From a bacterium (lineage in GTDB: Bacteria; Margulisbacteria; Marinamargulisbacteria; JABIPA01), in NCBI GenBank assembly GCA_018698675.1, contig JABIPA010000019.1, positions 17,902 to 81,901 on the forward strand: a stretch of DNA of 64,000 nucleotides, given 5' to 3'. Shown in pieces: positions 1-64,000 of the stretch (position 1 is its first letter; every line of letters begins with the position of its first letter). Below the pieces are notes generated by a model, which saw only the letters and a list, made by a program, of their open reading frames with translations, was not told where the DNA came from and did no database searches. A program made the position numbers and the translations under genes.

Positions 1-2679
1 CTTAAAAAATCTAGTTTTCCTACCGAATATTCAAATAATATTGCTAAAGAAGAAGTTGAAAAATTTATTCAAAAACGGATTAAAGAGTTGGATGTTAAGA
101 TAATTAATTCTCAGTATAGCAATAAAATGTTAATAGATAATTTAGAGGATTATTGTACGAATTTGGAATCTGACGATTCATTGAAAGGTACACGAAATCC
201 TGTATTAGGGCCTTTAAAAGAGCTCCTTAAAAAAATTCAAACTACTCCTTTATACCTATTGTCCAATCATCTTACTGGAAAAATATTGGATAGTAATATT
301 GGTATTACAAATGAAAAATTTGAAGAACTCGTGTTAAAGACATTCATGATGTATGAAAAATTAAATGAGCCTAGTAATTTATTTAAGTTATTACCACCTT
401 TGTTATTAGACCAGGCGTCAGTAAATAAAATTCAAGAATTGCCGGAACGATATAACAAGACATTTAATTATTTGGGAGTATCGACTGTTTATAATGATGA
501 GATGATTAAGGCATACGAACTTAAAATAGGTAGTAAAAATCGATATTTTATTCCTGTTTTAGATACAACAACGGGTAGAGTTTTTAAGGTGACTGATATA
601 GAGCATGCTTTAGAGCTTCCGGATGACCATTCTTTATTATCTTATAAAAATCATGCAACTTTTTGGTTTAAATCAGACGGGTTTTTTGATAGTTGCACGG
701 ATGTTTCTCAAGATGATGTAAATCAGTCAAATACCTCTGTATCGATAGAAAATTTTATTATTCAGTTAGAAGACATATCTAAACTTATAGCTAATTTGAA
801 TCAACAGGATGAAGAATACTTTGATATTGAACTTGAAGCTCTTGAAAAAGGTATTGTTTCATCGGGTCAAGATGCAACACAATATAAACTTACATCGTTT
901 GAAGATCTTTGTAGAAAATTTAATAATGAATTTCTAAGTTCTTCTCCTAACTATAGTGATTTTAGTAAGTTTATTATGGAAAATATATTATTAAAGGGCG
1001 AAGAACTTGTTCTTCCTGAACAGTTTTCGGAAAACTTTTTGAGTACTATTTCTAATAAAAGATATAAAACTACGATTAATAAATTTTTGAAAAAATTTAA
1101 AGAACAGTTTACCACTTTTAAAGTGGATATTATGGAAGGAGATATTGTTGCTACAGTTCATCATCGTCTTACATATTTGAAGTCAATTTGTGACAAAATT
1201 GATGAACTTCGAGAAAATCACCAAGATGGATTGATTCCTTTTGTTTTGGATGACAATTTTGAAAAAAATGAACCTCTTATTGTCTCTCTATTAAGTTTAA
1301 AAGAAAGGCAAACGCTAATATCATTTACTCAAAAGGATGATGAAATTACGACATATAATCGAAAGTCCATTGAATCAAGCAAAGGTTTGAAATCAAGAAA
1401 AAATACTGTGGGTGTTTCAAATACACCTTCTATGTTGCCAAAAAATAAGGTTTCTAAAGATGTAGATCCTGGTTTGAAAATTGTTAAAAATAAGTTATTT
1501 GTAGCCGTAAAAACTTTTTTTGGACTGTTTTTTCTTCATTGGATATATAATATTGTAAATCAGAACTCAGTTCATTCTATATTTAAAAATTCGGAAAATG
1601 CTAGAGGTTTAAGTTTGTTAGAAGTAGATGCTCTTAAATCCGGAAGTGCGAGTGATCAACTGAAATGGTTGAGGCTAAGTCAAACGAATAAGATGACGAC
1701 AAATGACGTTCATTTCGATCGCAATAATTTAGATCTTTTTATTCACTTTTTAGGATCCGATAAGAATGATATTCGTCAAATGAGTAGTAATCTTTTAGTT
1801 TCTCACCTTGATTCATTGATAGATAGAAACGTTATAGAAAAAAATGGAAATTTGGTGCCCGTTTTAATACATAATTTGAAGAGTAACAAAGCCAGGAAAA
1901 TAGTTAATACGGTTGTATTGCTGGATGAATTCTCTAGGTATGATGGTTTATGTCTCATGTTAAAGTCTAAATTAGATGTTCTTGAATCAATCTTAGATAT
2001 TATAGTTAGAGACAGAGAAAAACCTCATTTCAATGATACTTTAAAAACATTTTTTAATATCGTACAACCAACTGGAAATAAATTATTAACTTATCCGATG
2101 GTTACTACAGATAATTTTCAATTTAATGAGAAAATGTCATATGCTACATTAGAATTTGCGAAAATGTTTAGGGCCCTTCGAAGTCGGGATGTATTTTTAG
2201 ATACTCAATCATTGTCATCAACTATTTGTCACTTATTGCAAAGTAAAAAGAGAGAATATAGACACGGTGGGTTTACGTTACTTCATCATATGGGAGACAA
2301 CCCTAGGTATAGGACTTTACTAAATGAAGAAAGCAAGATTCATTCAGAGGTAATAAAATTGGTCGAGTCGTTGTCTACAAATGTTCGAGAAGACGGAATT
2401 AGTCATTTAACAATGTTGTCTCGGATGGAGGCGTTTAATGGGCTTTATTTTAAGTCTCCGTTGTTGTTAGAAAAACTTATTTTAATTTTTACAGAGGAGT
2501 CTACATTCTCTCAACAAAATATTATAGAGACATTTGCTCATTTAAGTACGAAAAAAGAGGGTCGTCTATTTTTATCATCTAATCCTAGATTCATTGACAC
2601 TCTAAACAATATGAGAAGCCAATTTGAAGATGAGAGTGTTCTTATAAATATTGAAGTGATAAGACGGAGTACTTTGTAG
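1..2679 (+). CDS. Large hypothetical protein, 5'-partial. The reading frame is open from window position 1. The ORF track starts at TTG 88. No recognisable catalytic motif.
   Basis: Uninterrupted frame from nt 1 through 2679 (29 sense codons upstream of the TTG at 88, no stop). At least 863 aa. Convergent with the OMP gene ending at 2695. No TM segment or known motif seen. Confidence 0.45.
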   Translation, partial: LKKSSFPTEYSNNIAKEEVEKFIQKRIKELDVKIINSQYSNKMLIDNLEDYCTNLESDDSLKGTRNPVLGPLKELLKKIQTTPLYLLSNHLTGKILDSNIGITNEKFEELVLKTFMMYEKLNEPSNLFKLLPPLLLDQASVNKIQELPERYNKTFNYLGVSTVYNDEMIKAYELKIGSKNRYFIPVLDTTTGRVFKVTDIEHALELPDDHSLLSYKNHATFWFKSDGFFDSCTDVSQDDVNQSNTSVSIENFIIQLEDISKLIANLNQQDEEYFDIELEALEKGIVSSGQDATQYKLTSFEDLCRKFNNEFLSSSPNYSDFSKFIMENILLKGEELVLPEQFSENFLSTISNKRYKTTINKFLKKFKEQFTTFKVDIMEGDIVATVHHRLTYLKSICDKIDELRENHQDGLIPFVLDDNFEKNEPLIVSLLSLKERQTLISFTQKDDEITTYNRKSIESSKGLKSRKNTVGVSNTPSMLPKNKVSKDVDPGLKIVKNKLFVAVKTFFGLFFLHWIYNIVNQNSVHSIFKNSENARGLSLLEVDALKSGSASDQLKWLRLSQTNKMTTNDVHFDRNNLDLFIHFLGSDKNDIRQMSSNLLVSHLDSLIDRNVIEKNGNLVPVLIHNLKSNKARKIVNTVVLLDEFSRYDGLCLMLKSKLDVLESILDIIVRDREKPHFNDTLKTFFNIVQPTGNKLLTYPMVTTDNFQFNEKMSYATLEFAKMFRALRSRDVFLDTQSLSSTICHLLQSKKREYRHGGFTLLHHMGDNPRYRTLLNEESKIHSEVIKLVESLSTNVREDGISHLTMLSRMEAFNGLYFKSPLLLEKLILIFTEESTFSQQNIIETFAHLSTKKEGRLFLSSNPRFIDTLNNMRSQFEDESVLINIEVIRRSTL

Positions 2680-2694
2680 TTGTCTCGTTTCGAA

Positions 2695-3993
2695 TTAAAA
2701 CTTTAAACTAATTTGAGATCTTAAATCAATCGACTTTCCTGTACCTTTATATTCTGAATTTGAATCTCCGAAATAGAAAATTAATGAATTGTTAAATGTA
2801 AGTTCGTTAATTAACGTATACGTCCATCCCAAGTTCATTAACCCAGACCCGTCGTTAAAGTTTTGAAGAATATTCACGAATGTATTACTTGAGTGATAAG
2901 GAAATTCTGAAATTGTAATAAATGCGGAATGATAATGTTTAGATAATTGATTTGGGATATAGATATTCTCTTCAACTAAGCTATCTATAAGTGATGTATC
3001 AGTCCAGTTTAAAGTCTCAAATCCATTTGTTTGATAATAGTGTTCATAAGTTACCCGGACTCTATTAGGTCGTTCCCAATTGATTGATTTGGATAATTGA
3101 CCCATCCATTGATACTGTCTGGATTCTGATTTGTACTGAACGTCTGACCCATTCATAAAAGGTTCTTTGCCATTAAATATACTTAATTCGCTTAAAATAT
3201 CGAACCCAAAAAGATAGGTAGATGCTTCAAGACCGAAACGGCTACTTTGATTTCGTTTAATCAAAGTAGAAATGCCCAGCTCAATATTTTTTAGGGCTAT
3301 TTCATACTTTGAAACTAGACTTAAGTCACTTGGTTCGTCTGACTGTTGAGAATTTAAAAAGAAGTAAAGATTACTTCGTGTTCCATTTGGTATGTGAACT
3401 TTTAATCCATAAACACCTTCTAGCGCTTGATTTAGATTCAAAAAGTCTTTTTTGTCGACATTTACAAAATCAATTGGATTCCAAAAATGCCCTTGGCCCC
3501 ATTTTAGATATTGTTTTCCAACCCTAAAATAAGAGGTGTAGTCTAAATTGAAATCGACGAAGTATTCTTTAATGTTAATGATAAGGGATTGAGCTGAGGG
3601 GACATTCGGATCATTTATTTGACCTAAGTAGATGTCCATAAACCCCTTAACTCCTTTTTGAAATCGAAAATCCAAGAAGAAATCAGCGTCTGAATAAAAT
3701 TGTAGTCTGTTGTTTGATACGGTGCTTTCAAATAGATTTGAGTTTCTATTTACTTCGTAGAGCCCATACATATTAATTATTCCAGTAAAATTTACAGAAT
3801 TTCTTTTCTCTATTAATGACGTCGTAGAAGGTTGAATCGTTTCAATTGTCATATCGATAGTTTCATTTTCGAATAATGATCCTTTGAAATCAAAAAAGGG
3901 TTCGCTGATGATATCTTCCGATAATAATACAGAAGATAGGCTTAGGAATGTGATTAGAAAAGATAATATCAAAGACTTTTTTAATGATTGCAT
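2695..3993 (-). CDS. Putative outer-membrane β-barrel protein of the exporter cluster
   Basis: N-terminal signal peptide (MQSLKKSLILSFLITFLSLSSVLLS). Alternating amphipathic β-strand character. C-terminal ...SLKF with terminal Phe, typical of BAM-assembled OMPs. Same strand as, and directly downstream of, the LolA-like and ABC genes. Confidence 0.45.
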   Translation of the reverse strand: MQSLKKSLILSFLITFLSLSSVLLSEDIISEPFFDFKGSLFENETIDMTIETIQPSTTSLIEKRNSVNFTGIINMYGLYEVNRNSNLFESTVSNNRLQFYSDADFFLDFRFQKGVKGFMDIYLGQINDPNVPSAQSLIINIKEYFVDFNLDYTSYFRVGKQYLKWGQGHFWNPIDFVNVDKKDFLNLNQALEGVYGLKVHIPNGTRSNLYFFLNSQQSDEPSDLSLVSKYEIALKNIELGISTLIKRNQSSRFGLEASTYLFGFDILSELSIFNGKEPFMNGSDVQYKSESRQYQWMGQLSKSINWERPNRVRVTYEHYYQTNGFETLNWTDTSLIDSLVEENIYIPNQLSKHYHSAFITISEFPYHSSNTFVNILQNFNDGSGLMNLGWTYTLINELTFNNSLIFYFGDSNSEYKGTGKSIDLRSQISLKF

Positions 3994-4000
3994 CGTGTTA

Positions 4001-4816
4001 TTAATTAGATAAATTTTCTAAATACGCCTTTGTGAATATATGATTGTCGATAGGACTAAACGTTATATCTGTAATTTCCCAAACCGTTTTGTTTCCTTTT
4101 TCAAAATTATCAATAACCATTTGCTTAATAGCAATAAATTTATCGTTAATTTTTGAATATTTTAGAAAATATTGTGTTGAAATAAGGGAGTTTGAATAAG
4201 ACTTATTTTGAATTTTTAAAGGAAGTAGGTTGTCCTGTCTGACCCATATCGTCAAATTTGGATAAGCGACATTTGGGAGGTCGGAGGAAACGTCAATTTT
4301 GTAAGCTGGAATCTTTCCTAAATTTACCGTTTGAATAATATCTTCATTGTCAGAGTCTTTTTTTCCTTTATACTGCAATTCATATTTAGGTGTTTCGAAA
4401 TCGCTCGTGTTAGCATCTGACCCGGCTATGCTTTCATCTCTGCTTATGTGCTGAAATGTTCGAGTATTTCTTCGGTACATCCAAAAATGATCATCGGCTT
4501 TCAGATACCCATTTCCTTTTTCCGATTCTGGAGCAGTCATGACAATTAAAAATTGGTCCGTAGATCCTTTTGCAAAATAAATAGATTCCATTTGCTTGAT
4601 CCCTTGTTCAATATCTTGTTGAAGAATGGTTACTTTTGCCGTGACATCTTTTTCTATTGTTTGTTGTTTATCTATTTTTTTTAAAATTTTATTGATAGAT
4701 GGTTTTAGTTTAAGGGATGTTGCCGAAAGTGAGGATGCTATCAATATGGTCGTTAAAAAAATAGTTATTGTTAATGGTCTGTTGTTTGAAACTGGGTAGT
4801 TTGTTTTATCATTCAT
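4001..4816 (-). CDS. LolA-like / outer-membrane lipoprotein-sorting-like periplasmic protein
   Basis: N-terminal signal anchor (LTITIFLTTILIASSLSATS). About 270 aa, the size and position typical of LolA_like proteins that accompany FtsX-type ABC exporters. 7-bp gap to the OMP gene and 14-bp gap to the permease gene. Confidence 0.4.
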   Translation of the reverse strand: MNDKTNYPVSNNRPLTITIFLTTILIASSLSATSLKLKPSINKILKKIDKQQTIEKDVTAKVTILQQDIEQGIKQMESIYFAKGSTDQFLIVMTAPESEKGNGYLKADDHFWMYRRNTRTFQHISRDESIAGSDANTSDFETPKYELQYKGKKDSDNEDIIQTVNLGKIPAYKIDVSSDLPNVAYPNLTIWVRQDNLLPLKIQNKSYSNSLISTQYFLKYSKINDKFIAIKQMVIDNFEKGNKTVWEITDITFSPIDNHIFTKAYLENLSN

Positions 4817-4830
4817 TAAATAATCCTTTC

Positions 4831-6531
4831 TTAACGCCTTAGTGCTTCTGATGGACTTAATTTTGCAGCATTTCTACACGGGAAGTAAACTGTAATTAGA
4901 GTGAATCCTAGAACTAATAATAAATTTTTAATGATATGAGATAGAGTTGGTAAAAAATAAATGCCGTTATCTACAAGTATCATACTTAGTGCATTGTCTG
5001 TATTGAATTCGAATAGTGAGATACCTTTCATGATACCAAACGAAATTAATATGCCGATTACAGAACTAATAGAAACAAGGATTAACATCTCTAAAAGAAA
5101 TATCCATTGCAGTTGTGATTTTTTAAGACCTATTGCTCTTAACGTTCCAATTTCCCTATAACGTTCCTTTATTGTCATTCTTAAAGAATTTAGGACTCCA
5201 ATCATAATAATAAAGAAGAGAATAATTGAAACGGAAAGAACAACTAAATTAAACATTTGTTCGAACTGAATGACTTCCTTTGCGGTTTCATACATCGAAG
5301 ACACATCAATCGTTGGTTGTGCTTTTTTATTTTTCATTAACGTTTTTAATTTTTTATTGAATGAAATGGTATCCTTTGTTCTTTTTGTTAACGTCCATTC
5401 TGTATCTATGACGTCTAGTATGGAGATATCAAAATTATTTTCTGTAAAATATTTTTGTAGATTTATTTTTTTATTTGGATAGGTGGTTTGGAATAGTTTA
5501 AAGAATCTTTCGCTTGGTAAGAAAATGATATTTTTTGATGTTTTAGAATAGATTCCTTTAACGGAGTCTTTTATGGGTATCGTCCCATATTTATTTGGCT
5601 CTCTTTGTGAAAATGTTAATTTTGAATGGGATGCATCAAGAGTATTTGAAATTATAGGAACATTTAGTACCGTTGCACGTTTTTTAGTTGTAGTAACGTC
5701 ACTTAGTTTGATTCCTAAACGTGTTGAAATGTTGTTTTGGGATGGTATGGTCCCTATTGGGACTACGATGATAGTTTTATTTCCTAATTTTGCCTGAATA
5801 CCTATTTTTTGAGGTGATAAATGTTGATGAATAGAGTCGGCCGTTGTTTTTGCCGTTTTAGGGTTTTTTAGAAGCAGCTTGAATGAACCCGACTCTTGGA
5901 GTTTATAGCCTAATAACGTTTTTAATGTGGCTGTTTTTGAAAAAATGGCATAGTCCATAAACATGTTTTTATTTTTCGTTATTATGGAAAGAATAAACGT
6001 ACCAGTGTTTGTTTGTCCGTTTACATTTGTTGCACGGATATTAACGGAATCTCCGATAGAAATGTTTAAATTTTTGGCCTTTTGTTCGGAAAGTATGATG
6101 GGATTATCTATAGATTCGAAAAGCTCATAACTACCTTCTAGTGGTTTATAGAGCTGCTTAAAATCCTCATCTAAATTTGTGTTGCTTACCCATGCATAAT
6201 CTCCTTTTCCATTCCCGACAACTCTTACTAGGCTTCCTATATCTTCATAAATGGTTTGAATATTTGGGTCACTTTTAAGGATGAGTGATTTTATTTTTTC
6301 TTTGTCTCTAAAAATAGGAGAAATGATTCGGCCGTTTTCAATTCCTTGAACTTTTACGTGTCCAGTCATGTATATAACCATTTTATTTAAAATATTGTCA
6401 GAAATACCGTTTGAAAATGCATTTGCTAACATCATGATCATGATGCCAAAACTTATAGATGCACCAATCATAAGGTTCCTTCGTTTTTGTCTTAAAAAAT
6501 TTCTAAAACTAATTTTCCAAATAGTAAACAT
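4831..6531 (-). CDS. ABC transporter permease, FtsX/MacB/LolCE family (permease 2)
   Basis: N-terminal TM (MIGASISFGIMIMMLANAF), a large periplasmic domain, and a C-terminal FtsX domain with the family motif RMTIKERYREIGTLRAIGLKKSQL plus three more TM helices. Confidence 0.8.
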   Translation of the reverse strand: MFTIWKISFRNFLRQKRRNLMIGASISFGIMIMMLANAFSNGISDNILNKMVIYMTGHVKVQGIENGRIISPIFRDKEKIKSLILKSDPNIQTIYEDIGSLVRVVGNGKGDYAWVSNTNLDEDFKQLYKPLEGSYELFESIDNPIILSEQKAKNLNISIGDSVNIRATNVNGQTNTGTFILSIITKNKNMFMDYAIFSKTATLKTLLGYKLQESGSFKLLLKNPKTAKTTADSIHQHLSPQKIGIQAKLGNKTIIVVPIGTIPSQNNISTRLGIKLSDVTTTKKRATVLNVPIISNTLDASHSKLTFSQREPNKYGTIPIKDSVKGIYSKTSKNIIFLPSERFFKLFQTTYPNKKINLQKYFTENNFDISILDVIDTEWTLTKRTKDTISFNKKLKTLMKNKKAQPTIDVSSMYETAKEVIQFEQMFNLVVLSVSIILFFIIMIGVLNSLRMTIKERYREIGTLRAIGLKKSQLQWIFLLEMLILVSISSVIGILISFGIMKGISLFEFNTDNALSMILVDNGIYFLPTLSHIIKNLLLVLGFTLITVYFPCRNAAKLSPSEALRR

Positions 6532-6532
6532 A

Positions 6533-8053
6533 TTAGTTCCTTAGTACTGAATCGAGGGGCGTTATTTTTCTAGCTAAATAGATAGGATAAATTGATGAGA
6601 GGCAAACGATTAGGCTGAGTTGAAGAACACAGAGCCCCACACTTATAAAATCAAGAGTAGGGGAGAATGTATCTCCACCATATAAAATTTGCAACATTTC
6701 ATGGCTTGTTGATAACTTTAAAAGTTTGAATCCAATAATTGTGATTGAGCCTAATATGATTCCAGCCCCGCCAAATACAAATGACAGTAGACTCGTTTCT
6801 GCCAAAAACATTGTTTGAATGAATCTTTTCTTTGTTCCAATTGCCCTCATCATGCCAATTTCAGGAATACGCTCCATAGTTGCCATGCTTAAGGTGTTCA
6901 TAATTATGATTATAGCGACGATGAAAATGAAAAGAACAAATAAGAAGAGAGATCCCTTCATGAGCATCGCAATTTGTCCGAACATTCCAATAGCGTCATT
7001 CCATGATATGGCTTGCAATGGAATGTTTTTCTCCTTAAGTAAATTGTTTATTTGAGTGATCGTTTTATTTAAGTTTACGTCTTTTTTTAATTTTACAAAG
7101 ATAATGTTATAGGTTCCCAATTTTTTATCTAGTTGGGATGTTTTGATGTGCTTTATGTCTGATAGGTCATTTTTTATTTTTGTCGTTGATTCATTTACTG
7201 TATCAAAGGAATCGTTAAATAAAGTGTCAATGGAATCTAAGCTTGAAGTCATTAAATTTTGATTTTTTGTGCTCAAATGAACGGCTTCGTCTGAAGATTC
7301 AAAGTATCCCATACATTCTCTAAATGAACTCATATCAACAATGCAGTAAAACCCTAGGATACTATTTAATTCTTTAAATTTTACGATACCTATAACATCA
7401 GTCAAAATATCTAAACTCGCATTTTTACTACTTAGTCCCATATATACAATTGATTTTTTTGTTTGTAGGGAGGAGCCATTCTTTTTTACTTTTTCAGGGG
7501 CTTTTTCTTGGTCAAATGAAGTATTTATCGGTACTGTCCATGAATCTGTAAAATCAAAATACCAGTCTCTCATTCGGGTTGATACAAGAACTCCCCTTTG
7601 GTTTTTTTTGAGAAGTGAGCCTTTTTCAACGATTAAATTATTATTAAAAAATTCTAAATATGATTCAATGTCGACGCCTAATAAATATTGGTCCAACGGA
7701 TTTCCATTTTCGTTGAGAACCCAAACATAGCCAGCTCCTGCGGGAAGAATTTTATCTATTGATGGGATATTTAATATTTGAGGCTTTAACTCAGTGAAGT
7801 TAGTAATAGGTTTTAAGGTATGACCTGTCATACTTGCGAGAACAGTTTTTTCGATTTGTTTATCTGAAACTAGAACCAGGTCCCCTGAAAAGTTGTTAAC
7901 AATATTTTTTTGAAGGCCTGTATCTAATCCGTTTATAACTCCATTTCCAATTGTCATAATGAAGGAACCTAGGCATAAGATAAGTCCTATAACGAAAGAC
8001 TTTCCTTTATGTCTATAGAGATTTCGCCATGCAATTTTTAGTTCAATTGGCAT
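6533..8053 (-). CDS. ABC transporter permease, FtsX/MacB/LolCE family (permease 1)
   Basis: Same architecture as the adjacent permease. FtsX motif ERIPEIGMMRAIGTKKRFI. Overlaps the ATPase gene by 11 nt. Confidence 0.8.
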   Translation of the reverse strand: MPIELKIAWRNLYRHKGKSFVIGLILCLGSFIMTIGNGVINGLDTGLQKNIVNNFSGDLVLVSDKQIEKTVLASMTGHTLKPITNFTELKPQILNIPSIDKILPAGAGYVWVLNENGNPLDQYLLGVDIESYLEFFNNNLIVEKGSLLKKNQRGVLVSTRMRDWYFDFTDSWTVPINTSFDQEKAPEKVKKNGSSLQTKKSIVYMGLSSKNASLDILTDVIGIVKFKELNSILGFYCIVDMSSFRECMGYFESSDEAVHLSTKNQNLMTSSLDSIDTLFNDSFDTVNESTTKIKNDLSDIKHIKTSQLDKKLGTYNIIFVKLKKDVNLNKTITQINNLLKEKNIPLQAISWNDAIGMFGQIAMLMKGSLFLFVLFIFIVAIIIIMNTLSMATMERIPEIGMMRAIGTKKRFIQTMFLAETSLLSFVFGGAGIILGSITIIGFKLLKLSTSHEMLQILYGGDTFSPTLDFISVGLCVLQLSLIVCLSSIYPIYLARKITPLDSVLRN

Positions 8054-8720
8054 TTATTTGGCCGTCGCGTATCGTGATTGATGAATCGGCGTATTTGAGT
8101 ATTTCTGGGTCGTGAGTAGAGAATAAAAACGTTGTTTTTCTAGTTTTATTTAAATCCTTCATTAGTTTTAGAATGATGGCTCCCGTTTCGGAGTCTAAAT
8201 TTGCGGTCGGTTCGTCAGCGAGCACGATTTCTGGGTCAGTCACCAAGGCTCGGGCAATTGCGACTCGTTGACGCTGGCCCCCCGAGAGTTCTGATGGACG
8301 GTGATCTTTTTGGTCCATTATATGAACGGATTTCATCATATCTAAGGCTTTTTGCCTGATTTCTTGTTTAGAGTATTTATTCATTAATAGAAGAGGGAAT
8401 TCTATGTTTTCTAATACATTTAAAACGGGAATTAAGTGGAAGGATTGAAATATAAATCCAATGTTGAAAAGACGAAGTTCTGTTAGCTGGTTATCTGTTA
8501 ATGAATCTATTTGATTTCCGTGAATTTGAACAGATCCTGAACTTGATTTGTCTATACATCCGATAACGTTAAGTAGTGTGGTTTTCCCACTTCCAGAAGG
8601 ACCAACTATCGCTGAAAAGGATCCTTTTTCTATCTTTAAATTAATGTTTTTCAGAGCATGGACAACTGTTTTACCTAAATAATAGTCTTTGTTTATATTT
8701 TTAAGCTCTACAATTGCCAT
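8043..8720 (-). CDS. ABC transporter ATP-binding protein, LolD/MacB type
   Basis: Walker A GPSGSGKTTLLN, Q-loop, ABC signature LSGGQRQRVAIARAL, Walker B LADEPT, H-loop STHD. GGGAG RBS 7 nt upstream of the ATG. Confidence 0.9.
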   Translation of the reverse strand: MAIVELKNINKDYYLGKTVVHALKNINLKIEKGSFSAIVGPSGSGKTTLLNVIGCIDKSSSGSVQIHGNQIDSLTDNQLTELRLFNIGFIFQSFHLIPVLNVLENIEFPLLLMNKYSKQEIRQKALDMMKSVHIMDQKDHRPSELSGGQRQRVAIARALVTDPEIVLADEPTANLDSETGAIILKLMKDLNKTRKTTFLFSTHDPEILKYADSSITIRDGQINAN

Positions 8721-8756
8721 ATTAGATCTCCCAAATTTATTTTTTTTAAGCGTATT

Positions 8757-8782
8757 AAAGTAACTATTTTATAGTTACTTTA
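8757..8782. promoter_or_regulatory. Perfect 11-bp inverted repeat (aaagtaactat-ttt-atagttacttt) in the 152-bp gap between the nitroreductase operon and the ABC exporter genes
   Basis: Read directly from the sequence. AT-rich palindrome with a 3-nt spacer, so either a weak stem-loop or a dimeric regulator operator. No T-run follows on the coding (minus) strand. Confidence 0.3.
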
Positions 8783-8872
8783 ATTAATATTAAAGCTCGA
8801 GAGTTTGATAAAAGCAAAACTTTTATTATTTCGTTCTGAAGATTCTAGAGTAAAAATAGAGTGGTAGGTAGT

Positions 8873-9901
8873 TTATGCTATTGTTTCATTTTTGGTTAAG
8901 TGAGTTTCTTTTGTTTTTTCTATTGAAAGATAAGGAATTATTTTATTTTGAATACTTTCCCTCTCTATTTGTTCAATTGACGTTGATTTCTTTCGTATAC
9001 CGTATGTAAAAAGTATTTGAGGAGTATGTTTTAGGGAAAACGTTTTTTGTATTTCATCCGACGAGTCTTTTTCAAGAAAAGGAGCGCCATAAAGACATGT
9101 CGATAAGTTTTGTTGCGACAAATGAAGAAGAATACTTTGCAGATCCTGTCCCGTTTGAATTAGGGTTTTCATGTCTGATTTCGAGGATAGTATGATGATT
9201 CCGTCAGCCGTTAAAATATCTGGATATTTTGTTTTAGCGATTGTTTTTCCTATTGATTGATTGGAAGAAATGATAGGCATTATATTTGACGCGAATGTCG
9301 GAATATTTAATGCAGAGAGTGGAATACCTATTTTTGAAGATGAAAGAATAGATGGAAACATTTTATTTAGGGTGTTTTTGAATTTTTTATCAGTAGAATT
9401 TAGGTCAATTCCTTTTTTTGCGTATTTTTCAATTAATTTAAATGATGATTTTTCCTTTAAAATTTTAATTTCCGAATTAATTTCTCTTCTAAAAAATGTT
9501 TTTTCAGTGTTTAAAATGGGTTTGTCGACAACTTGAGGTAAATATTTGTCTCTATAGTTTTGTCTTTTTTTAATGAGTTGAATAAGTTTGTTATAGCTAT
9601 GTTCGTTTGTTATTTGTTTTGAGTCCATGTTTACGACTATTTTAGCGATGTTTGGATACTGTGTTTGATACTCAATATTTACAAACCGTTTACAACTTTT
9701 TAGTAGGAGTATCACATTTTGAACAAAACATCCGATGCTTATTAGTTGAAAAGACTTGCTTGGATCAAGTTTATTTAAATCTAAATTGGCGTCTGCGCTT
9801 ATTAATATCGTGTTATCGTGAAAGGCAATTTTCCATGGTTGAGTATTGTAATAAGATGGCGCTAAATTGGCGTGTTCAAGAAGCTGAAGTAAATTAAACA
9901 T
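8873..9901 (-). CDS. Nitroreductase-superfamily protein (SagB/McbC-type dehydrogenase-like), 342 aa
   Basis: N-terminal nitroreductase hallmark ...YYNTQPWKIAF... (N-x-QPW FMN-binding motif). Longer than classical NfsB-type enzymes, consistent with the two-lobed SagB-type. GGAG RBS 7 nt upstream. Confidence 0.55.
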   Translation of the reverse strand: MFNLLQLLEHANLAPSYYNTQPWKIAFHDNTILISADANLDLNKLDPSKSFQLISIGCFVQNVILLLKSCKRFVNIEYQTQYPNIAKIVVNMDSKQITNEHSYNKLIQLIKKRQNYRDKYLPQVVDKPILNTEKTFFRREINSEIKILKEKSSFKLIEKYAKKGIDLNSTDKKFKNTLNKMFPSILSSSKIGIPLSALNIPTFASNIMPIISSNQSIGKTIAKTKYPDILTADGIIILSSKSDMKTLIQTGQDLQSILLHLSQQNLSTCLYGAPFLEKDSSDEIQKTFSLKHTPQILFTYGIRKKSTSIEQIERESIQNKIIPYLSIEKTKETHLTKNETIA

Positions 9902-9925
9902 TGATACTCCTTTTATTTGATTTCT

Positions 9926-10600
9926 TTAAATTATAATGCATGGCAAATTAATATTTTTAATTTCATCTGGGATATCTTTATCATAGTCAAAGTAGTGTAT
10001 TTCCATTGGAAATTTTTTGGATACGTATTTGTTGTGACAAAAGTAGTGAGGGAAGTTTTTTAAAAAATGTGTTTTTATCCCTGATGCATGGAAAAAAGCT
10101 TTTAATACAGATCTTTTACTGCAAATTAACACAATTTTTTTTGAATCAGTTTTTTTAAATTTTAGAAATTGACTATTTAATGTTGATTTAACTAAATTAA
10201 TTCCAATTTGTCTGGAATTTATATACGTTTCTTTTACAACAAGTTTAGTTAATTCTCGGATTTCAAAATTAGAGGTAAGATCGATCTTTTGATTAATTTC
10301 GTCAAAACTCACGTTACCGTATTCTAAGGCGTAGCTGTTTTCTAAATAGGCACCAATCGACCCAATAACTTTTCCATTGGATTTTGCCATTAAAAGTTGG
10401 TCGGGGAAACGTTCGATAGGTTCATTTGAAACAGGTTGTTGGTTTATTAAGGTAACACCATATTTTTTAAAATAAATAGAGGCCATTAACTCTTGGCATT
10501 CTTTTTTTTCGGTTTCATGTTTAACAATTTCTAATGTATGGCTGGACGCGAATTTCGTATTCGTATCATTTAGTTGTTTGATTAATGTTTTGCTAATCAT
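9926..10600 (-). CDS. Hypothetical protein; possibly a GNAT-fold N-acyltransferase / N-acyl-amino-acid-synthase-like protein
   Basis: 224 aa, no TM. Segment NFEIRELTKLVVKETYINSRQIGINLV resembles the E-x-R...V / Q-x-x-G-x-G core of the GNAT/LuxI/NAS fold. Start overlaps the upstream gene's stop (ATGA), indicating translational coupling. Confidence 0.3.
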   Translation of the reverse strand: MISKTLIKQLNDTNTKFASSHTLEIVKHETEKKECQELMASIYFKKYGVTLINQQPVSNEPIERFPDQLLMAKSNGKVIGSIGAYLENSYALEYGNVSFDEINQKIDLTSNFEIRELTKLVVKETYINSRQIGINLVKSTLNSQFLKFKKTDSKKIVLICSKRSVLKAFFHASGIKTHFLKNFPHYFCHNKYVSKKFPMEIHYFDYDKDIPDEIKNINLPCIII

Positions 10601-12885
10601 AGAAATTGGGATACCTTTTCAACGGGTCTTTTTAAGGATGCTATTGGCTCTTGATCCGAATAAAATAATCGAAACAGAAGGACGAGCCCGTTGTCTGACG
10701 AATGTGGAATAATTGGGGTAAATTTATTTTTTAATGAAAGTAGATCTTTTTTAAGCCAAGCTGGAAGAGTTTCTGGCTTTAAATAAAGACGAGTCAGTAA
10801 ATAACAGATGCTCGTCATTGGTTGTAAGCTAAGACCTTCTTTACTTGCTGTTAACCATAATTTTTCAAGTGCCTGTCCTCCATGAAAAAAGCTTAAGGGA
10901 TCATTCTTATCAGTTATAATACATCCAATAGCAGGGCTTTTTTCTATTTGTTTTAAGGAGAAGCTTTCTATCCCTTTTCCTCCCTTAACTTTTTTAAGAA
11001 GTTCAACAACTGACCAGCTTTTTGATAATTTTAATCCAGCGAGATCCAAATTTGATAGATAAAGAGTATCGATATCGATACCATCTCTAGAATCATCAAC
11101 TTCTTTTTTATTCCATCGGATTTCGTTATACATTTCTTCGTGGCATTGTTTGTGAAAGAATCGACATTTTTCTGATTCGGCGAAAATATCCGAAAGTTCT
11201 GCAATGTCTGAAGGGTCTGTTTTAAAAATTACTTTTGTACCTTCAATGCTTTCGCAGGCAGTTGTTAGTTTTGAAAATGTTGACGTTTTAATTTCCTGTT
11301 TTGATGCTTTTTTACGGTTCGTTTTTCGTTTGAATATTTCATTGAATAAATCTGGCATTGTAGTTGTTAGTTCTAATTTTTTAGTTTGTTTAAAAATAGC
11401 AACACATGGAAACGAATCTGGATAAATTGTTTCAAAGGTCATTCCATTTTTTTCGGCGGCTATTTTAAAATTTTCAGCGGCAGCTCCAAGGGCTAAATGA
11501 GAGGCTAGGTAATTTATATCTAAAAATATACCTGCTCTAGATTTGTCTATAAAAAGAAAAACGAGATCGTTGTGGATAATCCACTTCCATGGCTGGATAT
11601 TTCCACCTGAAGGGGCTTGGTTTGCACAATCAATGCATTCGGATATTTTTGATTTTATAATTGGGACTGTAGCTGATAGGTTTTTATCGATTATTATTTT
11701 TTTTGCACAGCTGAATTCATATTCATTAGCGGATATGTCTTTAACTAGCTCCTTATTAGTAGTAATAGATTCCTGAGATTTATTTAAATTATTAGATTCT
11801 GTTTTAGTCGAAGTGGGTTGGTTTTTATCTAGTTCTTCGTCTAAATCGAAATAATAACGCCCCGATTGAGTGTGAGTAGATAACAGAATTCTTCTTGCTA
11901 CGTGAGTTGCAATTCCTGCTCCATTAGAAACTGACGAAGCAAGTTGGGGCCAAGAATTTATGCTTTGTTCAATTTCTAACATACTTGATTTTAATCTATC
12001 GGAAGCATCATTTATTCCAAGAATATCTAAAACTAATGGTATTTTTTCTTCATTTGTAAGATTTTTTAAGTTGGTTTTATTTTCTAAATTAGTAAGTCCA
12101 TGAAATAAAGGTCTGTCAGGCTCTAAATCGAATCGTTCAATATCTAAAAGTTCTCTGTCAGTTGTATGCATGATTACAGGAATGTTTAAGTTTTTACATT
12201 TTTTTCTTATTTCAATTTTTGTTTCAAAGCAGTCACATTCTTCAATAACGAGGTCAAGTTGAGCTGTTTCTGTAAGAAATTCAGAATAATTTTGGGTGTT
12301 TAAACCTTTGTCGAATATTGTTAATTTTAAAAATGGGTCAATTTCAAGTATTTCACGTGCTGTTAAAATTGCTTTGTTCATACCGATGTTTTTTACATTT
12401 GTTCTAATTCTATTTAGATTTGAAAGTTCAATTGAATCGAAATCAGCAAGTCTAATTTCACCGCATATTCTTTCTTGTGCAATAGTTAGCGCTATTGCGT
12501 GACCTACGGATAGCCCGACGACGCCTATTTTTTTTGCTTTTAATTCGATTTGTTCTTCTTCTGAAATTTTGTACATGTTTCTTGCTGTTCTTAATTTAAT
12601 GAATTTATTTTCATCAAGAAGATGCACGAGGTGATTATTCCACGGGTAATATACCCAAACCCCAATGTTATTTTTATTACCTGTGTCAAAATACTGTTTT
12701 TTAGCATTTTCTATGACTTTGTCTGATTTTTCGTTAGGAATAAAGAGTTTTGTATATTCTAATAGTTGACTTTCGATTTCATCAAAAATTTGGATATTGG
12801 AATTGTTTTTTAAATGCACAAGTTTATCAGCGTCGATTGGATTATTAGGATCTAGTATATCTACTTGAAATTTATATTTTTCCAT
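10597..12885 (-). CDS. ThiF/MoeB/E1-like adenylyltransferase domain fused to tandem nitroreductase-like domains (MoeY/Rv1355c-like architecture)
   Basis: E1 Rossmann motif IGVVGLSVGHAIALTIAQERICGEIRLADFDSIELSNLNRI (G-x-x-G-x-x-x-G ... D-x-D ... SNLNR, as in ThiF/MoeB/MccB). C-terminal half carries the nitroreductase hallmark APSGGNIQPWKW. 762 aa. Confidence 0.7.
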   Translation of the reverse strand: MEKYKFQVDILDPNNPIDADKLVHLKNNSNIQIFDEIESQLLEYTKLFIPNEKSDKVIENAKKQYFDTGNKNNIGVWVYYPWNNHLVHLLDENKFIKLRTARNMYKISEEEQIELKAKKIGVVGLSVGHAIALTIAQERICGEIRLADFDSIELSNLNRIRTNVKNIGMNKAILTAREILEIDPFLKLTIFDKGLNTQNYSEFLTETAQLDLVIEECDCFETKIEIRKKCKNLNIPVIMHTTDRELLDIERFDLEPDRPLFHGLTNLENKTNLKNLTNEEKIPLVLDILGINDASDRLKSSMLEIEQSINSWPQLASSVSNGAGIATHVARRILLSTHTQSGRYYFDLDEELDKNQPTSTKTESNNLNKSQESITTNKELVKDISANEYEFSCAKKIIIDKNLSATVPIIKSKISECIDCANQAPSGGNIQPWKWIIHNDLVFLFIDKSRAGIFLDINYLASHLALGAAAENFKIAAEKNGMTFETIYPDSFPCVAIFKQTKKLELTTTMPDLFNEIFKRKTNRKKASKQEIKTSTFSKLTTACESIEGTKVIFKTDPSDIAELSDIFAESEKCRFFHKQCHEEMYNEIRWNKKEVDDSRDGIDIDTLYLSNLDLAGLKLSKSWSVVELLKKVKGGKGIESFSLKQIEKSPAIGCIITDKNDPLSFFHGGQALEKLWLTASKEGLSLQPMTSICYLLTRLYLKPETLPAWLKKDLLSLKNKFTPIIPHSSDNGLVLLFRLFYSDQEPIASLKRPVEKVSQFL

Positions 12886-13113
12886 ATGGTTGTTTGCCTT
12901 ATTTTTTATTTAAAATAGTTTCAAATATTAATTTACATAGTAACTAGATTAGTAGTTGAATATGTGAAATTTTAACCTAATAAAACTTTTTATTTTTTAA
13001 TATTAAGGGAACGCCTTACTAAGAAGTATAAACTTTTTTTTGATTAAAGCAAATGTTTTTCAATTGCGTTTATTTAAGTATAAGTTTTAATGGTTTATGA
13101 CATTGTAATGCAG

Positions 13114-13119
13114 TATAAT
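13114..13119 (+). promoter_or_regulatory. Candidate sigma-70 -10 hexamer (TATAAT) about 45 nt upstream of the PP2C gene start
   Basis: Exact TATAAT at 13114-13119, with TTATGA 13 nt upstream as a weak -35. The divergent 278-bp intergenic region probably serves both flanking operons. Confidence 0.25.
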
Positions 13120-13163
13120 TAATTCTGTTACCAAGTTTATCTTTTACGCTATAAATATAATAT

Positions 13164-14561
13164 ATGAACACAATTACAAACCTTTTGATGCTGTATGGTG
13201 GTATTTTATTAATAAATACTATTATTTCAATTTTTCTTTGGATAAATGATAAATCTAAAACTAGTTTCTATAAAATTATGTTTTATATTTGGTTTTCGAG
13301 TGTTGTTGCTTTTGTTTTTCAAGGAATATTGCAGCAAAATGACTTAGCTATTGTATCTGGTTTTGCTTTTACATTGTTTACTGTTTTTTCTTTAGTTTTC
13401 CTATTTAAAGATATTTATTCTTTTCGGGTACCTATTAAACGATTAGTCGGGTTTTTCGTCGTTTCTTATGGAACAACTATTTTACTTTTAATTAATGGTA
13501 TTGAATTTGTTTATGCTGTTTTGCCTTTGTCCTTTAGTGTTGCATTACCCTTACTTGTTACGGCATATCATGGTTTTTTTAAACGATGGAACGAGCTTAC
13601 CTTTCCCGGGAAAGGATATATTTGGGTAGCTGTAATGTTTTCTATCCATATTTTAGATTTTCCATTTTTGAGAAAGGTTGATTCCGCAGCGACTCTTGGT
13701 TTTTTAATTGCTATTCTCATCGTTTTTGGATTTTCTATTTTCGCGCCTGCCATGGTTATAGAAATTCTTGCAAAAAGGCAAACTCGGATTGTTGCTGAAA
13801 TTGATGTTGCTAAGAAGATTCAAACTGAAATTTTACCTAAAGACCCTCATGTTCCTGGGATGGATCTTACATGTTTTATGAGGCCTGCAGATGAGGTTGG
13901 GGGCGATTATTATGATATTTACTCTGTTGGAGACAAGACATGGTTGTTTCTTGGAGATGTGACTGGACATGGTCTCGGATCCGGCCTCGTGATGTTTATG
14001 GCTCAAAGTATTATTACTTCTATATTAGAGACAAACCAGTCGATTACTCCTATGGGTTTAAATCTGTTGTTTAACCAAATATTATTTAACAATTTGGAAC
14101 GATTGAATGAAAAGCGTCCGATGGCTCTAATTTCTTTATGTTTTGGAAAAAATAATTCGGTTGCTCTTAGTGGTAATCACGATCTTATTTTTGTGTACCG
14201 ATATAAAACTAAATTGATTGAAAAATTGGAACTTTATCAATTTCCTATGGGACTAGGGTTTACCGATAATTTTGATGAGTCTGCGGTAAAAGATGAATCA
14301 TTGGTTTTAGAAGACGGAGATATTTTATTCTTGGGAACAGACGGAATTACTGAAGCGGCGAGACATGGGGACGTTAATTTAGGCATGTTTGGTGAAGAAC
14401 TTTTGGAAAAATGGTTGGAAGAGAATTGTGAAAACACCGTTGATGAAATGAAGAAGTCATTGCTTGAAAAATTGGACAATTATACCAATGGAAATTACTT
14501 TGATGACATTACTTTTGTAATTGCACGTTTAGATTCTCAAAAACTGGGTAAAATTATTTAA
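13164..14561 (+). CDS. Membrane-anchored PP2C-family (SpoIIE/RsbU/SiaA-like) Ser/Thr phosphatase with an N-terminal 6-7-TM sensor domain
   Basis: About 200 aa of successive hydrophobic helices, then a PPM domain with motifs DEVGGDYYD, GDVTGHGLGSGLVM, GTDGITEA and DDITFV (metal-binding Asp residues). Confidence 0.8.
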   Translation: MNTITNLLMLYGGILLINTIISIFLWINDKSKTSFYKIMFYIWFSSVVAFVFQGILQQNDLAIVSGFAFTLFTVFSLVFLFKDIYSFRVPIKRLVGFFVVSYGTTILLLINGIEFVYAVLPLSFSVALPLLVTAYHGFFKRWNELTFPGKGYIWVAVMFSIHILDFPFLRKVDSAATLGFLIAILIVFGFSIFAPAMVIEILAKRQTRIVAEIDVAKKIQTEILPKDPHVPGMDLTCFMRPADEVGGDYYDIYSVGDKTWLFLGDVTGHGLGSGLVMFMAQSIITSILETNQSITPMGLNLLFNQILFNNLERLNEKRPMALISLCFGKNNSVALSGNHDLIFVYRYKTKLIEKLELYQFPMGLGFTDNFDESAVKDESLVLEDGDILFLGTDGITEAARHGDVNLGMFGEELLEKWLEENCENTVDEMKKSLLEKLDNYTNGNYFDDITFVIARLDSQKLGKII

Positions 14562-14563
14562 GT

Positions 14564-15172
14564 ATGGATACAAGTATATTTAAAATTAATAAATTAAGCC
14601 CCAAGAGTTTGTTTTCGGATTCAAAACAATCTTGGTTCTTTGGTGACTACATAACATTAGAAGAAGACGAAATGATTTTTTCGGAATGTCATCTAAAATT
14701 TTTGCCACTCCATTTAATTTCTAAATGGTCTAGATGTGGATTAACAGCCGAATATTTATCAAAGTACATTGCCTTGAATTCAGAGAAGATTATTGAAGTC
14801 GAAAATTTTGCGTCGACTGTGATTAATGAATTGATTGAAAACGCAGTTAAGTTTTCGTTTGATAAGTCAGAATCAATATTGGTATCTATGCACCAAACTG
14901 AAAAAGCAGTGTTGGTTAGGATAGAAAATGTTGCCGATTACGATTCGGTAAAAAAATTCGTGGATTTTTTAGAAGAAATCGACTTAACGGATATAGAAGA
15001 AACGATGATTAAACGAATAGAAAAGAGTGCAACGTCAGATGGAGATGTGTCTGGTTTGGGGATTTTATCTATCATCAATGATAGTGATGTTACCTTTGGT
15101 ATGAAAATTTGTTCAGAATCGGCAGAAGACGAGACGTTTTCAGTAGATATAAAAATATTATTTAAAATTTAG
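14564..15172 (+). CDS. SiaB/RsbW-like anti-sigma-factor-type Ser/Thr kinase (GHKL ATPase-like), paralog 1
   Basis: N-box-like INELIENAVKFS and glycine-rich GDVSGLGILSI. Paralogous to the 15541..16107 product (shared ...SKWSRCGLTAEYLSKY... / ...SEWERCGLISDYLARY...). 2-nt gap after the phosphatase gene. Confidence 0.55.
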   Translation: MDTSIFKINKLSPKSLFSDSKQSWFFGDYITLEEDEMIFSECHLKFLPLHLISKWSRCGLTAEYLSKYIALNSEKIIEVENFASTVINELIENAVKFSFDKSESILVSMHQTEKAVLVRIENVADYDSVKKFVDFLEEIDLTDIEETMIKRIEKSATSDGDVSGLGILSIINDSDVTFGMKICSESAEDETFSVDIKILFKI

Positions 15173-15189
15173 GGAAAAGGGGAGATTTA

Positions 15190-15528
15190 ATGTTTAATAA
15201 AGATTATCAGATAATAGAAGCAAGCGTTGGAGTAATTGGTTTAACAGGAGTTTTAAGATTACCGTCACCAGGTGCTTATGATGCCCCTTTTGCACCTATA
15301 TACGAAAAAATGCAAAATGAAGAATTTCCTACGTTTGTTTTAGATGTAACGGAGCTCGTTTTTTTAAATAGTGCGGGACTAACGGCTTTGGCTCAATTAA
15401 TTATTTATTGTCGGGAACATAATATTCCATTGACGTTAAAGGGAAAGAAAGGTGTTCCTTGGCATGAGAAAAGTATTTCAAGGTCTCTTGCCCGTTTATG
15501 GAAAGAAATGATAGTGGAGCTTGTTTAA
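15190..15528 (+). CDS. Partner-switching target protein, DUF1987 (SiaC-like) / STAS-like
   Basis: 112 aa. ...LRLPSPGAYDAPF... and FVLDVTELVFLNSAGLTALAQLI resemble the SiaC/DUF1987 signature (GDSYPENS ... LYLNTSS) more than canonical RsbV/SpoIIAA. Confidence 0.5.
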   Translation: MFNKDYQIIEASVGVIGLTGVLRLPSPGAYDAPFAPIYEKMQNEEFPTFVLDVTELVFLNSAGLTALAQLIIYCREHNIPLTLKGKKGVPWHEKSISRSLARLWKEMIVELV

Positions 15529-15540
15529 TAGATATTTTAA

Positions 15541-16107
15541 ATGGAAGAAATAGTATACGGACTATATAACGAATTAGATAAAGTTGGAGTAGGTAGCTCT
15601 GAGATAACAATGGATTTTGTGATACCTCTCGAACTAATGTCTGAATGGGAACGTTGCGGGCTAATATCTGATTATTTGGCCCGGTATGAAGCGTTTTCAT
15701 TTGATGATCAAGAGTTAGCAACGCAAGTTCTCTCTACGATAATAAATGAACTTCTAGAAAACGCTGTTAAATTTTCGACTGATAAAAATAAAATTGTGAA
15801 TATTACTATCAAGCATTTTGGGAGTTTTTTGTCTGTTGAAGCAGTAAATAATACAGATGAGGAACATGCCGTAGATTTAGAAACTTTTGTTTCTAAATTG
15901 AAAAAATCTACCCCTGAAGAGTTTTTTTATGAGCAAATCGAAAAAAATGCTTTGGCTCAAAGTGGTAATTTGTCTGGTTTGGGTTTACTGACTTTAGTGA
16001 ATGATTATGAAGCAAAATTAGGTATAAAAATTCAGAAAAGGATTAAAACTGGGTATGACATTTTTACGATGGTTTTGTTTTTTACAAATAATTTTTCAAA
16101 CTCTTAA
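15541..16107 (+). CDS. SiaB/RsbW-like kinase, paralog 2
   Basis: INELLENAVKFS and GNLSGLGLLTL motifs. Clear paralog of the 14564..15172 product. Confidence 0.55.
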   Translation: MEEIVYGLYNELDKVGVGSSEITMDFVIPLELMSEWERCGLISDYLARYEAFSFDDQELATQVLSTIINELLENAVKFSTDKNKIVNITIKHFGSFLSVEAVNNTDEEHAVDLETFVSKLKKSTPEEFFYEQIEKNALAQSGNLSGLGLLTLVNDYEAKLGIKIQKRIKTGYDIFTMVLFFTNNFSNS

Positions 16108-16128
16108 TATATGGTATGTTTGATTTCT

Positions 16129-17601
16129 TCAGAAAGACGTAGTTTCGTCAATTATTTCGTTTTTTAGACGAATCTCTTTTTGGTCGGCTCGTTTGATTGA
16201 AACATTTCCACTAAAAGTAACATTTTTTTCAATGTGAACATTTCCTTCAATTTTGAGACTTTTTACAGTTTTAAGAGAAGGTGTTTCTAATACCCGGTTT
16301 TCATATTTTTCAACAGTATCGAATTCTTTTCCAAGTGATATAGATGGAAGGTCGTTTACATCTACTTGTTCCGAAAACCTGTAGGTATTGTTTTCTTTAA
16401 TCAGAAAATCAGATCGAAGAAGCATAAGGTCTGATGTTTTTTTTACCGGAAGAAATCTCGTTCTAGGTACGACACAAGTAATTGCGTTATCAAACAAATT
16501 TATTGCCGCTCCCATCGCTGTTTCAAGCTGAATAATATTAGTATTATTTATCGTTTTTGGATTTGCAATTAATGGAAGTAGGAAATTTTCTTTTTCCATT
16601 TTTCTTTTCAATTGTTTCAGATTTATCCAAATGTTATTTGTGTTAAATATTTTGAATTTTTGAATGTTTTCAAACTCTGGAAGATGCTCTGTTTCTACTT
16701 GGGCACGTTCAAGGAGAGTTAGTTTATTGTTTACTCTAACTAATGTTCCACCTTTTACATCTAGTTTTGTTTTTTTAGTGGTTTCCATAAGAAAGTCTAC
16801 GTTATTTTCTGACATATAGTTTGGAATAGCTATATCGATAGTCGCTCCAATATTGTCAGAATTGGAAATAAAAATATATTCCTTATTATCGTTTATTAAT
16901 TTATCGATCCATCCAGATTCATTTAATGTTAAAAATACGTCTCCGTGCCCGGGAGGATTCCATTCTTGGTCTGAATTAGTACGCATCGTAAATGGTTCGC
17001 CTGATTGTTTATTTATTTTTGGAAACTGGTTTTGTATGATCGCATTGAATGGTTTGTTTTCTTTTTTAAAAAAACGTTCGGTTTGAGAATGTGTGTTAAA
17101 GCTATTTAATAAAATGAGAGGCAACTTCACTTTATATGTTGATTCAAAAAATGAAAGTTGTTCTTGAATAATAGTTAAGAAATTTTTGTTTTTGAATATC
17201 GGAACTAATGATTTTGGCCCTACACAACCCATTGACGTTCCTAGCCCACCATTTAATTTTAGAACCGCAATTTTTTTAAGGATTGATTGTGGAGAGTCTG
17301 GTTTTTTTAAATCGTCATAATTTATTTCGTCGGATATATTTAAGGGGTTTATTTTAGACCATTCTATTTTAGCTTCTGGGTTAAAAAGGTAGTTTAAATA
17401 GAGTAAGGAAAACGTTAATTTTGTTCCGATTGATTGTTTTTTAAGAGTCATTTTATCTAGATAAATTGGAAGTTTTGTTAGAAATGTTTGCTTCGTAGCT
17501 TCAAAGTTTTGATAAGAACGATATGTCTCAATGTTTGTGTTTATTTTACCTAATTCAGCTTCGTTGAAAAACGCGTTAAGAATATTTTTCATATTACTCA
17601 T
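16129..17601 (-). CDS. UTP-glucose-1-phosphate uridylyltransferase, eukaryotic-type UDPGP family
   Basis: UDPGP-family signature LNGGLGTSMGCVGPKS and C-terminal left-handed β-helix-like region. 490 aa, the size of eukaryotic UGPases rather than GalU. Confidence 0.75.
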   Translation of the reverse strand: MSNMKNILNAFFNEAELGKINTNIETYRSYQNFEATKQTFLTKLPIYLDKMTLKKQSIGTKLTFSLLYLNYLFNPEAKIEWSKINPLNISDEINYDDLKKPDSPQSILKKIAVLKLNGGLGTSMGCVGPKSLVPIFKNKNFLTIIQEQLSFFESTYKVKLPLILLNSFNTHSQTERFFKKENKPFNAIIQNQFPKINKQSGEPFTMRTNSDQEWNPPGHGDVFLTLNESGWIDKLINDNKEYIFISNSDNIGATIDIAIPNYMSENNVDFLMETTKKTKLDVKGGTLVRVNNKLTLLERAQVETEHLPEFENIQKFKIFNTNNIWINLKQLKRKMEKENFLLPLIANPKTINNTNIIQLETAMGAAINLFDNAITCVVPRTRFLPVKKTSDLMLLRSDFLIKENNTYRFSEQVDVNDLPSISLGKEFDTVEKYENRVLETPSLKTVKSLKIEGNVHIEKNVTFSGNVSIKRADQKEIRLKNEIIDETTSF

Positions 17602-19142
17602 TATAGAAATAATTTGTACGCAGGATTATTTGATTCGTTTTTTGTAAAAAATCCTGTTGATTTGAGAAAAGTTTCAAATTTCTCAGAGTCTGGGTTCGGA
17701 ACTTGAATCCCAGCTAGAACCCTACCATAAGCAGCTCCATGGTTTCTGTAATGAAATAGACTGATATTCCAATTATCTCCTAATTGCTTTAGAAAAGTTA
17801 AAAGAGCTCCGGGCCTTTCGGGAAATTGGAAACGATATATCTTTTCGTCTTCTAAATTATTTGTTTTTCCACCGACCATATGACGGATATGTATTTTTGC
17901 CAGCTCATTGTCGGATAAGTCTTGTGCTTTAAAATTTGAAGAGTCAAAAAGTTTCATTAGCTCTAAACGTTCCGAAGATCCATTTGTAAGTTCAATTCCA
18001 ACAAAAATATGCGCATTTTTGGAGTCCGCATACCTGTAATTAAACTCAGTTATAGACCGATTTCCAAGAGAATTACAAAATTTGTTAAAACTACCAGCCT
18101 TTTCAGGAATGGTGACAGCGAATAAGCCTTCTTTGTTTTCCCCAATCTCGGTTCGTTCGGATACATGTCTAAGCCTATCAAAGTTTATATTCGCTCCGGA
18201 GTTTATCGCAACATATGTTTGATTCTTTTTAGATTGAGCGTATTTTTTTAAGCCGGCTAATGCAAGAGCGCCCGAAGGTTCGGCAATAGAACGTGTGTCG
18301 TCAAAAATATCTTTAATCGAGGAACAAATTTCGTCAGTTGTTACTAAAATTACGTCATCGACAGTGTGGGTTAATAGTTTATAAGGTTCTTTTCCAATTT
18401 GTTTTACAGCGACACCATCCGCAAAAATTCCAACATGTTCTAGAATTTCTCTTTTTCCAGACTTTAATGAGTTATATAGAGCTGGGGAATCTTCTGGCTC
18501 AACGCCAATAATTTTGATAGAAGGATCAACAAACTTTAAATAAGCACTAACTCCGGCAATAAGACCTCCACCACCAATCGGAATAAAAACTGCATCAATT
18601 TTTTCTTTCTTTTGGCGCATGATTTCCATTCCAATAGTGCCTTGTCCTGCAATGACTTCTTCGTCGTCATACGGATGAATAAACGTGATGTTTTTCGTTT
18701 TTGCATATTTTGAAGCGAATTCAAAAGACTCGTCGTAGCTATCTCCATGCAGAATTACAGTAGAGCCTAATGCTTTTACCGCGGAAACTTTTATTGAAGG
18801 TGTCGTTTTTGGCATGACTATGGTTGCTTTTAAATTCAATTTTTTAGCTGAAAGGGCAACTCCTTGTGCATGATTTCCAGCGGAGGATGTTACCACTTCT
18901 TCAATTTTTTCAGTTTTTAGAATAGATGAGATTTTATTATAGGCGCCTCTTATTTTAAAAGAGAATACAGGCTGAAGGTCTTCTCTTTTTAAATAAACGT
19001 TATTGTTTGTTCGAGAAGAAGCTAATGCTAGTTTTTGAAGAGGCGTTTCTGTGATGATGTCATAAACAGAGGATCTCAGTATTTTTTCTACAATTTTATT
19101 TAGCATTGTAAGCACCTTATCAAGCCTATTATTTGTCGTCAA
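17601..19142 (-). CDS. ilvA: Threonine dehydratase, biosynthetic (IlvA) with C-terminal regulatory domains
   Basis: PLP-lysine motif SFKIRGA, glycine-rich loop GGGGLIAG. 513 aa with two C-terminal ACT-like repeats. Confidence 0.85.
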   Translation of the reverse strand: MTTNNRLDKVLTMLNKIVEKILRSSVYDIITETPLQKLALASSRTNNNVYLKREDLQPVFSFKIRGAYNKISSILKTEKIEEVVTSSAGNHAQGVALSAKKLNLKATIVMPKTTPSIKVSAVKALGSTVILHGDSYDESFEFASKYAKTKNITFIHPYDDEEVIAGQGTIGMEIMRQKKEKIDAVFIPIGGGGLIAGVSAYLKFVDPSIKIIGVEPEDSPALYNSLKSGKREILEHVGIFADGVAVKQIGKEPYKLLTHTVDDVILVTTDEICSSIKDIFDDTRSIAEPSGALALAGLKKYAQSKKNQTYVAINSGANINFDRLRHVSERTEIGENKEGLFAVTIPEKAGSFNKFCNSLGNRSITEFNYRYADSKNAHIFVGIELTNGSSERLELMKLFDSSNFKAQDLSDNELAKIHIRHMVGGKTNNLEDEKIYRFQFPERPGALLTFLKQLGDNWNISLFHYRNHGAAYGRVLAGIQVPNPDSEKFETFLKSTGFFTKNESNNPAYKLFL

Positions 19143-19836
19143 ATAAATGTGTGAAACGTGGGTCCTCTTTTAGAAAATTTAATGTGTGAATTGGTGAAAT
19201 AGTGTCAGTATTCGATATAGGTGAGTGCTTGTTTTTTTGGTCTGATATTAGGTTTTTTAGGTCTTTTAACGTGTCTATGTCAGATAGTTTTGGGAGGATA
19301 TGAATAGTCTTGTTTTGGGAAAGAATTTTTGTTTTTGTTTCGTTGAAAACGGATTCAGTGCTCCAATTTATATCTTTAAAAATATTATCAAAAAACGCGT
19401 TTTTGTTTATACCTATTAAGTAGTAACCACCATCAAAGGCGGGTCCAATTACTGTATCATTTGTTTCAAGAGAGTCTGACGCTTTTTTAATTAAGGTTCC
19501 AGAAATTTGTGGCGAGTCGGTTCCAATTACGATGACCTTAGAATGCCCATTTTCAAACTCTTTCTTAAACGAATGAATGAGTTTCTCACCAAGGTTTCCA
19601 TCACATTGAAAATTGATTTCTAATGAGGTATTTAACCATTTTTCGTATGCGTTTAAAGATTCGTTTTTTTTTGCATAAATAACGGCGTCGATGTTGTTCG
19701 AGGTTATTGTATTTAAAACATCGGTCGTAAACTTTTTGTAGATTGATGAGGAAAAAGTCATTGAGGTATTCGTTCCGAGCCTCGATTTAACATCCCCGGG
19801 AGTGGGGTACTTTAAGAAAACAATGAGTTTTGTCAT
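19129..19836 (-). CDS. DUF2064 (TIGR04282-type) nucleotidyltransferase/glycosyltransferase-like protein
   Basis: N-terminal KLIVFLKYPTPGDVKSRLG and C-terminal GPAFDGGYYLIGI...INWSTESV match the DUF2064 consensus (PxPGxVKTRL ... PAxDGGYyLlG ... idWsT). Confidence 0.55.
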   Translation of the reverse strand: MTKLIVFLKYPTPGDVKSRLGTNTSMTFSSSIYKKFTTDVLNTITSNNIDAVIYAKKNESLNAYEKWLNTSLEINFQCDGNLGEKLIHSFKKEFENGHSKVIVIGTDSPQISGTLIKKASDSLETNDTVIGPAFDGGYYLIGINKNAFFDNIFKDINWSTESVFNETKTKILSQNKTIHILPKLSDIDTLKDLKNLISDQKNKHSPISNTDTISPIHTLNFLKEDPRFTHLFDDK

Positions 19837-19922
19837 TTGATAAGTTTATTTTTCAACAATAATCTTTTCAAGGGTTTTTTGAAAATACGCTTAAACGTAT
19901 ACCTTAATATCCACGCGATTAT

Positions 19923-20111
19923 TTATTGAGCTCTTTGTAGTTTTTTATAGAATATTGTTTGGAAGTCTTTATCTTCTGTTTGGGAAGACAGGTGCGAAAT
20001 TAAATGACCTAATATTAATTTTGCCGCCGATGACTCATGAACGTCTAGATGTCCTGATTGTTTTGGTTTTTTGAATAATTTGTTTTTTGATAATATTTTT
20101 TTTTTGGTCAT
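19923..20111 (-). CDS. Small basic hypothetical protein (62 aa); may be non-coding
   Basis: ORF only. K-rich N-terminus. No RBS or motif support. Confidence 0.15.
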   Translation of the reverse strand: MTKKKILSKNKLFKKPKQSGHLDVHESSAAKLILGHLISHLSSQTEDKDFQTIFYKKLQRAQ

Positions 20112-20192
20112 AGCTTTCCCCTTTTTCTTTCTGCCCTTGCTATCTCTGATACATTTTTTTTATGTTAAATAATGTTTTATCAACTTTCTTTT

Positions 20193-20666
20193 CTATTTTT
20201 TGTTTAAATGAATTTCTTGTCGGATTGGTGTCTGTGAATGTTTAAATTTAAATTTCACTTTTCTATGGCAATACATTCGTAGTTTGTTTTTTTCTAAGTC
20301 ATCAAATATTTGAATGATGTAATGAATAAAAAGAAGGTTGTACGTATAGTTTGATGGCACGCCATCCAGTGTTAGTTTTTCATTTTTAAAATTGTATAAA
20401 AATATATGCTTTGCTTTTAATGTATCTACGCTTAATTTGACTTCAGTTCGTGAGATCATCATGTCAAAATTTATAGGGTGACTTTTTTCTTCTTGAGTAA
20501 TGAATAATTTATCAACTTTCCTTGTAAACGAATCTTTAAAAATATTTTTTATTAAAATTGAAAGGGGAGGTGCGATGGTAGATGTCGTTTCAAGACCTTT
20601 TTGTAGCTCTTTTGTTTTAAAAATGTTAATATCTACCGCTAAATATTGGGTGTCATTTGTGTTCAA
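20193..20666 (-). CDS. Hypothetical protein (157 aa)
   Basis: ORF with a plausible start. No recognisable motif. Confidence 0.3.
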   Translation of the reverse strand: MNTNDTQYLAVDINIFKTKELQKGLETTSTIAPPLSILIKNIFKDSFTRKVDKLFITQEEKSHPINFDMMISRTEVKLSVDTLKAKHIFLYNFKNEKLTLDGVPSNYTYNLLFIHYIIQIFDDLEKNKLRMYCHRKVKFKFKHSQTPIRQEIHLNKK

Positions 20667-20774
20667 TTTTTGATCCTTTTATAGTGATTTTTTGAAAATA
20701 GCAAAAGATGCTATTACTAAATAAATACCCAGTACATTAATTGTTAAAACATGTTTTTTTTGGAGGATGTTGTT

Positions 20775-22178
20775 ATGAGTAAAGAATTTGATTTAATTGT
20801 TATAGGTGGAGGGCCTGGTGGCTATGTTGGTGCAATTCGTGGTGCACAACTCGGTCAATCGGTGGCTATTGTTGAAATTAGGAAAACACTAGGTGGAACG
20901 TGTCTCAATGTAGGATGTATACCTTCGAAAGCATTATTAGACTCAAGTGAACATTATTTTCAGGCAAAAAATGATTTTAAAGTTCATGGTCTTAATATAA
21001 AAGGACTAAGTATAGATTTTAAACAGATGATTCAAAGAAAGAATGACGTTGTTACTCAAACTACTGGTGGGATTGATTTCTTGATGAAGAAAAATAAAAT
21101 CCAACGGTTTTATGGAGAAGGATCTTTTGTGGATGGTAATACTATTCAAATTAAAGACGGTAAATCTGTCGAGACTATTAAGGGGAAATCAATATTGATA
21201 GCGACTGGTTCCGAGACAACGCCTCTTCCTCCTGTTCCTTTTGATGGAAAGCAAATTATTTCGTCTGATGAGGCATTATCTTTATCTAAGATTCCTAAAT
21301 CGATGTCTATCGTTGGGGGCGGGGTAATTGGTGTTGAAATGGGATCAATATTTGCGAGATTAGGCACTAAAGTTACTATTGTTGAATTTATGGACCGCTT
21401 GCTCCCAACTATGGATAAACAGCTCGGTAAAACCTTAGAACGTTCTCTTAAAAAACTTGATATGACGTTTCATTTTAAAACTAAGGTGACTGGTTTTAAG
21501 AAAACGAAGTCTTCTGTCGAATTAAATGCTGAAGATAAAAAAGGTGAATCGGTTTCTATTAAGAGTGATTTAGTATTAGTGGCAATAGGACGACGTCCGT
21601 TTACAAAAGGGCTTGGATTAGACAAAATTTCGGTATCATTGGACGAAAGAGGCCGTGTACCAGTTGATTCTAATTATCAAACAAAGGCAGCCGGTGTTTA
21701 TGCAATTGGAGATGTTATCGAAGGACCTATGTTAGCTCATAAGGCTTCAGAAGAGGCAGCTGTCTGTATCGAAAAAATTGCTGGGCAGAAGCCTCATTTA
21801 AATTATCAAGCAATTCCAGGTGTTGTTTATACTTGGCCAGAAGTAGCCTCTGTTGGGTATACCGAAGAAGAATTGAACGAGAAAAAAATTGCGTTTAAAA
21901 AAGGAAGCTTTCCTTTTAAAGCAAGTGGACGAGCAAGAGCTGCAGAAGAATCTGAAGGATTTGTTAAAGTTTTAGCAGATAAAGAAACAGACGAAGTTTT
22001 AGGCGTTCATATGATTGGCCCTAGAGTTTCCGATATGATTGGCGAAGGTGTTTTAGCTATAGAGTACAGAGCTTCAGCTGAAGATCTTGGTAGTATTGTT
22101 CATGCGCATCCAACATTTTCTGAAGCATTGAAAGAAGCTGGTCTTGGAGCTACAGCTAATCGAGCTATTCATATTTAA
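20775..22178 (+). CDS. lpdA: Dihydrolipoyl dehydrogenase (E3)
   Basis: FAD motif GGGPGGYVGAIR, redox-active disulfide GGTCLNVGCIPSK, NAD motif GGGVIGVEMG, C-terminal HAHPTFSE. Start moved to ATG 20775 because GGAGG sits 9 nt upstream. The 20751 ATG gives a non-conserved MFFLEDVV extension. Confidence 0.9.
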   Translation: MSKEFDLIVIGGGPGGYVGAIRGAQLGQSVAIVEIRKTLGGTCLNVGCIPSKALLDSSEHYFQAKNDFKVHGLNIKGLSIDFKQMIQRKNDVVTQTTGGIDFLMKKNKIQRFYGEGSFVDGNTIQIKDGKSVETIKGKSILIATGSETTPLPPVPFDGKQIISSDEALSLSKIPKSMSIVGGGVIGVEMGSIFARLGTKVTIVEFMDRLLPTMDKQLGKTLERSLKKLDMTFHFKTKVTGFKKTKSSVELNAEDKKGESVSIKSDLVLVAIGRRPFTKGLGLDKISVSLDERGRVPVDSNYQTKAAGVYAIGDVIEGPMLAHKASEEAAVCIEKIAGQKPHLNYQAIPGVVYTWPEVASVGYTEEELNEKKIAFKKGSFPFKASGRARAAEESEGFVKVLADKETDEVLGVHMIGPRVSDMIGEGVLAIEYRASAEDLGSIVHAHPTFSEALKEAGLGATANRAIHI

Positions 22179-22200
22179 AACCGTTTATTTAATTTGTTGG

Positions 22201-22249
22201 AAATCTTTACCTATGTAACTTTAGTAGTTAAATGGGTGAAGATTTTTTT
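22201..22249 (+). terminator. Putative intrinsic terminator after lpdA
   Basis: aaatctttacc ... ggtgaagattt forms an 11-bp stem with one G-U pair, followed by TTTTTTT. The roughly 23-nt loop is long, so this is weak. Confidence 0.3.
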
Positions 22250-22296
22250 GGTGACTCGAAATAGAGTTATTTAGTTAATTTAAAGGTAGTGAAATT

Positions 22297-22971
22297 GTGA
22301 AAAAAATTCTTAAGTTCGGATTGATATTATTTTTAGCTTTGTTTGTTATTTTAGTTGTAAAAATGGGATGGTTGTCTCATCTTTCGCTTGATTCTATCAA
22401 GGCAAATCAATCTCAATTGAGTTCTTATTATGAAGACCATCAATTCCTATTTATTTTGGTTTATATGTTGATTTATATTATTTCGACAGCATTATCGTTA
22501 CCTGGTGCTACCGTTCTTACGTTGCTAGGAGGGGCTCTGTTTGGAGCATTACTTGGCTCACTTGTTGTGATTTTTAGCGCTACAGTTGGAGCGTCCTTGG
22601 CTTTTTTAAGTGCACGGTTTGTTTTTAGAGACATTTTAGAGGGGAAATATAAATCTACTTTAGATACGTTTAATGAAAAATTGAAAAATAATGATTTTCA
22701 GTATTTGTTATTTTTAAGACTTGTTCCGGCCTTTCCCTTTTTTCTTATTAATTTGGTTATGGGTTTAACTCGTATGAGATTGAGTACATTTTTTTTAGGA
22801 AGTGCCATTGGAATGTTTCCTGGTTCGTTTGTTTTTTGTAATGCCGGAAAGCAATTGAGTACTATTTCATCTTTAAATGATCTTGTTTCAGGTCAATTGC
22901 TGTTCGCTTTTTCACTTCTTGGATGTTTAGCATTAGCTCCTTCTGTGTATAAAAAATTTAAGTCAAAGTGA
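22297..22971 (+). CDS. DedA/TVP38 (SNARE-associated) family membrane protein
   Basis: Multi-TM. DedA-type motif LVPAFPFFLINLVMGLTRMRLSTFFLGSAIGMFPG. Confidence 0.7.
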   Translation: MKKILKFGLILFLALFVILVVKMGWLSHLSLDSIKANQSQLSSYYEDHQFLFILVYMLIYIISTALSLPGATVLTLLGGALFGALLGSLVVIFSATVGASLAFLSARFVFRDILEGKYKSTLDTFNEKLKNNDFQYLLFLRLVPAFPFFLINLVMGLTRMRLSTFFLGSAIGMFPGSFVFCNAGKQLSTISSLNDLVSGQLLFAFSLLGCLALAPSVYKKFKSK

Positions 22972-23006
22972 TTGTGAAAAAAGATTTGTTAGGTTAAGAT
23001 AAAATT

Positions 23007-23279
23007 ATGTCAATCCAAAATTTAGGTCAGCCTTTAGCCAATAATAATATCGGTCCTTTAAACAATGCCGGTGAAGTTGGGTCTGTTTTATTAAATTTCA
23101 ATCAAAAAAAGGTTAAAGTTGAAAAAGGCGGCGTCAAGGAAATGGCAAGAGGATTGGCTAAGATTATGAAGGATCTTGGGGAAACGAATGATGAAGAAAA
23201 ATTTGCAGAAGACATTACAGAAGATCTAATGGAAGCGTTTAAGAAAGTAAAAGAGCGTCAAGAAAAAAAGAATAAATAA
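23007..23279 (+). CDS. Small hypothetical protein (90 aa), Lys/Glu-rich C-terminus
   Basis: ORF only. Confidence 0.3.
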   Translation: MSIQNLGQPLANNNIGPLNNAGEVGSVLLNFNQKKVKVEKGGVKEMARGLAKIMKDLGETNDEEKFAEDITEDLMEAFKKVKERQEKKNK

Positions 23280-23286
23280 AAGATTA

Positions 23287-25389
23287 TTATCTTTTTTGAA
23301 GCTGTGATTGAATGCAGCGAAGAAATGACAGTATTAACTCCGGAAGTCTACCAAATCTATCCTCCATTTCATTAAATAAATCCTCGATTTCATCTTTGTA
23401 TTTAAACGATAATAGGCGTTGATAAATCGATAATCGCTCGTTTTCGCATGGAATGTAATCGGTTGGAAAATAGGTCATGATGTCAGCAGCAAATCGAACT
23501 GGTCTTTTTTTAGCTTCTTTTTTTGTTTGAGTGATATTCTCGACGGCAGTTTCTAATAATTTACAATAGAGTTCGAATCCGATTGAGGTCATGTGACCAT
23601 GTTGTTTGTTTCCTAAAAGTGTTCCAGAACCCCTTATTTCCAAATCTTTCAAAGCTAGTTGGTATCCTGACCCTAGGGCAGCATACGCCTGAATTGCATT
23701 TAATCTGTTTTTTCCTTTTTCTGTGATTCTCTCTGGGTTGAAAAGTAAGTAGGCAAAGCTTTGTCTGTTTGAGCGACCGACACGGCCCCGAAGTTGATGT
23801 ATTTGAGAAAGCCCAAGATATTCTGTTTTTTCTACGATTATTGTATTTGCGTTAGGTAAATCAATTCCCGATTCAATTATTGTAGAACAAAGAAGAATAT
23901 TTGTTTTTCCGGATTTGAAGTCTGTGAATATTTGTTTTAGGTCTTTTTCATTCATTTGCCCGTGTGCCATTTGAACAGATAGATCTGGGAACGTATGTCT
24001 TAATTTTACAAGTTTTGAATCCATTGTTTGGACATTGTTATAGAGGTAAAAAATTTGGCCGTTTCTCTCGATTTCTTTGTTAACGGCTCGTTTAACAACG
24101 TCATTTTTATAAGGAGCGACGTATGTTAGTACAGGTTTTCTATTCGTTGGAGGTGTTTTGATGAGAGATAAGTCTCTTGCTCCTGATAAGGCCATATATA
24201 GTGTTCTTGGTATTGGAGTGGCGCTTATAGATAGAAAGTCTACAAGGGGGTGTTTATGTTTTATTTTTTCTTTATGGGTAACTCCAAAACGTTGTTCTTC
24301 ATCGATAACAAGTAATCCTAAATCAGAAAACTCTATATCTTTTTGTAATAAACGGTGAGTACCAATAACGACATGTATTTTGTTTTCTTTTAGTTTTTCG
24401 ATAGTATTTTTTTGATTTTGTTTTGGTTGCATTCTAGAAAGAATTCCTATTTTTATTGGGAAGTTGATAAATCTTTTTTTGAATGTTTGATAGTGTTGAT
24501 CTGCTAGTAGAGTAGTCGGGGCAATAATTGCTACTTGTTTATTGTTTTCCGCTGCTTTAAAGGCTGCTCTTAATACAATTTCTGTTTTTCCGTACCCAAC
24601 ATCTCCACAGATTAGTCGTTCCATAGGAGCTGTTGATTCCATGTCTTTTTTAACTTGTTCAATAGATAGTAACTGATCTCTTGTTTCTTTGAATTCAAAC
24701 TCTTGTTCAAAATCTATTTGGTTTTCAGTATCTTCTTGAAATGGGAATCCTGGTTTTGATTGTCGGATTTTGAAGGTCATTACAACTTCTTTTGCTAGTT
24801 TAATTATTTGTTTTTCGGCTTTTTGTATGTTTTTTTGCCATGATCCATCATGTAATTTTCCAATTTTTGGAGAATCTGCGTTTGCGTATTTATGGACAAG
24901 GTTCATTTGTTCAAAGGGGACGTATACTTTGTCTTCTCCTTGATATTGAATGTGAATGAAGTCTCCGTCTCGACCACACACCGTCAGATGTTTTAGGCCT
25001 TTGTAAACTCCGATTCCGAATGTCTCGTGGACAACGAAATCTCCGCTTTGAAGCTGATTGAATAAATTTTCATTTTTAGGGACATCGATAAATTCGAAGA
25101 AGGGCATTGATGTGGATGGTTCTTTATGTATTGTTGTTGATGTTAGAGATGTTACAGATCGTTGTGTAGCAATAGAAAAAGAACAGACCCTGTCTAAGTC
25201 ATTGCCAAAATACTCGAGTCTCAAAGGAAGGCTATGATCATAGCTAAAAATGTCTACGATCCCTCCACGTACGCAGAATTCTCCAGGTTTCATGAGCATT
25301 GTTACTCGCTCGTAGTTATTGTCGATTAATGTTTTTTTTAGTGTATCAAAAGATGGATATTCTTTTTTACTAATGTCTATCGTAATCAT
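23287..25389 (-). CDS. mfd: Transcription-repair coupling factor Mfd, short form (about 700 aa) lacking the N-terminal D1a/D2 UvrA-recruitment module
   Basis: RNAP-interacting CarD/TRCF domain GDFVVHETFGIGVYKGL. SF2 translocase motifs GDVGYGKTE (I), DEEQRFGV (II), SATPIPRTL, ESGIDLPNANTIIV (V), QLRGRVGRS (VI). Begins inside the UvrB-homology segment (RGGIVDIFSYDHSLPLRLEYFGNDLDRV). Only 132 bp separate it from the upstream GT2 gene. Confidence 0.8.
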   Translation of the reverse strand: MITIDISKKEYPSFDTLKKTLIDNNYERVTMLMKPGEFCVRGGIVDIFSYDHSLPLRLEYFGNDLDRVCSFSIATQRSVTSLTSTTIHKEPSTSMPFFEFIDVPKNENLFNQLQSGDFVVHETFGIGVYKGLKHLTVCGRDGDFIHIQYQGEDKVYVPFEQMNLVHKYANADSPKIGKLHDGSWQKNIQKAEKQIIKLAKEVVMTFKIRQSKPGFPFQEDTENQIDFEQEFEFKETRDQLLSIEQVKKDMESTAPMERLICGDVGYGKTEIVLRAAFKAAENNKQVAIIAPTTLLADQHYQTFKKRFINFPIKIGILSRMQPKQNQKNTIEKLKENKIHVVIGTHRLLQKDIEFSDLGLLVIDEEQRFGVTHKEKIKHKHPLVDFLSISATPIPRTLYMALSGARDLSLIKTPPTNRKPVLTYVAPYKNDVVKRAVNKEIERNGQIFYLYNNVQTMDSKLVKLRHTFPDLSVQMAHGQMNEKDLKQIFTDFKSGKTNILLCSTIIESGIDLPNANTIIVEKTEYLGLSQIHQLRGRVGRSNRQSFAYLLFNPERITEKGKNRLNAIQAYAALGSGYQLALKDLEIRGSGTLLGNKQHGHMTSIGFELYCKLLETAVENITQTKKEAKKRPVRFAADIMTYFPTDYIPCENERLSIYQRLLSFKYKDEIEDLFNEMEDRFGRLPELILSFLRCIQSQLQKR

Positions 25390-25521
25390 AATGATCGAAG
25401 GCTCAGGCTAACTTCCTTTACTTAAAATACTAATTTTTTCTTACTTTATTTAATTTTAGTAATATTTCTCTAGTTGTACAAATGTCTCTGAACATAATTA
25501 GAGTAGGCGTTTTATTTTTAT

Positions 25522-26454
25522 CTATTTCCTATAATAGGAAGACCATTTCTTTAGAATAGCTGGGTCTGATTGAGATGTGGAATTAGATATTCTGTATTTG
25601 AGTATATACGGTATTTTTTTTGCCGCTCTAATAATGGCTTTTATGTCCCGAAGTTGAATCGTTACTATTTTTAATAGAACTGTAAATATATGTGACAGTA
25701 CGAAGGGTGGATAGCTTAGGTTTTTCCACATAAATATATATAGATTGGCATCATGAATTTGCTCAATTTGCTTTTTAGAAAAATAAGATCCTATAGTTGC
25801 TTGATGTTGGTGAAAAAATGATGTTTCGGATGTATATAGTATTTGCCACCCTTGTTTCCAAGCACGATAACTAAGATCTAGATCTTCGCAATAAAAAGGA
25901 GAGAACGCCGTATCGAATCCAGACAAGGTAACGAATTTTTCCTTGTTTATGAAACATGCGCCTCCACAAGCCCAAAGAATTTGAAATGGTGATGTGTTTT
26001 TATGGTTTTCATAATCTGGAGTAACTTCGGATGAAAACCAACCACCTTTAAAATAACCCGTTGTAATCGCTTCGTTTATTATGATTCCAGACTTATCTTT
26101 CCGTTCTATTTTAGGAGAAAGGGCGAATAATGAAGGATCTTTGAATTGGTTTAATATGAATTCGAGGTTTAGTTTTTGGGGAAGCATGTCCGTATTTAAA
26201 AACAATAAGATGGACTCTTTGGCTTCTTTGGCCCCTTTATTACATGTATAACTAAACCCTTGGTTTTTTTTGTTTACGAGCACATTTATTTCGGGAAACG
26301 TTTCCTTCAAATATGTTACGCTATTATCAGTACTGGCATCATCAACAATAATTATATCTGTGATTCCCATCGACTTAAAAAATAAGAATGTATCGTTTAA
26401 ATGAGCCTTAAATAAGGCTTCTCCATTAAAATTAGGTAGGATCACTGAAATCAT
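25522..26454 (-). CDS. Family-2 glycosyltransferase
   Basis: N-terminal GT-A signature ISVILPNFNGEALF ... IIVDDASTDNS and DxD-like region. Confidence 0.75.
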   Translation of the reverse strand: MISVILPNFNGEALFKAHLNDTFLFFKSMGITDIIIVDDASTDNSVTYLKETFPEINVLVNKKNQGFSYTCNKGAKEAKESILLFLNTDMLPQKLNLEFILNQFKDPSLFALSPKIERKDKSGIIINEAITTGYFKGGWFSSEVTPDYENHKNTSPFQILWACGGACFINKEKFVTLSGFDTAFSPFYCEDLDLSYRAWKQGWQILYTSETSFFHQHQATIGSYFSKKQIEQIHDANLYIFMWKNLSYPPFVLSHIFTVLLKIVTIQLRDIKAIIRAAKKIPYILKYRISNSTSQSDPAILKKWSSYYRK

Positions 26455-26613
26455 AAATCGTAGTATATCATGATTTTGGATGTTTTTTTTTATTCAGGGT
26501 TTGTTTTGTTTTCGTGTTTGTTTTTGAATATTTTAATTAAATTAGATGTGTATTATTTTTTCGTTATATAGAAAGTAACGATTATGAAATGGTTATTTTA
26601 GTATAGGCGAATC

Positions 26614-27324
26614 TTACAAAGACTGATAAGCAAGGCTGAACGCAATAACTTGTTTGAAATTTAGATTTTTTGTCATTTTTTTTAGTTCGATTAGCGTTTG
26701 TCCCGTTGTACAGATGTCGTCGAATATGATTAGAGTCATGTTTTTGTTTTTACTATTTTTGTTTTTGGCTGTTATTGAAAATGCGTTATTTAGTTGTATG
26801 TATCTATTTTTTTTGTCTAACACAAATAGTGGTTTTGTATCTTTTATACGTGTGAAAAAATTAGGGTTAAAATTTATGTATTTGTTATTTTTTTGAAGGT
26901 CAATTATGTGTTCGGAGTAAATATCTAATACTATATTGTAACCTCTTTTCTCGAGCCTGTTTTTATGAGAGGGGACGATTGTCGTTAGTATTGGTCCAGA
27001 GATACTTTTAGTTAATGAATCTATTGCATTTTTTAGACCTTTTGATTTAGACCAAAATTGAATCATCTCTTTTTTATGATCAAATTTTATGGAGTGTAGG
27101 ATTTTTTTTATTTTTTGATAGTCTGTTGAATAATATATTTTTATGCTTGTATCGTTAAACGCGTTTTTTTCTCTTTTTAACAGAATATTTTTATTATTTA
27201 ATGAAAATTTTATTGATTCTTGGCATAAAGGACAGAATAAATCTCCAAGTTTATTGCATGAAATGCAAGATTCGGGAAATAAGAGGTTGAATATGCTTGA
27301 TAAGTAATCTAAAAATCGGTTCAT
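26614..27324 (-). CDS. comF: ComF-family protein (double zinc-ribbon plus phosphoribosyltransferase domain)
   Basis: N-terminal CxxC...CxxC (CISCNKLGDLFCPLCQ) and C-terminal PRTase motif LIIFDDICTTGQTL. Confidence 0.7.
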   Translation of the reverse strand: MNRFLDYLSSIFNLLFPESCISCNKLGDLFCPLCQESIKFSLNNKNILLKREKNAFNDTSIKIYYSTDYQKIKKILHSIKFDHKKEMIQFWSKSKGLKNAIDSLTKSISGPILTTIVPSHKNRLEKRGYNIVLDIYSEHIIDLQKNNKYINFNPNFFTRIKDTKPLFVLDKKNRYIQLNNAFSITAKNKNSKNKNMTLIIFDDICTTGQTLIELKKMTKNLNFKQVIAFSLAYQSL

Positions 27325-27701
27325 GTATAGTATCTTACAGTTAGGTCGTATAAAATAAAATAAAATATTTTTCTTACGTAATAATCGATTCTCCTCAATT
27401 TTATTGTTGATATTTTTTCTTAAATATTTTAGTAGAACTATGTCACTTATGCTTAACTCGTTTTCTGTACGAATTAGGTAGTGGGATAGATAGTAGGAAT
27501 CTTTAACTTTATACTCGTGACAACGGGGACTTAATAGCGGTTCTGATTCTTTTTCGTTTTGTTTTTAGTGATATATTTTTTTAAAAATTTGATGTATAGA
27601 TGTGGGAGCATTTTTGTTGTTTTTTATTAAGTACCTAATTGTTCAATATATTTATTAAATTCTCTTTTTTTTATACGTGATTGGAGGTATGATATCGACA
27701 T

Positions 27702-28358
27702 ATGATTATTGCGCCTTCAATACTTGCAGCGGATTTCTCAAAATTAGGGGATGAAGTATCATCTGTTCTCCAAGCAGGTGCAGACTGGGTTCATATTGAT
27801 GTTATGGATAATCACTATGTTCCTAACTTAACAATTGGACCTCTTATTCCTTCTTCTTTAAGAAAATCTGGAATTAATGCATTCTTTGATGTGCATTTAA
27901 TGATAAAGCCGGTTGATCTAATTATTCCTGAATTTGCTAAGGCAGGTGCTAATTTAATTACGGTTCATCCAGAAACAACGGAACATCTTCATCGAACGCT
28001 CCAGTTGATAAAGTCACTTGGTTGTAAAGCGGGCGTAGCGTTTAATCCGTCCACCCCCTTGTCATATTTGGACTATATAATGGATTCAGTTGATTTGATT
28101 TTGATTATGTCAGTTAACCCTGGTTTTGGTGGACAGTCTTTTATTCCGTCTTCATACGACAAAATAAGAGAAGTTCGTTCATTGATAGAACAGTCAGGAA
28201 GAGATATTTCATTGCAAGTTGATGGTGGAGTTAAGGTCTCTAATATTAAAGATGTTAGAGATGCAGGGGCTGATAACTTTGTAATGGGTTCTGCTATTTT
28301 TAGTACCACTGATTACCAAAAAACAATTTCCGATGTTCGTCATGAGCTTTCTCGATAA
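27702..28358 (+). CDS. rpe: Ribulose-phosphate 3-epimerase
   Basis: [16 protein letters not shown]...[22 protein letters not shown] and ...[12 protein letters not shown] (TIM-barrel Rpe signatures). Confidence 0.9.
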
Positions 28359-28397
28359 TTTTCTTCTTTATATTTTTAAACCCTCTAATTATTTATA

Positions 28398-29192
28398 ATG
28401 TTTCTCTTTAATACGACAAAACAATCTGATCAAGAAATTGAAGAACTTTCATATTTGGAACGTTTAGTTTCTGTTGAAAAAAGAAATCGTAGAACCTTTT
28501 GTATAAAGGTTGAGTCGTCTAATAAAATTGTCCTTTTGTCACCTAAGAGGGCTTCAAAAAAAGATATTCAGTTTGTTTTGAAGCGGCACAAAAAATGGTT
28601 GGATATTCAAATTGAAAAGAAAAAGAAAATGGAAACTGAACTTCAACAAGGTCAATTTGTTTCTGGACGACATGTATTTTTATTCGGGTCTACGTATCAA
28701 TTGCAAATTATGTCAGGTGGATCTGATGCTATTTTTATATTAGGTAAAAAGATAGTTGTAGAGGTTGATTGTAGAAAAGTAATCGATGGGAAAAATGTTA
28801 GCGATATTTCGAATGAAGAAGATAGTGATATCTTGATTCAAGAACATATTCAGATACGTTTAACAGAATGGTATAAAGAGATGGCTAAAGAATTTTTGGC
28901 TGAAAGGACTATTGAACTTGCTACTCGGTTTAGATTTAAAGTAAATACAATTCGAATAAAATCGATGAAAACCAGGTGGGGGAGTTGTTCCTCAAAAAAT
29001 AATATTAACTTATGTTATAGATTAATAATGGCCCCCAAAGACGTTATTGATTACGTTATTATTCATGAACTATGCCATTTGAAAGAAATGAACCATTCAC
29101 ATAAATTTTGGAGATTGGTAGAGTCAATTTGCCCTACCTATGTCGATGATAAAAATTGGTTGAAAGTTAATGGATTTAAGTTAATTCTTTAA
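28398..29192 (+). CDS. YgjP/DUF45-family predicted zinc metallohydrolase
   Basis: C-terminal HExxH-type motif VIIHELCHLKEMNHSHKFWRLVE, characteristic of the UPF0054/DUF45 family. Confidence 0.65.
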   Translation: MFLFNTTKQSDQEIEELSYLERLVSVEKRNRRTFCIKVESSNKIVLLSPKRASKKDIQFVLKRHKKWLDIQIEKKKKMETELQQGQFVSGRHVFLFGSTYQLQIMSGGSDAIFILGKKIVVEVDCRKVIDGKNVSDISNEEDSDILIQEHIQIRLTEWYKEMAKEFLAERTIELATRFRFKVNTIRIKSMKTRWGSCSSKNNINLCYRLIMAPKDVIDYVIIHELCHLKEMNHSHKFWRLVESICPTYVDDKNWLKVNGFKLIL

Positions 29193-29237
29193 TTTTATTA
29201 TAGCTGTTTTTTAACGTATTTGTTTTTAGTAGGGCTC

Positions 29238-29525
29238 TTAAATATCGGAATAGTGTTCTACAGAAGGAAATGGATCATAAAAATGGTGTAATAAATCGCT
29301 CCATTCTTTATATTTTTCAGAGGATCTAAATCCTATTGTATGGTCTTCAAGAGTTTCCCACTTTACTAGTAGAATGTACTGATTTTTATTTTCTATACAT
29401 TTCTTGAGTTGATGAGAAATATATCCATCCATACTTGAAATAATGAGACATGCCTTTGAAAATGCTTTCTCGAAGGCATGTGTTTGATTTTTCTTAACAT
29501 TTAAAATTGCTACTTCTAATATCAT
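29238..29525 (-). CDS. Small ABM (antibiotic-biosynthesis-monooxygenase-like) domain protein
   Basis: 95 aa, ...LLVKWETLEDHTIGFRSSEKYKEW... typical of the ferredoxin-like ABM fold. Confidence 0.4.
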   Translation of the reverse strand: MILEVAILNVKKNQTHAFEKAFSKACLIISSMDGYISHQLKKCIENKNQYILLVKWETLEDHTIGFRSSEKYKEWSDLLHHFYDPFPSVEHYSDI

Positions 29526-29558
29526 ATTGTTTTTTTTAATGAACTTAGAAATTTATCT

Positions 29559-30305
29559 CTAGTCTCGTCTACTATTTAATTTCATTAGAAGGCGAAGAAT
29601 TTCTAAGTAGAGCCATACGAGAGTAACTGTTAATGCAAATGCTCCGTACCATTCGAAGTACTTAGGAAGTCTTTTTTCGGCGGCTTTTTCGATGAAATCA
29701 AAATCTAATACTAAATTTAATGCGGCTATGATTACTACAAATACACTAAAGCCTATTCCAAAAAGCCCCGAACTATGAATAAGTGGAACTTGAATTCCAA
29801 ATATTCCAAGAACAAAAGATGCTAGATAAACGATAAAAATACCGCCCATTGCAGATACCATACCTGCTTTAAAGTTTTCAGTTGCTTTTATGTATCCAGA
29901 ATTATATGCGAAAAGAAGGCAAAAAAATGTTCCAAATGTTAGTGTTACTGCTTGAAATACGATTCCAGGAAATTGTGTTTCAGCGAAAATAGAAATACCT
30001 CCAATAAGAAGTCCTTCAGTTACAGCATAAAAGGGAGCCGTATATGATGACCATTCTTTTTTAAAGGTTGTAACGATTGCTAGGATTAGGCTGGCAATGA
30101 ATCCGAATCCCGTCCACAGAGTGATTGATTCTAGGCCAATAGATGATGCTTTTGTCCAAACGAACATTGCCGAAGCAATTAATAAAAAAAGCATAACGAA
30201 GCTATTTTTAATCGTTCCTTGAACAGTCATTACTTCATTCGTTTGTTCTTGAGAGTAATGGTTAAATGCTTTTTCGCTTAATGTTGGGTTGCCTGATCGA
30301 AACAT
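29559..30305 (-). CDS. Bax-inhibitor-1/YccA family membrane protein
   Basis: Seven hydrophobic helices. Lys-rich C-terminal tail RLLMKLNSRRD typical of BI-1. Confidence 0.7.
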   Translation of the reverse strand: MFRSGNPTLSEKAFNHYSQEQTNEVMTVQGTIKNSFVMLFLLIASAMFVWTKASSIGLESITLWTGFGFIASLILAIVTTFKKEWSSYTAPFYAVTEGLLIGGISIFAETQFPGIVFQAVTLTFGTFFCLLFAYNSGYIKATENFKAGMVSAMGGIFIVYLASFVLGIFGIQVPLIHSSGLFGIGFSVFVVIIAALNLVLDFDFIEKAAEKRLPKYFEWYGAFALTVTLVWLYLEILRLLMKLNSRRD

Positions 30306-30503
30306 AGTGATTCTCCTATTTCAAATTTTAATATATTTTACCAGAATTTGTGTATTTTTGAATGCTTCTAATATATTTGGTCGGACTTTATATTTTTTGA
30401 GGTTTATTTGTTTAATGGTTTTTAGTCCACATTTTTTTATTTATTTTAATTTCCTGAAAGATTTCTTTTAAAAGAAAACATTATTTGTAATAATTTTGTC
30501 TCG

Positions 30504-31151
30504 ATGGCAAAAAAAAAGTTTTATGTAGTTTGGAAAGGTAAGCAACCTGGTATTTTTTTGACTTGGGCAGAATGTGAAAAACAGATAAAGGGGTTTCCGG
30601 GTGCGAAATATAAATCGTATCCGACCAAAGGTGAAGCCGAAACTGCATATGCCAATGAACCAGTTTTTTCGAAAAAATCGTCTTCTACCTTTAAATCTTC
30701 TCAATTTTATTTGTCCGATGAAATTAGAAGTTTAGGTTCAAATGGACCTATTTACAAAAGCATGGCAGTAGATGCTGCCTGTAGTGGTAACCCTGGTACG
30801 GTAGAATATCGGGCAGTTATGGTTGATTCAGGAAAAGAAATATTTAAAAAACACCCAATGGCTTTTGGCACAAACAATTTAGGTGAGTTTTTGGGCTTGG
30901 TTCATGGGATAGCTTATATTACAAATAATAAACTTAATATCCCTCTTTATTCAGATTCTTTAACAGCAATGTCATGGGTTAAGAAGAAGAAAGTTAAATC
31001 TACGTTGTTTCGAGATTCTACAAATGAAGAGATTTGGGGATTGGTTGATAGAGCTGAAAATTATCTTAAAGAAAATGTTGTATCTGTAACGCTTTTGAAG
31101 TGGAATACTGAAAAATGGGGAGAGATTCCTGCAGATTTTGGAAGGAAGTAG
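30504..31151 (+). CDS. rnhA: Ribonuclease HI with N-terminal hybrid-binding (caulimovirus-VI-like) domain
   Basis: HBD motif KFYVVWKGKQPGIFLTWAECEKQIKGFPGAKYKSYPTKGEAETAY. Catalytic domain has DAACSGNPG...EYR ... NNLGEF ... YSDS (DEDD carboxylates). Confidence 0.8.
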   Translation: MAKKKFYVVWKGKQPGIFLTWAECEKQIKGFPGAKYKSYPTKGEAETAYANEPVFSKKSSSTFKSSQFYLSDEIRSLGSNGPIYKSMAVDAACSGNPGTVEYRAVMVDSGKEIFKKHPMAFGTNNLGEFLGLVHGIAYITNNKLNIPLYSDSLTAMSWVKKKKVKSTLFRDSTNEEIWGLVDRAENYLKENVVSVTLLKWNTEKWGEIPADFGRK

Positions 31152-31183
31152 TCGTCTGGAATTTGAAAATAACGAAATCGTTT

Positions 31184-33205
31184 TTATAGGGTTCGTTTAT
31201 ATGGGTTATTTATGATAATTTGTTTTACATTATTAATTGCGTTAAGACTGGATGCTGTTGATAGAGGTTTTGAACCAAATCTAAATACTTGTCGTTTATC
31301 TCTGTATTTTTTTGCTAATACGTTATGAAAATCATTTTTTAAAAAACCATCGTATTTATGTTGGTGATTGATATATTCTTCTCCTTCTTTATGATAGTAA
31401 TTAAATTTTATAAGAGTTGATATAGGCCAAGCACCATCTTTAGACTGTCTGCTTATTAGTTCGTTTGTAAAAGAATCAATTTTTTTTATATTTGATTTAG
31501 GATATGTGGGGTCAAAGCTACTTAAGTACCCTGAAATTTCAATCGGAGATAGTTTTTGTAAGGGAATATTTTGACTATCAAAATCGGCCCTTAATTTTTG
31601 AATAAATGAGCGAAGCTTAAAATTACTGTATTGGTTTCCTATTGAACCCATGTTTAGGATTGTTCCAAGAGTTTTATAAAAACTGGTCTTAATCCAATAT
31701 TCGTTTTGAGCCAATAGATGATGTAATCGATATTCTCTCTCATTTGTATTAAAACCATGTTTTTTGTGCCAACCTAATACCACCAATGTGTCTCCTATGG
31801 CAGCACCATAGTAGGCAATCGTTCGAGTTTTATTCCAGTGAATATCGTCGAAAAAAAATCCTCGAAAAAGTCCTGATTCAAGTTTAATGGCATTAAATTT
31901 TTGTTTCAGATAATGTTTGTCAAATGAGTTTATCTTTGATTCAAAAATATAGTTTCCTAATGTGGTGCTGAACGTATCCGTGTCTGTAAAAATATAGGGG
32001 GTAATTTTATCTAAATCATCGTCGTATTCGCCGTAGTAGGACCAAATATTTTTATATCGTCTTTTACTCCATACATAGTTTTTTGATTTTTTTATCCAGG
32101 TGGTAGATGGATTTATAAAATTTAGTTTAACAAGAATATATTCCGTGCCACCAAGATTGGACTCTCTAACTGTTTTTTTAAATGTAGGATCAAAGCCATA
32201 ATATTGGTTCCACGATCCATCTTCGTTTTGTTCGTTTTCTAAGAATATTAATCCTTTATTCACTGTTTTATTAATTTTTGAAATATATAAAAGGTCGTTC
32301 GTTTTTAGAGCACACAATAAAAATGTTCCTGTAACTAAAAGAATTAAAAAGAAGATTTGGGCGAATTTTAGTTGAAGGTATTTATTTTTTCGAGGCAGAA
32401 AAATCAGATAGATAAGAATATGAATTGTTAAAATAGTTACCGTAAAAGGGATGAGTATTTCGAGGTTTGCATTGTAAATTAGAAAAATAAATAAAAGATA
32501 ATTATAAAAAAATATACGTTTTGATAAAGAGAATAAGTTATGGGGATTTGGTTTAATTCTGTGGACTATTTTTGAAGATGATTTTTCATTGCTAGACGTC
32601 GCAGATTTATTGGATGGTTTTTTTTTTTGAATATTTTTAGCTATATTATGAATGTTGTTCGCGAGGAAGATAAAGGAAACCATTGTTGAAAACCCAATTG
32701 AATAAATTGTAATTGTGTCCCACGCTTCAAAAGCTAGGAGCGTTAAAGACAAGATAAATAATGTTAGGAAAAATGAATTGAGACTATCTGGAGAATTTTT
32801 ATTGGGAGCGTTTCGTTTATATAAAACGAAAAATAATATAGTGAGAAGAAGGAATATAAAACTGAGTATATTTTTTTCTAAGATAAAGATTGTTATTGGA
32901 AGTAAGAGGGTAACTGGCAATAAAGCTATCGTGTAATGATTGGATGGTTTTTTTTGAAATGTGCTTTTATCAAAAATAGTTCTAATTAGATATAATGAAA
33001 TTAAAGTAAAAACATATGCAAGAAAATACAGTTTTAGTTTACTTATATGGGGATATATATGATTTTTTGATAAAATGAACGGAATAAAAAACAATAACGA
33101 TTGAAAAAATAAGGGTAGTAGAGTTTGAAATATTTTAGATCTTTCTAAAGATAAGAATTTCATATTAATTTTTATAAAATTATCAAACTTATTTTTAAAT
33201 AGCAA
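31184..33205 (-). CDS. Polytopic membrane protein with C-terminal prenyltransferase/terpene-cyclase-like QW repeats (α/α-toroid-like)
   Basis: At least 8 N-terminal TM helices. C-terminal repeats ENEQNEDGSWNQYYG and SRQSKDGAWPIST match the Q-x-x-DG-S/A-W motif of squalene cyclase/prenyltransferase β-subunit repeats. Confidence 0.4.
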   Translation of the reverse strand: MLFKNKFDNFIKINMKFLSLERSKIFQTLLPLFFQSLLFFIPFILSKNHIYPHISKLKLYFLAYVFTLISLYLIRTIFDKSTFQKKPSNHYTIALLPVTLLLPITIFILEKNILSFIFLLLTILFFVLYKRNAPNKNSPDSLNSFFLTLFILSLTLLAFEAWDTITIYSIGFSTMVSFIFLANNIHNIAKNIQKKKPSNKSATSSNEKSSSKIVHRIKPNPHNLFSLSKRIFFYNYLLFIFLIYNANLEILIPFTVTILTIHILIYLIFLPRKNKYLQLKFAQIFFLILLVTGTFLLCALKTNDLLYISKINKTVNKGLIFLENEQNEDGSWNQYYGFDPTFKKTVRESNLGGTEYILVKLNFINPSTTWIKKSKNYVWSKRRYKNIWSYYGEYDDDLDKITPYIFTDTDTFSTTLGNYIFESKINSFDKHYLKQKFNAIKLESGLFRGFFFDDIHWNKTRTIAYYGAAIGDTLVVLGWHKKHGFNTNEREYRLHHLLAQNEYWIKTSFYKTLGTILNMGSIGNQYSNFKLRSFIQKLRADFDSQNIPLQKLSPIEISGYLSSFDPTYPKSNIKKIDSFTNELISRQSKDGAWPISTLIKFNYYHKEGEEYINHQHKYDGFLKNDFHNVLAKKYRDKRQVFRFGSKPLSTASSLNAINNVKQIIINNPYKRTL

Positions 33206-33328
33206 GCAGTTTTCGGACTCTTCGTTTATTCAAAAAATTGCCATATATTTCATTTTATTGTCAATTAAAAACGGATCCTATAGGATACAAAAAATGGTGA
33301 TACACTTATTCTTAAATTTGGCGTCATC

Positions 33329-35200
33329 TTGGATATAAAAATGAATTGTATACAAAAATTGAGAATTATTTTTAATAACGTTTTTTGTCGACAATTTAAA
33401 CTTATATTTATTGGGTTATTAGTTCTTATTTTTGGTGTATGGATTGGTTTTTTTAAACATAAAGATATAGCTTCTATATTTAATAGTTCGAACATTTTGA
33501 ATTCTAAAATCGTGGATAATTTTCGTTTAGTCGATCATAATGGAAATGGCCATGAACTTTATTATTATTCTAATAAAAAAGCGATTGTAATAATTTCTCA
33601 TGGGATAGGGTGTCCAATTGTAAGAAAGAATATTTCTGCAATTCAATTATTAAATGAACAATTTTATTCGAAAGGTATTCAATTCTTTTTTTTGAATGCA
33701 AATATTCAAGATACATGTTCTTTAATTAAAGAAGAAGCTGACTCGTATTCAATTGATATTCCGATCTTAAAAGATAATACTCAATTCATTTCTCATTCGT
33801 TAGGATTTTTGAGGACGGCGAATGCCATTATTATTGATCCAAAAACATGGACTGTTGTATTTGAGGGACCTGTTGATAGCTCTCAAAATTATGGATTTCA
33901 GTCACGGATGAAAGAAATACCGTTTTTAAAAAATGCATTAAATCAGATTTTATCTAACCAGGTTATATCTCCTTCTAAGGAGGATGCTAAGGGTTGTTTA
34001 ATTGCATATGAGGATTCGTTTCAACTTGATGGAGAAACTATTTCTTACAATATGCAAATTGTACCTATTTTTCGAGATAATTGCTTAAAATGTCACAAAA
34101 AAGAGGGTGTCGCTCCATGGGCTATGTCAAATTTTTTAAACGTTAAGGGATTTTCCTCGATGATCAAGGAAGTTGTTTTAACTAAAAGAATGCCTCCTTA
34201 TCATATAGATCCTTCAGTTGGCGAATTTTCAAATACGACAAATATGTCTTTTGAAGATGAACGATTGTTATTGCAATGGATAAACAGTGGTGCGAAAAAA
34301 GACAAAAAAGCTATCGATTCTTTAGGTAAATATCACGATGATCTGGTGGCGTTGGATAAAAAACAAAACAAAGGAAAACCAGATTTTTCTATAAACCTTG
34401 GGGAACAGATTGGGCATGCAAATGAACTTATGGAATATAGGTATTTTTTAAATCCATCAGGGATAACGGAGGACAAGTGGATTAAACGCAGCGACTTTAA
34501 AACTTTAAATAAGGAAGGTTTACATCATGCTGTTTCCTATTTTGTTTCTTTAGATATGATTCAAAAAGTAGGTTACGATATGGAAAGGCTAATGGATCTA
34601 TTAAGTTCAGATAGTAATATTGTGAATATATATGCACCAGGTTATGATTCTTTTGTGTTACCTCCTGATACAGGAGTTCTTCTTCCAAAAGACTCATATA
34701 TTTTGACTGAACTGCATTATACGCCCATAGGGAAAGAGGTTGTTGATTTTCCAATGATTGATTTGTTTTTTTGGGAAGATAAACAATCATTTTCGATGGA
34801 ATTCGATTTGATTATTGATGTCGATTTTTTGATTCCGGCTAATGAAAAGTCTCATACGATTTCTAAAGAAATTAGAATTGATCAAGATATAAAATTGGTC
34901 TATTTGAACCCCCACGGGCATTTGAGAGTAAAACGTTTTTTTGTAGATGTTATTTATCCTGAGGGAACTAAAGAGAGTTTGATAAATGTGCCCTTTTTTG
35001 ATTTTAATTGGCAGAATTTATATTCGTTTGAAAAATTGAAATTCATCCCTAAAGGAAGTGTTCTTAAGTTTGAAGGTATTTATGACAACTCTGCTATGAA
35101 TTTAACAAACCCTGATTCGTCAAATGAGGTACGTCACGGACATCAGGCCGAAGATGAAATGTTTGTTCTATTATTTGGTTTTATTAAAGTAAAACCGTAA
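33329..35200 (+). CDS. Signal-anchored protein with redoxin-like N-domain and a single cytochrome-c CXXCH motif
   Basis: N-terminal TM. Redoxin-like segment with single Cys (IVIISHGIGCPIV). Heme-binding motif FRDNCLKCHKKEGVAPWAM. Unassigned C-terminal domain (...VRHGHQAEDEMFVLLF). Confidence 0.4.
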   Translation: MDIKMNCIQKLRIIFNNVFCRQFKLIFIGLLVLIFGVWIGFFKHKDIASIFNSSNILNSKIVDNFRLVDHNGNGHELYYYSNKKAIVIISHGIGCPIVRKNISAIQLLNEQFYSKGIQFFFLNANIQDTCSLIKEEADSYSIDIPILKDNTQFISHSLGFLRTANAIIIDPKTWTVVFEGPVDSSQNYGFQSRMKEIPFLKNALNQILSNQVISPSKEDAKGCLIAYEDSFQLDGETISYNMQIVPIFRDNCLKCHKKEGVAPWAMSNFLNVKGFSSMIKEVVLTKRMPPYHIDPSVGEFSNTTNMSFEDERLLLQWINSGAKKDKKAIDSLGKYHDDLVALDKKQNKGKPDFSINLGEQIGHANELMEYRYFLNPSGITEDKWIKRSDFKTLNKEGLHHAVSYFVSLDMIQKVGYDMERLMDLLSSDSNIVNIYAPGYDSFVLPPDTGVLLPKDSYILTELHYTPIGKEVVDFPMIDLFFWEDKQSFSMEFDLIIDVDFLIPANEKSHTISKEIRIDQDIKLVYLNPHGHLRVKRFFVDVIYPEGTKESLINVPFFDFNWQNLYSFEKLKFIPKGSVLKFEGIYDNSAMNLTNPDSSNEVRHGHQAEDEMFVLLFGFIKVKP

Positions 35201-35201
35201 T

Positions 35202-37379
35202 TTAAATACTTTCATTATAAATAGTCGAATATATTTCATAAGTATTTAAAACTTTGTTTAAAAATTCATTTGTTTCAGGATAAACAACCTGATCTTGAAA
35301 AACTTGAAGGTCTTGTTCTATGCCTCCTTTTATCCATTTTTGAACGATTTTTGGGCCGACATTATAACTGGCTATTGCGTAATGAAAATAGTAATTAAAT
35401 GTTTCTAATAACCAAGATGTATAAAATGATCCGAATTTTATGTTTTGTTCAGGATTGAATAATGTGTGTTTCCCTTTCCATTGCATACCTAACCTAGTGT
35501 TTAGCCGCTTGCATACGTCCAACTCAAGTTGAGTGAGTCCGTATTTTTCTTTTTTTAATAGAAGGGGGTTAAACTGGCTTGATTCTTTAATAAGGGCCAT
35601 GACAAGCAAAGGGTCTACTCTGTATTTTTTAGAGAATTCTTTGATTTCGTTAGCATAAACTATTGGATATGCCATTTTTATCATCGGACGAGGGTATAGT
35701 CCATATTTTTTTAATTTACTCTTAATACCTGTATCGATTGATTTTATTGCGAGTTCGGGTTTACCTAGTTTGTAGAGGATTTTTGTTTTGTGGAATACAT
35801 GCATTTTTGAAAACCTATCAATACTTGTTAAATAGAATTGGATTTCTTCTAAAGCCATATCCGCAAGTCCTATCATAAAAAGAGTATTAAATTTTTTGAA
35901 CTGCTTATTTGTTTTGTTTTCAATTCCAGTTGGTTCAAACTCACTTTCTTGAAATGGTTTACTAAAATATTCATTGTATATTTGGTTTGTATAAAAACTT
36001 TGAGGATATTGAATGACAGCATTTCTGAATATTTTGTCGCCAAAAATATTTTCATTGCGTTCTGTAATTAATTTTTCATACCAGGTTATAATTTTCGAAG
36101 AAGCGATCGGATTCGTAATACATTTTTTAAAATATGGTATATGTGTTTCAGACGGTTTATTTTTTACAGCTAGTTTTAAATTTGCCCATTTTGACTCCCA
36201 TTCATATTGTTTGAACGGCATTGTATTGTAATATTTAGTTTCGAATACGTTTAAATATTTTTTATAATCTTCGTATGGCCCAAAACGTCTGTAATAGTCG
36301 TTTAGGAAATAATACGCTGTCGCAAAATATGATTCATTTATTGATTTTTTAAACTGTGTCGACTTTTGTGCTCGATTTAGAAAAGCAATAAAGCTTGTTT
36401 TTGCCGATTTGAAGTCTCTTTTTTTTTCGTAGCTTAAGCCTAGAAAAAACATAACATCGCCAATATCTTTGTCACTCGGATAAAATAGTAAGGCTCTTCT
36501 TAATGTTGGTATAGAACGTCCAAATTTGTATTGAAAATAATATGTTTTACCTAAAATTACATAAATTTGACTAATGTATTTAAAGTCCGGAAACTTTTTG
36601 ACCATGTATGTTGCTTGTTTTTCGACTTTTTCATAATCTTTTAATCGGTATAAGTTTTTTAAGTAAAGCAAGTTTTCGTATGGACCAAATAAACTATCAT
36701 GAATTGTTAACTTGTGTTTAAAGTTTTTTTGGATACGTTTGAAAAGAGTTCTGTCGCTATCTGCTTCAGGAAAGTGTTGAATAAGTTGTCCGTATTCTGT
36801 TAATACTTGGTCAATGTTTTGGGCGTCTAAGGCAATGTCTATAAGGAGCCGTCTAGCGCCTGTAAATATTACTTCATCTTTTCTAGGATCTGAGAGTAAT
36901 CTGTCAATGTGCCTTTTTGAAGTTGCTATTTCATTTTCTTTAAAATAAAAATTTGCTAAAGCTAAAATCGATTTTTTCGATATATATGGTGATTCGGCAG
37001 AACTGAGAGAGTTTCTTAGGATTTGTTTTGCCTTCTTTTTTTCATTTTTTTTGAGGTGTCGAACAAATGTTAAATAGTGAATATATGCACCTACCTCTGG
37101 GGGCGTATTATTCGACTTTAGATATTTTGAGGCAGATTGAGGGTCATTTAATTTAGTTAAAATGACTCCCATTAATGTATTTCGATATGGGTTTGATTTA
37201 GGATCAATTTCCTCAAGGAGAGCTTTTGCTAACGGATAATTACCATCGTAAAAGTGTCGTAATGCTTGTAGATATGGTGTCGAAGGTGTGATTCCTGGAT
37301 AATTTTCGAATGCTTGAATACTTGAGCAAAAGCCCAAGAAAAGCAGCATTAGTCCTAAAAAAAACCGGTTAATTATCAC
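35202..37379 (-). CDS. slt: Soluble lytic murein transglycosylase (Slt70-like: superhelical N-domain plus C-terminal SLT domain)
   Basis: Signal peptide. C-terminal SLT catalytic region LIKESSQFNPLL...YGLTQL...ASYNVGP (E-S ... GLMQ ... AYNxG motifs). Confidence 0.75.
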   Translation of the reverse strand: MIINRFFLGLMLLFLGFCSSIQAFENYPGITPSTPYLQALRHFYDGNYPLAKALLEEIDPKSNPYRNTLMGVILTKLNDPQSASKYLKSNNTPPEVGAYIHYLTFVRHLKKNEKKKAKQILRNSLSSAESPYISKKSILALANFYFKENEIATSKRHIDRLLSDPRKDEVIFTGARRLLIDIALDAQNIDQVLTEYGQLIQHFPEADSDRTLFKRIQKNFKHKLTIHDSLFGPYENLLYLKNLYRLKDYEKVEKQATYMVKKFPDFKYISQIYVILGKTYYFQYKFGRSIPTLRRALLFYPSDKDIGDVMFFLGLSYEKKRDFKSAKTSFIAFLNRAQKSTQFKKSINESYFATAYYFLNDYYRRFGPYEDYKKYLNVFETKYYNTMPFKQYEWESKWANLKLAVKNKPSETHIPYFKKCITNPIASSKIITWYEKLITERNENIFGDKIFRNAVIQYPQSFYTNQIYNEYFSKPFQESEFEPTGIENKTNKQFKKFNTLFMIGLADMALEEIQFYLTSIDRFSKMHVFHKTKILYKLGKPELAIKSIDTGIKSKLKKYGLYPRPMIKMAYPIVYANEIKEFSKKYRVDPLLVMALIKESSQFNPLLLKKEKYGLTQLELDVCKRLNTRLGMQWKGKHTLFNPEQNIKFGSFYTSWLLETFNYYFHYAIASYNVGPKIVQKWIKGGIEQDLQVFQDQVVYPETNEFLNKVLNTYEIYSTIYNESI

Positions 37380-37423
37380 ACCTTTAAATTATCATATAAA
37401 AAATCGTTTATAAAACTGTATTT

Positions 37424-38956
37424 TTAGTGTTTAAAATGACGTATGCCAGTAAATACCATCGTCATATCGTTTTCATTACAACAATCTATTGATTCTTGGT
37501 CTCTTTTTGATCCACCTGGTTGAATGACAGCCTTAACGCCATGTTTTGCTGCAAGTTCTAATGAATCAGAGAAAGGAAAAAATGCATCAGATCCGACAAC
37601 AGCTCCTTTAGCTAAGTCTCCTGCTTTGGACAATGCGATTTCCATCGCATCAACTCGACTCATTTGACCAGCACCTACACCTACAGCTCGTCCATCATTT
37701 ACTATAACGATTGCATTCGATTTAACATACTTCACTAGGGTGAATACAAATGCAAGATCGATTAGTTCTTTGGCCGTTGGTTTTTTGTCAGTGACAGCAT
37801 TTAAGTTATTCATATCTACTTTAAATGTATCCGTAGTTTGAACGAGGCACCCTCCATCAATGTTTTTCATTTCAAATGAAGGATCGTTATTAAAAAAGTC
37901 ATCAAGTGAGATTAGTCTAAGCGACGATTTTTTTGAAAGTAGAGATAACGCTTCGTCATCAAAAGAAGGTGCTACTATAACTTCGATAAATGTTTTTGCA
38001 AGTTCTTCAGCTGTTTTTTTAGTTACACTTCTGTTAAGCCCTACTATTGAACCAAATGCGGATTTTGGGTCGCATTCAAATGCTTTTGTATATGCTTCCG
38101 TTATGTCTTCTCCAATTGCAGCACCACATGGATTAGTATGTTTAATAACAGAAGCACAGGGAAGGTCAAAACTTTTAACAATTTTCCAAGCTGCTTCAAT
38201 ATCAACGATGTTGTTATAGGAAAGTTCTTTTCCTTGATGCTGTTTTAATTTTGGAAGACCTTTTGTGTCTGTCAGTTTGTAAAAAGCGGCGTCTTGATGA
38301 GGGTTTTCTCCATATCTTAAGTCTGAGATTTTTTGTAAATTAGGTGAAAGAAAATCTGGAAGGCCTTTTTTAGACATAAGCGTTTTTTCTAAGTAGCTTG
38401 AAATTATTCCATCGTATCTAGCTGTATGGCTAAACGCTTCACATGCAAGAGATTCTTTTGTTTCTTTGCTTAGTTTTGAATCACTGTTTTTTAATTCAGC
38501 GATAATAGTATCGTAGCGTTCAGGATTTACAACGACTCCTACAGATTGGTAATTTTTTGCGGCCGAACGGATCATAGAAGGCCCGCCAATATCGATATTG
38601 GCAATTGCTGTTTCTAGGGTAACGTCTTTAGAGTTAATTGTTTTTTCGAAAGGATATAGATTCACAACAACCATATCTATTAATGGGATTCCATGTTCTT
38701 TACATGTAGCCATGTGTTCTTCGTTTTCTCTTAAAGATAGTAATCCGCCATGAATTTTGGGATGTAAGGTTTTTACACGATTGTCCAACATTTCTGGAAA
38801 CTCTGTAATGTCTTCTACAGGAATAGCTTTTACTCCATTTTCTATTAGTACTTTAAAAGTTCCACCAGTTGAAACAATTTCATATCCTAGTTTAACTAGT
38901 TCACTACAAAAATTTACGATACCTGCTTTGTCAGATACACTTACTAGTGCTTTCAT
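37424..38956 (-). CDS. purH: Bifunctional AICAR transformylase / IMP cyclohydrolase
   Basis: N-terminal MGS-like ALVSVSDKAGIV...VKTLHPKIHGGLL. 510 aa with the AICARFT domain. 4-nt overlap with purN. Confidence 0.9.
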   Translation of the reverse strand: MKALVSVSDKAGIVNFCSELVKLGYEIVSTGGTFKVLIENGVKAIPVEDITEFPEMLDNRVKTLHPKIHGGLLSLRENEEHMATCKEHGIPLIDMVVVNLYPFEKTINSKDVTLETAIANIDIGGPSMIRSAAKNYQSVGVVVNPERYDTIIAELKNSDSKLSKETKESLACEAFSHTARYDGIISSYLEKTLMSKKGLPDFLSPNLQKISDLRYGENPHQDAAFYKLTDTKGLPKLKQHQGKELSYNNIVDIEAAWKIVKSFDLPCASVIKHTNPCGAAIGEDITEAYTKAFECDPKSAFGSIVGLNRSVTKKTAEELAKTFIEVIVAPSFDDEALSLLSKKSSLRLISLDDFFNNDPSFEMKNIDGGCLVQTTDTFKVDMNNLNAVTDKKPTAKELIDLAFVFTLVKYVKSNAIVIVNDGRAVGVGAGQMSRVDAMEIALSKAGDLAKGAVVGSDAFFPFSDSLELAAKHGVKAVIQPGGSKRDQESIDCCNENDMTMVFTGIRHFKH

Positions 38957-39570
38957 TTTTTATCTCCTTTAACAATTGTTTTATTGTTTATAATTTTTAT
39001 TTGATTTTTACCAAAAGAGTTAATCGCTTTAGGTAATGCTTTATGTTCTTCAATAAGAATTTTATTGCATAATGTTTCTTCTGTATCCTCGGAATTAACT
39101 AGGACTGCGTTTTGACTAATAATAGCGCCACCATCTAGAGTCTCGTCTACGAAATGAACAGTGCAACCACTTATTCTTACACCAGCTTCGATCGCTTGTT
39201 TTTGAGCATTTAAGCCTTTAAAAGAAGGAAGCAAGGAAGGGTGTATGTTTATTATTCTATTTTTATAGGCCGTTAATATTTCGGTCTGAACGAGTTTCAT
39301 ATATCCTGCAAGGACGACAAGGTCTACGTCCTTTTTTAATAGGTTTGATACTATTTCTTTTTCATAATCTTTTTTTGATTCGAATTGATTTTGTTCGATA
39401 GAAATTGTATTCAATCCAAAGGCTTTGGCTTTTTTTACACCATCAGCCTTTGAATTGGAGCTAATAACAAGTTCTATGCTCGCGGCTAAGGATTTATTTT
39501 CAATAGCATTTTGGATTGCTACCATATTTGATCCACGACCAGAGATTAAAATTCCTAATTTTAATTTCAT
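38953..39570 (-). CDS. purN: Phosphoribosylglycinamide formyltransferase
   Basis: LGILISGRGSNMVAIQNA ... INIHPSLLPSFKG (formyl-transferase motifs). Confidence 0.85.
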   Translation of the reverse strand: MKLKLGILISGRGSNMVAIQNAIENKSLAASIELVISSNSKADGVKKAKAFGLNTISIEQNQFESKKDYEKEIVSNLLKKDVDLVVLAGYMKLVQTEILTAYKNRIINIHPSLLPSFKGLNAQKQAIEAGVRISGCTVHFVDETLDGGAIISQNAVLVNSEDTEETLCNKILIEEHKALPKAINSFGKNQIKIINNKTIVKGDKK

Positions 39571-39576
39571 TATAAA

Positions 39577-40539
39577 TTATTGTTTTTGGATTGAAACTTT
39601 TCCAGACCCACTTTTTGTTTTTCCTAAGAAAATGAGTTCTGTGTCATCTATTTCGGATTCCGAAATGATAACCATTCCGATTCCCATGTTAAATACACGG
39701 TACATTTCATCATCTGTAATATTCCCCATTTTTTGAAGGTTTTTGAATATAGAAGGGACGTCCCATGGGGAGATATCGATATCGATATTTTTTGGGATGA
39801 TTCTTTCAAGGTTTTCTTCGAAACCTCCACCAGTAATATGGGCGATTCCTTTAATAGGGTTTTTATCAATTAAGTCTAATACTTTTTTGACGTAAATTTT
39901 TGTAGGAATTAACGCATCTTCATTTGAAACGAGACGTTCTTTTGAATTAGAATCTAATACCTTTCTCACAAGAGAATACCCATTGCTGTGAAAACCCGAA
40001 GAAGTTAATCCATAGACAAACTGGCCGTCTTTAATTTGTTGTCCGTCAATGATTTCTGATTTTTCAACGATACCAACACTGAATCCAGCTAAGTCAAAGT
40101 CCCCACTTTTATATAGATCATTCATTTCTGCCATTTCGCCGCCAATAAGAGCACAGTCTGATTGTTTACAGCCGTCTACAATTCCGGAAATGATTTCGTC
40201 CATCTCTTTTGGAACCGTTTTATGACAAGCAATATAGTCTAAAAAGTAAAGTGGTTTTGCTCCACAACAAATGAGATCATTCACGCACATTGCTACTAAA
40301 TCGATACCAATTTTTGAATTGTCGTTTGCTTCGATAGCTAATTTAACTTTTGTACCTACTCCGTCTGTACACGATACAAGAACGGGTTGTTTATAACCTT
40401 CTGGAATTTCGTACATTCCAGCGAATCCACCAATTGAATTTAATACTGACGAATTAAATGTTGATTTAACTTTATTTTTTATAAGATCGACGGCTTTGTT
40501 TCCCGCATCTATATCTACACCTGAAGATTTATAATCCAC
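39577..40539 (-). CDS. purM: Phosphoribosylformylglycinamidine cyclo-ligase (AIR synthetase)
   Basis: MDYKSSGVDIDAGNKAV... and GVGTK / AIRS C-terminal domain. Confidence 0.9.
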   Translation of the reverse strand: MDYKSSGVDIDAGNKAVDLIKNKVKSTFNSSVLNSIGGFAGMYEIPEGYKQPVLVSCTDGVGTKVKLAIEANDNSKIGIDLVAMCVNDLICCGAKPLYFLDYIACHKTVPKEMDEIISGIVDGCKQSDCALIGGEMAEMNDLYKSGDFDLAGFSVGIVEKSEIIDGQQIKDGQFVYGLTSSGFHSNGYSLVRKVLDSNSKERLVSNEDALIPTKIYVKKVLDLIDKNPIKGIAHITGGGFEENLERIIPKNIDIDISPWDVPSIFKNLQKMGNITDDEMYRVFNMGIGMVIISESEIDDTELIFLGKTKSGSGKVSIQKQ

Positions 40540-40953
40540 TTAAAGACTCCTTTGTTTTGAATCTAAATATCCTTGCAAGAAAAAGGCTGCAGCATGTGCA
40601 TCTAATGACTTTTTCTTTTTTCTCGATTTTAAATTCGTTTGAATCATAGCTTGTTTTACCGCTTTTGTAGAGTATCTTTCGTCCCAATACGTGATTGGTA
40701 TATTTGTTGTTTCTCTTAGCTTTTCACCGAAGGTTCTGACTTCAGTAGCTTTTTTCGAATCGTTTCCTTCTTTATCTTTTGGAAGTCCAAAAACGATTTC
40801 GGATATGTCATATTCTTCTATTATTTCTTTTAGTAGTTTAATTGTATTTTGTGATGATTCAATAATTCGAATTGGCAACGATACTTTTTGGTCGGGATCA
40901 GACGCTGCAATTCCAATTCGTTTTTCTCCATAGTCTATGCCTAATACTCTCAT
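40540..40953 (-). CDS. ruvX: Putative pre-16S rRNA nuclease / Holliday-junction resolvase-like YqgF
   Basis: MRVLGIDYGEKRIGIAASD (RNase H-fold catalytic Asp) ... LDESGTS-type core. 137 aa. Confidence 0.85.
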   Translation of the reverse strand: MRVLGIDYGEKRIGIAASDPDQKVSLPIRIIESSQNTIKLLKEIIEEYDISEIVFGLPKDKEGNDSKKATEVRTFGEKLRETTNIPITYWDERYSTKAVKQAMIQTNLKSRKKKKSLDAHAAAFFLQGYLDSKQRSL

Positions 40954-40959
40954 AATTGT

Positions 40960-43488
40960 TTAAACGCTCGTTTTTATAAGGTGTTTACGAAGAGAGTCTA
41001 ATGCGGATGGTAATTTAGAAGAATCTAAACCTCCTGCTTGAGCCATGTCTGGTCGACCTCCACCTTTTCCACCAGTTATATCCGTAATAAAAGAAATTAT
41101 TTTGGGAGCCGTAATTTGGTTAATCACAGATTTGTCGCAACGAACTAATACTTGTCCATTTTTGATGGATGATAGAACTGCAATTAATGATGGTTTTAAC
41201 GTCATTATTTTGTCTGACATAGCTTTTAAGCCTTTTATATCGGTTCCTTCTACATCTTTTATGAGAAGGTTTGAGTTATTTTGTAGTGAAAGAATTTCGT
41301 TCATAAATTCATCAATAGAATCATTTAGTTTGGAATTGTTTTCTTTGTTTATTCGTTTTTCTAGTTCCTTGATTTTAGATAGGATACTTTTTTCTCGATT
41401 TTGAAGTTCGTTAATTTCTAGGGTTTCCAAATCAATTAGATTTTCTATAACTTTATCGTCAATTGAAAGTTGTTTTGATAGTTTTTTAAGAATGTCTAAT
41501 TTAGGAGAAATACCTTTTTTTAGTTTTTTCTTTACATTGTCTTCATGAATTTGAATATTTTCATTTCCTGCAATTGCTTCAATTCGACGGGTGCCTGCAG
41601 AAATTGCAGATTCACTAAGAATTTTTATTGCCTCAATATCTTTAGTATTGATGACGTGTGTTCCACCACAAAGTTCGAAGGAATAGTCTCCTATTTTAAC
41701 GGTTCTGACGATGTCTCCGTATTTTTCTCCAAAAAGAGCCATTGCTCCAATATCTTTTGCTTGTTTTATAGGCATATTTTCGATTTCGATTGATATGTTT
41801 TCTGAAATTTTTTCATCTATAATTTTTTGAATTTTTTCTAAATCTTCTTTAGATATTGATTTGAAATGAGAAAAATCGAATCGTAGTCGTGTCGTGTCGA
41901 CAAGACTTCCTGCTTGGAATACGTGTTCTCCTAAAACTATACGAAGGGCTTCGTGTAATATATGTGTTCCCGTATGATGTCGGGCCATTTTTAATTTTTC
42001 AGGAATAGTGTTCAGTAAACGAGCCTCTCCACCTTTTGCAACCAATTGATCGGGTGCGTGGTGTAGGCTTTTATTCGATACGAGTTGTTGTATCAGTTTT
42101 AGTTTTTCTTCGTCAGTTTTTAACGATGTTTTTGTATTAGAAGATAGGTCGGAAGCTGATGGTGCATCTGTAAACTGTTGTGCGTTTCTACTTCTATTTT
42201 TTTGCTCATTTAATAGTTTTTGAAAGCCTTCTTCATCGATAGAACAATTTTTTTCTTCGCAAAAATCTTTAGTTAAATCTAATGGGAATCCGAATGTGTC
42301 GTAAAGTTTAAACGTAACTTCTCCAGATAGTCTTTTTAAATTTGGTGTTTCTGAAAATATTTTTTCAAGTAATTCTAATCCTGAATCAAGAGTTTTTAGA
42401 AAACTAATTTCCTCTGATTTTATAATATCAATCATGACGTTCTGTTGACGTTCAATTGATTCAAAGAATCCGTCCATGGTTGAAATTACAGTAGGAACAA
42501 GTTTATGGATGATTGGTTCTTTTATTCCTATGTTATTGGCATATCTAAGTGCTCGTCGTAAAAGACGTCGTAAAACATAGCCTCGACCTTCATTAGACGG
42601 ATAAACATTGTCAGAAATTCCGAATATGAGGGTTCTTACATGATCTGCCATTACTCTGTGCGGAGTGCCTGGTTCATCTGATGAATAAGTAATCCCACTA
42701 ATCTCTTCAATTTTTCGTATGATCGGTTTAAATACATCGGTATCGTAAACAGAAGGAACATTTTGCAAGATTGCGCACAGACGTTCGAATCCGGCTCCCG
42801 TATCAACGTGTTTGTTTGGAAGGTCATTTAAGGTGCCTTCAGAATCTCGATTGTATTGAATGAAAACAAGGTTCCATAGTTCTAAATACCGTTCGCAGTC
42901 GCCGTTTACAAAGCAGACATGATTAGGATCTTTGTGATGACAGTGTTCTGGGCCTCTATCCATGTGGATTTCAGAAGAAGGTCCGCATGGCCCTGTTTTA
43001 CCCATTTCCCAAAAATTATCTTTTTCGTCGTATTTTAAAATGTGTTCTGGGTTTATATCTGTCAAAGATTTCCATAAATCTTTGCTTTCATCATCTGTTC
43101 TATAAACAGTTGCATAAAGTTTACTTTTTGGAAGATTAAATTTTGTTGTTAATAGTTCCCAAGCCCATGATATCGCTTCTTTTTTATAGTAATCTCCAAA
43201 TGACCAATTTCCTAACATTTCAAATAAGGTTAAATGACTCACATCGTGACCAACATCTTCCAGATCATTATGTTTTCCTGAGACTCTAATACAAATTTGA
43301 GAATTAACAGCTCGTGTATAGTCTCTCGTTCCAGTTCCTAAGAAAACATCTTTGAATTGATTCATACCTGCATTGATAAATAAAAGACTAGGATCATTTT
43401 GAGGCGCAACAGGACAACTTTTAACGAATGTATGTTTTTTGTTTAAAAAGAAGTTTATGTAGTGTTGTCTAATTTCTGTATTTTTCAT
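40960..43488 (-). CDS. alaS: Alanine-tRNA ligase
   Basis: 842 aa. Class II catalytic core. Editing-domain HxxxH (HTGTHILHEALR) and CGGTH (ELCGGTHVINT). C-terminal DHHA1-like region. Confidence 0.95.
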   Translation of the reverse strand: MKNTEIRQHYINFFLNKKHTFVKSCPVAPQNDPSLLFINAGMNQFKDVFLGTGTRDYTRAVNSQICIRVSGKHNDLEDVGHDVSHLTLFEMLGNWSFGDYYKKEAISWAWELLTTKFNLPKSKLYATVYRTDDESKDLWKSLTDINPEHILKYDEKDNFWEMGKTGPCGPSSEIHMDRGPEHCHHKDPNHVCFVNGDCERYLELWNLVFIQYNRDSEGTLNDLPNKHVDTGAGFERLCAILQNVPSVYDTDVFKPIIRKIEEISGITYSSDEPGTPHRVMADHVRTLIFGISDNVYPSNEGRGYVLRRLLRRALRYANNIGIKEPIIHKLVPTVISTMDGFFESIERQQNVMIDIIKSEEISFLKTLDSGLELLEKIFSETPNLKRLSGEVTFKLYDTFGFPLDLTKDFCEEKNCSIDEEGFQKLLNEQKNRSRNAQQFTDAPSASDLSSNTKTSLKTDEEKLKLIQQLVSNKSLHHAPDQLVAKGGEARLLNTIPEKLKMARHHTGTHILHEALRIVLGEHVFQAGSLVDTTRLRFDFSHFKSISKEDLEKIQKIIDEKISENISIEIENMPIKQAKDIGAMALFGEKYGDIVRTVKIGDYSFELCGGTHVINTKDIEAIKILSESAISAGTRRIEAIAGNENIQIHEDNVKKKLKKGISPKLDILKKLSKQLSIDDKVIENLIDLETLEINELQNREKSILSKIKELEKRINKENNSKLNDSIDEFMNEILSLQNNSNLLIKDVEGTDIKGLKAMSDKIMTLKPSLIAVLSSIKNGQVLVRCDKSVINQITAPKIISFITDITGGKGGGRPDMAQAGGLDSSKLPSALDSLRKHLIKTSV

Positions 43489-43563
43489 GTGCTTGTTTAC
43501 CTTAGTTTTATTTTATGGATATTAAATTTAGATATTTTATAAATGCTTGCCTTGTTTTACTTC

Positions 43564-43767
43564 TTACTTATTTTTTCGTTTAAACTTAGATAAAAAAGAA
43601 AGTAGACCTACAGCATTTTTTACATCTGTGATTGTATCAAGTCTATTCAATAATACGTTTACCGAATTAAGGCTTTTTATTGTTTTTACTGTAAGTACAA
43701 TTAGTGCGCAACATAATCCAAAAAATATGACATAACAGCTAATTTGTAGATAAAAAAGAATATCCAT
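43564..43767 (-). CDS. Small membrane protein, DUF948-like (single TM plus heptad region)
   Basis: 67 aa. N-terminal TM, then LNSVNVLLNRLDTITDVKNAV repeats as in DUF948/YtxG-type proteins. Confidence 0.3.
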   Translation of the reverse strand: MDILFYLQISCYVIFFGLCCALIVLTVKTIKSLNSVNVLLNRLDTITDVKNAVGLLSFLSKFKRKNK

Positions 43768-43776
43768 AATTAATTG

Positions 43777-44046
43777 TTACTTGGTATCAGATTGTTTAAT
43801 GTCCGAAATCATTGTGTTAATTTTTTCAAACCCTTGATCAATAGCGTTTAACGTTTTATTGATCAGATCTTCAGTTTTTTCCTTTTCCACTGGTTCAGTT
43901 TTTTCGTCTTTTTTACTTGGTTTGATAGACGTCGTTGCTTCAGCTGATTGAACATTAGTTATAAAAAGTCCAAGTAAAAGTCCTCCAACAGCGCCAAGTA
44001 CCAAACCTTGAGAAAATTTGCATTTATTACATTTTTTTTCCATCAA
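43777..44046 (-). CDS. Small membrane protein, YtxH-like
   Basis: 89 aa. Gly-rich TM GLVLGAVGGLLLGLF followed by a charged helical tail, as in the YtxH family. Confidence 0.35.
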   Translation of the reverse strand: MMEKKCNKCKFSQGLVLGAVGGLLLGLFITNVQSAEATTSIKPSKKDEKTEPVEKEKTEDLINKTLNAIDQGFEKINTMISDIKQSDTK

Positions 44047-44183
44047 ACATCCCTTTCTTTTGGAAAATAATTATTTCCAATAAAGGACCTGTGTTTCATG
44101 ATGGTCCTTCTCAAAAAAAGTATAGCTAATTTGCAAAGATATTCAAAGCTATGGGATGATAAATTTTTGGAGAACATAATTTA

Positions 44184-45392
44184 ATGGAACAGTTTCAACA
44201 TTTTACAGTTTCGCAGTTTAATGGGTTTGTAAAAGAACTTATTGAAGGACCTCCCATTTTTAAAAATATTTGGATAAAAGGTGAATTGTCTGGCGTTAAA
44301 TACTATCAGTATGGTCAGCAGTTGTATTTTAGCGTGTTAGAAGGGGATTCTAAATTAAGCTGTGTAATGTATAGCAGATCCATACAATCTATGAATTTCA
44401 AGCCTGCAAATGGGGACCAGGTGGTTATTAGAGGTCAATTGAAATTATTTCATAAAAAGGGTCAGCTCGTATTTCAAGCGCATGCAATTACGAAAGATGG
44501 AACGGGTGAGAAATCTCAAAAATTAAGCGAATTAAAAGAGAAATTAACAAAAGAAGGTTTGTTTGACGAGTCTGCAAAAACTGCATTACCTACGTTTCCT
44601 AAAACAATAGGTTTGATTACTGCATTTAAATCGGCCGCTATGTCTGATTTTTTTAAAGTTTCTCGGTTAATTTTCCCTGGGGTTAAATTAAAAGTGTTTC
44701 CTGCCGTTATGCAAGGTGATTTTAGTGCTCCAACTATAATTGAATCTATTAATAACGCAAAAGAATACGGAAAATGCGATGTTTTAGTTTTATTAAGAGG
44801 GGGAGGGTCAAAAGAAGATTTATCGTCATTTAATTCTGAGGCATTGGTTCGTGCAATTTCTACGATAGATATTCCTTTTGTGAGTGCAATAGGGCATGAG
44901 TCTGATTGGACTTTAGTAGACTTTGTATCTGACTATCGAGCATCTACTCCTTCGTCTGCAGCTCAACATTTAATGTCAGATTATTCAAAAATTGACGAGT
45001 TGTTTCGCGCTATTGTGAATAACGAAAATTTAATTAAGTTGGAATTGCAGTCAGTCTATCAGGAATTAACGTATAGATTGAAAATAGGAAGTCAGAAAAT
45101 CGAGTCAAAATTATTTTTTTATCAAGATAAAATTTCATCGTTAATTAAGCGTGCAGAGTCTTCAAATCCCTTGCATAAACTTATTCAAGGATTTAGTATA
45201 TGTGGGCTCAAAAAGTATCCTGTTGAAGAAGCTAAAAATAAGGATGTTATCGAAGGGTCTAAATTTGATTCTATCCGAGTTTTGAAAACAATAAATGGAC
45301 TTAAAAAAGGACAACGTTTACAAACTGTTTTAAATGATGGAGTAATAGAGTCTGAGATTGTTACCATTAAAAAAGAGAAAATATGTCTATAG
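44184..45392 (+). CDS. xseA: Exodeoxyribonuclease VII large subunit
   Basis: N-terminal OB-fold plus catalytic domain of about 400 aa. Immediately followed by the overlapping xseB gene. Confidence 0.85.
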   Translation: MEQFQHFTVSQFNGFVKELIEGPPIFKNIWIKGELSGVKYYQYGQQLYFSVLEGDSKLSCVMYSRSIQSMNFKPANGDQVVIRGQLKLFHKKGQLVFQAHAITKDGTGEKSQKLSELKEKLTKEGLFDESAKTALPTFPKTIGLITAFKSAAMSDFFKVSRLIFPGVKLKVFPAVMQGDFSAPTIIESINNAKEYGKCDVLVLLRGGGSKEDLSSFNSEALVRAISTIDIPFVSAIGHESDWTLVDFVSDYRASTPSSAAQHLMSDYSKIDELFRAIVNNENLIKLELQSVYQELTYRLKIGSQKIESKLFFYQDKISSLIKRAESSNPLHKLIQGFSICGLKKYPVEEAKNKDVIEGSKFDSIRVLKTINGLKKGQRLQTVLNDGVIESEIVTIKKEKICL

Positions 45393-45592
45393 AAAAGAAA
45401 GTAAAATCATTGGAGCTATTATTAGAAGAAATGGAATCCGTTTCTTTGGAAGATGCTGTTAAAAAGTATGGTAAAGCTATCGAGTTATCAACAAAATTAA
45501 AAAAAGAGTTAAATAAGGTTGAATCTTCATTTTCTCTAATTCAAAAACAGGGTGAAGCATTGGTTTCAGAAAAGTTTAACTATGACGATTGA
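45383..45592 (+). CDS. xseB: Exodeoxyribonuclease VII small subunit
   Basis: 69-aa coiled-coil protein (LEEMESVSLEDAVKKYGKAIELSTKLKKEL) overlapping the xseA 3' end. Confidence 0.7.
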   Translation: MSIEKKVKSLELLLEEMESVSLEDAVKKYGKAIELSTKLKKELNKVESSFSLIQKQGEALVSEKFNYDD

Positions 45593-46535
45593 AAAACAAA
45601 AGCGAAATATTTTAACAAATGACTTAAATTCAGATAATTCAAATTCGTTAGATTTGAGTTTTGAGGATTTTACATTGCGGTATAAAGATGTTTTTGAAAA
45701 GGAACTCCTATCTTATATAACCTCTAATCAATCAGATAAAAGAAAAATATTAGAAGAAGCAATGACTTATTCCTTGATGGCTAAAGGGAAACGGTTTCGA
45801 CCAATGTTAGTAATTGCGACTTTTTTAATGTTTTCTTCGGACATAAAGAAAATAATGCCATTAGCTTGCGCGATCGAAATGTCACATACCTATTCTTTGA
45901 TTCATGATGATTTACCAGCAATGGATAATGATGATTTTAGGAGAGGTGCTTTAACGTGCCATAAAAAATTTGGTGAGGATGTTGCAATTTTGGCTGGGGA
46001 TACTCTTAATACCTATGCATATGAAATATTAAGTTCAAATTTAACTTATGAATCTAAAAAGATTCTTAATGTCATTGTTGAATTTTCAAAGGCACAAGGC
46101 ATTGATGGAATGGCCGGTGGACAAATGCTTGACCTGGCTGGGCATTCATTGCAAAAAAAAGCGTCACATCATTTAGAGACGACGCACCGTTTAAAAACAG
46201 GTAAGATTATTGAATCGTGTATTATTTTGCCAGCGATATTGGAAAATGCTCCTGATGGAGTAAAACAATTGTTAAAAGAATTCGGACAGATTGTTGGTTT
46301 GCTTTTTCAAATTACTGACGATATTTTGGATGTCGTAGGAACATCCAAAGAATTAGGGAAAACTAGTAATAAAGATGTAGAGCAAAATAAGTTAACATAT
46401 GTTACCTATTACGGATTAGATGAGTCTAAAAGAATGGCATCTAATCTTGTAATGAAGGGGCAAGAAATTGCAGATAAATTAAATAATAAGGTTTACCGTG
46501 ATATTATGAGTTTTATGATAAAAAGGACATTTTAA
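45582..46535 (+). CDS. ispA: Farnesyl-diphosphate synthase (trans-isoprenyl diphosphate synthase)
   Basis: First DDxxD (LIHDDLPAMDNDDFRRG) and second DDxxD (FQITDDILD). Start set to ATG 45582 (MTIEKQ...), overlapping the xseB stop by 11 nt. The 45552 ATG is the alternative. Confidence 0.85.
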   Translation: MTIEKQKRNILTNDLNSDNSNSLDLSFEDFTLRYKDVFEKELLSYITSNQSDKRKILEEAMTYSLMAKGKRFRPMLVIATFLMFSSDIKKIMPLACAIEMSHTYSLIHDDLPAMDNDDFRRGALTCHKKFGEDVAILAGDTLNTYAYEILSSNLTYESKKILNVIVEFSKAQGIDGMAGGQMLDLAGHSLQKKASHHLETTHRLKTGKIIESCIILPAILENAPDGVKQLLKEFGQIVGLLFQITDDILDVVGTSKELGKTSNKDVEQNKLTYVTYYGLDESKRMASNLVMKGQEIADKLNNKVYRDIMSFMIKRTF

Positions 46536-46999
46536 TGCCGACTAGTATATTAGAATTATTTCAAGTTTTATTTCCTTTATGGGCAGGTTTAATTAGTTTA
46601 GGTTTGGTTCAGGTATTAAAGGTTATTGTGATGTCAATTTCTCAACGGAAATTAGGATTGCATTATTTTTTTTCGACAGGTGGGATGCCTTCTTCTCATT
46701 CAGCAATGGTTACTGGATTGACCACCGGGTTAGGATTAACTTCAGGGTGGACTAGTCCTGAGATATGCGTCTCAGCCATATTTTCTTTTGTGGTACTATA
46801 TGATGCAGCTGGCATTCGGCGAGCAGCTGGAAATCATGCAGCAATATTAAATAGATTGATTGATAATCATATTAATCAAAAAGAATTCGAGGGCGAAAAA
46901 CTTCGAGAATTACTTGGACACACCAGAAATGAAGTTTTTGTTGGCGTTGGATTTGGTATTTTAATTGCATTTTTATTGTATTATTTATTTTATATTTAA
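46535..46999 (+). CDS. Divergent-PAP2 (DUF212) family membrane protein
   Basis: Motif FFSTGGMPSSHSAMVTGL and a second ...DAAGIRRAAGNHAA... segment typical of DUF212. Confidence 0.7.
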   Translation: MPTSILELFQVLFPLWAGLISLGLVQVLKVIVMSISQRKLGLHYFFSTGGMPSSHSAMVTGLTTGLGLTSGWTSPEICVSAIFSFVVLYDAAGIRRAAGNHAAILNRLIDNHINQKEFEGEKLRELLGHTRNEVFVGVGFGILIAFLLYYLFYI

Positions 47000-47019
47000 G
47001 GTAACTAAAAGTTAAAAAC

Positions 47020-48945
47020 ATGGATAAAAAATCGTTATTGTATAGTTTGAATTTTCCGGATGATTTGAAAGATTTATCTAAATCTGAATACGAACAACTT
47101 GCTGATGAAATTCGCGAAGAATTGATTCAAATTGGACAAACTTGTGGTGGACACTTGGCTTCTAATTTGGGAGTTGTTGAATTAACGTTAGCAATTCATT
47201 CCGTTTTTGATAGCCCTATTGATAAAACAGTTTGGGACACGTCTCATCAGTGTTATGTTCATAAAATGCTAACTGGACGATTGGATAAAATGTATTCGAT
47301 CCGTCAAAATGGTGGCTTATCTGGATTCGCTAAAATTTCCGAAAGTGAACACGATATGTTTGGAGCTGGTCATGCGTCTACAGCGTTGTCAGCGGCTTTA
47401 GGAATTGCTCAAGCGCGAGATATAAAAAAAGAAAATTTTTCCGTTATTTCTGTAATCGGAGATTCCACTTTAACTGGTGGAATGGCTTTTGAAGCTTTAA
47501 ATAATATTAAATATTTAAAATCTAATTTTATATGCATTTTAAATGATAATAATATGGCAATTTCACGGCCTGTTGGAAATATGGCCGATTATATGACTCG
47601 ATTAAGAACATCTCCTGGATATGGCGTTTTAAAGGATAAGTTTGAAAGTGTTTTTGATAGAATCCCAAGAATCGGAACACCCTTAAAACGAAGAATCGAG
47701 AAAGCTGTTGAACGGATGAGGTCTATTGTTTTAGATTTTAAAGTCGGTGTTATATTTGAAGAATTTGGTTTTAAATACTTAGGTCCTATCGATGGACATA
47801 ATATATCGATGGTAATGGCCGCATTAAAATTTGCTAAAAATTATGATGGTCCGATTATGATTCATATGATTACGAAAAAGGGAAAAGGGCATACTCCTGC
47901 TGAAGAAAATCCTATTAAATATCATGGCGTTTCTCCTAAGAAGAAAGTTTCAGTCGTTGAAACTAAACCAATGAAACCAACAAAATCTTACTCAGAAGTT
48001 CTTGGAGACGCTGTTTGTGAATTAGCAGATGAAGATCCTTCAATCGTTGTTGTTACACCTGCAATGAAAGAGGGAAGTGGGTTAACTAAATTTGCAGACC
48101 AATTTCCTGATAGATTTTTTGATGTTGGTATAGCTGAAGAACACGCTGTCACTTTTTGTGCCGGTTTAGCATTTCAAGGTATTAAGCCAATTTTATCTAT
48201 ATATTCAACATTTTTACAACGAGGTTTCGATCAGATTATCCATGATGTTTGTCTTCAAAAATTACCTGTAATATTTACTTTGGATAGATCAGGACTTGTA
48301 GGAGAAGATGGGCCGACTCATCACGGGGTTTTTGATATTGCCTTTTTATTGATGATTCCGAGCCTTATTTTGCTTGCACCTAGAGATGGGCAAGATTTGA
48401 AATCAATGGTGAAGTGGGCTGCTAAACAATCAATAGCTACATTCGTTCGATTTCCAAAAGGAACTCTTGAAGATCGACCAATCGAAATTGACGACACTGC
48501 GTCAGATAAATCTCAAATACTTGTTGAATCGGGGCCTGAAATTGTCGTTTTATCTATTGGTTCTATGGTATGGCCTGCTTATAAAGCCGCGATAGCTTTA
48601 AAGGCTAAGGGAATTAATTGTACTGTTGTTGATTTGAAGTGTCTGAAACCCCTAGATAAGGAAACGTTGTTGCCTTTGTTAGAAAAGGCTAGAGATTGTT
48701 TGGTAATTGAAGAGGGTGTATCAATAGGTGGTGTAGCTTCTTATATCCGCCAAGTATTTATTGACCTTCCAATTAGATGGCATGAACTTGGAATTGGCGA
48801 CGAGTTTGTTTCTCATGGGAAGATAGACTATTTAAGAGGTAACTTAGGTCTTTCTGAAAGTGGCATTCAGAAAAAAATAGAAGATGTTTTTTTTTGTCAA
48901 AAACAACCTAACAAAAAATCAAAAAATTTAGAATTTGTATCTTAG
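47020..48945 (+). CDS. dxs: 1-deoxy-D-xylulose-5-phosphate synthase
   Basis: GGHLASNLGVVELTLAIHSVF...WDTSHQCYVHKMLTGR and TPP-binding GDSTLTGGMAFEALNN. 641 aa. Confidence 0.95.
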   Translation: MDKKSLLYSLNFPDDLKDLSKSEYEQLADEIREELIQIGQTCGGHLASNLGVVELTLAIHSVFDSPIDKTVWDTSHQCYVHKMLTGRLDKMYSIRQNGGLSGFAKISESEHDMFGAGHASTALSAALGIAQARDIKKENFSVISVIGDSTLTGGMAFEALNNIKYLKSNFICILNDNNMAISRPVGNMADYMTRLRTSPGYGVLKDKFESVFDRIPRIGTPLKRRIEKAVERMRSIVLDFKVGVIFEEFGFKYLGPIDGHNISMVMAALKFAKNYDGPIMIHMITKKGKGHTPAEENPIKYHGVSPKKKVSVVETKPMKPTKSYSEVLGDAVCELADEDPSIVVVTPAMKEGSGLTKFADQFPDRFFDVGIAEEHAVTFCAGLAFQGIKPILSIYSTFLQRGFDQIIHDVCLQKLPVIFTLDRSGLVGEDGPTHHGVFDIAFLLMIPSLILLAPRDGQDLKSMVKWAAKQSIATFVRFPKGTLEDRPIEIDDTASDKSQILVESGPEIVVLSIGSMVWPAYKAAIALKAKGINCTVVDLKCLKPLDKETLLPLLEKARDCLVIEEGVSIGGVASYIRQVFIDLPIRWHELGIGDEFVSHGKIDYLRGNLGLSESGIQKKIEDVFFCQKQPNKKSKNLEFVS

Positions 48946-49056
48946 CTTTTATAGGTTTATTCAATTTATTGTAAGAGATAGTCTGCTGTAACCATAAATG
49001 GTGAAGGCTATTTTTTTGAAATTGGATTTATTCTAAATATTTTGGCGTGGTATCTT

Positions 49057-50646
49057 TTAATCTTCAGACGTGAATTTAAATAAAATCTCAGAGTTCTCAG
49101 ATATTTCTCTATCTAAACTCCATTGGGTTTCAGCTAAAAATACAGTGTTCCCGTCTCTATCTTCTGCGATTTGACGTGGGTGCATTTTTACAAAATCATA
49201 AAGAGCTTTTTCAGATTCACTTGTAATCCAACATGCTTTAAAGAAATTTAGTGTATCGAATCGACACTCTGCTCCATATTCATGTTTGAGTCTGTATTGA
49301 ATGACTTCAAATTGAAGTGCTCCAACAGTACCAACTATTTTTTTTGTGTCATATGGCCGAGCAAAATGCTGTGCGACACCTTCTTCACATAATTGGGTGA
49401 GTCCTTTTTCTAACTGTTTTGTTTTAAGAGGATTTAGATTTACAACAACTCGAAAAAGTTCTGGGGAGAAATTTGGGATACCTTTGAATTTTAAGACTTC
49501 GCCTTCCGTAAGAGTGTCTCCAATTTTTAGATTTCCGGTATCGTGGAGTCCGATAATATCTCCAGCATACGCTGTTTCAATTACACTTTTTTCTCGGGCC
49601 ATAAATGCAGTAGGAGAACCGTATCTTACAAGTTTACCTGTTCTTACATGAAGAATTTTTTTGTTACGTTGAAACTCTCCAGAACATATTCGTAAAAAAG
49701 CGATTCTATCACGATGTTTAGGATCTATATTTGCATGAATTTTAAAGATGAAACCAGAAAATTTATCTTCGGATGGAGTAATTTCTCTGGAGACTGTTTG
49801 TCGAGCTAATGGAGCAGGAGATATCTGAATAAAGCAGTCTAATAGTTCTTTTACTCCAAAATTGTTAAGGGCGCTTCCAAAGAAAATAGGAGTCACTTTT
49901 CCTGATAGATAGTCTTCAATGTTGAATTCAGGATAAACCCCTGTGACTAAATCAATATCATTGCGTAGTTCTTCAGCAGCATCATCCCCAATGATTTCAT
50001 TTAACCTTGGGTCGCTCAGATTTTCTATTTTTTCGGCTGTTTGGCTTGCGCCTTGCTTTTCGTGTGGCTTAAACAGATATAGTTGCTTTTCGAATATATT
50101 GTAGACTCCTTGAAAAGCCTTACCTCTTCCAATCGGCCAACTCATTGGGCAGACACTTATTGAAAGTTTTTCTTCTATCTCGTCAAGAAGGTCGATAGGA
50201 TCATGTCCTTCTCTATCAAGTTTATTTATAAATGTTATTACTGGTGTGTTTCTCATTCGACATACGTCTAAAAGTTTGTATGTTTGAGTTTCAACACCCT
50301 TTGCACTGTCTAATACCATTATTACGCTATCTACTGCTGTAAGTGTTCTATAGGTATCTTCACAAAAATCTTGGTGACCTGGAGTATCGACTAAATTAAT
50401 ATTTACGTTTTTATAACAAAACCCCATGATAGACGATGCAACTGAAATTCCTCTTTGTTTTTCAATTTCCATAAAATCGGATGTAGCATGTTTTGTTTTC
50501 TTTTTTGCCTTAACGGCGCCTGCTATTTGAATCGCGCCTCCAAACAGCAATAGTTTTTCTGTAAGTGTAGTTTTTCCTGCATCTGGATGACTTATGATGC
50601 CAAAGGTTCGTCGTTTATTTATTTCTTCTTCTAAATTTAGTGCCAT
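49057..50646 (-). CDS. prfC: Peptide chain release factor 3 (GTPase)
   Basis: G1 ISHPDAGKTTLTEKLL, G3 DTPGHQDF, G4 NKLD. 529 aa. Confidence 0.9.
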   Translation of the reverse strand: MALNLEEEINKRRTFGIISHPDAGKTTLTEKLLLFGGAIQIAGAVKAKKKTKHATSDFMEIEKQRGISVASSIMGFCYKNVNINLVDTPGHQDFCEDTYRTLTAVDSVIMVLDSAKGVETQTYKLLDVCRMRNTPVITFINKLDREGHDPIDLLDEIEEKLSISVCPMSWPIGRGKAFQGVYNIFEKQLYLFKPHEKQGASQTAEKIENLSDPRLNEIIGDDAAEELRNDIDLVTGVYPEFNIEDYLSGKVTPIFFGSALNNFGVKELLDCFIQISPAPLARQTVSREITPSEDKFSGFIFKIHANIDPKHRDRIAFLRICSGEFQRNKKILHVRTGKLVRYGSPTAFMAREKSVIETAYAGDIIGLHDTGNLKIGDTLTEGEVLKFKGIPNFSPELFRVVVNLNPLKTKQLEKGLTQLCEEGVAQHFARPYDTKKIVGTVGALQFEVIQYRLKHEYGAECRFDTLNFFKACWITSESEKALYDFVKMHPRQIAEDRDGNTVFLAETQWSLDREISENSEILFKFTSED

Positions 50647-50650
50647 GATA

Positions 50651-51256
50651 TTAAATTACGTTAAAGGTTTTTAATTCTTTTTTAAGTTGTTCAGGATTTT
50701 TGTAAACAATTCCATGCCAACCTGCATCTTTGGCCGCTTTGATATTTGCGTCTAAATCATCGATGAAAAGTGTTTTTTCTGGAGTTAGATTAAATGTTGA
50801 TTCAGTTAGTTTGTAAATTTCTGGTTCAGGTTTAATTTTGTTGATTTTGGCGGAAATTATTTTTCCTTTTGATTTTTGAAAAAATGGATATAATTGTTCT
50901 AATTTATCAAATGGTTCCGATTGAAAGTTTGAAAGAACATACACAGAATGGGTATCTGATATTGAGTCGAACAAATTGTGGGTATCATAAATTGGATCTA
51001 AATGTAGATAAAAATTATCTATTAAATTTTTTAAATTACATTTGTCTAAAGATGGAATGTTTTTAAGTATGATCTCGCAAGCTTGATCTCCACTTACATC
51101 ACCTCTATCAAGACTTTGCCATATATCTGCAAGAAATAAATTTGTTACATATTCTGATATAGGAATATCTGTTGGCAAAAGTGTTGTTGCAATCTTATTA
51201 GGGTTATACCCAAACAACACATTGCCAACGTCAAAGACAACGTTTTCGATTTTCAT
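50651..51256 (-). CDS. HAD-superfamily hydrolase
   Basis: Motif I VVFDVGNVLF (DxG) and motif IV FIDDLDANI. Confidence 0.6.
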   Translation of the reverse strand: MKIENVVFDVGNVLFGYNPNKIATTLLPTDIPISEYVTNLFLADIWQSLDRGDVSGDQACEIILKNIPSLDKCNLKNLIDNFYLHLDPIYDTHNLFDSISDTHSVYVLSNFQSEPFDKLEQLYPFFQKSKGKIISAKINKIKPEPEIYKLTESTFNLTPEKTLFIDDLDANIKAAKDAGWHGIVYKNPEQLKKELKTFNVI

Positions 51257-51276
51257 TTATAAAATTAAATAGTGAA

Positions 51277-51480
51277 TTAAGCTTCTTGCTTAACTACGCC
51301 TTTTTTTACATATGTTTTTAAACAATTTGTACAAAGGTTAATTTTTTTAGCGATTCCATCAATAGGTAATTTTACTTGTTGTAAATTTGGTTTCCAAAAT
51401 TTACGACTTTTTCTATTTGAGTGACTAACTTTGTGTCCCTTTTGAGACGATTTTTCGCAAACTTCGCATTGTTTTGCCAT
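51277..51480 (-). CDS. rpmB: 50S ribosomal protein L28
   Basis: MAKQCEVCEKSSQKGHKVSHSNRKSRKFWKPNLQQVKL matches the L28 consensus (C-x-x-C/G...SHS..K..R.F.PNLQ). Confidence 0.8.
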   Translation of the reverse strand: MAKQCEVCEKSSQKGHKVSHSNRKSRKFWKPNLQQVKLPIDGIAKKINLCTNCLKTYVKKGVVKQEA

Positions 51481-51552
51481 TGTAGATCCTTTTTTTTGAC
51501 TAAATTTTCTGGATTAAAAAGCTATCATAGTTTTACTTGTTAAACAAGTGAA

Positions 51553-52323
51553 TTATGCAACTGATGAGGTTGTTGATCGGCACGATTTGTAAAACGTCAG
51601 CAAAAATGATTGGCTGAACGTCACAAATATTGTTTTTACGATAGCTACCAATATGCTTTTTCCAATAATAGGAATTCCTACTGCGAGAAAGATACTAAGG
51701 ATAGTTGCAGAGAGTGCTAACGACGTGATGACGCAAAAAAAAGTAATGATTGCTCTTATGTTATGTATGACAAAGTAATAACTTGATTTAACGACGTTTC
51801 TCCACTTTTTTTTGTCTATCACGGCAGAAACTGGTATGAATTCAAGAATACAAAACATAGGAATCGCGATTAATAGCCCTATATATGTTTCTATATTTAA
51901 ATGAACTTCGGCATTTACTTGAGAAGGAAGGAACGAAAAAATTGTTCTCAAAACATTTCTAACCGTTTGTTGTTGAGATATAAGATAATAAATACTGATG
52001 TAATAAGGAATGGAAAGACTCGCATAAGCAAGATACATTGCTTTTGTTTTTGTTGAAAATGTTTTTGCAATGATTTTGAAGTCAAGATCATCGAACTTGT
52101 TCAAATGGTTCAGGCTTATTAACGTGTAAAATTTAAAAGCAACTTCTATAAATCCGATGCTTGCAAAGATTATCATTTCTTTTTTTTGAAACGTTTGAAG
52201 AATGGAAAATTCAAAAAAGTTACTTATGCTTCCTAAAGCTAGGAAAAAAATTAGATAGGGAGCAAATATGAATTTATCTTTTTTAAGACGGCTTATAGCG
52301 TCTGAGATTAGATGACGTATCAT
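51553..52323 (-). CDS. Hypothetical polytopic membrane protein
   Basis: 256 aa with about 6 hydrophobic helices. 4-nt overlap with the upstream NYN gene. Confidence 0.35.
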   Translation of the reverse strand: MIRHLISDAISRLKKDKFIFAPYLIFFLALGSISNFFEFSILQTFQKKEMIIFASIGFIEVAFKFYTLISLNHLNKFDDLDFKIIAKTFSTKTKAMYLAYASLSIPYYISIYYLISQQQTVRNVLRTIFSFLPSQVNAEVHLNIETYIGLLIAIPMFCILEFIPVSAVIDKKKWRNVVKSSYYFVIHNIRAIITFFCVITSLALSATILSIFLAVGIPIIGKSILVAIVKTIFVTFSQSFLLTFYKSCRSTTSSVA

Positions 52324-52841
52324 CCTATTTTTTTTCGCTTTGAAGACTCTCTAAAGAGTAAATCTTTTTCAATAGGAAAGTGAATATCTACTGCATTAAT
52401 TAAATCTTCATTTGTACTTTTTAGAAAGGATATAGCTTCTACTAGGACGCCTCTACTTTTAAGATGGTAGACAAGATCCGCGAAGTCTCCATCACCAGAT
52501 ACTAAAACGATGATATCTAGTTTCTCCGCCAGTGTGATGGCATCTATAGCTATTCCCATGTCCCAGTCCCCTTTAGAAGAACCATCAGCACGCATTCGTA
52601 ATTCTTTGCGTTTGGTTTCGTATCCATTGCTTTTTAGCATTTCGATGAAATTTGTTTGATCAATATCTGGAGCATCTACTATATAAGAAATAGCTCTTAT
52701 TAATTGGCGGCCTCGCACTGCTTTTTCCATTAATTTTGAAAAATTTAGACGAGAATTTGTGATTTTTTTCGCAGAATAAAACATGTTTTGGACATCCACA
52801 AAGACGCCTACACGTTGATATTTACTGAATTTTGTTAACAT
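52320..52841 (-). CDS. NYN/LabA-like domain protein (predicted RNase-like)
   Basis: ...RVGVFVDVQNMFYSAKK... ...IIVLVSGDGDFADLV... match the NYN (LabA/PIN-like) acidic motifs. Confidence 0.6.
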   Translation of the reverse strand: MLTKFSKYQRVGVFVDVQNMFYSAKKITNSRLNFSKLMEKAVRGRQLIRAISYIVDAPDIDQTNFIEMLKSNGYETKRKELRMRADGSSKGDWDMGIAIDAITLAEKLDIIVLVSGDGDFADLVYHLKSRGVLVEAISFLKSTNEDLINAVDIHFPIEKDLLFRESSKRKKIG

Positions 52842-53692
52842 TTTTTAACCTCGTTATACATGATGTCAAAGGGCGCATCATGGGATGTGAATTTTTTGAA
52901 AGCAAGAGCTCCTTGGCCTACTAGCATTCCTAGACCATTTAATGTCTTTGCTCCTTTTAAACGTGCTTGTTTTAGAAAATTGGTTTCGGGAGGGGAGTAG
53001 ATGATGTCATAGACAATTTGATTTTGATTTGACCAATTATCAGTCGGGAAAATGGTCGAGTTATCGTTTAACCCGACGGATGTCGTATTTATGATAATGT
53101 CATATTTTTCAAGAGTTTTTTCGTCAATTACTGAAGAAAGGCTACCCGTTTCAATAGGAATATTTGTTATATCATTATTCATAGAATCGATTAAATTGAA
53201 TTTAAGTCTTTCTGCTTTTTCTACCGTTCTATTAAGTATAAGTAATGATGTTATATTTTGTTCGAGTAATGAGAAGCAAATTGATTTAGAAGATCCACCT
53301 GCTCCGAGAATGGCAATTGATTTGTTAGATAAAGATATTTTGTTTATCGATAAGTCTGAAATAAGACCGTATCCATCTGTATTATATCCAGTTAAAACTC
53401 CATTTTTGTTAACTATTGTGTTTACGGCACCTATTTTTTTTGCCAGAGGGTCAATTTTGTCTAGAAATGGAATGACACTTTCTTTAAAAGGTACGGTAAC
53501 ATTTATTCCGGAAATATTATTTGATTTTAGAGATGCCATACACGTTTCGATTTGTGTTTTTTCTACTAAAAAAGGGATGTATATATAGTTTAAATTTAGG
53601 TGATTAAATGCAGCGTTATGCATTTGAGGAGATTTTGAATGATGGATGGGGTTACCGATTACTCCAAGGATTTTTGTAGAACCATTAAGCAT
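52835..53692 (-). CDS. aroE: Shikimate dehydrogenase
   Basis: LGVIGNPIHHSKSPQMHNAAF substrate-binding motif. NADP-binding GAGGSSKS. Confidence 0.85.
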   Translation of the reverse strand: MLNGSTKILGVIGNPIHHSKSPQMHNAAFNHLNLNYIYIPFLVEKTQIETCMASLKSNNISGINVTVPFKESVIPFLDKIDPLAKKIGAVNTIVNKNGVLTGYNTDGYGLISDLSINKISLSNKSIAILGAGGSSKSICFSLLEQNITSLLILNRTVEKAERLKFNLIDSMNNDITNIPIETGSLSSVIDEKTLEKYDIIINTTSVGLNDNSTIFPTDNWSNQNQIVYDIIYSPPETNFLKQARLKGAKTLNGLGMLVGQGALAFKKFTSHDAPFDIMYNEVKKC

Positions 53693-53781
53693 AGTTTAAT
53701 CGTATCAAGGTGATGTTGGAGATGCAATCCTATAGTCATGGCGACTTTATATTTTTATATTGATTTTTAATTCGCAAGTGT

Positions 53782-55311
53782 TTGACGATTGACGGCAATG
53801 GGAATAATAATTTAGATATGATTTCCTTTATTTTAAAAAGTTTTAAATTTTCACTAATTTTTAGTTTACTCTCTTGGAGTATCTTTTTTTCATACAATTT
53901 TATTAAATCCTTTGGACATAAAGAAGGATCTTTAATTGTAAAAATCTGTCCTTTAATTCAAACTCACTCAAACGAAGAATTTGATGTTAAATCTGTGTTT
54001 TTATCTTTAAAAAAGAATTTTAAGTCTCAAAACATCGCTATTAATATGAAATTTAGTAAGAATGGTCCGGATAATCAAAAAGATGATGATTTAAATTATT
54101 ATACAGCGGTTGGAATTGGAATGGATAAATCTGATCCTGCGGATATAGTCATTTGGGGATATAGGCGAGGAGATGTTAATACATATTATTTAACACTTTG
54201 TCAGGATTTGTCTCCTCTAGATATAAATGGACAAAAGATAGCTCCTATCCATAGTTATTATGAACAAGAATTAAAATTTCAGACTACTAGATTTCGAAAT
54301 ATTAAAGATATTGAATATCTATTGAAAGGTCTTGTTTATTATAAAGGCAAGAATTGGGATGAATCAGTTGATGCTTTTAATAATGTTTCATTGCCGATTG
54401 GTATTTTTTATAAAGGTATTTCTGTTTTTTCGAAATATTCAGGGCATCTTAAGGCTCAATCGAGTCATTTTAACGAGGACATATCTTCTGAACCTTCTGA
54501 TAGGAAAGTAGAACAGGGTTCTGTTGCTGATAGAGTAAATGAGTCTGTTTTTATCTCTAAGCAGAGTTCTCAATCAAGTTTAAGTAATTCCTTAGAAAAA
54601 GAACGTTCACAGATAAATTTTGGAGATAGAAGTGAAGAAAATGGTTCTGTAAAAACTCAAATGACGTCTCTTGTTCAGGGTATTTTTATTCAACAGATAA
54701 AAAATAAATTTCAATCTGAACAAAATCAGTCAGGTTTAGGAAATATGGAGGCTGACCAAGAGAATAAAAATGATCGGAACTTAAGAACTTTTAATCAAAT
54801 GACGAACGAAGGATTAGGAGACTTTTCTACATTTAATTTAGAAGGTTCGAATACTTCTGACAATGACGCGGATTCTTCTTTTTTGCTTAATATTCTTTCT
54901 TCCATACCTGGGCTTTCTGAAAAAATTCAGCCATTATTATCAATGCTTTTACCAGGTCTAGAAACTACTAAAAAGGACGGTGATGGAAACTCCTCGGTTA
55001 ATACTTCAGAAATACTCCAAGTTCTTCAGCAAATGATGTCTAGTGGTGTTTTAAGCTCTGTAGGAGGTGGGGGTAGTTCTTCTGGACAACTGGATATGAT
55101 AAATTCTGTTACGAAAATGATGGGCCTTCCTGCAGTTGATGAATCTAAAATTCAAGCAATTTTGAAAGATTTACCTGATATTGGAAAAAATGGAATAGAT
55201 TCTACCGCTATTATGGACGTTGTTAAAAAACATAGTAATGGTTCGTCATTATCAATTGAAAACACGTCTGATTTGGAAAAAATCATGCAAGACATGTTAA
55301 ATCAAAACTAG
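53782..55311 (+). CDS. Membrane-anchored low-complexity (Ser/Asn/Gln-rich) protein, unknown function
   Basis: N-terminal TM (FSLIFSLLSWSIFFSYNF), then about 450 aa rich in S/N/Q/G and predicted disordered (e.g. SSVGGGGSSSGQ). Confidence 0.35.
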   Translation: MTIDGNGNNNLDMISFILKSFKFSLIFSLLSWSIFFSYNFIKSFGHKEGSLIVKICPLIQTHSNEEFDVKSVFLSLKKNFKSQNIAINMKFSKNGPDNQKDDDLNYYTAVGIGMDKSDPADIVIWGYRRGDVNTYYLTLCQDLSPLDINGQKIAPIHSYYEQELKFQTTRFRNIKDIEYLLKGLVYYKGKNWDESVDAFNNVSLPIGIFYKGISVFSKYSGHLKAQSSHFNEDISSEPSDRKVEQGSVADRVNESVFISKQSSQSSLSNSLEKERSQINFGDRSEENGSVKTQMTSLVQGIFIQQIKNKFQSEQNQSGLGNMEADQENKNDRNLRTFNQMTNEGLGDFSTFNLEGSNTSDNDADSSFLLNILSSIPGLSEKIQPLLSMLLPGLETTKKDGDGNSSVNTSEILQVLQQMMSSGVLSSVGGGGSSSGQLDMINSVTKMMGLPAVDESKIQAILKDLPDIGKNGIDSTAIMDVVKKHSNGSSLSIENTSDLEKIMQDMLNQN

Positions 55312-55324
55312 TATTATTTAAATT

Positions 55325-56095
55325 ATGGCTAAGTTTGAATTCCCATCAGAATATTCTTTGGTTTCTAATACGGATTTATTGAGTCCTGAATTTTTTACGG
55401 GTAGGGAAATAGAACTATCTGTTTTAAGAGACGTTCTAAATGGTGTAAAAATCGAAGCATTACCTTCAGGAAATATTGATGTTTTTAATGAAAAATATGG
55501 AGGGATTTTCCAGTCGGTTGAACATCCAAAGTGGGTTATACAAGGTGACAAAGGAATTGGAAAGTCTGCTTTAGCCATTGAATATATTTCTAAATTTAGA
55601 AAAGAATATGATTTGATTTGGTGGATTCCATGCTCGATTGAGAGTTCAATCGTAGAAAGCTTGAGACAATTGTGTCAAAGAGTTACAGAGAAAGAACCCG
55701 AAAATTTAGAAGAACCTTTTCCGACAGAATTAAATACCTATTTGTCGAATCAAAAGCGATGGTTGTTGATTTATGATGGATTAAACGATCCAAAACTTAC
55801 TAAATACTTGCCGTCAGAAATGGATGGGCACTGTCTATTGACCTCTACCTTTTTTGAATGGACAGATTCTGCAAATGTTATGCCACTATCGGCTATTTCT
55901 GAAAAACATGCCGTTGAACTTGTAAGAAATTATATTAGTGAAGATGATTCAGAGTTAATAAGTAAGTTCACAAAATTGTTAAATAGAAACCCTCTTAGCA
56001 TTCGACAAGCGATTGATTATACGCTTTTAAATGAGTATAAACTTAATGACTATTTGGAAAGTCAAATTAAAGGTAATATTGAATATTCGTTATAA
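55325..56095 (+). CDS. Minimal NB-ARC/STAND-like P-loop NTPase (256 aa, no sensor or effector domains)
   Basis: Walker A GDKGIGKSALAIEY, Walker B-like WLLIYDGLND, and GHCLLTSTF resembling the NB-ARC 'GxxxLxTTR' (RNBS-B) motif. Upstream FTGREIELSVLRDVL segment. Confidence 0.45.
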   Translation: MAKFEFPSEYSLVSNTDLLSPEFFTGREIELSVLRDVLNGVKIEALPSGNIDVFNEKYGGIFQSVEHPKWVIQGDKGIGKSALAIEYISKFRKEYDLIWWIPCSIESSIVESLRQLCQRVTEKEPENLEEPFPTELNTYLSNQKRWLLIYDGLNDPKLTKYLPSEMDGHCLLTSTFFEWTDSANVMPLSAISEKHAVELVRNYISEDDSELISKFTKLLNRNPLSIRQAIDYTLLNEYKLNDYLESQIKGNIEYSL

Positions 56096-56119
56096 TATAT
56101 TAGAAAAGGATTTTAAGAA

Positions 56120-56839
56120 TTGAAAAATAAAGTAACACCAAACAGTAAATATGTGCGTCTTCAAAAATATTGTTCCGAACAAGGCCTTTTGTCTCGTAGA
56201 GAGGCAGAAACTTACATCAAGAATGGATGGATATTTGTAAATGGAGAGGTTGCAACTCTTGGTCAAAAAGTTCATTCTGAACGAGATAAAATCATGGTAA
56301 ATGGGCCTGGGAAACGTAAAACTTATGTAAAGTATTACAAGTCTAGAGGGATTGTTACAAATTGTGCTCAAAAAGATGAAAAGCAAATTAGTAATGTTAT
56401 TGAAAAAAAATATAGACAATTATCAGCTATAGGTCGTTTAGATAAGGAATCAGAGGGATTGATTCTTTTATCAGATGATGGACTTTTTGCAAAAAGTTTT
56501 TTAGATCCAAATAATGAGCATGAAAGAGAATACTTCGTTCGTGTTGATAGACCTTATCCTGGCCAAATGATGGAAGAGTTTTATCAAGGCGTTATTATTT
56601 TAGGGCAAAAAACAAAACCTGCTAAAATGAAACGACTATCGGATACCACGTTTTTACTTACTTTGAGAGAAGGGAAAAATAGGCAAATTCGACGTATGGT
56701 TGAAGCTTATGGCTGCGAAGTTATTCAGTTGAAACGTATTAGAATTGGTGTGATGGAACTGGATAAAATGAGACCAAATCAAGCTGTTTCTTTATCAAAA
56801 AAAGAAGTTGATAGTCTTTTGAAAATGACGGCTCAATAA
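56120..56839 (+). CDS. RsuA/RluB-family pseudouridine synthase (S4 plus catalytic domain)
   Basis: S4 domain (VRLQKYCSEQGLLSRREAETYIKNGWIFVNG). Catalytic motif GRLDKESEGLILLSDDG. Confidence 0.8.
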   Translation: MKNKVTPNSKYVRLQKYCSEQGLLSRREAETYIKNGWIFVNGEVATLGQKVHSERDKIMVNGPGKRKTYVKYYKSRGIVTNCAQKDEKQISNVIEKKYRQLSAIGRLDKESEGLILLSDDGLFAKSFLDPNNEHEREYFVRVDRPYPGQMMEEFYQGVIILGQKTKPAKMKRLSDTTFLLTLREGKNRQIRRMVEAYGCEVIQLKRIRIGVMELDKMRPNQAVSLSKKEVDSLLKMTAQ

Positions 56840-56882
56840 GCTTTTTATATTTTTTTATAGATTATAGTTAAAGAAGATTGAA

Positions 56883-56923
56883 ATTATAAAAAGGCAGAAG
56901 GACTTAGACTAATATTCTTCTGC
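56883..56923 (+). terminator. Intrinsic terminator after the pseudouridine-synthase gene
   Basis: ggcagaag-(16-nt loop)-cttctgcc followed by TTTTTTT. Confidence 0.5.
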
Positions 56924-57371
56924 CTTTTTTTAGAGCCGTGGACGTCGTTTGTACGAGTAATAAACGTGAGTTTTTTACTTGAGGAGAGACCGCATCTAAA
57001 TTTGTTACCGGGCAATGAGTATAAAATGTATTAAAATAAGTTGCTAGTTTGGATAAATAGGTTCCAATTCTATGAGGTTCTTTTTTCGAATATGCTAGTT
57101 CGATTGCTCTTGGAAATTCAGCTAAAGTATTTATTATATTTTGTTCTTCAATTGTTTCAAATTTTAGCTCTAAAGATGGATCTATTTCTGTATCTGGTTT
57201 TGGTAATATTTTTTGTCCGCGAACTGCAGCGTATTGAATGTAAGGACAACTACCATCTTCTACTTTTAGCATTTTATCTTGGTCGAAGTAGATATCCGCT
57301 CGTCTGTCTTGTCCAAGGTCATTAAAAATGATTGCTCCTAACGTAATATCTTTTGCTGTTTTTTGTGTTTG
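56904..57371 (-). pseudogene. argS: 3' remnant of arginine-tRNA ligase (DALR anticodon-binding domain only, about 155 codons, frame intact)
   Basis: Translation ...GAIIFNDLGQDRRADIYFDQDKMLKVEDGSCPYIQYAAVR...LAEFPRAIELAYSKKEPHRIGTYL...LLLVQTTSTALKKG follows the ArgRS C-terminus (AIRYFLL ... FDxDxxL ... GxTxPYxQYAHAR ... LxxFPEVVxxA ... EPHRLxxYL ... RLxLxxATxxVLxxGL). An in-frame stop lies at 57372-57374, so about 400 N-terminal codons are absent. Confidence 0.6.
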
Positions 57372-57402
57372 TCAGTTTTGAATTTCAAGATTGTGATAAC
57401 AA

Positions 57403-57438
57403 CCTTAAAACTCCTTTTAATTTTAAAAGGAGTTTTAA
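57403..57438. terminator. 16-bp perfect inverted repeat (ccttaaaactcctttt-aatt-aaaaggagttttaagg) just downstream of the leuB-family gene
   Basis: Read from the sequence. On the + strand it is followed by a T-rich tract. Possible bidirectional terminator between the leuB-family gene and the argS remnant. Confidence 0.45.
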
Positions 57439-57463
57439 GGCGAATTCAGTTTTTGTTTTTAAT

Positions 57464-58570
57464 TTACTTTGATATTAAATTTTCACAAACTAAGCTTCCA
57501 ACGTCAGTCGTAGTCATTCCCATTTTTGCGGCTAACATGCTGTCCATTTTGAGAACGGTTTTTTCGACTGCTTGAACTACATTTTTGCTTGCATCTGTTT
57601 CTCCTAGGTGGTCTAACATCATGGCTGCAGCAAGAATACAAGCACAAGGATTGATTGCATTTTGTCCAGTAAATGAAGGAGCTGTTCCTCCTATTGGTTC
57701 AAACATTGATGTTCCATTAGGGTTAATATTTCCACTAGGTGCGATTCCCATTCCCCCTTGAGTCACAGCTGCTAGATCCGTAATGATATCTCCAAACATA
57801 TTTCCGGTTACAATGATATCAAAACGTTCTGGGCATTCGATCATATAGATACAAACTGCATCGACGTGTACATAGTCCCAGGCAATTTCTGGAAATTCTT
57901 TTCCAACGTCTTCCATAACTCTTAACCAAAGGTCATATACAAATTGAAGAACGTTACTTTTTCCGCAAAGTGTAACTTTTCCTGTTTTTCCCTCGTTAAT
58001 TTCTTTTTCTGATAAACCTTTCCATGGCTTATCAGCATGTCGTTTTTTAGCATGTTCAAAAGCAAATCGCACACAACGCTCTACCTGATGTCTCGAATAC
58101 ACCATCGCTTGTTCTGCAACTTCATGTTCGGTGTTTTTCATTGTACAACCACCATGACCTGTATATAGCCCACCAGTGTTTTCTCTTACGACAACATAGT
58201 CGATGTCATCTGGCGTTTTATTTTTGATTGGTGTGTATACATTTTGAAATAATTTGATAGGACGAAGATTGATGTATTGGTCTAGCTCAAATCGTAGTTT
58301 TAAAAGAATTCCTCGTTCTAATATTCCTGGCTTAATATCCGGGTGACCAATCGCTCCTAAAAGGATTGCATTGTATTGTTTTAGACCTTCTAATTCGTCA
58401 TCTGTTAGTGTTTTTCCTGTATCGATATATCTTTGGCCATCATAAGGAAGATCTGTGAAATTTAGCGTTAATGAATGGGTTTCTGAAACTTTGTTAAGAA
58501 CCTTGATCGCTTCGTTTACAACTTCTGGTCCAGTGCCATCACCTTTTATAATTCCTATATCATATGCCAT
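57464..58570 (-). CDS. Isopropylmalate/isocitrate/tartrate-dehydrogenase family NAD-dependent decarboxylating dehydrogenase
   Basis: MAYDIGIIKGDGTGPEVV... and NMFGDIITDLAAVTQGGMGIAPSGNINP. Start chosen at the conserved MAYDIG; the ORF-track ATG at 58618 adds 16 non-conserved residues. LeuB and TtuC cannot be separated by eye. Confidence 0.75.
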   Translation of the reverse strand: MAYDIGIIKGDGTGPEVVNEAIKVLNKVSETHSLTLNFTDLPYDGQRYIDTGKTLTDDELEGLKQYNAILLGAIGHPDIKPGILERGILLKLRFELDQYINLRPIKLFQNVYTPIKNKTPDDIDYVVVRENTGGLYTGHGGCTMKNTEHEVAEQAMVYSRHQVERCVRFAFEHAKKRHADKPWKGLSEKEINEGKTGKVTLCGKSNVLQFVYDLWLRVMEDVGKEFPEIAWDYVHVDAVCIYMIECPERFDIIVTGNMFGDIITDLAAVTQGGMGIAPSGNINPNGTSMFEPIGGTAPSFTGQNAINPCACILAAAMMLDHLGETDASKNVVQAVEKTVLKMDSMLAAKMGMTTTDVGSLVCENLISK

Positions 58571-58742
58571 TGTATTTCCTTTCAATCTATCGGTTATTTT
58601 TTTATTTGAAATATCCATTGAGTAATATATTTTAAATAGTTCTCGAATTATCTTTAATCATTTATTAGACAATCTATTTTATTATATGTAAAAAATAGCA
58701 CAAGCTTGTAAATTTCGGGAATAGGCTGCACCATTAATTTTA

Positions 58743-59522
58743 ATGTTAGATTCAGAGGCTTTAAAATATCTTGATGATTATGTTTTAAAAAATGATCCAA
58801 AAAGTTTTTTAAGGAGATACTTTGATTATGTAGCAGCAGGTAAAAACTTGGGTATTCCAGAAACTACTGGAAGTGAAGGTTTAAATAGTTGGTTGGTTTT
58901 TTTACATGGTATTTCAAGCAATATCTCCAAAGAATTTTTAGATGGGTTAATGACAGTTTGGGATGATATTGTCGAAAAAACGGGAAGTCTTCCTTCGAGT
59001 GATAACGTCTATTTGTATTTAAATTTACTAGATGATAAGCCCTTGGATTTTCCCAATAGGCCGACTGATGGCCTAGATCCTGGCTATATTTATGGACAAG
59101 TCGATGAGCAAGAAGACGCAAATAAGAAACTTAATTTACCTGGTATATCCATTAGTGGTGTGTATCAAAAAACCCCTTCAGTAAAAAATCAAAATACGCT
59201 CGAGTTATCTAAGGTGCAAGATAAAATTAAAAAATCTATTTCTAAGTCCGATGCTGCTGCTGTTATTGCTAATAGTTTAAGTCTTAGAGAATATATGGAC
59301 AAAATTCCAATTCCAAAAAGTACGGCTCTCGGAAAGATTAAACGTGAATGGGTGGCCATCTGTTTATCTGACTATGATAAAAAAATATCTGATACGTTTC
59401 AGGACTTGTTAGCTAACAAGTGGTATTCCTCAATTATGAAATATACATATCCCTTAACTAAAGATGACTATCAACTATTTTTGCTTAAATTTTTAGCCGA
59501 CGAAAAAATAGACTTAGATTAA
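58743..59522 (+). CDS. Hypothetical protein (259 aa)
   Basis: ORF only. No motif. Confidence 0.3.
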   Translation: MLDSEALKYLDDYVLKNDPKSFLRRYFDYVAAGKNLGIPETTGSEGLNSWLVFLHGISSNISKEFLDGLMTVWDDIVEKTGSLPSSDNVYLYLNLLDDKPLDFPNRPTDGLDPGYIYGQVDEQEDANKKLNLPGISISGVYQKTPSVKNQNTLELSKVQDKIKKSISKSDAAAVIANSLSLREYMDKIPIPKSTALGKIKREWVAICLSDYDKKISDTFQDLLANKWYSSIMKYTYPLTKDDYQLFLLKFLADEKIDLD

Positions 59523-59557
59523 ATATATCTATTCTTAGAACTATTGTTTTACTACGT

Positions 59558-60604
59558 TTAATTCTGTCTAAATATTTCTAAAGATTTTTTTCGCATAGGA
59601 TTTCTAAGTTTAGAAAGCGCTTTTTCTTCAATTTGCCGGATACGTTCACGCGTGACTTTGTATACGTTCCCAACTTCTTCCAATGTTCTTGGTCGTCCGT
59701 CGTCGAATCCATACCTCAATTTAAGGACAAGTTTTTCTCTTTCTGTTAAAAAAGAAATTGATTTTAATATTTCAGTTCGTAGAATTTTCGTATAGGCTTT
59801 TTTGACAGGAGAATTGGCTTTTGTGTCTTCAATAAAATCGACTAAGTCAGCACTTGATTCGTCTCCAAATGGAACATCCAGAGATAATGGAAGTTGAGAA
59901 ATACGTTTCACATTTTCTACCATATCCATTGTGAGTTCTGTTTCTTTACATATTTCTTCGTCTGTCGCATTTCGACCTAAGTCTTGAGAAATGGTTTTTC
60001 TAGCTTTTTTTACTTTAGATATGAGTTCCATCATGTGCACGGGAACCCGTATAAGTCGACTTTGATCGGATATTGCACGGGTAATCCCTTGTTTTATCCA
60101 CCACGTAGCATAGGTAGAGAATTTAAATCCTTTTCTATAGTCAAATTTTTCTACACCACGAATTAGACCGGCATTTCCTTCTTGGATTAAGTCTTGAATG
60201 GATAAACCTTGTCCTACATATCGCTTGGCTACGGAAACAACTAATCTTAAATTTGCATTTACAATACTATTTTTTGCGTCGATATTTCCCATTTCTACTT
60301 CTTTTGCGAGTTCAATTTCTTCTTCAAATGTGAGCAGTTTGATCGCGCCAATTTCTCTCAAGTATAGTTTGATAGTGTCTTCAGTGTAGATGTGTTTTTC
60401 GTTTTTTTGTTTAGAGTTAATTCTGTTTTTTTGGTCGTTGATTATGGATTCGACTTTGGAAAAACTTTTGTCGGGGTTTTCGCATAGGTTGATTATTTCA
60501 TTTAGAGAAATATCACTTGATTTGGAATTAGTTGAGGTACCGGAATTTGAGACTGTTGTATTGTCTTCTTTTTCTATTGTTTTTTGAGTTCGGTCGTTTT
60601 TCAC
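59558..60604 (-). CDS. RNA polymerase sigma factor, sigma-70 family (group-2-like; lacks region 1.1)
   Basis: Region 1.2 [21 protein letters not shown]. Region 2 [41 protein letters not shown]. Region 4.2 [31 protein letters not shown]. 348 aa. Confidence 0.8.
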
Positions 60605-60684
60605 GTAATTCTCCCATAAATTTTCTCCCTTTTTTTATGTTTTTGAGTCATACCCTAATGTTAGAACTGGGTATTAACGTCGAT

Positions 60685-61359
60685 TTATTTTTGCTGCAAT
60701 ACCTCGTTGTTTTTTGAAGGAACGAAGGATTCGTTTTTTGTACTTTCAAAAATAAGTCTCGTGATTTCAGATGCGATACTTTCTTTGGACACAGTTTTAA
60801 TTTTCTTTTTTGTGATATTTGAAACTAAAATGTCACTTTGAATTCCCCCGATAACGATTAATGCTAGAGCATGTCCGTTAATATTTTTTGTTTTATATTT
60901 TTGGCCACATCGATAGAACCATTGGCTAAGTTCAGAAATTAAAATTGTAATAAAATTTCCGTGTTCTTTCGGGTATTCATTTTTTGGTAATCCACTACTT
61001 GCTAATGTGACAAATGAAACATGATTTGCTTCGAAAAAATCATACAGGTGATCGATAGTTGTACGTATTTCTTCTTCGTAACTTTCTTTAACAGGTCCTT
61101 TTTTAAGCAGCTTAAACCAATGGGGCATTCCTTTAAGCTCTAAAGACTTTGTAAAAAGATTGTTTTTACTTTCAAATCTTTGAAAAAGAACGGGTTGCGT
61201 GATACTCAAGCTGTTTGCGATTATTTGAGTAGAAACGGTATATCCTTTTTCTACAAAAATGGACCTAGCTTTTCTAAGAATAGCTGCATCGGAAATGGAT
61301 CTTTTACGACTCATAATTTTTTCCCGCTTTATTAAATTTATTGTTTTTTTTGGTGTCAT
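60685..61359 (-). CDS. TetR/AcrR-family transcriptional regulator
   Basis: N-terminal HTH ILRKARSIFVEKGYTVSTQIIANSLSITQPVLFQRFESK. Confidence 0.7.
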   Translation of the reverse strand: MTPKKTINLIKREKIMSRKRSISDAAILRKARSIFVEKGYTVSTQIIANSLSITQPVLFQRFESKNNLFTKSLELKGMPHWFKLLKKGPVKESYEEEIRTTIDHLYDFFEANHVSFVTLASSGLPKNEYPKEHGNFITILISELSQWFYRCGQKYKTKNINGHALALIVIGGIQSDILVSNITKKKIKTVSKESIASEITRLIFESTKNESFVPSKNNEVLQQK

Positions 61360-61473
61360 TAATTAGTGACTGTTAACTAATTAATTAGTGGTCATTTTAC
61401 CAAAAATGTGGCTAAATGTCAACGTGAAAGATATGTATCTACAGGGGATTTATAAAAATACGTTGAGATGTTC

Positions 61474-62283
61474 CTAATGGTTATTTGTGTAATTTTCTAT
61501 AATTACTGCACGCATTTTATCTAAATAATCATTTTCTTTAGACACATATAATACGCCTCTAGAAACATTGATTAGGACGACGTTATCCTTATTTTTTGTT
61601 TGCATTGATGTACTATCATAGTCGCCGCCCTGAGCTCCAACTCCGGGGACTAGGAAAGGAAGATTTTTATCTCGGGTTCTAACAGATGCTAGCTCAGATT
61701 TTGTTGCTCCGATCACGCAGCCAACATTCCCATAGGTTTTGTTCCATTTTGTACAAGTATCTATTACTTGCTCATAAAGGAATTTTCCCGACTTTAACAT
61801 CAGTTTTTCAAAGTCTTCAGCTCCAGGGTTAGATGTAAGAGCAAGAATAAAGTGAAATTTATCTTTGTATTCAAGAAATGGTTCTACACAATCTGATCCC
61901 ATAAGAGGATTGACTGTAGACGCATCTGCTCCGAATATATCGAAAAGGTAGCTAGCTTGTTTTTTAGCAGTATTTCCAATATCTCCTCTTTTTGCATCAA
62001 GAATAATTGGAACTGTTGAAGGAATTAGCTTACAGAGACGTTCTAGAACTCGTAAACCTTCGATTCCCAATGCTTCAAAGAACGAAATGTTTGGTTTATA
62101 GGCAATGCATAAATCACTTGTATTTTTAATTACTTCCGTTAAAAATTCTTCTGTCCCTTTTACAGTTGGTTCAAACTTTGAAGGTATCTTTAACGGATCT
62201 GGGTCTAAACCTATACACAAATGTGAGTTTGTTCGTTTTGTATTTTCGATAATTTTTGAATAAAACGGGTTTACTGAATTCAT
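61474..62283 (-). CDS. pyrF: Orotidine-5'-phosphate decarboxylase (long, type-2 form)
   Basis: CIGLDPDP...ILDAKRGDIGNT... 269 aa. Confidence 0.85.
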   Translation of the reverse strand: MNSVNPFYSKIIENTKRTNSHLCIGLDPDPLKIPSKFEPTVKGTEEFLTEVIKNTSDLCIAYKPNISFFEALGIEGLRVLERLCKLIPSTVPIILDAKRGDIGNTAKKQASYLFDIFGADASTVNPLMGSDCVEPFLEYKDKFHFILALTSNPGAEDFEKLMLKSGKFLYEQVIDTCTKWNKTYGNVGCVIGATKSELASVRTRDKNLPFLVPGVGAQGGDYDSTSMQTKNKDNVVLINVSRGVLYVSKENDYLDKMRAVIIENYTNNH

Positions 62284-62306
62284 AATAGTATTTATTTTTT
62301 TAAATT

Positions 62307-62849
62307 CTAAATAGACTCAAGATCTGTTTTTGATAATAATGCTTTTACAGGAAGGTTCTCGTTTTTGAAATTTTCAAGAGCGCCTTCTTCTCTATCTATA
62401 ACGCCAATTACCTCAGTAACTGTTATTCCTAGTTTGTTTAAAATTTTCGCTGATTTAATAGCTGTTCCACCTGTCGTTAATATATCTTCAAGCAAGACCA
62501 TTTTTTCGCCTTTGTTATAAGACCCTTCAATATCTTTTTGTGTTCCATAATCTTTTTGTTGCTTTTTAACAATTATAAAAGGTTTATTCAGTTTGATGGA
62601 AACAACGGCAGCTATCGGGACCGCTCCAAGTTCTGGAGCTGCAATTCTGTCGTAGGTTGAAGGATCTGGAAAAAGTTGAACAAGTTCTTCAGAAAGAAGT
62701 TCTAAAGCAGCAGGGTCCGTTTCAAAAAGATATTTATCTATGTAATAACTTGTTTTTTTACCAGCTCTTGTTGTGAAATCACCTTTTAAATAAGCTAAGT
62801 CTTTTATTTTTTTAAGTAATGTTTTGTTAGGTGTTTTTTGTGTATTCAT
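62307..62849 (-). CDS. pyrE: Orotate phosphoribosyltransferase
   Basis: PRPP-binding motif VLLEDILTTGGTAIKSA. Confidence 0.85.
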   Translation of the reverse strand: MNTQKTPNKTLLKKIKDLAYLKGDFTTRAGKKTSYYIDKYLFETDPAALELLSEELVQLFPDPSTYDRIAAPELGAVPIAAVVSIKLNKPFIIVKKQQKDYGTQKDIEGSYNKGEKMVLLEDILTTGGTAIKSAKILNKLGITVTEVIGVIDREEGALENFKNENLPVKALLSKTDLESI

Positions 62850-62862
62850 TCTTCTTATCCTT

Positions 62863-64000
62863 TTAAATATCTTTATAATAATCTTGCAATGGTTTTACAG
62901 AAATTGCTTGTTTTCCATAAACATCAATTGCTTTTACGGTGGCTGTTGCTCCAGAAATGGTCGTTACGACTGGAATGTTTTGGATCAATGCATTTTTCCT
63001 AATTTTAAGTTCATCTTCGAGAGGCTTTTTACCTTGAGGTGTATTGAAAACGAGTTGAATTTCTCCATTTTTAATTTTATCAACAATATGGGGTCGGCCT
63101 TCGGAAACTTTATGTACTGAATTTACTGTTAAGTTATGCTCTTTTAAGAATATAGCTGTTCCTTTAGTAGCAATGATACCGAAACCAAGTTCAATTAGTT
63201 TTGTAGTGAATTCAATAATTTTAGGCTTGTCTTTATTTTTTACGCTAATAAAAACTTGACCTTTTGAAGGTATTTCTTGCCCAGCGCCAAGTTGTGACTT
63301 TAAAAATGCCATTCCAAAGTCTTTATCAATTCCCATTACTTCTCCTGTTGATTTCATTTCAGGACCTAATAATATATCTGAACCTGGGAATCGTTTAAAT
63401 GGGAGAACTGCTTCTTTAACGGCAACAAATGGAAGTTTTATTTCTTTTATGTTTAGTTCTTTTATCGTTTTACCTAGCATGATTTTTGTTGCTAGTTTAG
63501 ACCATGATACTCCAGTTGCTTTACTGATAAATGGAACTGTTCTAGATGCTCTAGGGTTTACTTCAATTATGAAAACTTTGTTATTTTTAATAGCGAATTG
63601 TACATTTATTAATCCAACAACGTTTAATTCTTTGGCTAGATTATATGTGGCTTTTTTGAGTTCATTTTGAAGTGATTCTGAAACCGAAATAGGAGGTAGT
63701 GTACAAGCTGAATCTCCTGAGTGAATCCCTGCTTCTTCAATATGCTCCATAATTCCTGCTATTACACAGTCTGTTCCGTCAGACAATGCATCTACATCTA
63801 ATTCTGTGGCATCTTCTAGATATTGGTCGACAAGAATAGGGTGCTCAGGTGAAACATTAATTGCTTTAGAAATATAATGAGTGAGACTTTCTTCATCATA
63901 AACGATTTCCATCGACGAACCACCAATAACATAAGAAGGACGAACCACACATGGGAATCCAATCTTTCTAGAAATATCTAGCGCTTCTGATAATTTCGTT
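62863..64000 (-). CDS. carB: Carbamoyl-phosphate synthase large subunit, C-terminal portion (runs off the window end)
   Basis: Second ATP-grasp region and MGS-like allosteric domain (...SVIGGSSMEIVYDEE..., ...GFGIIATKGTA...). Frame stays open past 63948 to the window end. Confidence 0.85.
   Translation of the reverse strand, partial: TKLSEALDISRKIGFPCVVRPSYVIGGSSMEIVYDEESLTHYISKAINVSPEHPILVDQYLEDATELDVDALSDGTDCVIAGIMEHIEEAGIHSGDSACTLPPISVSESLQNELKKATYNLAKELNVVGLINVQFAIKNNKVFIIEVNPRASRTVPFISKATGVSWSKLATKIMLGKTIKELNIKEIKLPFVAVKEAVLPFKRFPGSDILLGPEMKSTGEVMGIDKDFGMAFLKSQLGAGQEIPSKGQVFISVKNKDKPKIIEFTTKLIELGFGIIATKGTAIFLKEHNLTVNSVHKVSEGRPHIVDKIKNGEIQLVFNTPQGKKPLEDELKIRKNALIQNIPVVTTISGATATVKAIDVYGKQAISVKPLQDYYKDI

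What the first reader, a model, noticed from the sequence alone, without database searches (positions are those of the whole stretch)
13164..16107. SiaABC-like partner-switching module with a duplicated kinase and no adjacent output enzyme
The four-gene operon has 0-18-bp spacers and encodes, in order:
- a 7TM-sensor PP2C phosphatase
- a SiaB/RsbW-like kinase
- a DUF1987/STAS-like 112-aa target
- a second paralogous SiaB-like kinase

In Pseudomonas, SiaA/B/C control the diguanylate cyclase SiaD through the phosphorylation state of SiaC. Here no GGDEF or sigma factor follows; the next gene is a convergent UGPase. Two kinases flanking one target could mean two inputs on one switch, or one degenerate pseudo-kinase decoy.
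Basis: partly seen in the sequence, partly recalled or inferred. Interest (0 to 1): 0.6.

Follow-up and report, generated by a model that had tools for sequence, protein, structure and literature searches.

The report
Partner-switch module with hidden enzyme partners
The four genes are a real phosphorylation switch (membrane phosphatase, two related kinases, one small target protein) of a named but biochemically unstudied family, and its likely outputs are not missing: they are the enzyme genes transcribed in the opposite direction just upstream.

Summary
The four ORFs exist exactly as described, with spacers of 2, 17 and 12 nt. All four are under strong purifying selection (dN/dS 0.03-0.05).

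They encode:
- a 7TM PP2C phosphatase;
- two paralogous kinases (35% identical);
- one 112-aa STAS protein with an invariant Asn60-Ser61 at the SpoIIAA/RsbV phospho-serine position.

By curated models this is the slr1658/slr1659 (DUF6272) family, not SiaB/SiaC (DUF1987). The kinase is only a distant SiaB relative with a SpoIIAB/RsbW fold.

"No adjacent output" is misleading. The divergent upstream genes are a 224-aa LuxI/FeeM-fold acyltransferase and an Rv1355c-family ThiF-nitroreductase protein. In Myxococcota, Gemmatimonadota and other lineages their homologues sit inside the same operon as PP2C-kinase-STAS. Two natural acyltransferase-kinase fusions exist.

In cyanobacteria the downstream partner is usually a class III cyclase or a GGDEF protein. 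In Leptospira it is a cyclase plus a cNMP-binding FeeM-like acyltransferase.

The gene after STAS (58b) is the canonical kinase. The gene before it (58a) is a divergent duplicate. It is intact here but has lost its ATP-site residues in 5 of 12 duplicated loci elsewhere.

Verdict: a new variant of a known kind, with moderate interest.

The parts
13164..14561 (+). 7TM-PP2C input phosphatase (465 aa). It has seven predicted transmembrane segments (about residues 5-200) and a cytoplasmic SpoIIE/PPM domain (257-456).
   Evidence: Pfam SpoIIE E 2.6e-25. Metal-site motifs GGDY246, DVTGHG265, TDG392 and DDIT447, plus seven hydrophobic peaks. Full-length homologues (38-45% identity, 94-98% coverage) occur in the acyltransferase cassettes of Myxococcota and Gemmatimonadota. 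The L024 homologue has a Pfam HisKA_7TM domain. dN/dS 0.037.
14564..15172 (+). 58a: the divergent slr1658-superfamily (DUF6272) GHKL-type kinase paralogue (202 aa).
   Evidence: NF047703 scores 119.6 bits against a cut-off of 100. It keeps the N-box INELIENAVKF, Asn at the G1 position and SGLG. It sits on a long branch outside the canonical clade. dN/dS 0.040. Its counterparts in L011, L024, L105, L109 and L110 have lost the N-box Asn and the Asn at the G1 position; L011 and L024 have also lost the SGLG motif.
15190..15528 (+). 59: single-domain STAS-like switch protein (112 aa). The predicted phospho-acceptor is Ser61 (codon 15370-15372) in the motif FLN-S-AGL. A strong Shine-Dalgarno sequence (AGGGGAG) precedes the ATG.
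   Evidence: NF047705 slr1659_superfam E 1.2e-17, 64.2 bits (below the cut-off of 100); Pfam STAS 21.9 against 22.6. In the 22-sequence family alignment G20, R23, L24, N60, S61, G63, W91 and K94 are invariant. The profile hits solved STAS antagonists (4hyl E 8.6e-4, TM1442, RsfB, SpoIIAA). NSsG aligns to SSAG in 4hyl and DSAG in TM1442, the region I know to hold the phospho-serine. Sequence.
15541..16107 (+). 58b: the canonical slr1658-superfamily kinase (188 aa), orthologue of the single-copy kinase of the acyltransferase cassettes.
   Evidence: NF047703 scores 136.9 bits against 100. In the NJ tree it groups with the post-STAS copies and next to the single-copy cassette kinases. AF2 model pLDDT 85.6. 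Foldseek top hits are SpoIIAB, UsfX and RsbW (E 8e-5, probability 1.0). The N-box, Asn103 and SxLG motif are intact in 12 of 12 duplicated loci. dN/dS 0.027.
12886..13163 (.). Divergent intergenic region shared by the two operons. Invariant blocks lie at 13003-13023 (TTAAGGGAACGCCTTACTAAG) and 13107-13122 (AATGCAGTATAATTA, with TATAAT at 13114-13119).
   Evidence: Alignment of window, L008 and L009 and sequence. The blocks are conserved although synonymous sites between window and L008 are near saturation. Function is not tested. Generic promoter and terminator scans were at the chance level.
10597..12885 (-). Rv1355c-family protein (762 aa): a ThiF/E1-like adenylyltransferase domain fused to a nitroreductase-like domain. 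It is a candidate partner or output.
   Evidence: NF005901 scores 719 bits against a cut-off of 476. Pfam ThiF plus Nitroreductase. Homologues are co-operonic with PP2C-acyltransferase-kinase-STAS in L013, L014, L015, L022, L089, L091 and L118, divergent in L090 and convergent in L112.
9926..10600 (-). 224-aa LuxI/FeeM-fold GNAT acyltransferase with no Pfam or NCBIfam family. It is the strongest candidate for the regulated effector.
   Evidence: AF2 pLDDT 89.5. Foldseek top hits are LasI, FeeM, EsaI and BjaI (E 2e-6 to 4e-5). Homologues lie between the PP2C and kinase genes in L013-L015, L018, L019 and L021-L023. Only 60 representatives exist in 1.84 billion proteins. Two of them are acyltransferase+kinase fusions, P0191 and P0201.
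8873..9901 (-). Acg-family nitroreductase-like protein (342 aa), in the same divergent operon. Its link to the module is weaker.
   Evidence: NF047509 E 1.9e-36, 126 bits (below the cut-off of 199). Among the fetched loci its only homologue is in L008. The nitroreductase-like half of Rv1355c has separate homologues in L014 and L015.

Best explanation
This is a partner-switching phospho-switch of the slr1658/slr1659 (DUF6272 + STAS) family.

**Shown**
- The 7TM-PP2C has an intact PPM active site.
- 58b, and here also 58a, are GHKL-fold proteins of the anti-sigma-kinase type. They have the family's N-box and an SxLG motif, and an Asn in place of the G1 Asp. In the profile alignment, the proven kinase SiaB shares the Asn and the GLGLL part of the lid.
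- The STAS protein carries an invariant Asn60-Ser61 at the phospho-serine position.

**Inferred mechanism**
1. The kinase phosphorylates Ser61 of the STAS protein.
2. The membrane phosphatase removes the phosphate when its 7TM domain senses a membrane or envelope cue.
3. Unphosphorylated STAS binds the kinase, as RsbV binds RsbW.
4. The protein freed or engaged by this switch is an enzyme, not a sigma factor or GGDEF protein. It is the LuxI/FeeM-fold acyltransferase encoded divergently at 9926-10600.
5. That enzyme probably works with the Rv1355c-type E1-like/nitroreductase protein at 10597-12885 to make or modify an acylated small molecule. The adjacent ABC/FtsX/LolA-like system may export it.

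**The two kinases.** 58b is the ancestral kinase. 58a is a later duplicate that may act as a second, differently tuned kinase, or as a heterodimer partner or adaptor. Its ATP site is dispensable in other lineages.
For: **Family and parts**
- Family assignment and ORFs.
- Core triad PP2C-kinase-STAS in most of the roughly 115 fetched loci, from at least 6 phyla.
- STAS phospho-site.
- Kinase fold.
- Shared lid with SiaB, whose kinase activity on SiaC is shown in PMC7647112.

**Link to the upstream enzymes**
- The window's PP2C, 58b and STAS proteins are most similar over their full length to those of cassettes in which the acyltransferase lies between PP2C and kinase with 4-nt gene overlaps.
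- The family is tiny and discrete, with 60 representatives.
- Two representatives are acyltransferase-kinase fusion ORFs.
- A ThiF or ThiF-nitroreductase gene is adjacent in 4 of those 5 loci and in several others.

**Enzymes rather than sigma factors as partners across the family**
- Of 28 genes directly downstream of the STAS gene, 14 are PAS-cyclases and 3 are GGDEF proteins.
- Leptospira has a cyclase plus a cNMP-binding FeeM-like acyltransferase.
- A sigma-70 gene occurs in the flanks of only 2 other loci among 118 sources.

**Both paralogues functional**
- dN/dS 0.04 and 0.03.
- Motifs intact.
Against: - No biochemistry exists for any member of the slr1658/slr1659 family. The only data are genetic: disruption of Synechocystis slr1658 raises pgr5 transcript about 1000-fold by an unknown route (PMC6525291, PMC7555055). 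That looks like a transcriptional rather than an enzymatic output.
- The family lacks the canonical G1 box (DxGxG), so ATP binding rests on the analogy with SiaB.
- In the window the acyltransferase and Rv1355c genes are in a separate, divergent operon. Other loci with the kinase-STAS-kinase order (L012, L017, L097, L099) show no acyltransferase within the fetched flanks.
- The fusion ORFs could not be inspected at the DNA level, and fusion could arise from errors at the overlapping ATGA junction. Against that, the two fusions are under 50% identical to each other.
- The direction of control (enzyme as output or as input) is not determined.
- What 58a does is unknown.
Confidence: 0.55

Rival explanations
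1. Sia-like reading. The unphosphorylated STAS protein, not the kinase, is the effector-binding species. It activates a nucleotide cyclase (GGDEF or class III) encoded elsewhere in the genome. The two kinases are two negative inputs on one switch.
For: - The kinase is distantly related to SiaB.
- The SiaABCD mechanism is established (PMC7278518, PMC7647112).
- Cyclase or GGDEF genes follow the STAS gene in 17 of 28 mostly cyanobacterial loci.
- A cyclase lies inside the Leptospira locus.
Against: - No homologue of those cyclases or GGDEF proteins occurs in the 64-kb window.
- The window's proteins belong to the clade whose cassettes carry the acyltransferase rather than a cyclase.
- The natural fusions join the acyltransferase to the kinase, not to the STAS protein.
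- The target is STAS-type, not DUF1987.
Confidence: 0.15
2. Signal-loop reading. The acyltransferase and the E1-like/nitroreductase proteins are upstream of the switch, not downstream. They make an acylated molecule that the ABC/FtsX/LolA-like system exports and the 7TM domain of the phosphatase senses. The switch then feeds back on synthesis or on an unlinked target.
For: - The acyltransferase has the fold of acyl-homoserine-lactone and N-acyl amino acid synthases.
- The 7TM sensor phosphatase co-varies with the cassette; full-length homology is confined to acyltransferase cassettes.
- An exporter lies next to the enzymes in the window, and a MacB-type exporter follows the cassette in L090.
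Against: - There is no evidence for any ligand.
- Exporter adjacency was seen in only two loci.
- The acyltransferase-kinase fusions argue for direct protein-level coupling, although that is compatible with feedback.
Confidence: 0.15
3. Classical anti-sigma reading. One or both kinases sequester an alternative sigma factor encoded elsewhere, and the STAS protein is a conventional anti-anti-sigma factor.
For: - Fold matches to SpoIIAB, RsbW and UsfX, and to STAS antagonists.
- The slr1658 mutant phenotype in Synechocystis is transcriptional (PMC6525291).
- One Synechocystis MAG locus (L052) has a sigma-70 gene 528 nt away.
Against: - A sigma-70 gene was found in the flanks of only 2 other loci among 118 sources, and only one of these is close. 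The search was seeded with a primary-like sigma factor and may miss ECF types.
- None of the 28 genes directly downstream of STAS is a sigma factor.
- The only sigma factor in the window is primary-like and 43 kb away.
Confidence: 0.07

Closest known systems
slr1658 / slr1659 of Synechocystis sp. PCC 6803 (NCBIfam NF047703 and NF047705; Pfam DUF6272)
   Same: - Both kinases pass the superfamily cut-off.
- The STAS protein's best full-length hit is slr1659_superfam.
- The same PP2C-kinase-STAS triad occurs in cyanobacterial loci, including a Synechocystis MAG (L052).
   Different: - Neither kinase is the cyanobacterial equivalog (82 and 90 bits against a cut-off of 200).
- The STAS protein scores below the superfamily cut-off (64 against 100).
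- The kinase is duplicated.
- The phosphatase has a 7TM input domain, where cyanobacteria have large multi-domain N-termini.
- The linked genes are an acyltransferase and an Rv1355c-type protein rather than PAS-cyclase or GGDEF genes.
SiaABCD of Pseudomonas aeruginosa
   Same: - A membrane PP2C, an unusual small GHKL kinase and a small phospho-target.
- The kinase shares Asn at the G1 position, a helical lid and a GLGLL motif with SiaB.
- The acceptor follows an Asn: LN-T68-SS in SiaC and LN-S61-AG here.
- The output is an enzyme rather than a sigma factor.
   Different: - The SiaA, SiaB and SiaB-family models are all far below cut-off.
- The target is STAS, not DUF1987.
- There is no GGDEF gene.
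- There are two kinases.
- The fusion evidence points to the kinase, not the target, as the enzyme's partner.
RsbU-RsbV-RsbW and SpoIIE-SpoIIAA-SpoIIAB partner switches of Bacillus. From my own knowledge, the RsbT/RsbW pair is a precedent for two paralogous kinases in one pathway.
   Same: - A SpoIIE-type PP2C, a STAS protein with serine at the same helix-start motif, and a kinase with the SpoIIAB/RsbW fold.
- The proposed logic is the same: the kinase holds a partner that the unphosphorylated STAS protein displaces.
   Different: - No sigma factor is linked.
- The kinase has an extra N-terminal region of about 55 residues with the W-x-R-C-G-L motif and a helical lid, and it lacks the DxGxG box.
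- Pfam HATPase_c, HATPase_c_5 and STAS scores are below their gathering cut-offs.
LuxI-type acyl-homoserine-lactone synthases and FeeM N-acyl amino acid synthases (for the 224-aa partner)
   Same: The predicted fold matches LasI, EsaI, BjaI and FeeM best. Leptospira loci of the same switch family carry a Pfam FeeM-domain protein.
   Different: - No sequence-level membership: no Pfam or NCBIfam hit.
- Homologues give only sub-threshold GNAT hits.
- hhalign against the Leptospira protein is not significant.
- HMMER finds a closed family of 60 representatives.

Membership tests
slr1658 superfamily regulator (NF047703 / DUF6272) | Whole-protein HMM score at or above the curated cut-off of 100 bits | tested here: met
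   58a scores 119.6 bits and 58b 136.9 bits.
slr1658 superfamily regulator (NF047703 / DUF6272) | Family-invariant residues: NELxENAxK, Asn103 and SGLGL (numbering of 58b) | tested here: met
   All are present in both window paralogues.
slr1658 family protein, cyanobacterial equivalog (NF052618) | HMM score at or above 200 bits | tested here: not met
   The paralogues score 82.1 and 89.7 bits. A cyanobacterial member scores 279.
slr1659 superfamily regulator (NF047705) | HMM score at or above 100 bits | tested here: not met
   The score is 64.2 bits, E 1.2e-17, aligned over the full length (4-107 of the protein to 6-109 of 111). STAS proteins of the acyltransferase-cassette clade also score 73-95, while cyanobacterial and Leptospira ones pass.
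slr1659 superfamily regulator (NF047705) | Encoded next to an slr1658-type gene and sharing the family's invariant residues | tested here: met
   Iterative HMM search links it to 88 neighbours of slr1658-type genes. G20, R23, L24, N60, S61, G63, W91 and K94 are invariant in 22 diverse members.
SiaB family protein kinase (NF038262) | HMM score at or above 85 bits | tested here: not met
   The paralogues score 13.5 and 22.5 bits. A 90-residue fragment of SiaB itself scores 97.
SiaABCD system | Target protein is a DUF1987 (SiaC-type) protein | tested here: not met
   No DUF1987 hit at E <= 1. The profile hits STAS structures and not SiaC.
SiaABCD system | SiaA-type phosphatase (NF038263, cut-off 700) and a co-operonic GGDEF protein (SiaD) | tested here: not met
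   SiaA model scores 43.7 bits. No GGDEF or cyclase homologue occurs in the window.
STAS anti-sigma-factor antagonist (PF01740 / TIGR00377) | HMM score at or above the gathering cut-off | tested here: not met
   PF01740 scores 21.9 against 22.6. TIGR00377 scores 19.5 against 53.45.
STAS anti-sigma-factor antagonist (PF01740 / TIGR00377) | Conserved Ser/Thr in the D/N-S-x-G motif at the start of the helix (phospho-acceptor) | tested here: met
   Ser61 is invariant. The family motif NSsG aligns with SSAG of 4hyl and DSAG of TM1442. That this region holds the phospho-serine of SpoIIAA/RsbV rests on my own knowledge. Phosphorylation itself is not testable here.
GHKL anti-sigma serine kinase (SpoIIAB / RsbW type) | Bergerat fold | tested here: met
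   AF2 model pLDDT 85.6. Foldseek hits SpoIIAB, UsfX and RsbW at E 8e-5 to 4e-3, probability 1.0, TM 0.53-0.76 on the target.
GHKL anti-sigma serine kinase (SpoIIAB / RsbW type) | N-box, G1 box (DxGxG) and G2 box | tested here: inconclusive
   The N-box is present. The G1 DxGxG box is absent in the whole family and an invariant Asn takes its place. The G2-like SGLG motif is present. In the profile alignment the proven kinase SiaB has the same Asn and a GLGLL motif.
GHKL anti-sigma serine kinase (SpoIIAB / RsbW type) | Cognate sigma factor encoded alongside | tested here: not met
   A sigma-70 gene was found in the flanks of only 2 other loci among 118 sources. None follows the STAS gene in 28 loci.
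PPM/PP2C phosphatase, SpoIIE type (PF07228) | HMM score above cut-off and the four metal-binding Asp motifs | tested here: met
   89.9 bits against 25. GGDY, DVTGHG, TDG and DDIT are all present.
Rv1355c family protein (NF005901) | HMM score at or above 476 bits; ThiF domain plus nitroreductase-like domain | tested here: met
   719.2 bits, aligned over residues 3-760. Pfam ThiF and Nitroreductase.
LuxI / FeeM acyltransferases | Sequence-model membership (Pfam Autoind_synth or FeeM) | tested here: not met
   No Pfam hit for the window protein at E <= 0.01. Its homologues give only weak Acetyltransf_1 hits.
LuxI / FeeM acyltransferases | Fold | tested here: met
   AF2 pLDDT 89.5. The top Foldseek hits are LasI, FeeM, EsaI and BjaI.

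The most novel reading that the evidence does not exclude
The window holds a rearranged copy of an undescribed five-component cassette. Its parts are a 7TM-PP2C, a LuxI/FeeM-fold acyltransferase, a DUF6272 kinase, a STAS protein and an Rv1355c-type E1-like/nitroreductase protein.

In this reading, a GHKL 'anti-factor' kinase directly holds a small-molecule-making enzyme instead of a sigma factor, and a membrane 7TM phosphatase releases it. The product would be an acylated signal or lipid that is exported and possibly sensed by the same 7TM domain. That would amount to a partner-switch-gated, quorum-sensing-like circuit.

It would also give a first functional context to the Rv1355c and Acg protein families of mycobacteria. 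The duplicated kinase would let one switch govern two enzymes, or add a non-catalytic adaptor.
Probability: 0.2. Interest if true: 0.8.

Novelty: new variant of a known kind. Interest (0 to 1): 0.55.

Why it matters
Partner-switching modules are a well-known logic. Their non-sigma outputs, however, are known for only a handful of systems, such as SiaD and HsbD (from my own knowledge).

**The family**
- The slr1658/slr1659 family is widespread: at least 501 loci among one genome per species, across cyanobacteria, Leptospira, Myxococcota, Gemmatimonadota, Proteobacteria and Margulisbacteria.
- It has a striking genetic phenotype in Synechocystis but no biochemistry.

**What this analysis adds**
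- The family is coupled to enzymes, and the enzyme type changes with lineage.
- In one clade the coupled enzyme is a rare, discrete acyltransferase family seen only in this context, twice fused to the kinase, together with an Rv1355c-type protein of unknown function.
- This gives concrete, testable partners for an orphan signalling family and for two orphan enzyme families.
- It also offers a natural series for studying how a catalytic partner-switch component becomes a non-catalytic one. The duplicate kinase is intact here and has lost its ATP-site residues in five other loci.

Tried and rejected
- **DUF1987/SiaC identity of the target.** No hit, and the PDB profile search gives STAS rather than SiaC. 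Rejected.
- **SiaA and SiaB membership.** Far below cut-offs. Rejected, though distant homology is retained.
- **Pseudo-kinase in this window.** Both paralogues keep all invariant residues and have similar dN/dS. Rejected for the window.
- **Sigma-factor output.** No adjacency. Judged unlikely.
- **Cyclase or GGDEF elsewhere in the window.** None.
- **Word-indexed homologue search with the 112-aa protein.** It found only an identical sequence. I recovered homologues from the neighbours of kinase genes instead.
- **Single-sequence PDB search with 58b.** Nothing meaningful.
- **PDB profile search with the acyltransferase.** Nothing significant. The fold search was needed.
- **hhalign of the acyltransferase family against the Leptospira FeeM/cNMP protein.** Not significant (probability 0.5%). 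That parallel rests only on fold and Pfam class.
- **Promoter and terminator scans.** At the chance level in this AT-rich DNA.
- **Literature.** Searches for DUF6272, 6KKO, Rv1355c function, and partner-switch plus acyltransferase found nothing relevant.

Full report
**1. Observation**

The region 13164-16107 holds four co-directional ORFs at exactly the stated coordinates: 465, 202, 112 and 188 aa. The spacers are 2, 17 and 12 nt. A convergent UTP-glucose-1-phosphate uridylyltransferase gene ends 21 nt downstream. The window has about 32% G+C throughout.

The genes are real.
- A relative with 89-93% identical proteins (L008, GCA_018699495.1, annotated only as 'bacterium') has the same genes in the same order.
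- Against that relative, dN/dS is 0.037 for the phosphatase, 0.040 for the first kinase, 0.046 for the target and 0.027 for the second kinase. dS is about 1-1.9, so the ratios are rough but clearly far below 1.

**2. What the proteins are**

*Gene 1, the phosphatase.* It has a SpoIIE/PP2C domain at residues 257-456 (Pfam E 2.6e-25). All four metal-site motifs are present, and seven hydrophobic segments lie in the first 200 residues. '7TM sensor phosphatase' is therefore a fair description. A homologous phosphatase in L024 carries a Pfam HisKA_7TM domain.

*Genes 2 and 4, the kinases.* I call them 58a and 58b.
- They are 35% identical (E 1e-27).
- Both pass NCBIfam's cut-off for the 'slr1658 superfamily regulator' (119.6 and 136.9 bits against 100).
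- Both fail the SiaB-family model (13.5 and 22.5 bits against 85).
- Pfam gives only sub-threshold DUF6272 and HATPase hits.

*Gene 3, the target.* I call it 59. Its best hit is 'slr1659 superfamily regulator' (E 1.2e-17, full length, 64 bits, below the cut-off of 100). It just misses Pfam STAS (21.9 against 22.6). DUF1987 is not hit at all.

**3. Kinase features**

I aligned 27 family members.
- Invariant residues are the N-box (NELxENAxK), an Asn where the G1 box Asp would be, and an SGLGL motif. No member has a DxGxG box.
- Both window paralogues keep every invariant residue.

A profile of the family finds chain 6kko_A as its best solved relative (E 0.043). The alignment covers exactly the Asn, the helical lid and the GLGLL region. 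I confirmed that the aligned 90-residue fragment of this chain is SiaB. It scores 139.8 bits on the kinase_SiaB equivalog, whose full-length cut-off of 225 a fragment cannot reach, and 97.2 bits on the SiaB family model, above its cut-off of 85.

SiaB is an experimentally proven kinase of SiaC (PMC7647112). A missing canonical G1 box therefore does not argue against kinase activity.

The AlphaFold model of 58b is confident (pLDDT 85.6). Its best structural matches are the anti-sigma kinases SpoIIAB, UsfX and RsbW.

**4. Target features**

A word-indexed search found only an identical sequence. I therefore collected the small ORFs next to kinase genes in related loci.
- In 22 diverse members G20, R23, L24, N60, S61, G63, W91 and K94 are invariant.
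- The profile hits solved STAS anti-sigma-factor antagonists: 4hyl (E 8.6e-4), TM1442, RsfB, SpoIIAA and 4qtp.
- The family's NSsG aligns with SSAG in 4hyl and DSAG in TM1442. From my own knowledge, this motif holds the phosphorylated serine of SpoIIAA and RsbV.
- SiaC is not hit, although its acceptor also follows an Asn: LLYLN-T68-SS against VFLN-S61-AGL here.

So the target is STAS-type, with Ser61 as the predicted acceptor.

**5. Distribution and core architecture**

A scan of one genome per species found at least 501 loci.
- The nearest relatives (43-46% identity) are Candidatus Marinamargulisbacteria and unclassified marine MAGs.
- The family also occurs in cyanobacteria, saprophytic Leptospira, Myxococcota, Gemmatimonadota and alpha- and gamma-proteobacteria.

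I searched the ORFs of the fetched loci with HMMs. The triad PP2C-kinase-STAS is the conserved core.

**6. What the switch is coupled to**

*Cyanobacteria.* I took 28 loci with a gene directly downstream of the STAS gene. Of these genes, 14 encode PAS plus class III cyclase proteins and 3 encode GGDEF proteins. One example is Kamptonema.

*Leptospira.* The locus order is kinase, STAS, a FeeM-type acyltransferase with a cNMP-binding domain on the other strand, PP2C, a class III cyclase, and a second kinase.

*The window's own clade.* This is the decisive result, from comparing the window's neighbours with all loci. Two divergently transcribed upstream genes have homologues inside the cassette in other phyla.
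- One is the 224-aa ORF at 9926-10600, which has no Pfam or NCBIfam family.
- The other is the 762-aa Rv1355c-family protein at 10597-12885, a ThiF domain plus a nitroreductase-like domain (719 bits against 476).
- L013 has the order Rv1355c, PP2C, 224-like, kinase, STAS.
- L022 has PP2C, ThiF, 224-like, kinase, STAS.
- L018, L019, L021 and L023 have PP2C, 224-like, kinase, STAS.

The window's phosphatase is homologous over its full length, 7TM domain included, only to the phosphatases of these cassettes (38-45% identity, 94-98% coverage). It matches cyanobacterial phosphatases only over the catalytic half.

I then tested the association from the other side.
- I searched with the 224-aa family (255 clusters) and looked up the members on the five longest contigs.
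- All five lie between a PP2C gene and a DUF6272 gene followed by a STAS gene, mostly with 4-nt overlaps.
- Four of the five have a ThiF or ThiF-nitroreductase gene adjacent.

An exhaustive HMMER search of 1.84 billion representatives finds only 60 members at E <= 0.001, with no tail into larger families. Two of them, P0191 (416 aa) and P0201 (381 aa), are single ORFs with the 224-like domain followed by the kinase domain.

**7. Identity of the 224-aa protein**

- Its homologues give weak, sub-threshold GNAT hits.
- The AlphaFold model is confident (pLDDT 89.5).
- Its best structural matches are the acyl-homoserine-lactone synthases LasI, EsaI and BjaI and the N-acyl amino acid synthase FeeM (E 2e-6 to 4e-5).
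- Sequence-level relatedness to the Leptospira FeeM-type protein is not significant.

**8. The duplicated kinase**

The order kinase-STAS-kinase, usually preceded by PP2C, recurs in the window and in L001, L002, L008, L009, L011, L012, L017, L024, L092, L093, L097, L099, L109 and L110. L105 has the whole pair duplicated.

In a neighbour-joining tree the post-STAS copies (58b) form one group next to the single-copy kinases of the acyltransferase cassettes. The pre-STAS copies (58a) sit on long, scattered branches. This is a rough method for such divergent sequences.

Across 12 duplicated loci:
- 58b always keeps the N-box, Asn103 and SxLG motif.
- 58a keeps them in seven loci, including the window.
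- 58a has lost the N-box Asn and the Asn at the G1 position in five loci (L011, L024, L105, L109, L110), and L011 and L024 have also lost the SGLG motif. It still retains the N-terminal W-x-R-x-x-L/I motif.

So 58b is the ancestral kinase. 58a is a duplicate whose function does not everywhere need an ATP site. In this window nothing marks it as degenerate.

**9. Mechanism proposed**

*Shown:* the parts, their motifs, their folds, and the conserved gene linkage and fusions.

*Inferred:*
1. The kinase phosphorylates STAS at Ser61.
2. The 7TM phosphatase reverses this in response to a membrane or envelope cue.
3. Unphosphorylated STAS engages the kinase.
4. The partner exchanged is the LuxI/FeeM-fold acyltransferase, probably acting with the Rv1355c-type protein.

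The fusions favour the kinase as the enzyme's direct partner, which is RsbW-like logic. The alternative is the STAS protein as partner, which is SiaC-like logic. This is not settled. Rival readings are given separately: a remote cyclase, a signal loop with the 7TM domain as receptor, and a remote sigma factor.

The genetic data on Synechocystis slr1658 show pgr5 transcript up about 1000-fold by an unknown route. They show that the family has large regulatory effects but do not reveal the mechanism.

**10. Comparison and novelty**

The logic is that of known partner switches. By family this is slr1658/slr1659, not SiaABC and not a canonical RsbVW pair.

In the held literature I found no paper naming DUF6272, none giving a function for Rv1355c, and none linking a partner switch to an acyltransferase. 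Three observations appear to be new:
- the cassette linkage;
- the acyltransferase-kinase fusions;
- the series of intact and ATP-site-deficient forms of the duplicate kinase.

I therefore rate this a new variant of a known kind, of moderate interest. It rests on comparative genomics and predicted structures, with no biochemistry.

Noticed in passing
L009 (ENA ERZ23491542 scaffold_12058), compared with window 12213-16392: The contig is a mosaic. It is 100% identical to the window up to about 15,450, then 100% identical to the roughly 82%-identical relative L008 from about 15,500 onward. The breakpoint lies at the 3' end of the STAS gene. This is either recombination between co-occurring strains or a chimeric assembly.
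   Followed up: partly
window 13003-13023 and 13107-13122: Two blocks in the divergent intergenic region are invariant between window and L008, although synonymous sites are near saturation. One is a GC-rich 21-mer, TTAAGGGAACGCCTTACTAAG. The other is AATGCAGTATAATTA, with TATAAT 45 nt before the phosphatase ATG. They may be an operator and a promoter.
   Followed up: partly
window 4001-8720 (- strand); L090 9041-11695: Downstream of the Rv1355c, acyltransferase and Acg-like genes lie an ABC ATPase, two FtsX-type permeases and a LolA-like protein. A distant cassette (L090) is followed by PadR plus a MacB_PCD/FtsX exporter. This may be a product exporter.
   Followed up: no
P0191 (416 aa) and P0201 (381 aa), from the representative library: These are single ORFs that fuse the 224-aa-type acyltransferase domain to an slr1658-type kinase domain. 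Their DNA and hosts could not be inspected.
   Followed up: partly
L003-L005, L026-L033, L103, L107 (Leptospira): The locus order is kinase, STAS, a FeeM-type acyltransferase with a cNMP-binding domain on the opposite strand, PP2C, a class III cyclase and a second kinase. Some loci have PP2C directly after STAS. The arrangement suggests a relay from switch to cyclase to cNMP to acyltransferase.
   Followed up: partly
L011 65-607, L024 3755-4294, L105 7069-7599, L109 7044-7559, L110 1460-1987: The pre-STAS kinase paralogue has lost the N-box Asn and the Asn at the G1 position in all five. L011 and L024 have also lost the SGLG motif. All five remain open and keep the N-terminal W-x-R-x-x-L/I motif, so they look like pseudo-kinases.
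   Followed up: yes
L105 6623-8474; L060, L070, L113, L116: L105 has the whole STAS-kinase pair duplicated in tandem after one PP2C gene. The other four loci (L060 and L070 are titled alpha-proteobacterial MAGs) carry two sets flanking one PP2C gene. In L070, L113 and L116 one STAS-like match lies inside a 385-392-aa ORF.
   Followed up: no
L052 9119-10237 (Synechocystis sp. MAG): A 372-aa sigma-70 family gene lies 528 nt from the slr1658/slr1659-type pair, on the opposite strand. This is one of only two such cases in the flanks of the other loci among 118 sources. It may be relevant to the transcriptional phenotype of slr1658 mutants.
   Followed up: no
window 8873-9901 and 10597-12885: Two members of mycobacterial orphan families sit side by side in a marine, low-GC, probably Margulisbacteria-related genome. 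One is Acg/Rv3131-like (126 bits, below cut-off) and the other is of the Rv1355c family (719 bits).
   Followed up: partly
window 19129-19836 (- strand): This ORF passes the cut-off for TIGR04282, the 'arsenosugar biosynthesis glycosyltransferase' family (180 bits against 134). It is unrelated to the finding.
   Followed up: no
window 88-2679, 2695-3993, 31184-33205, 58743-59522: Several long ORFs have no Pfam family, or only a marginal one: 863 aa, 432 aa, 673 aa and 259 aa.
   Followed up: no
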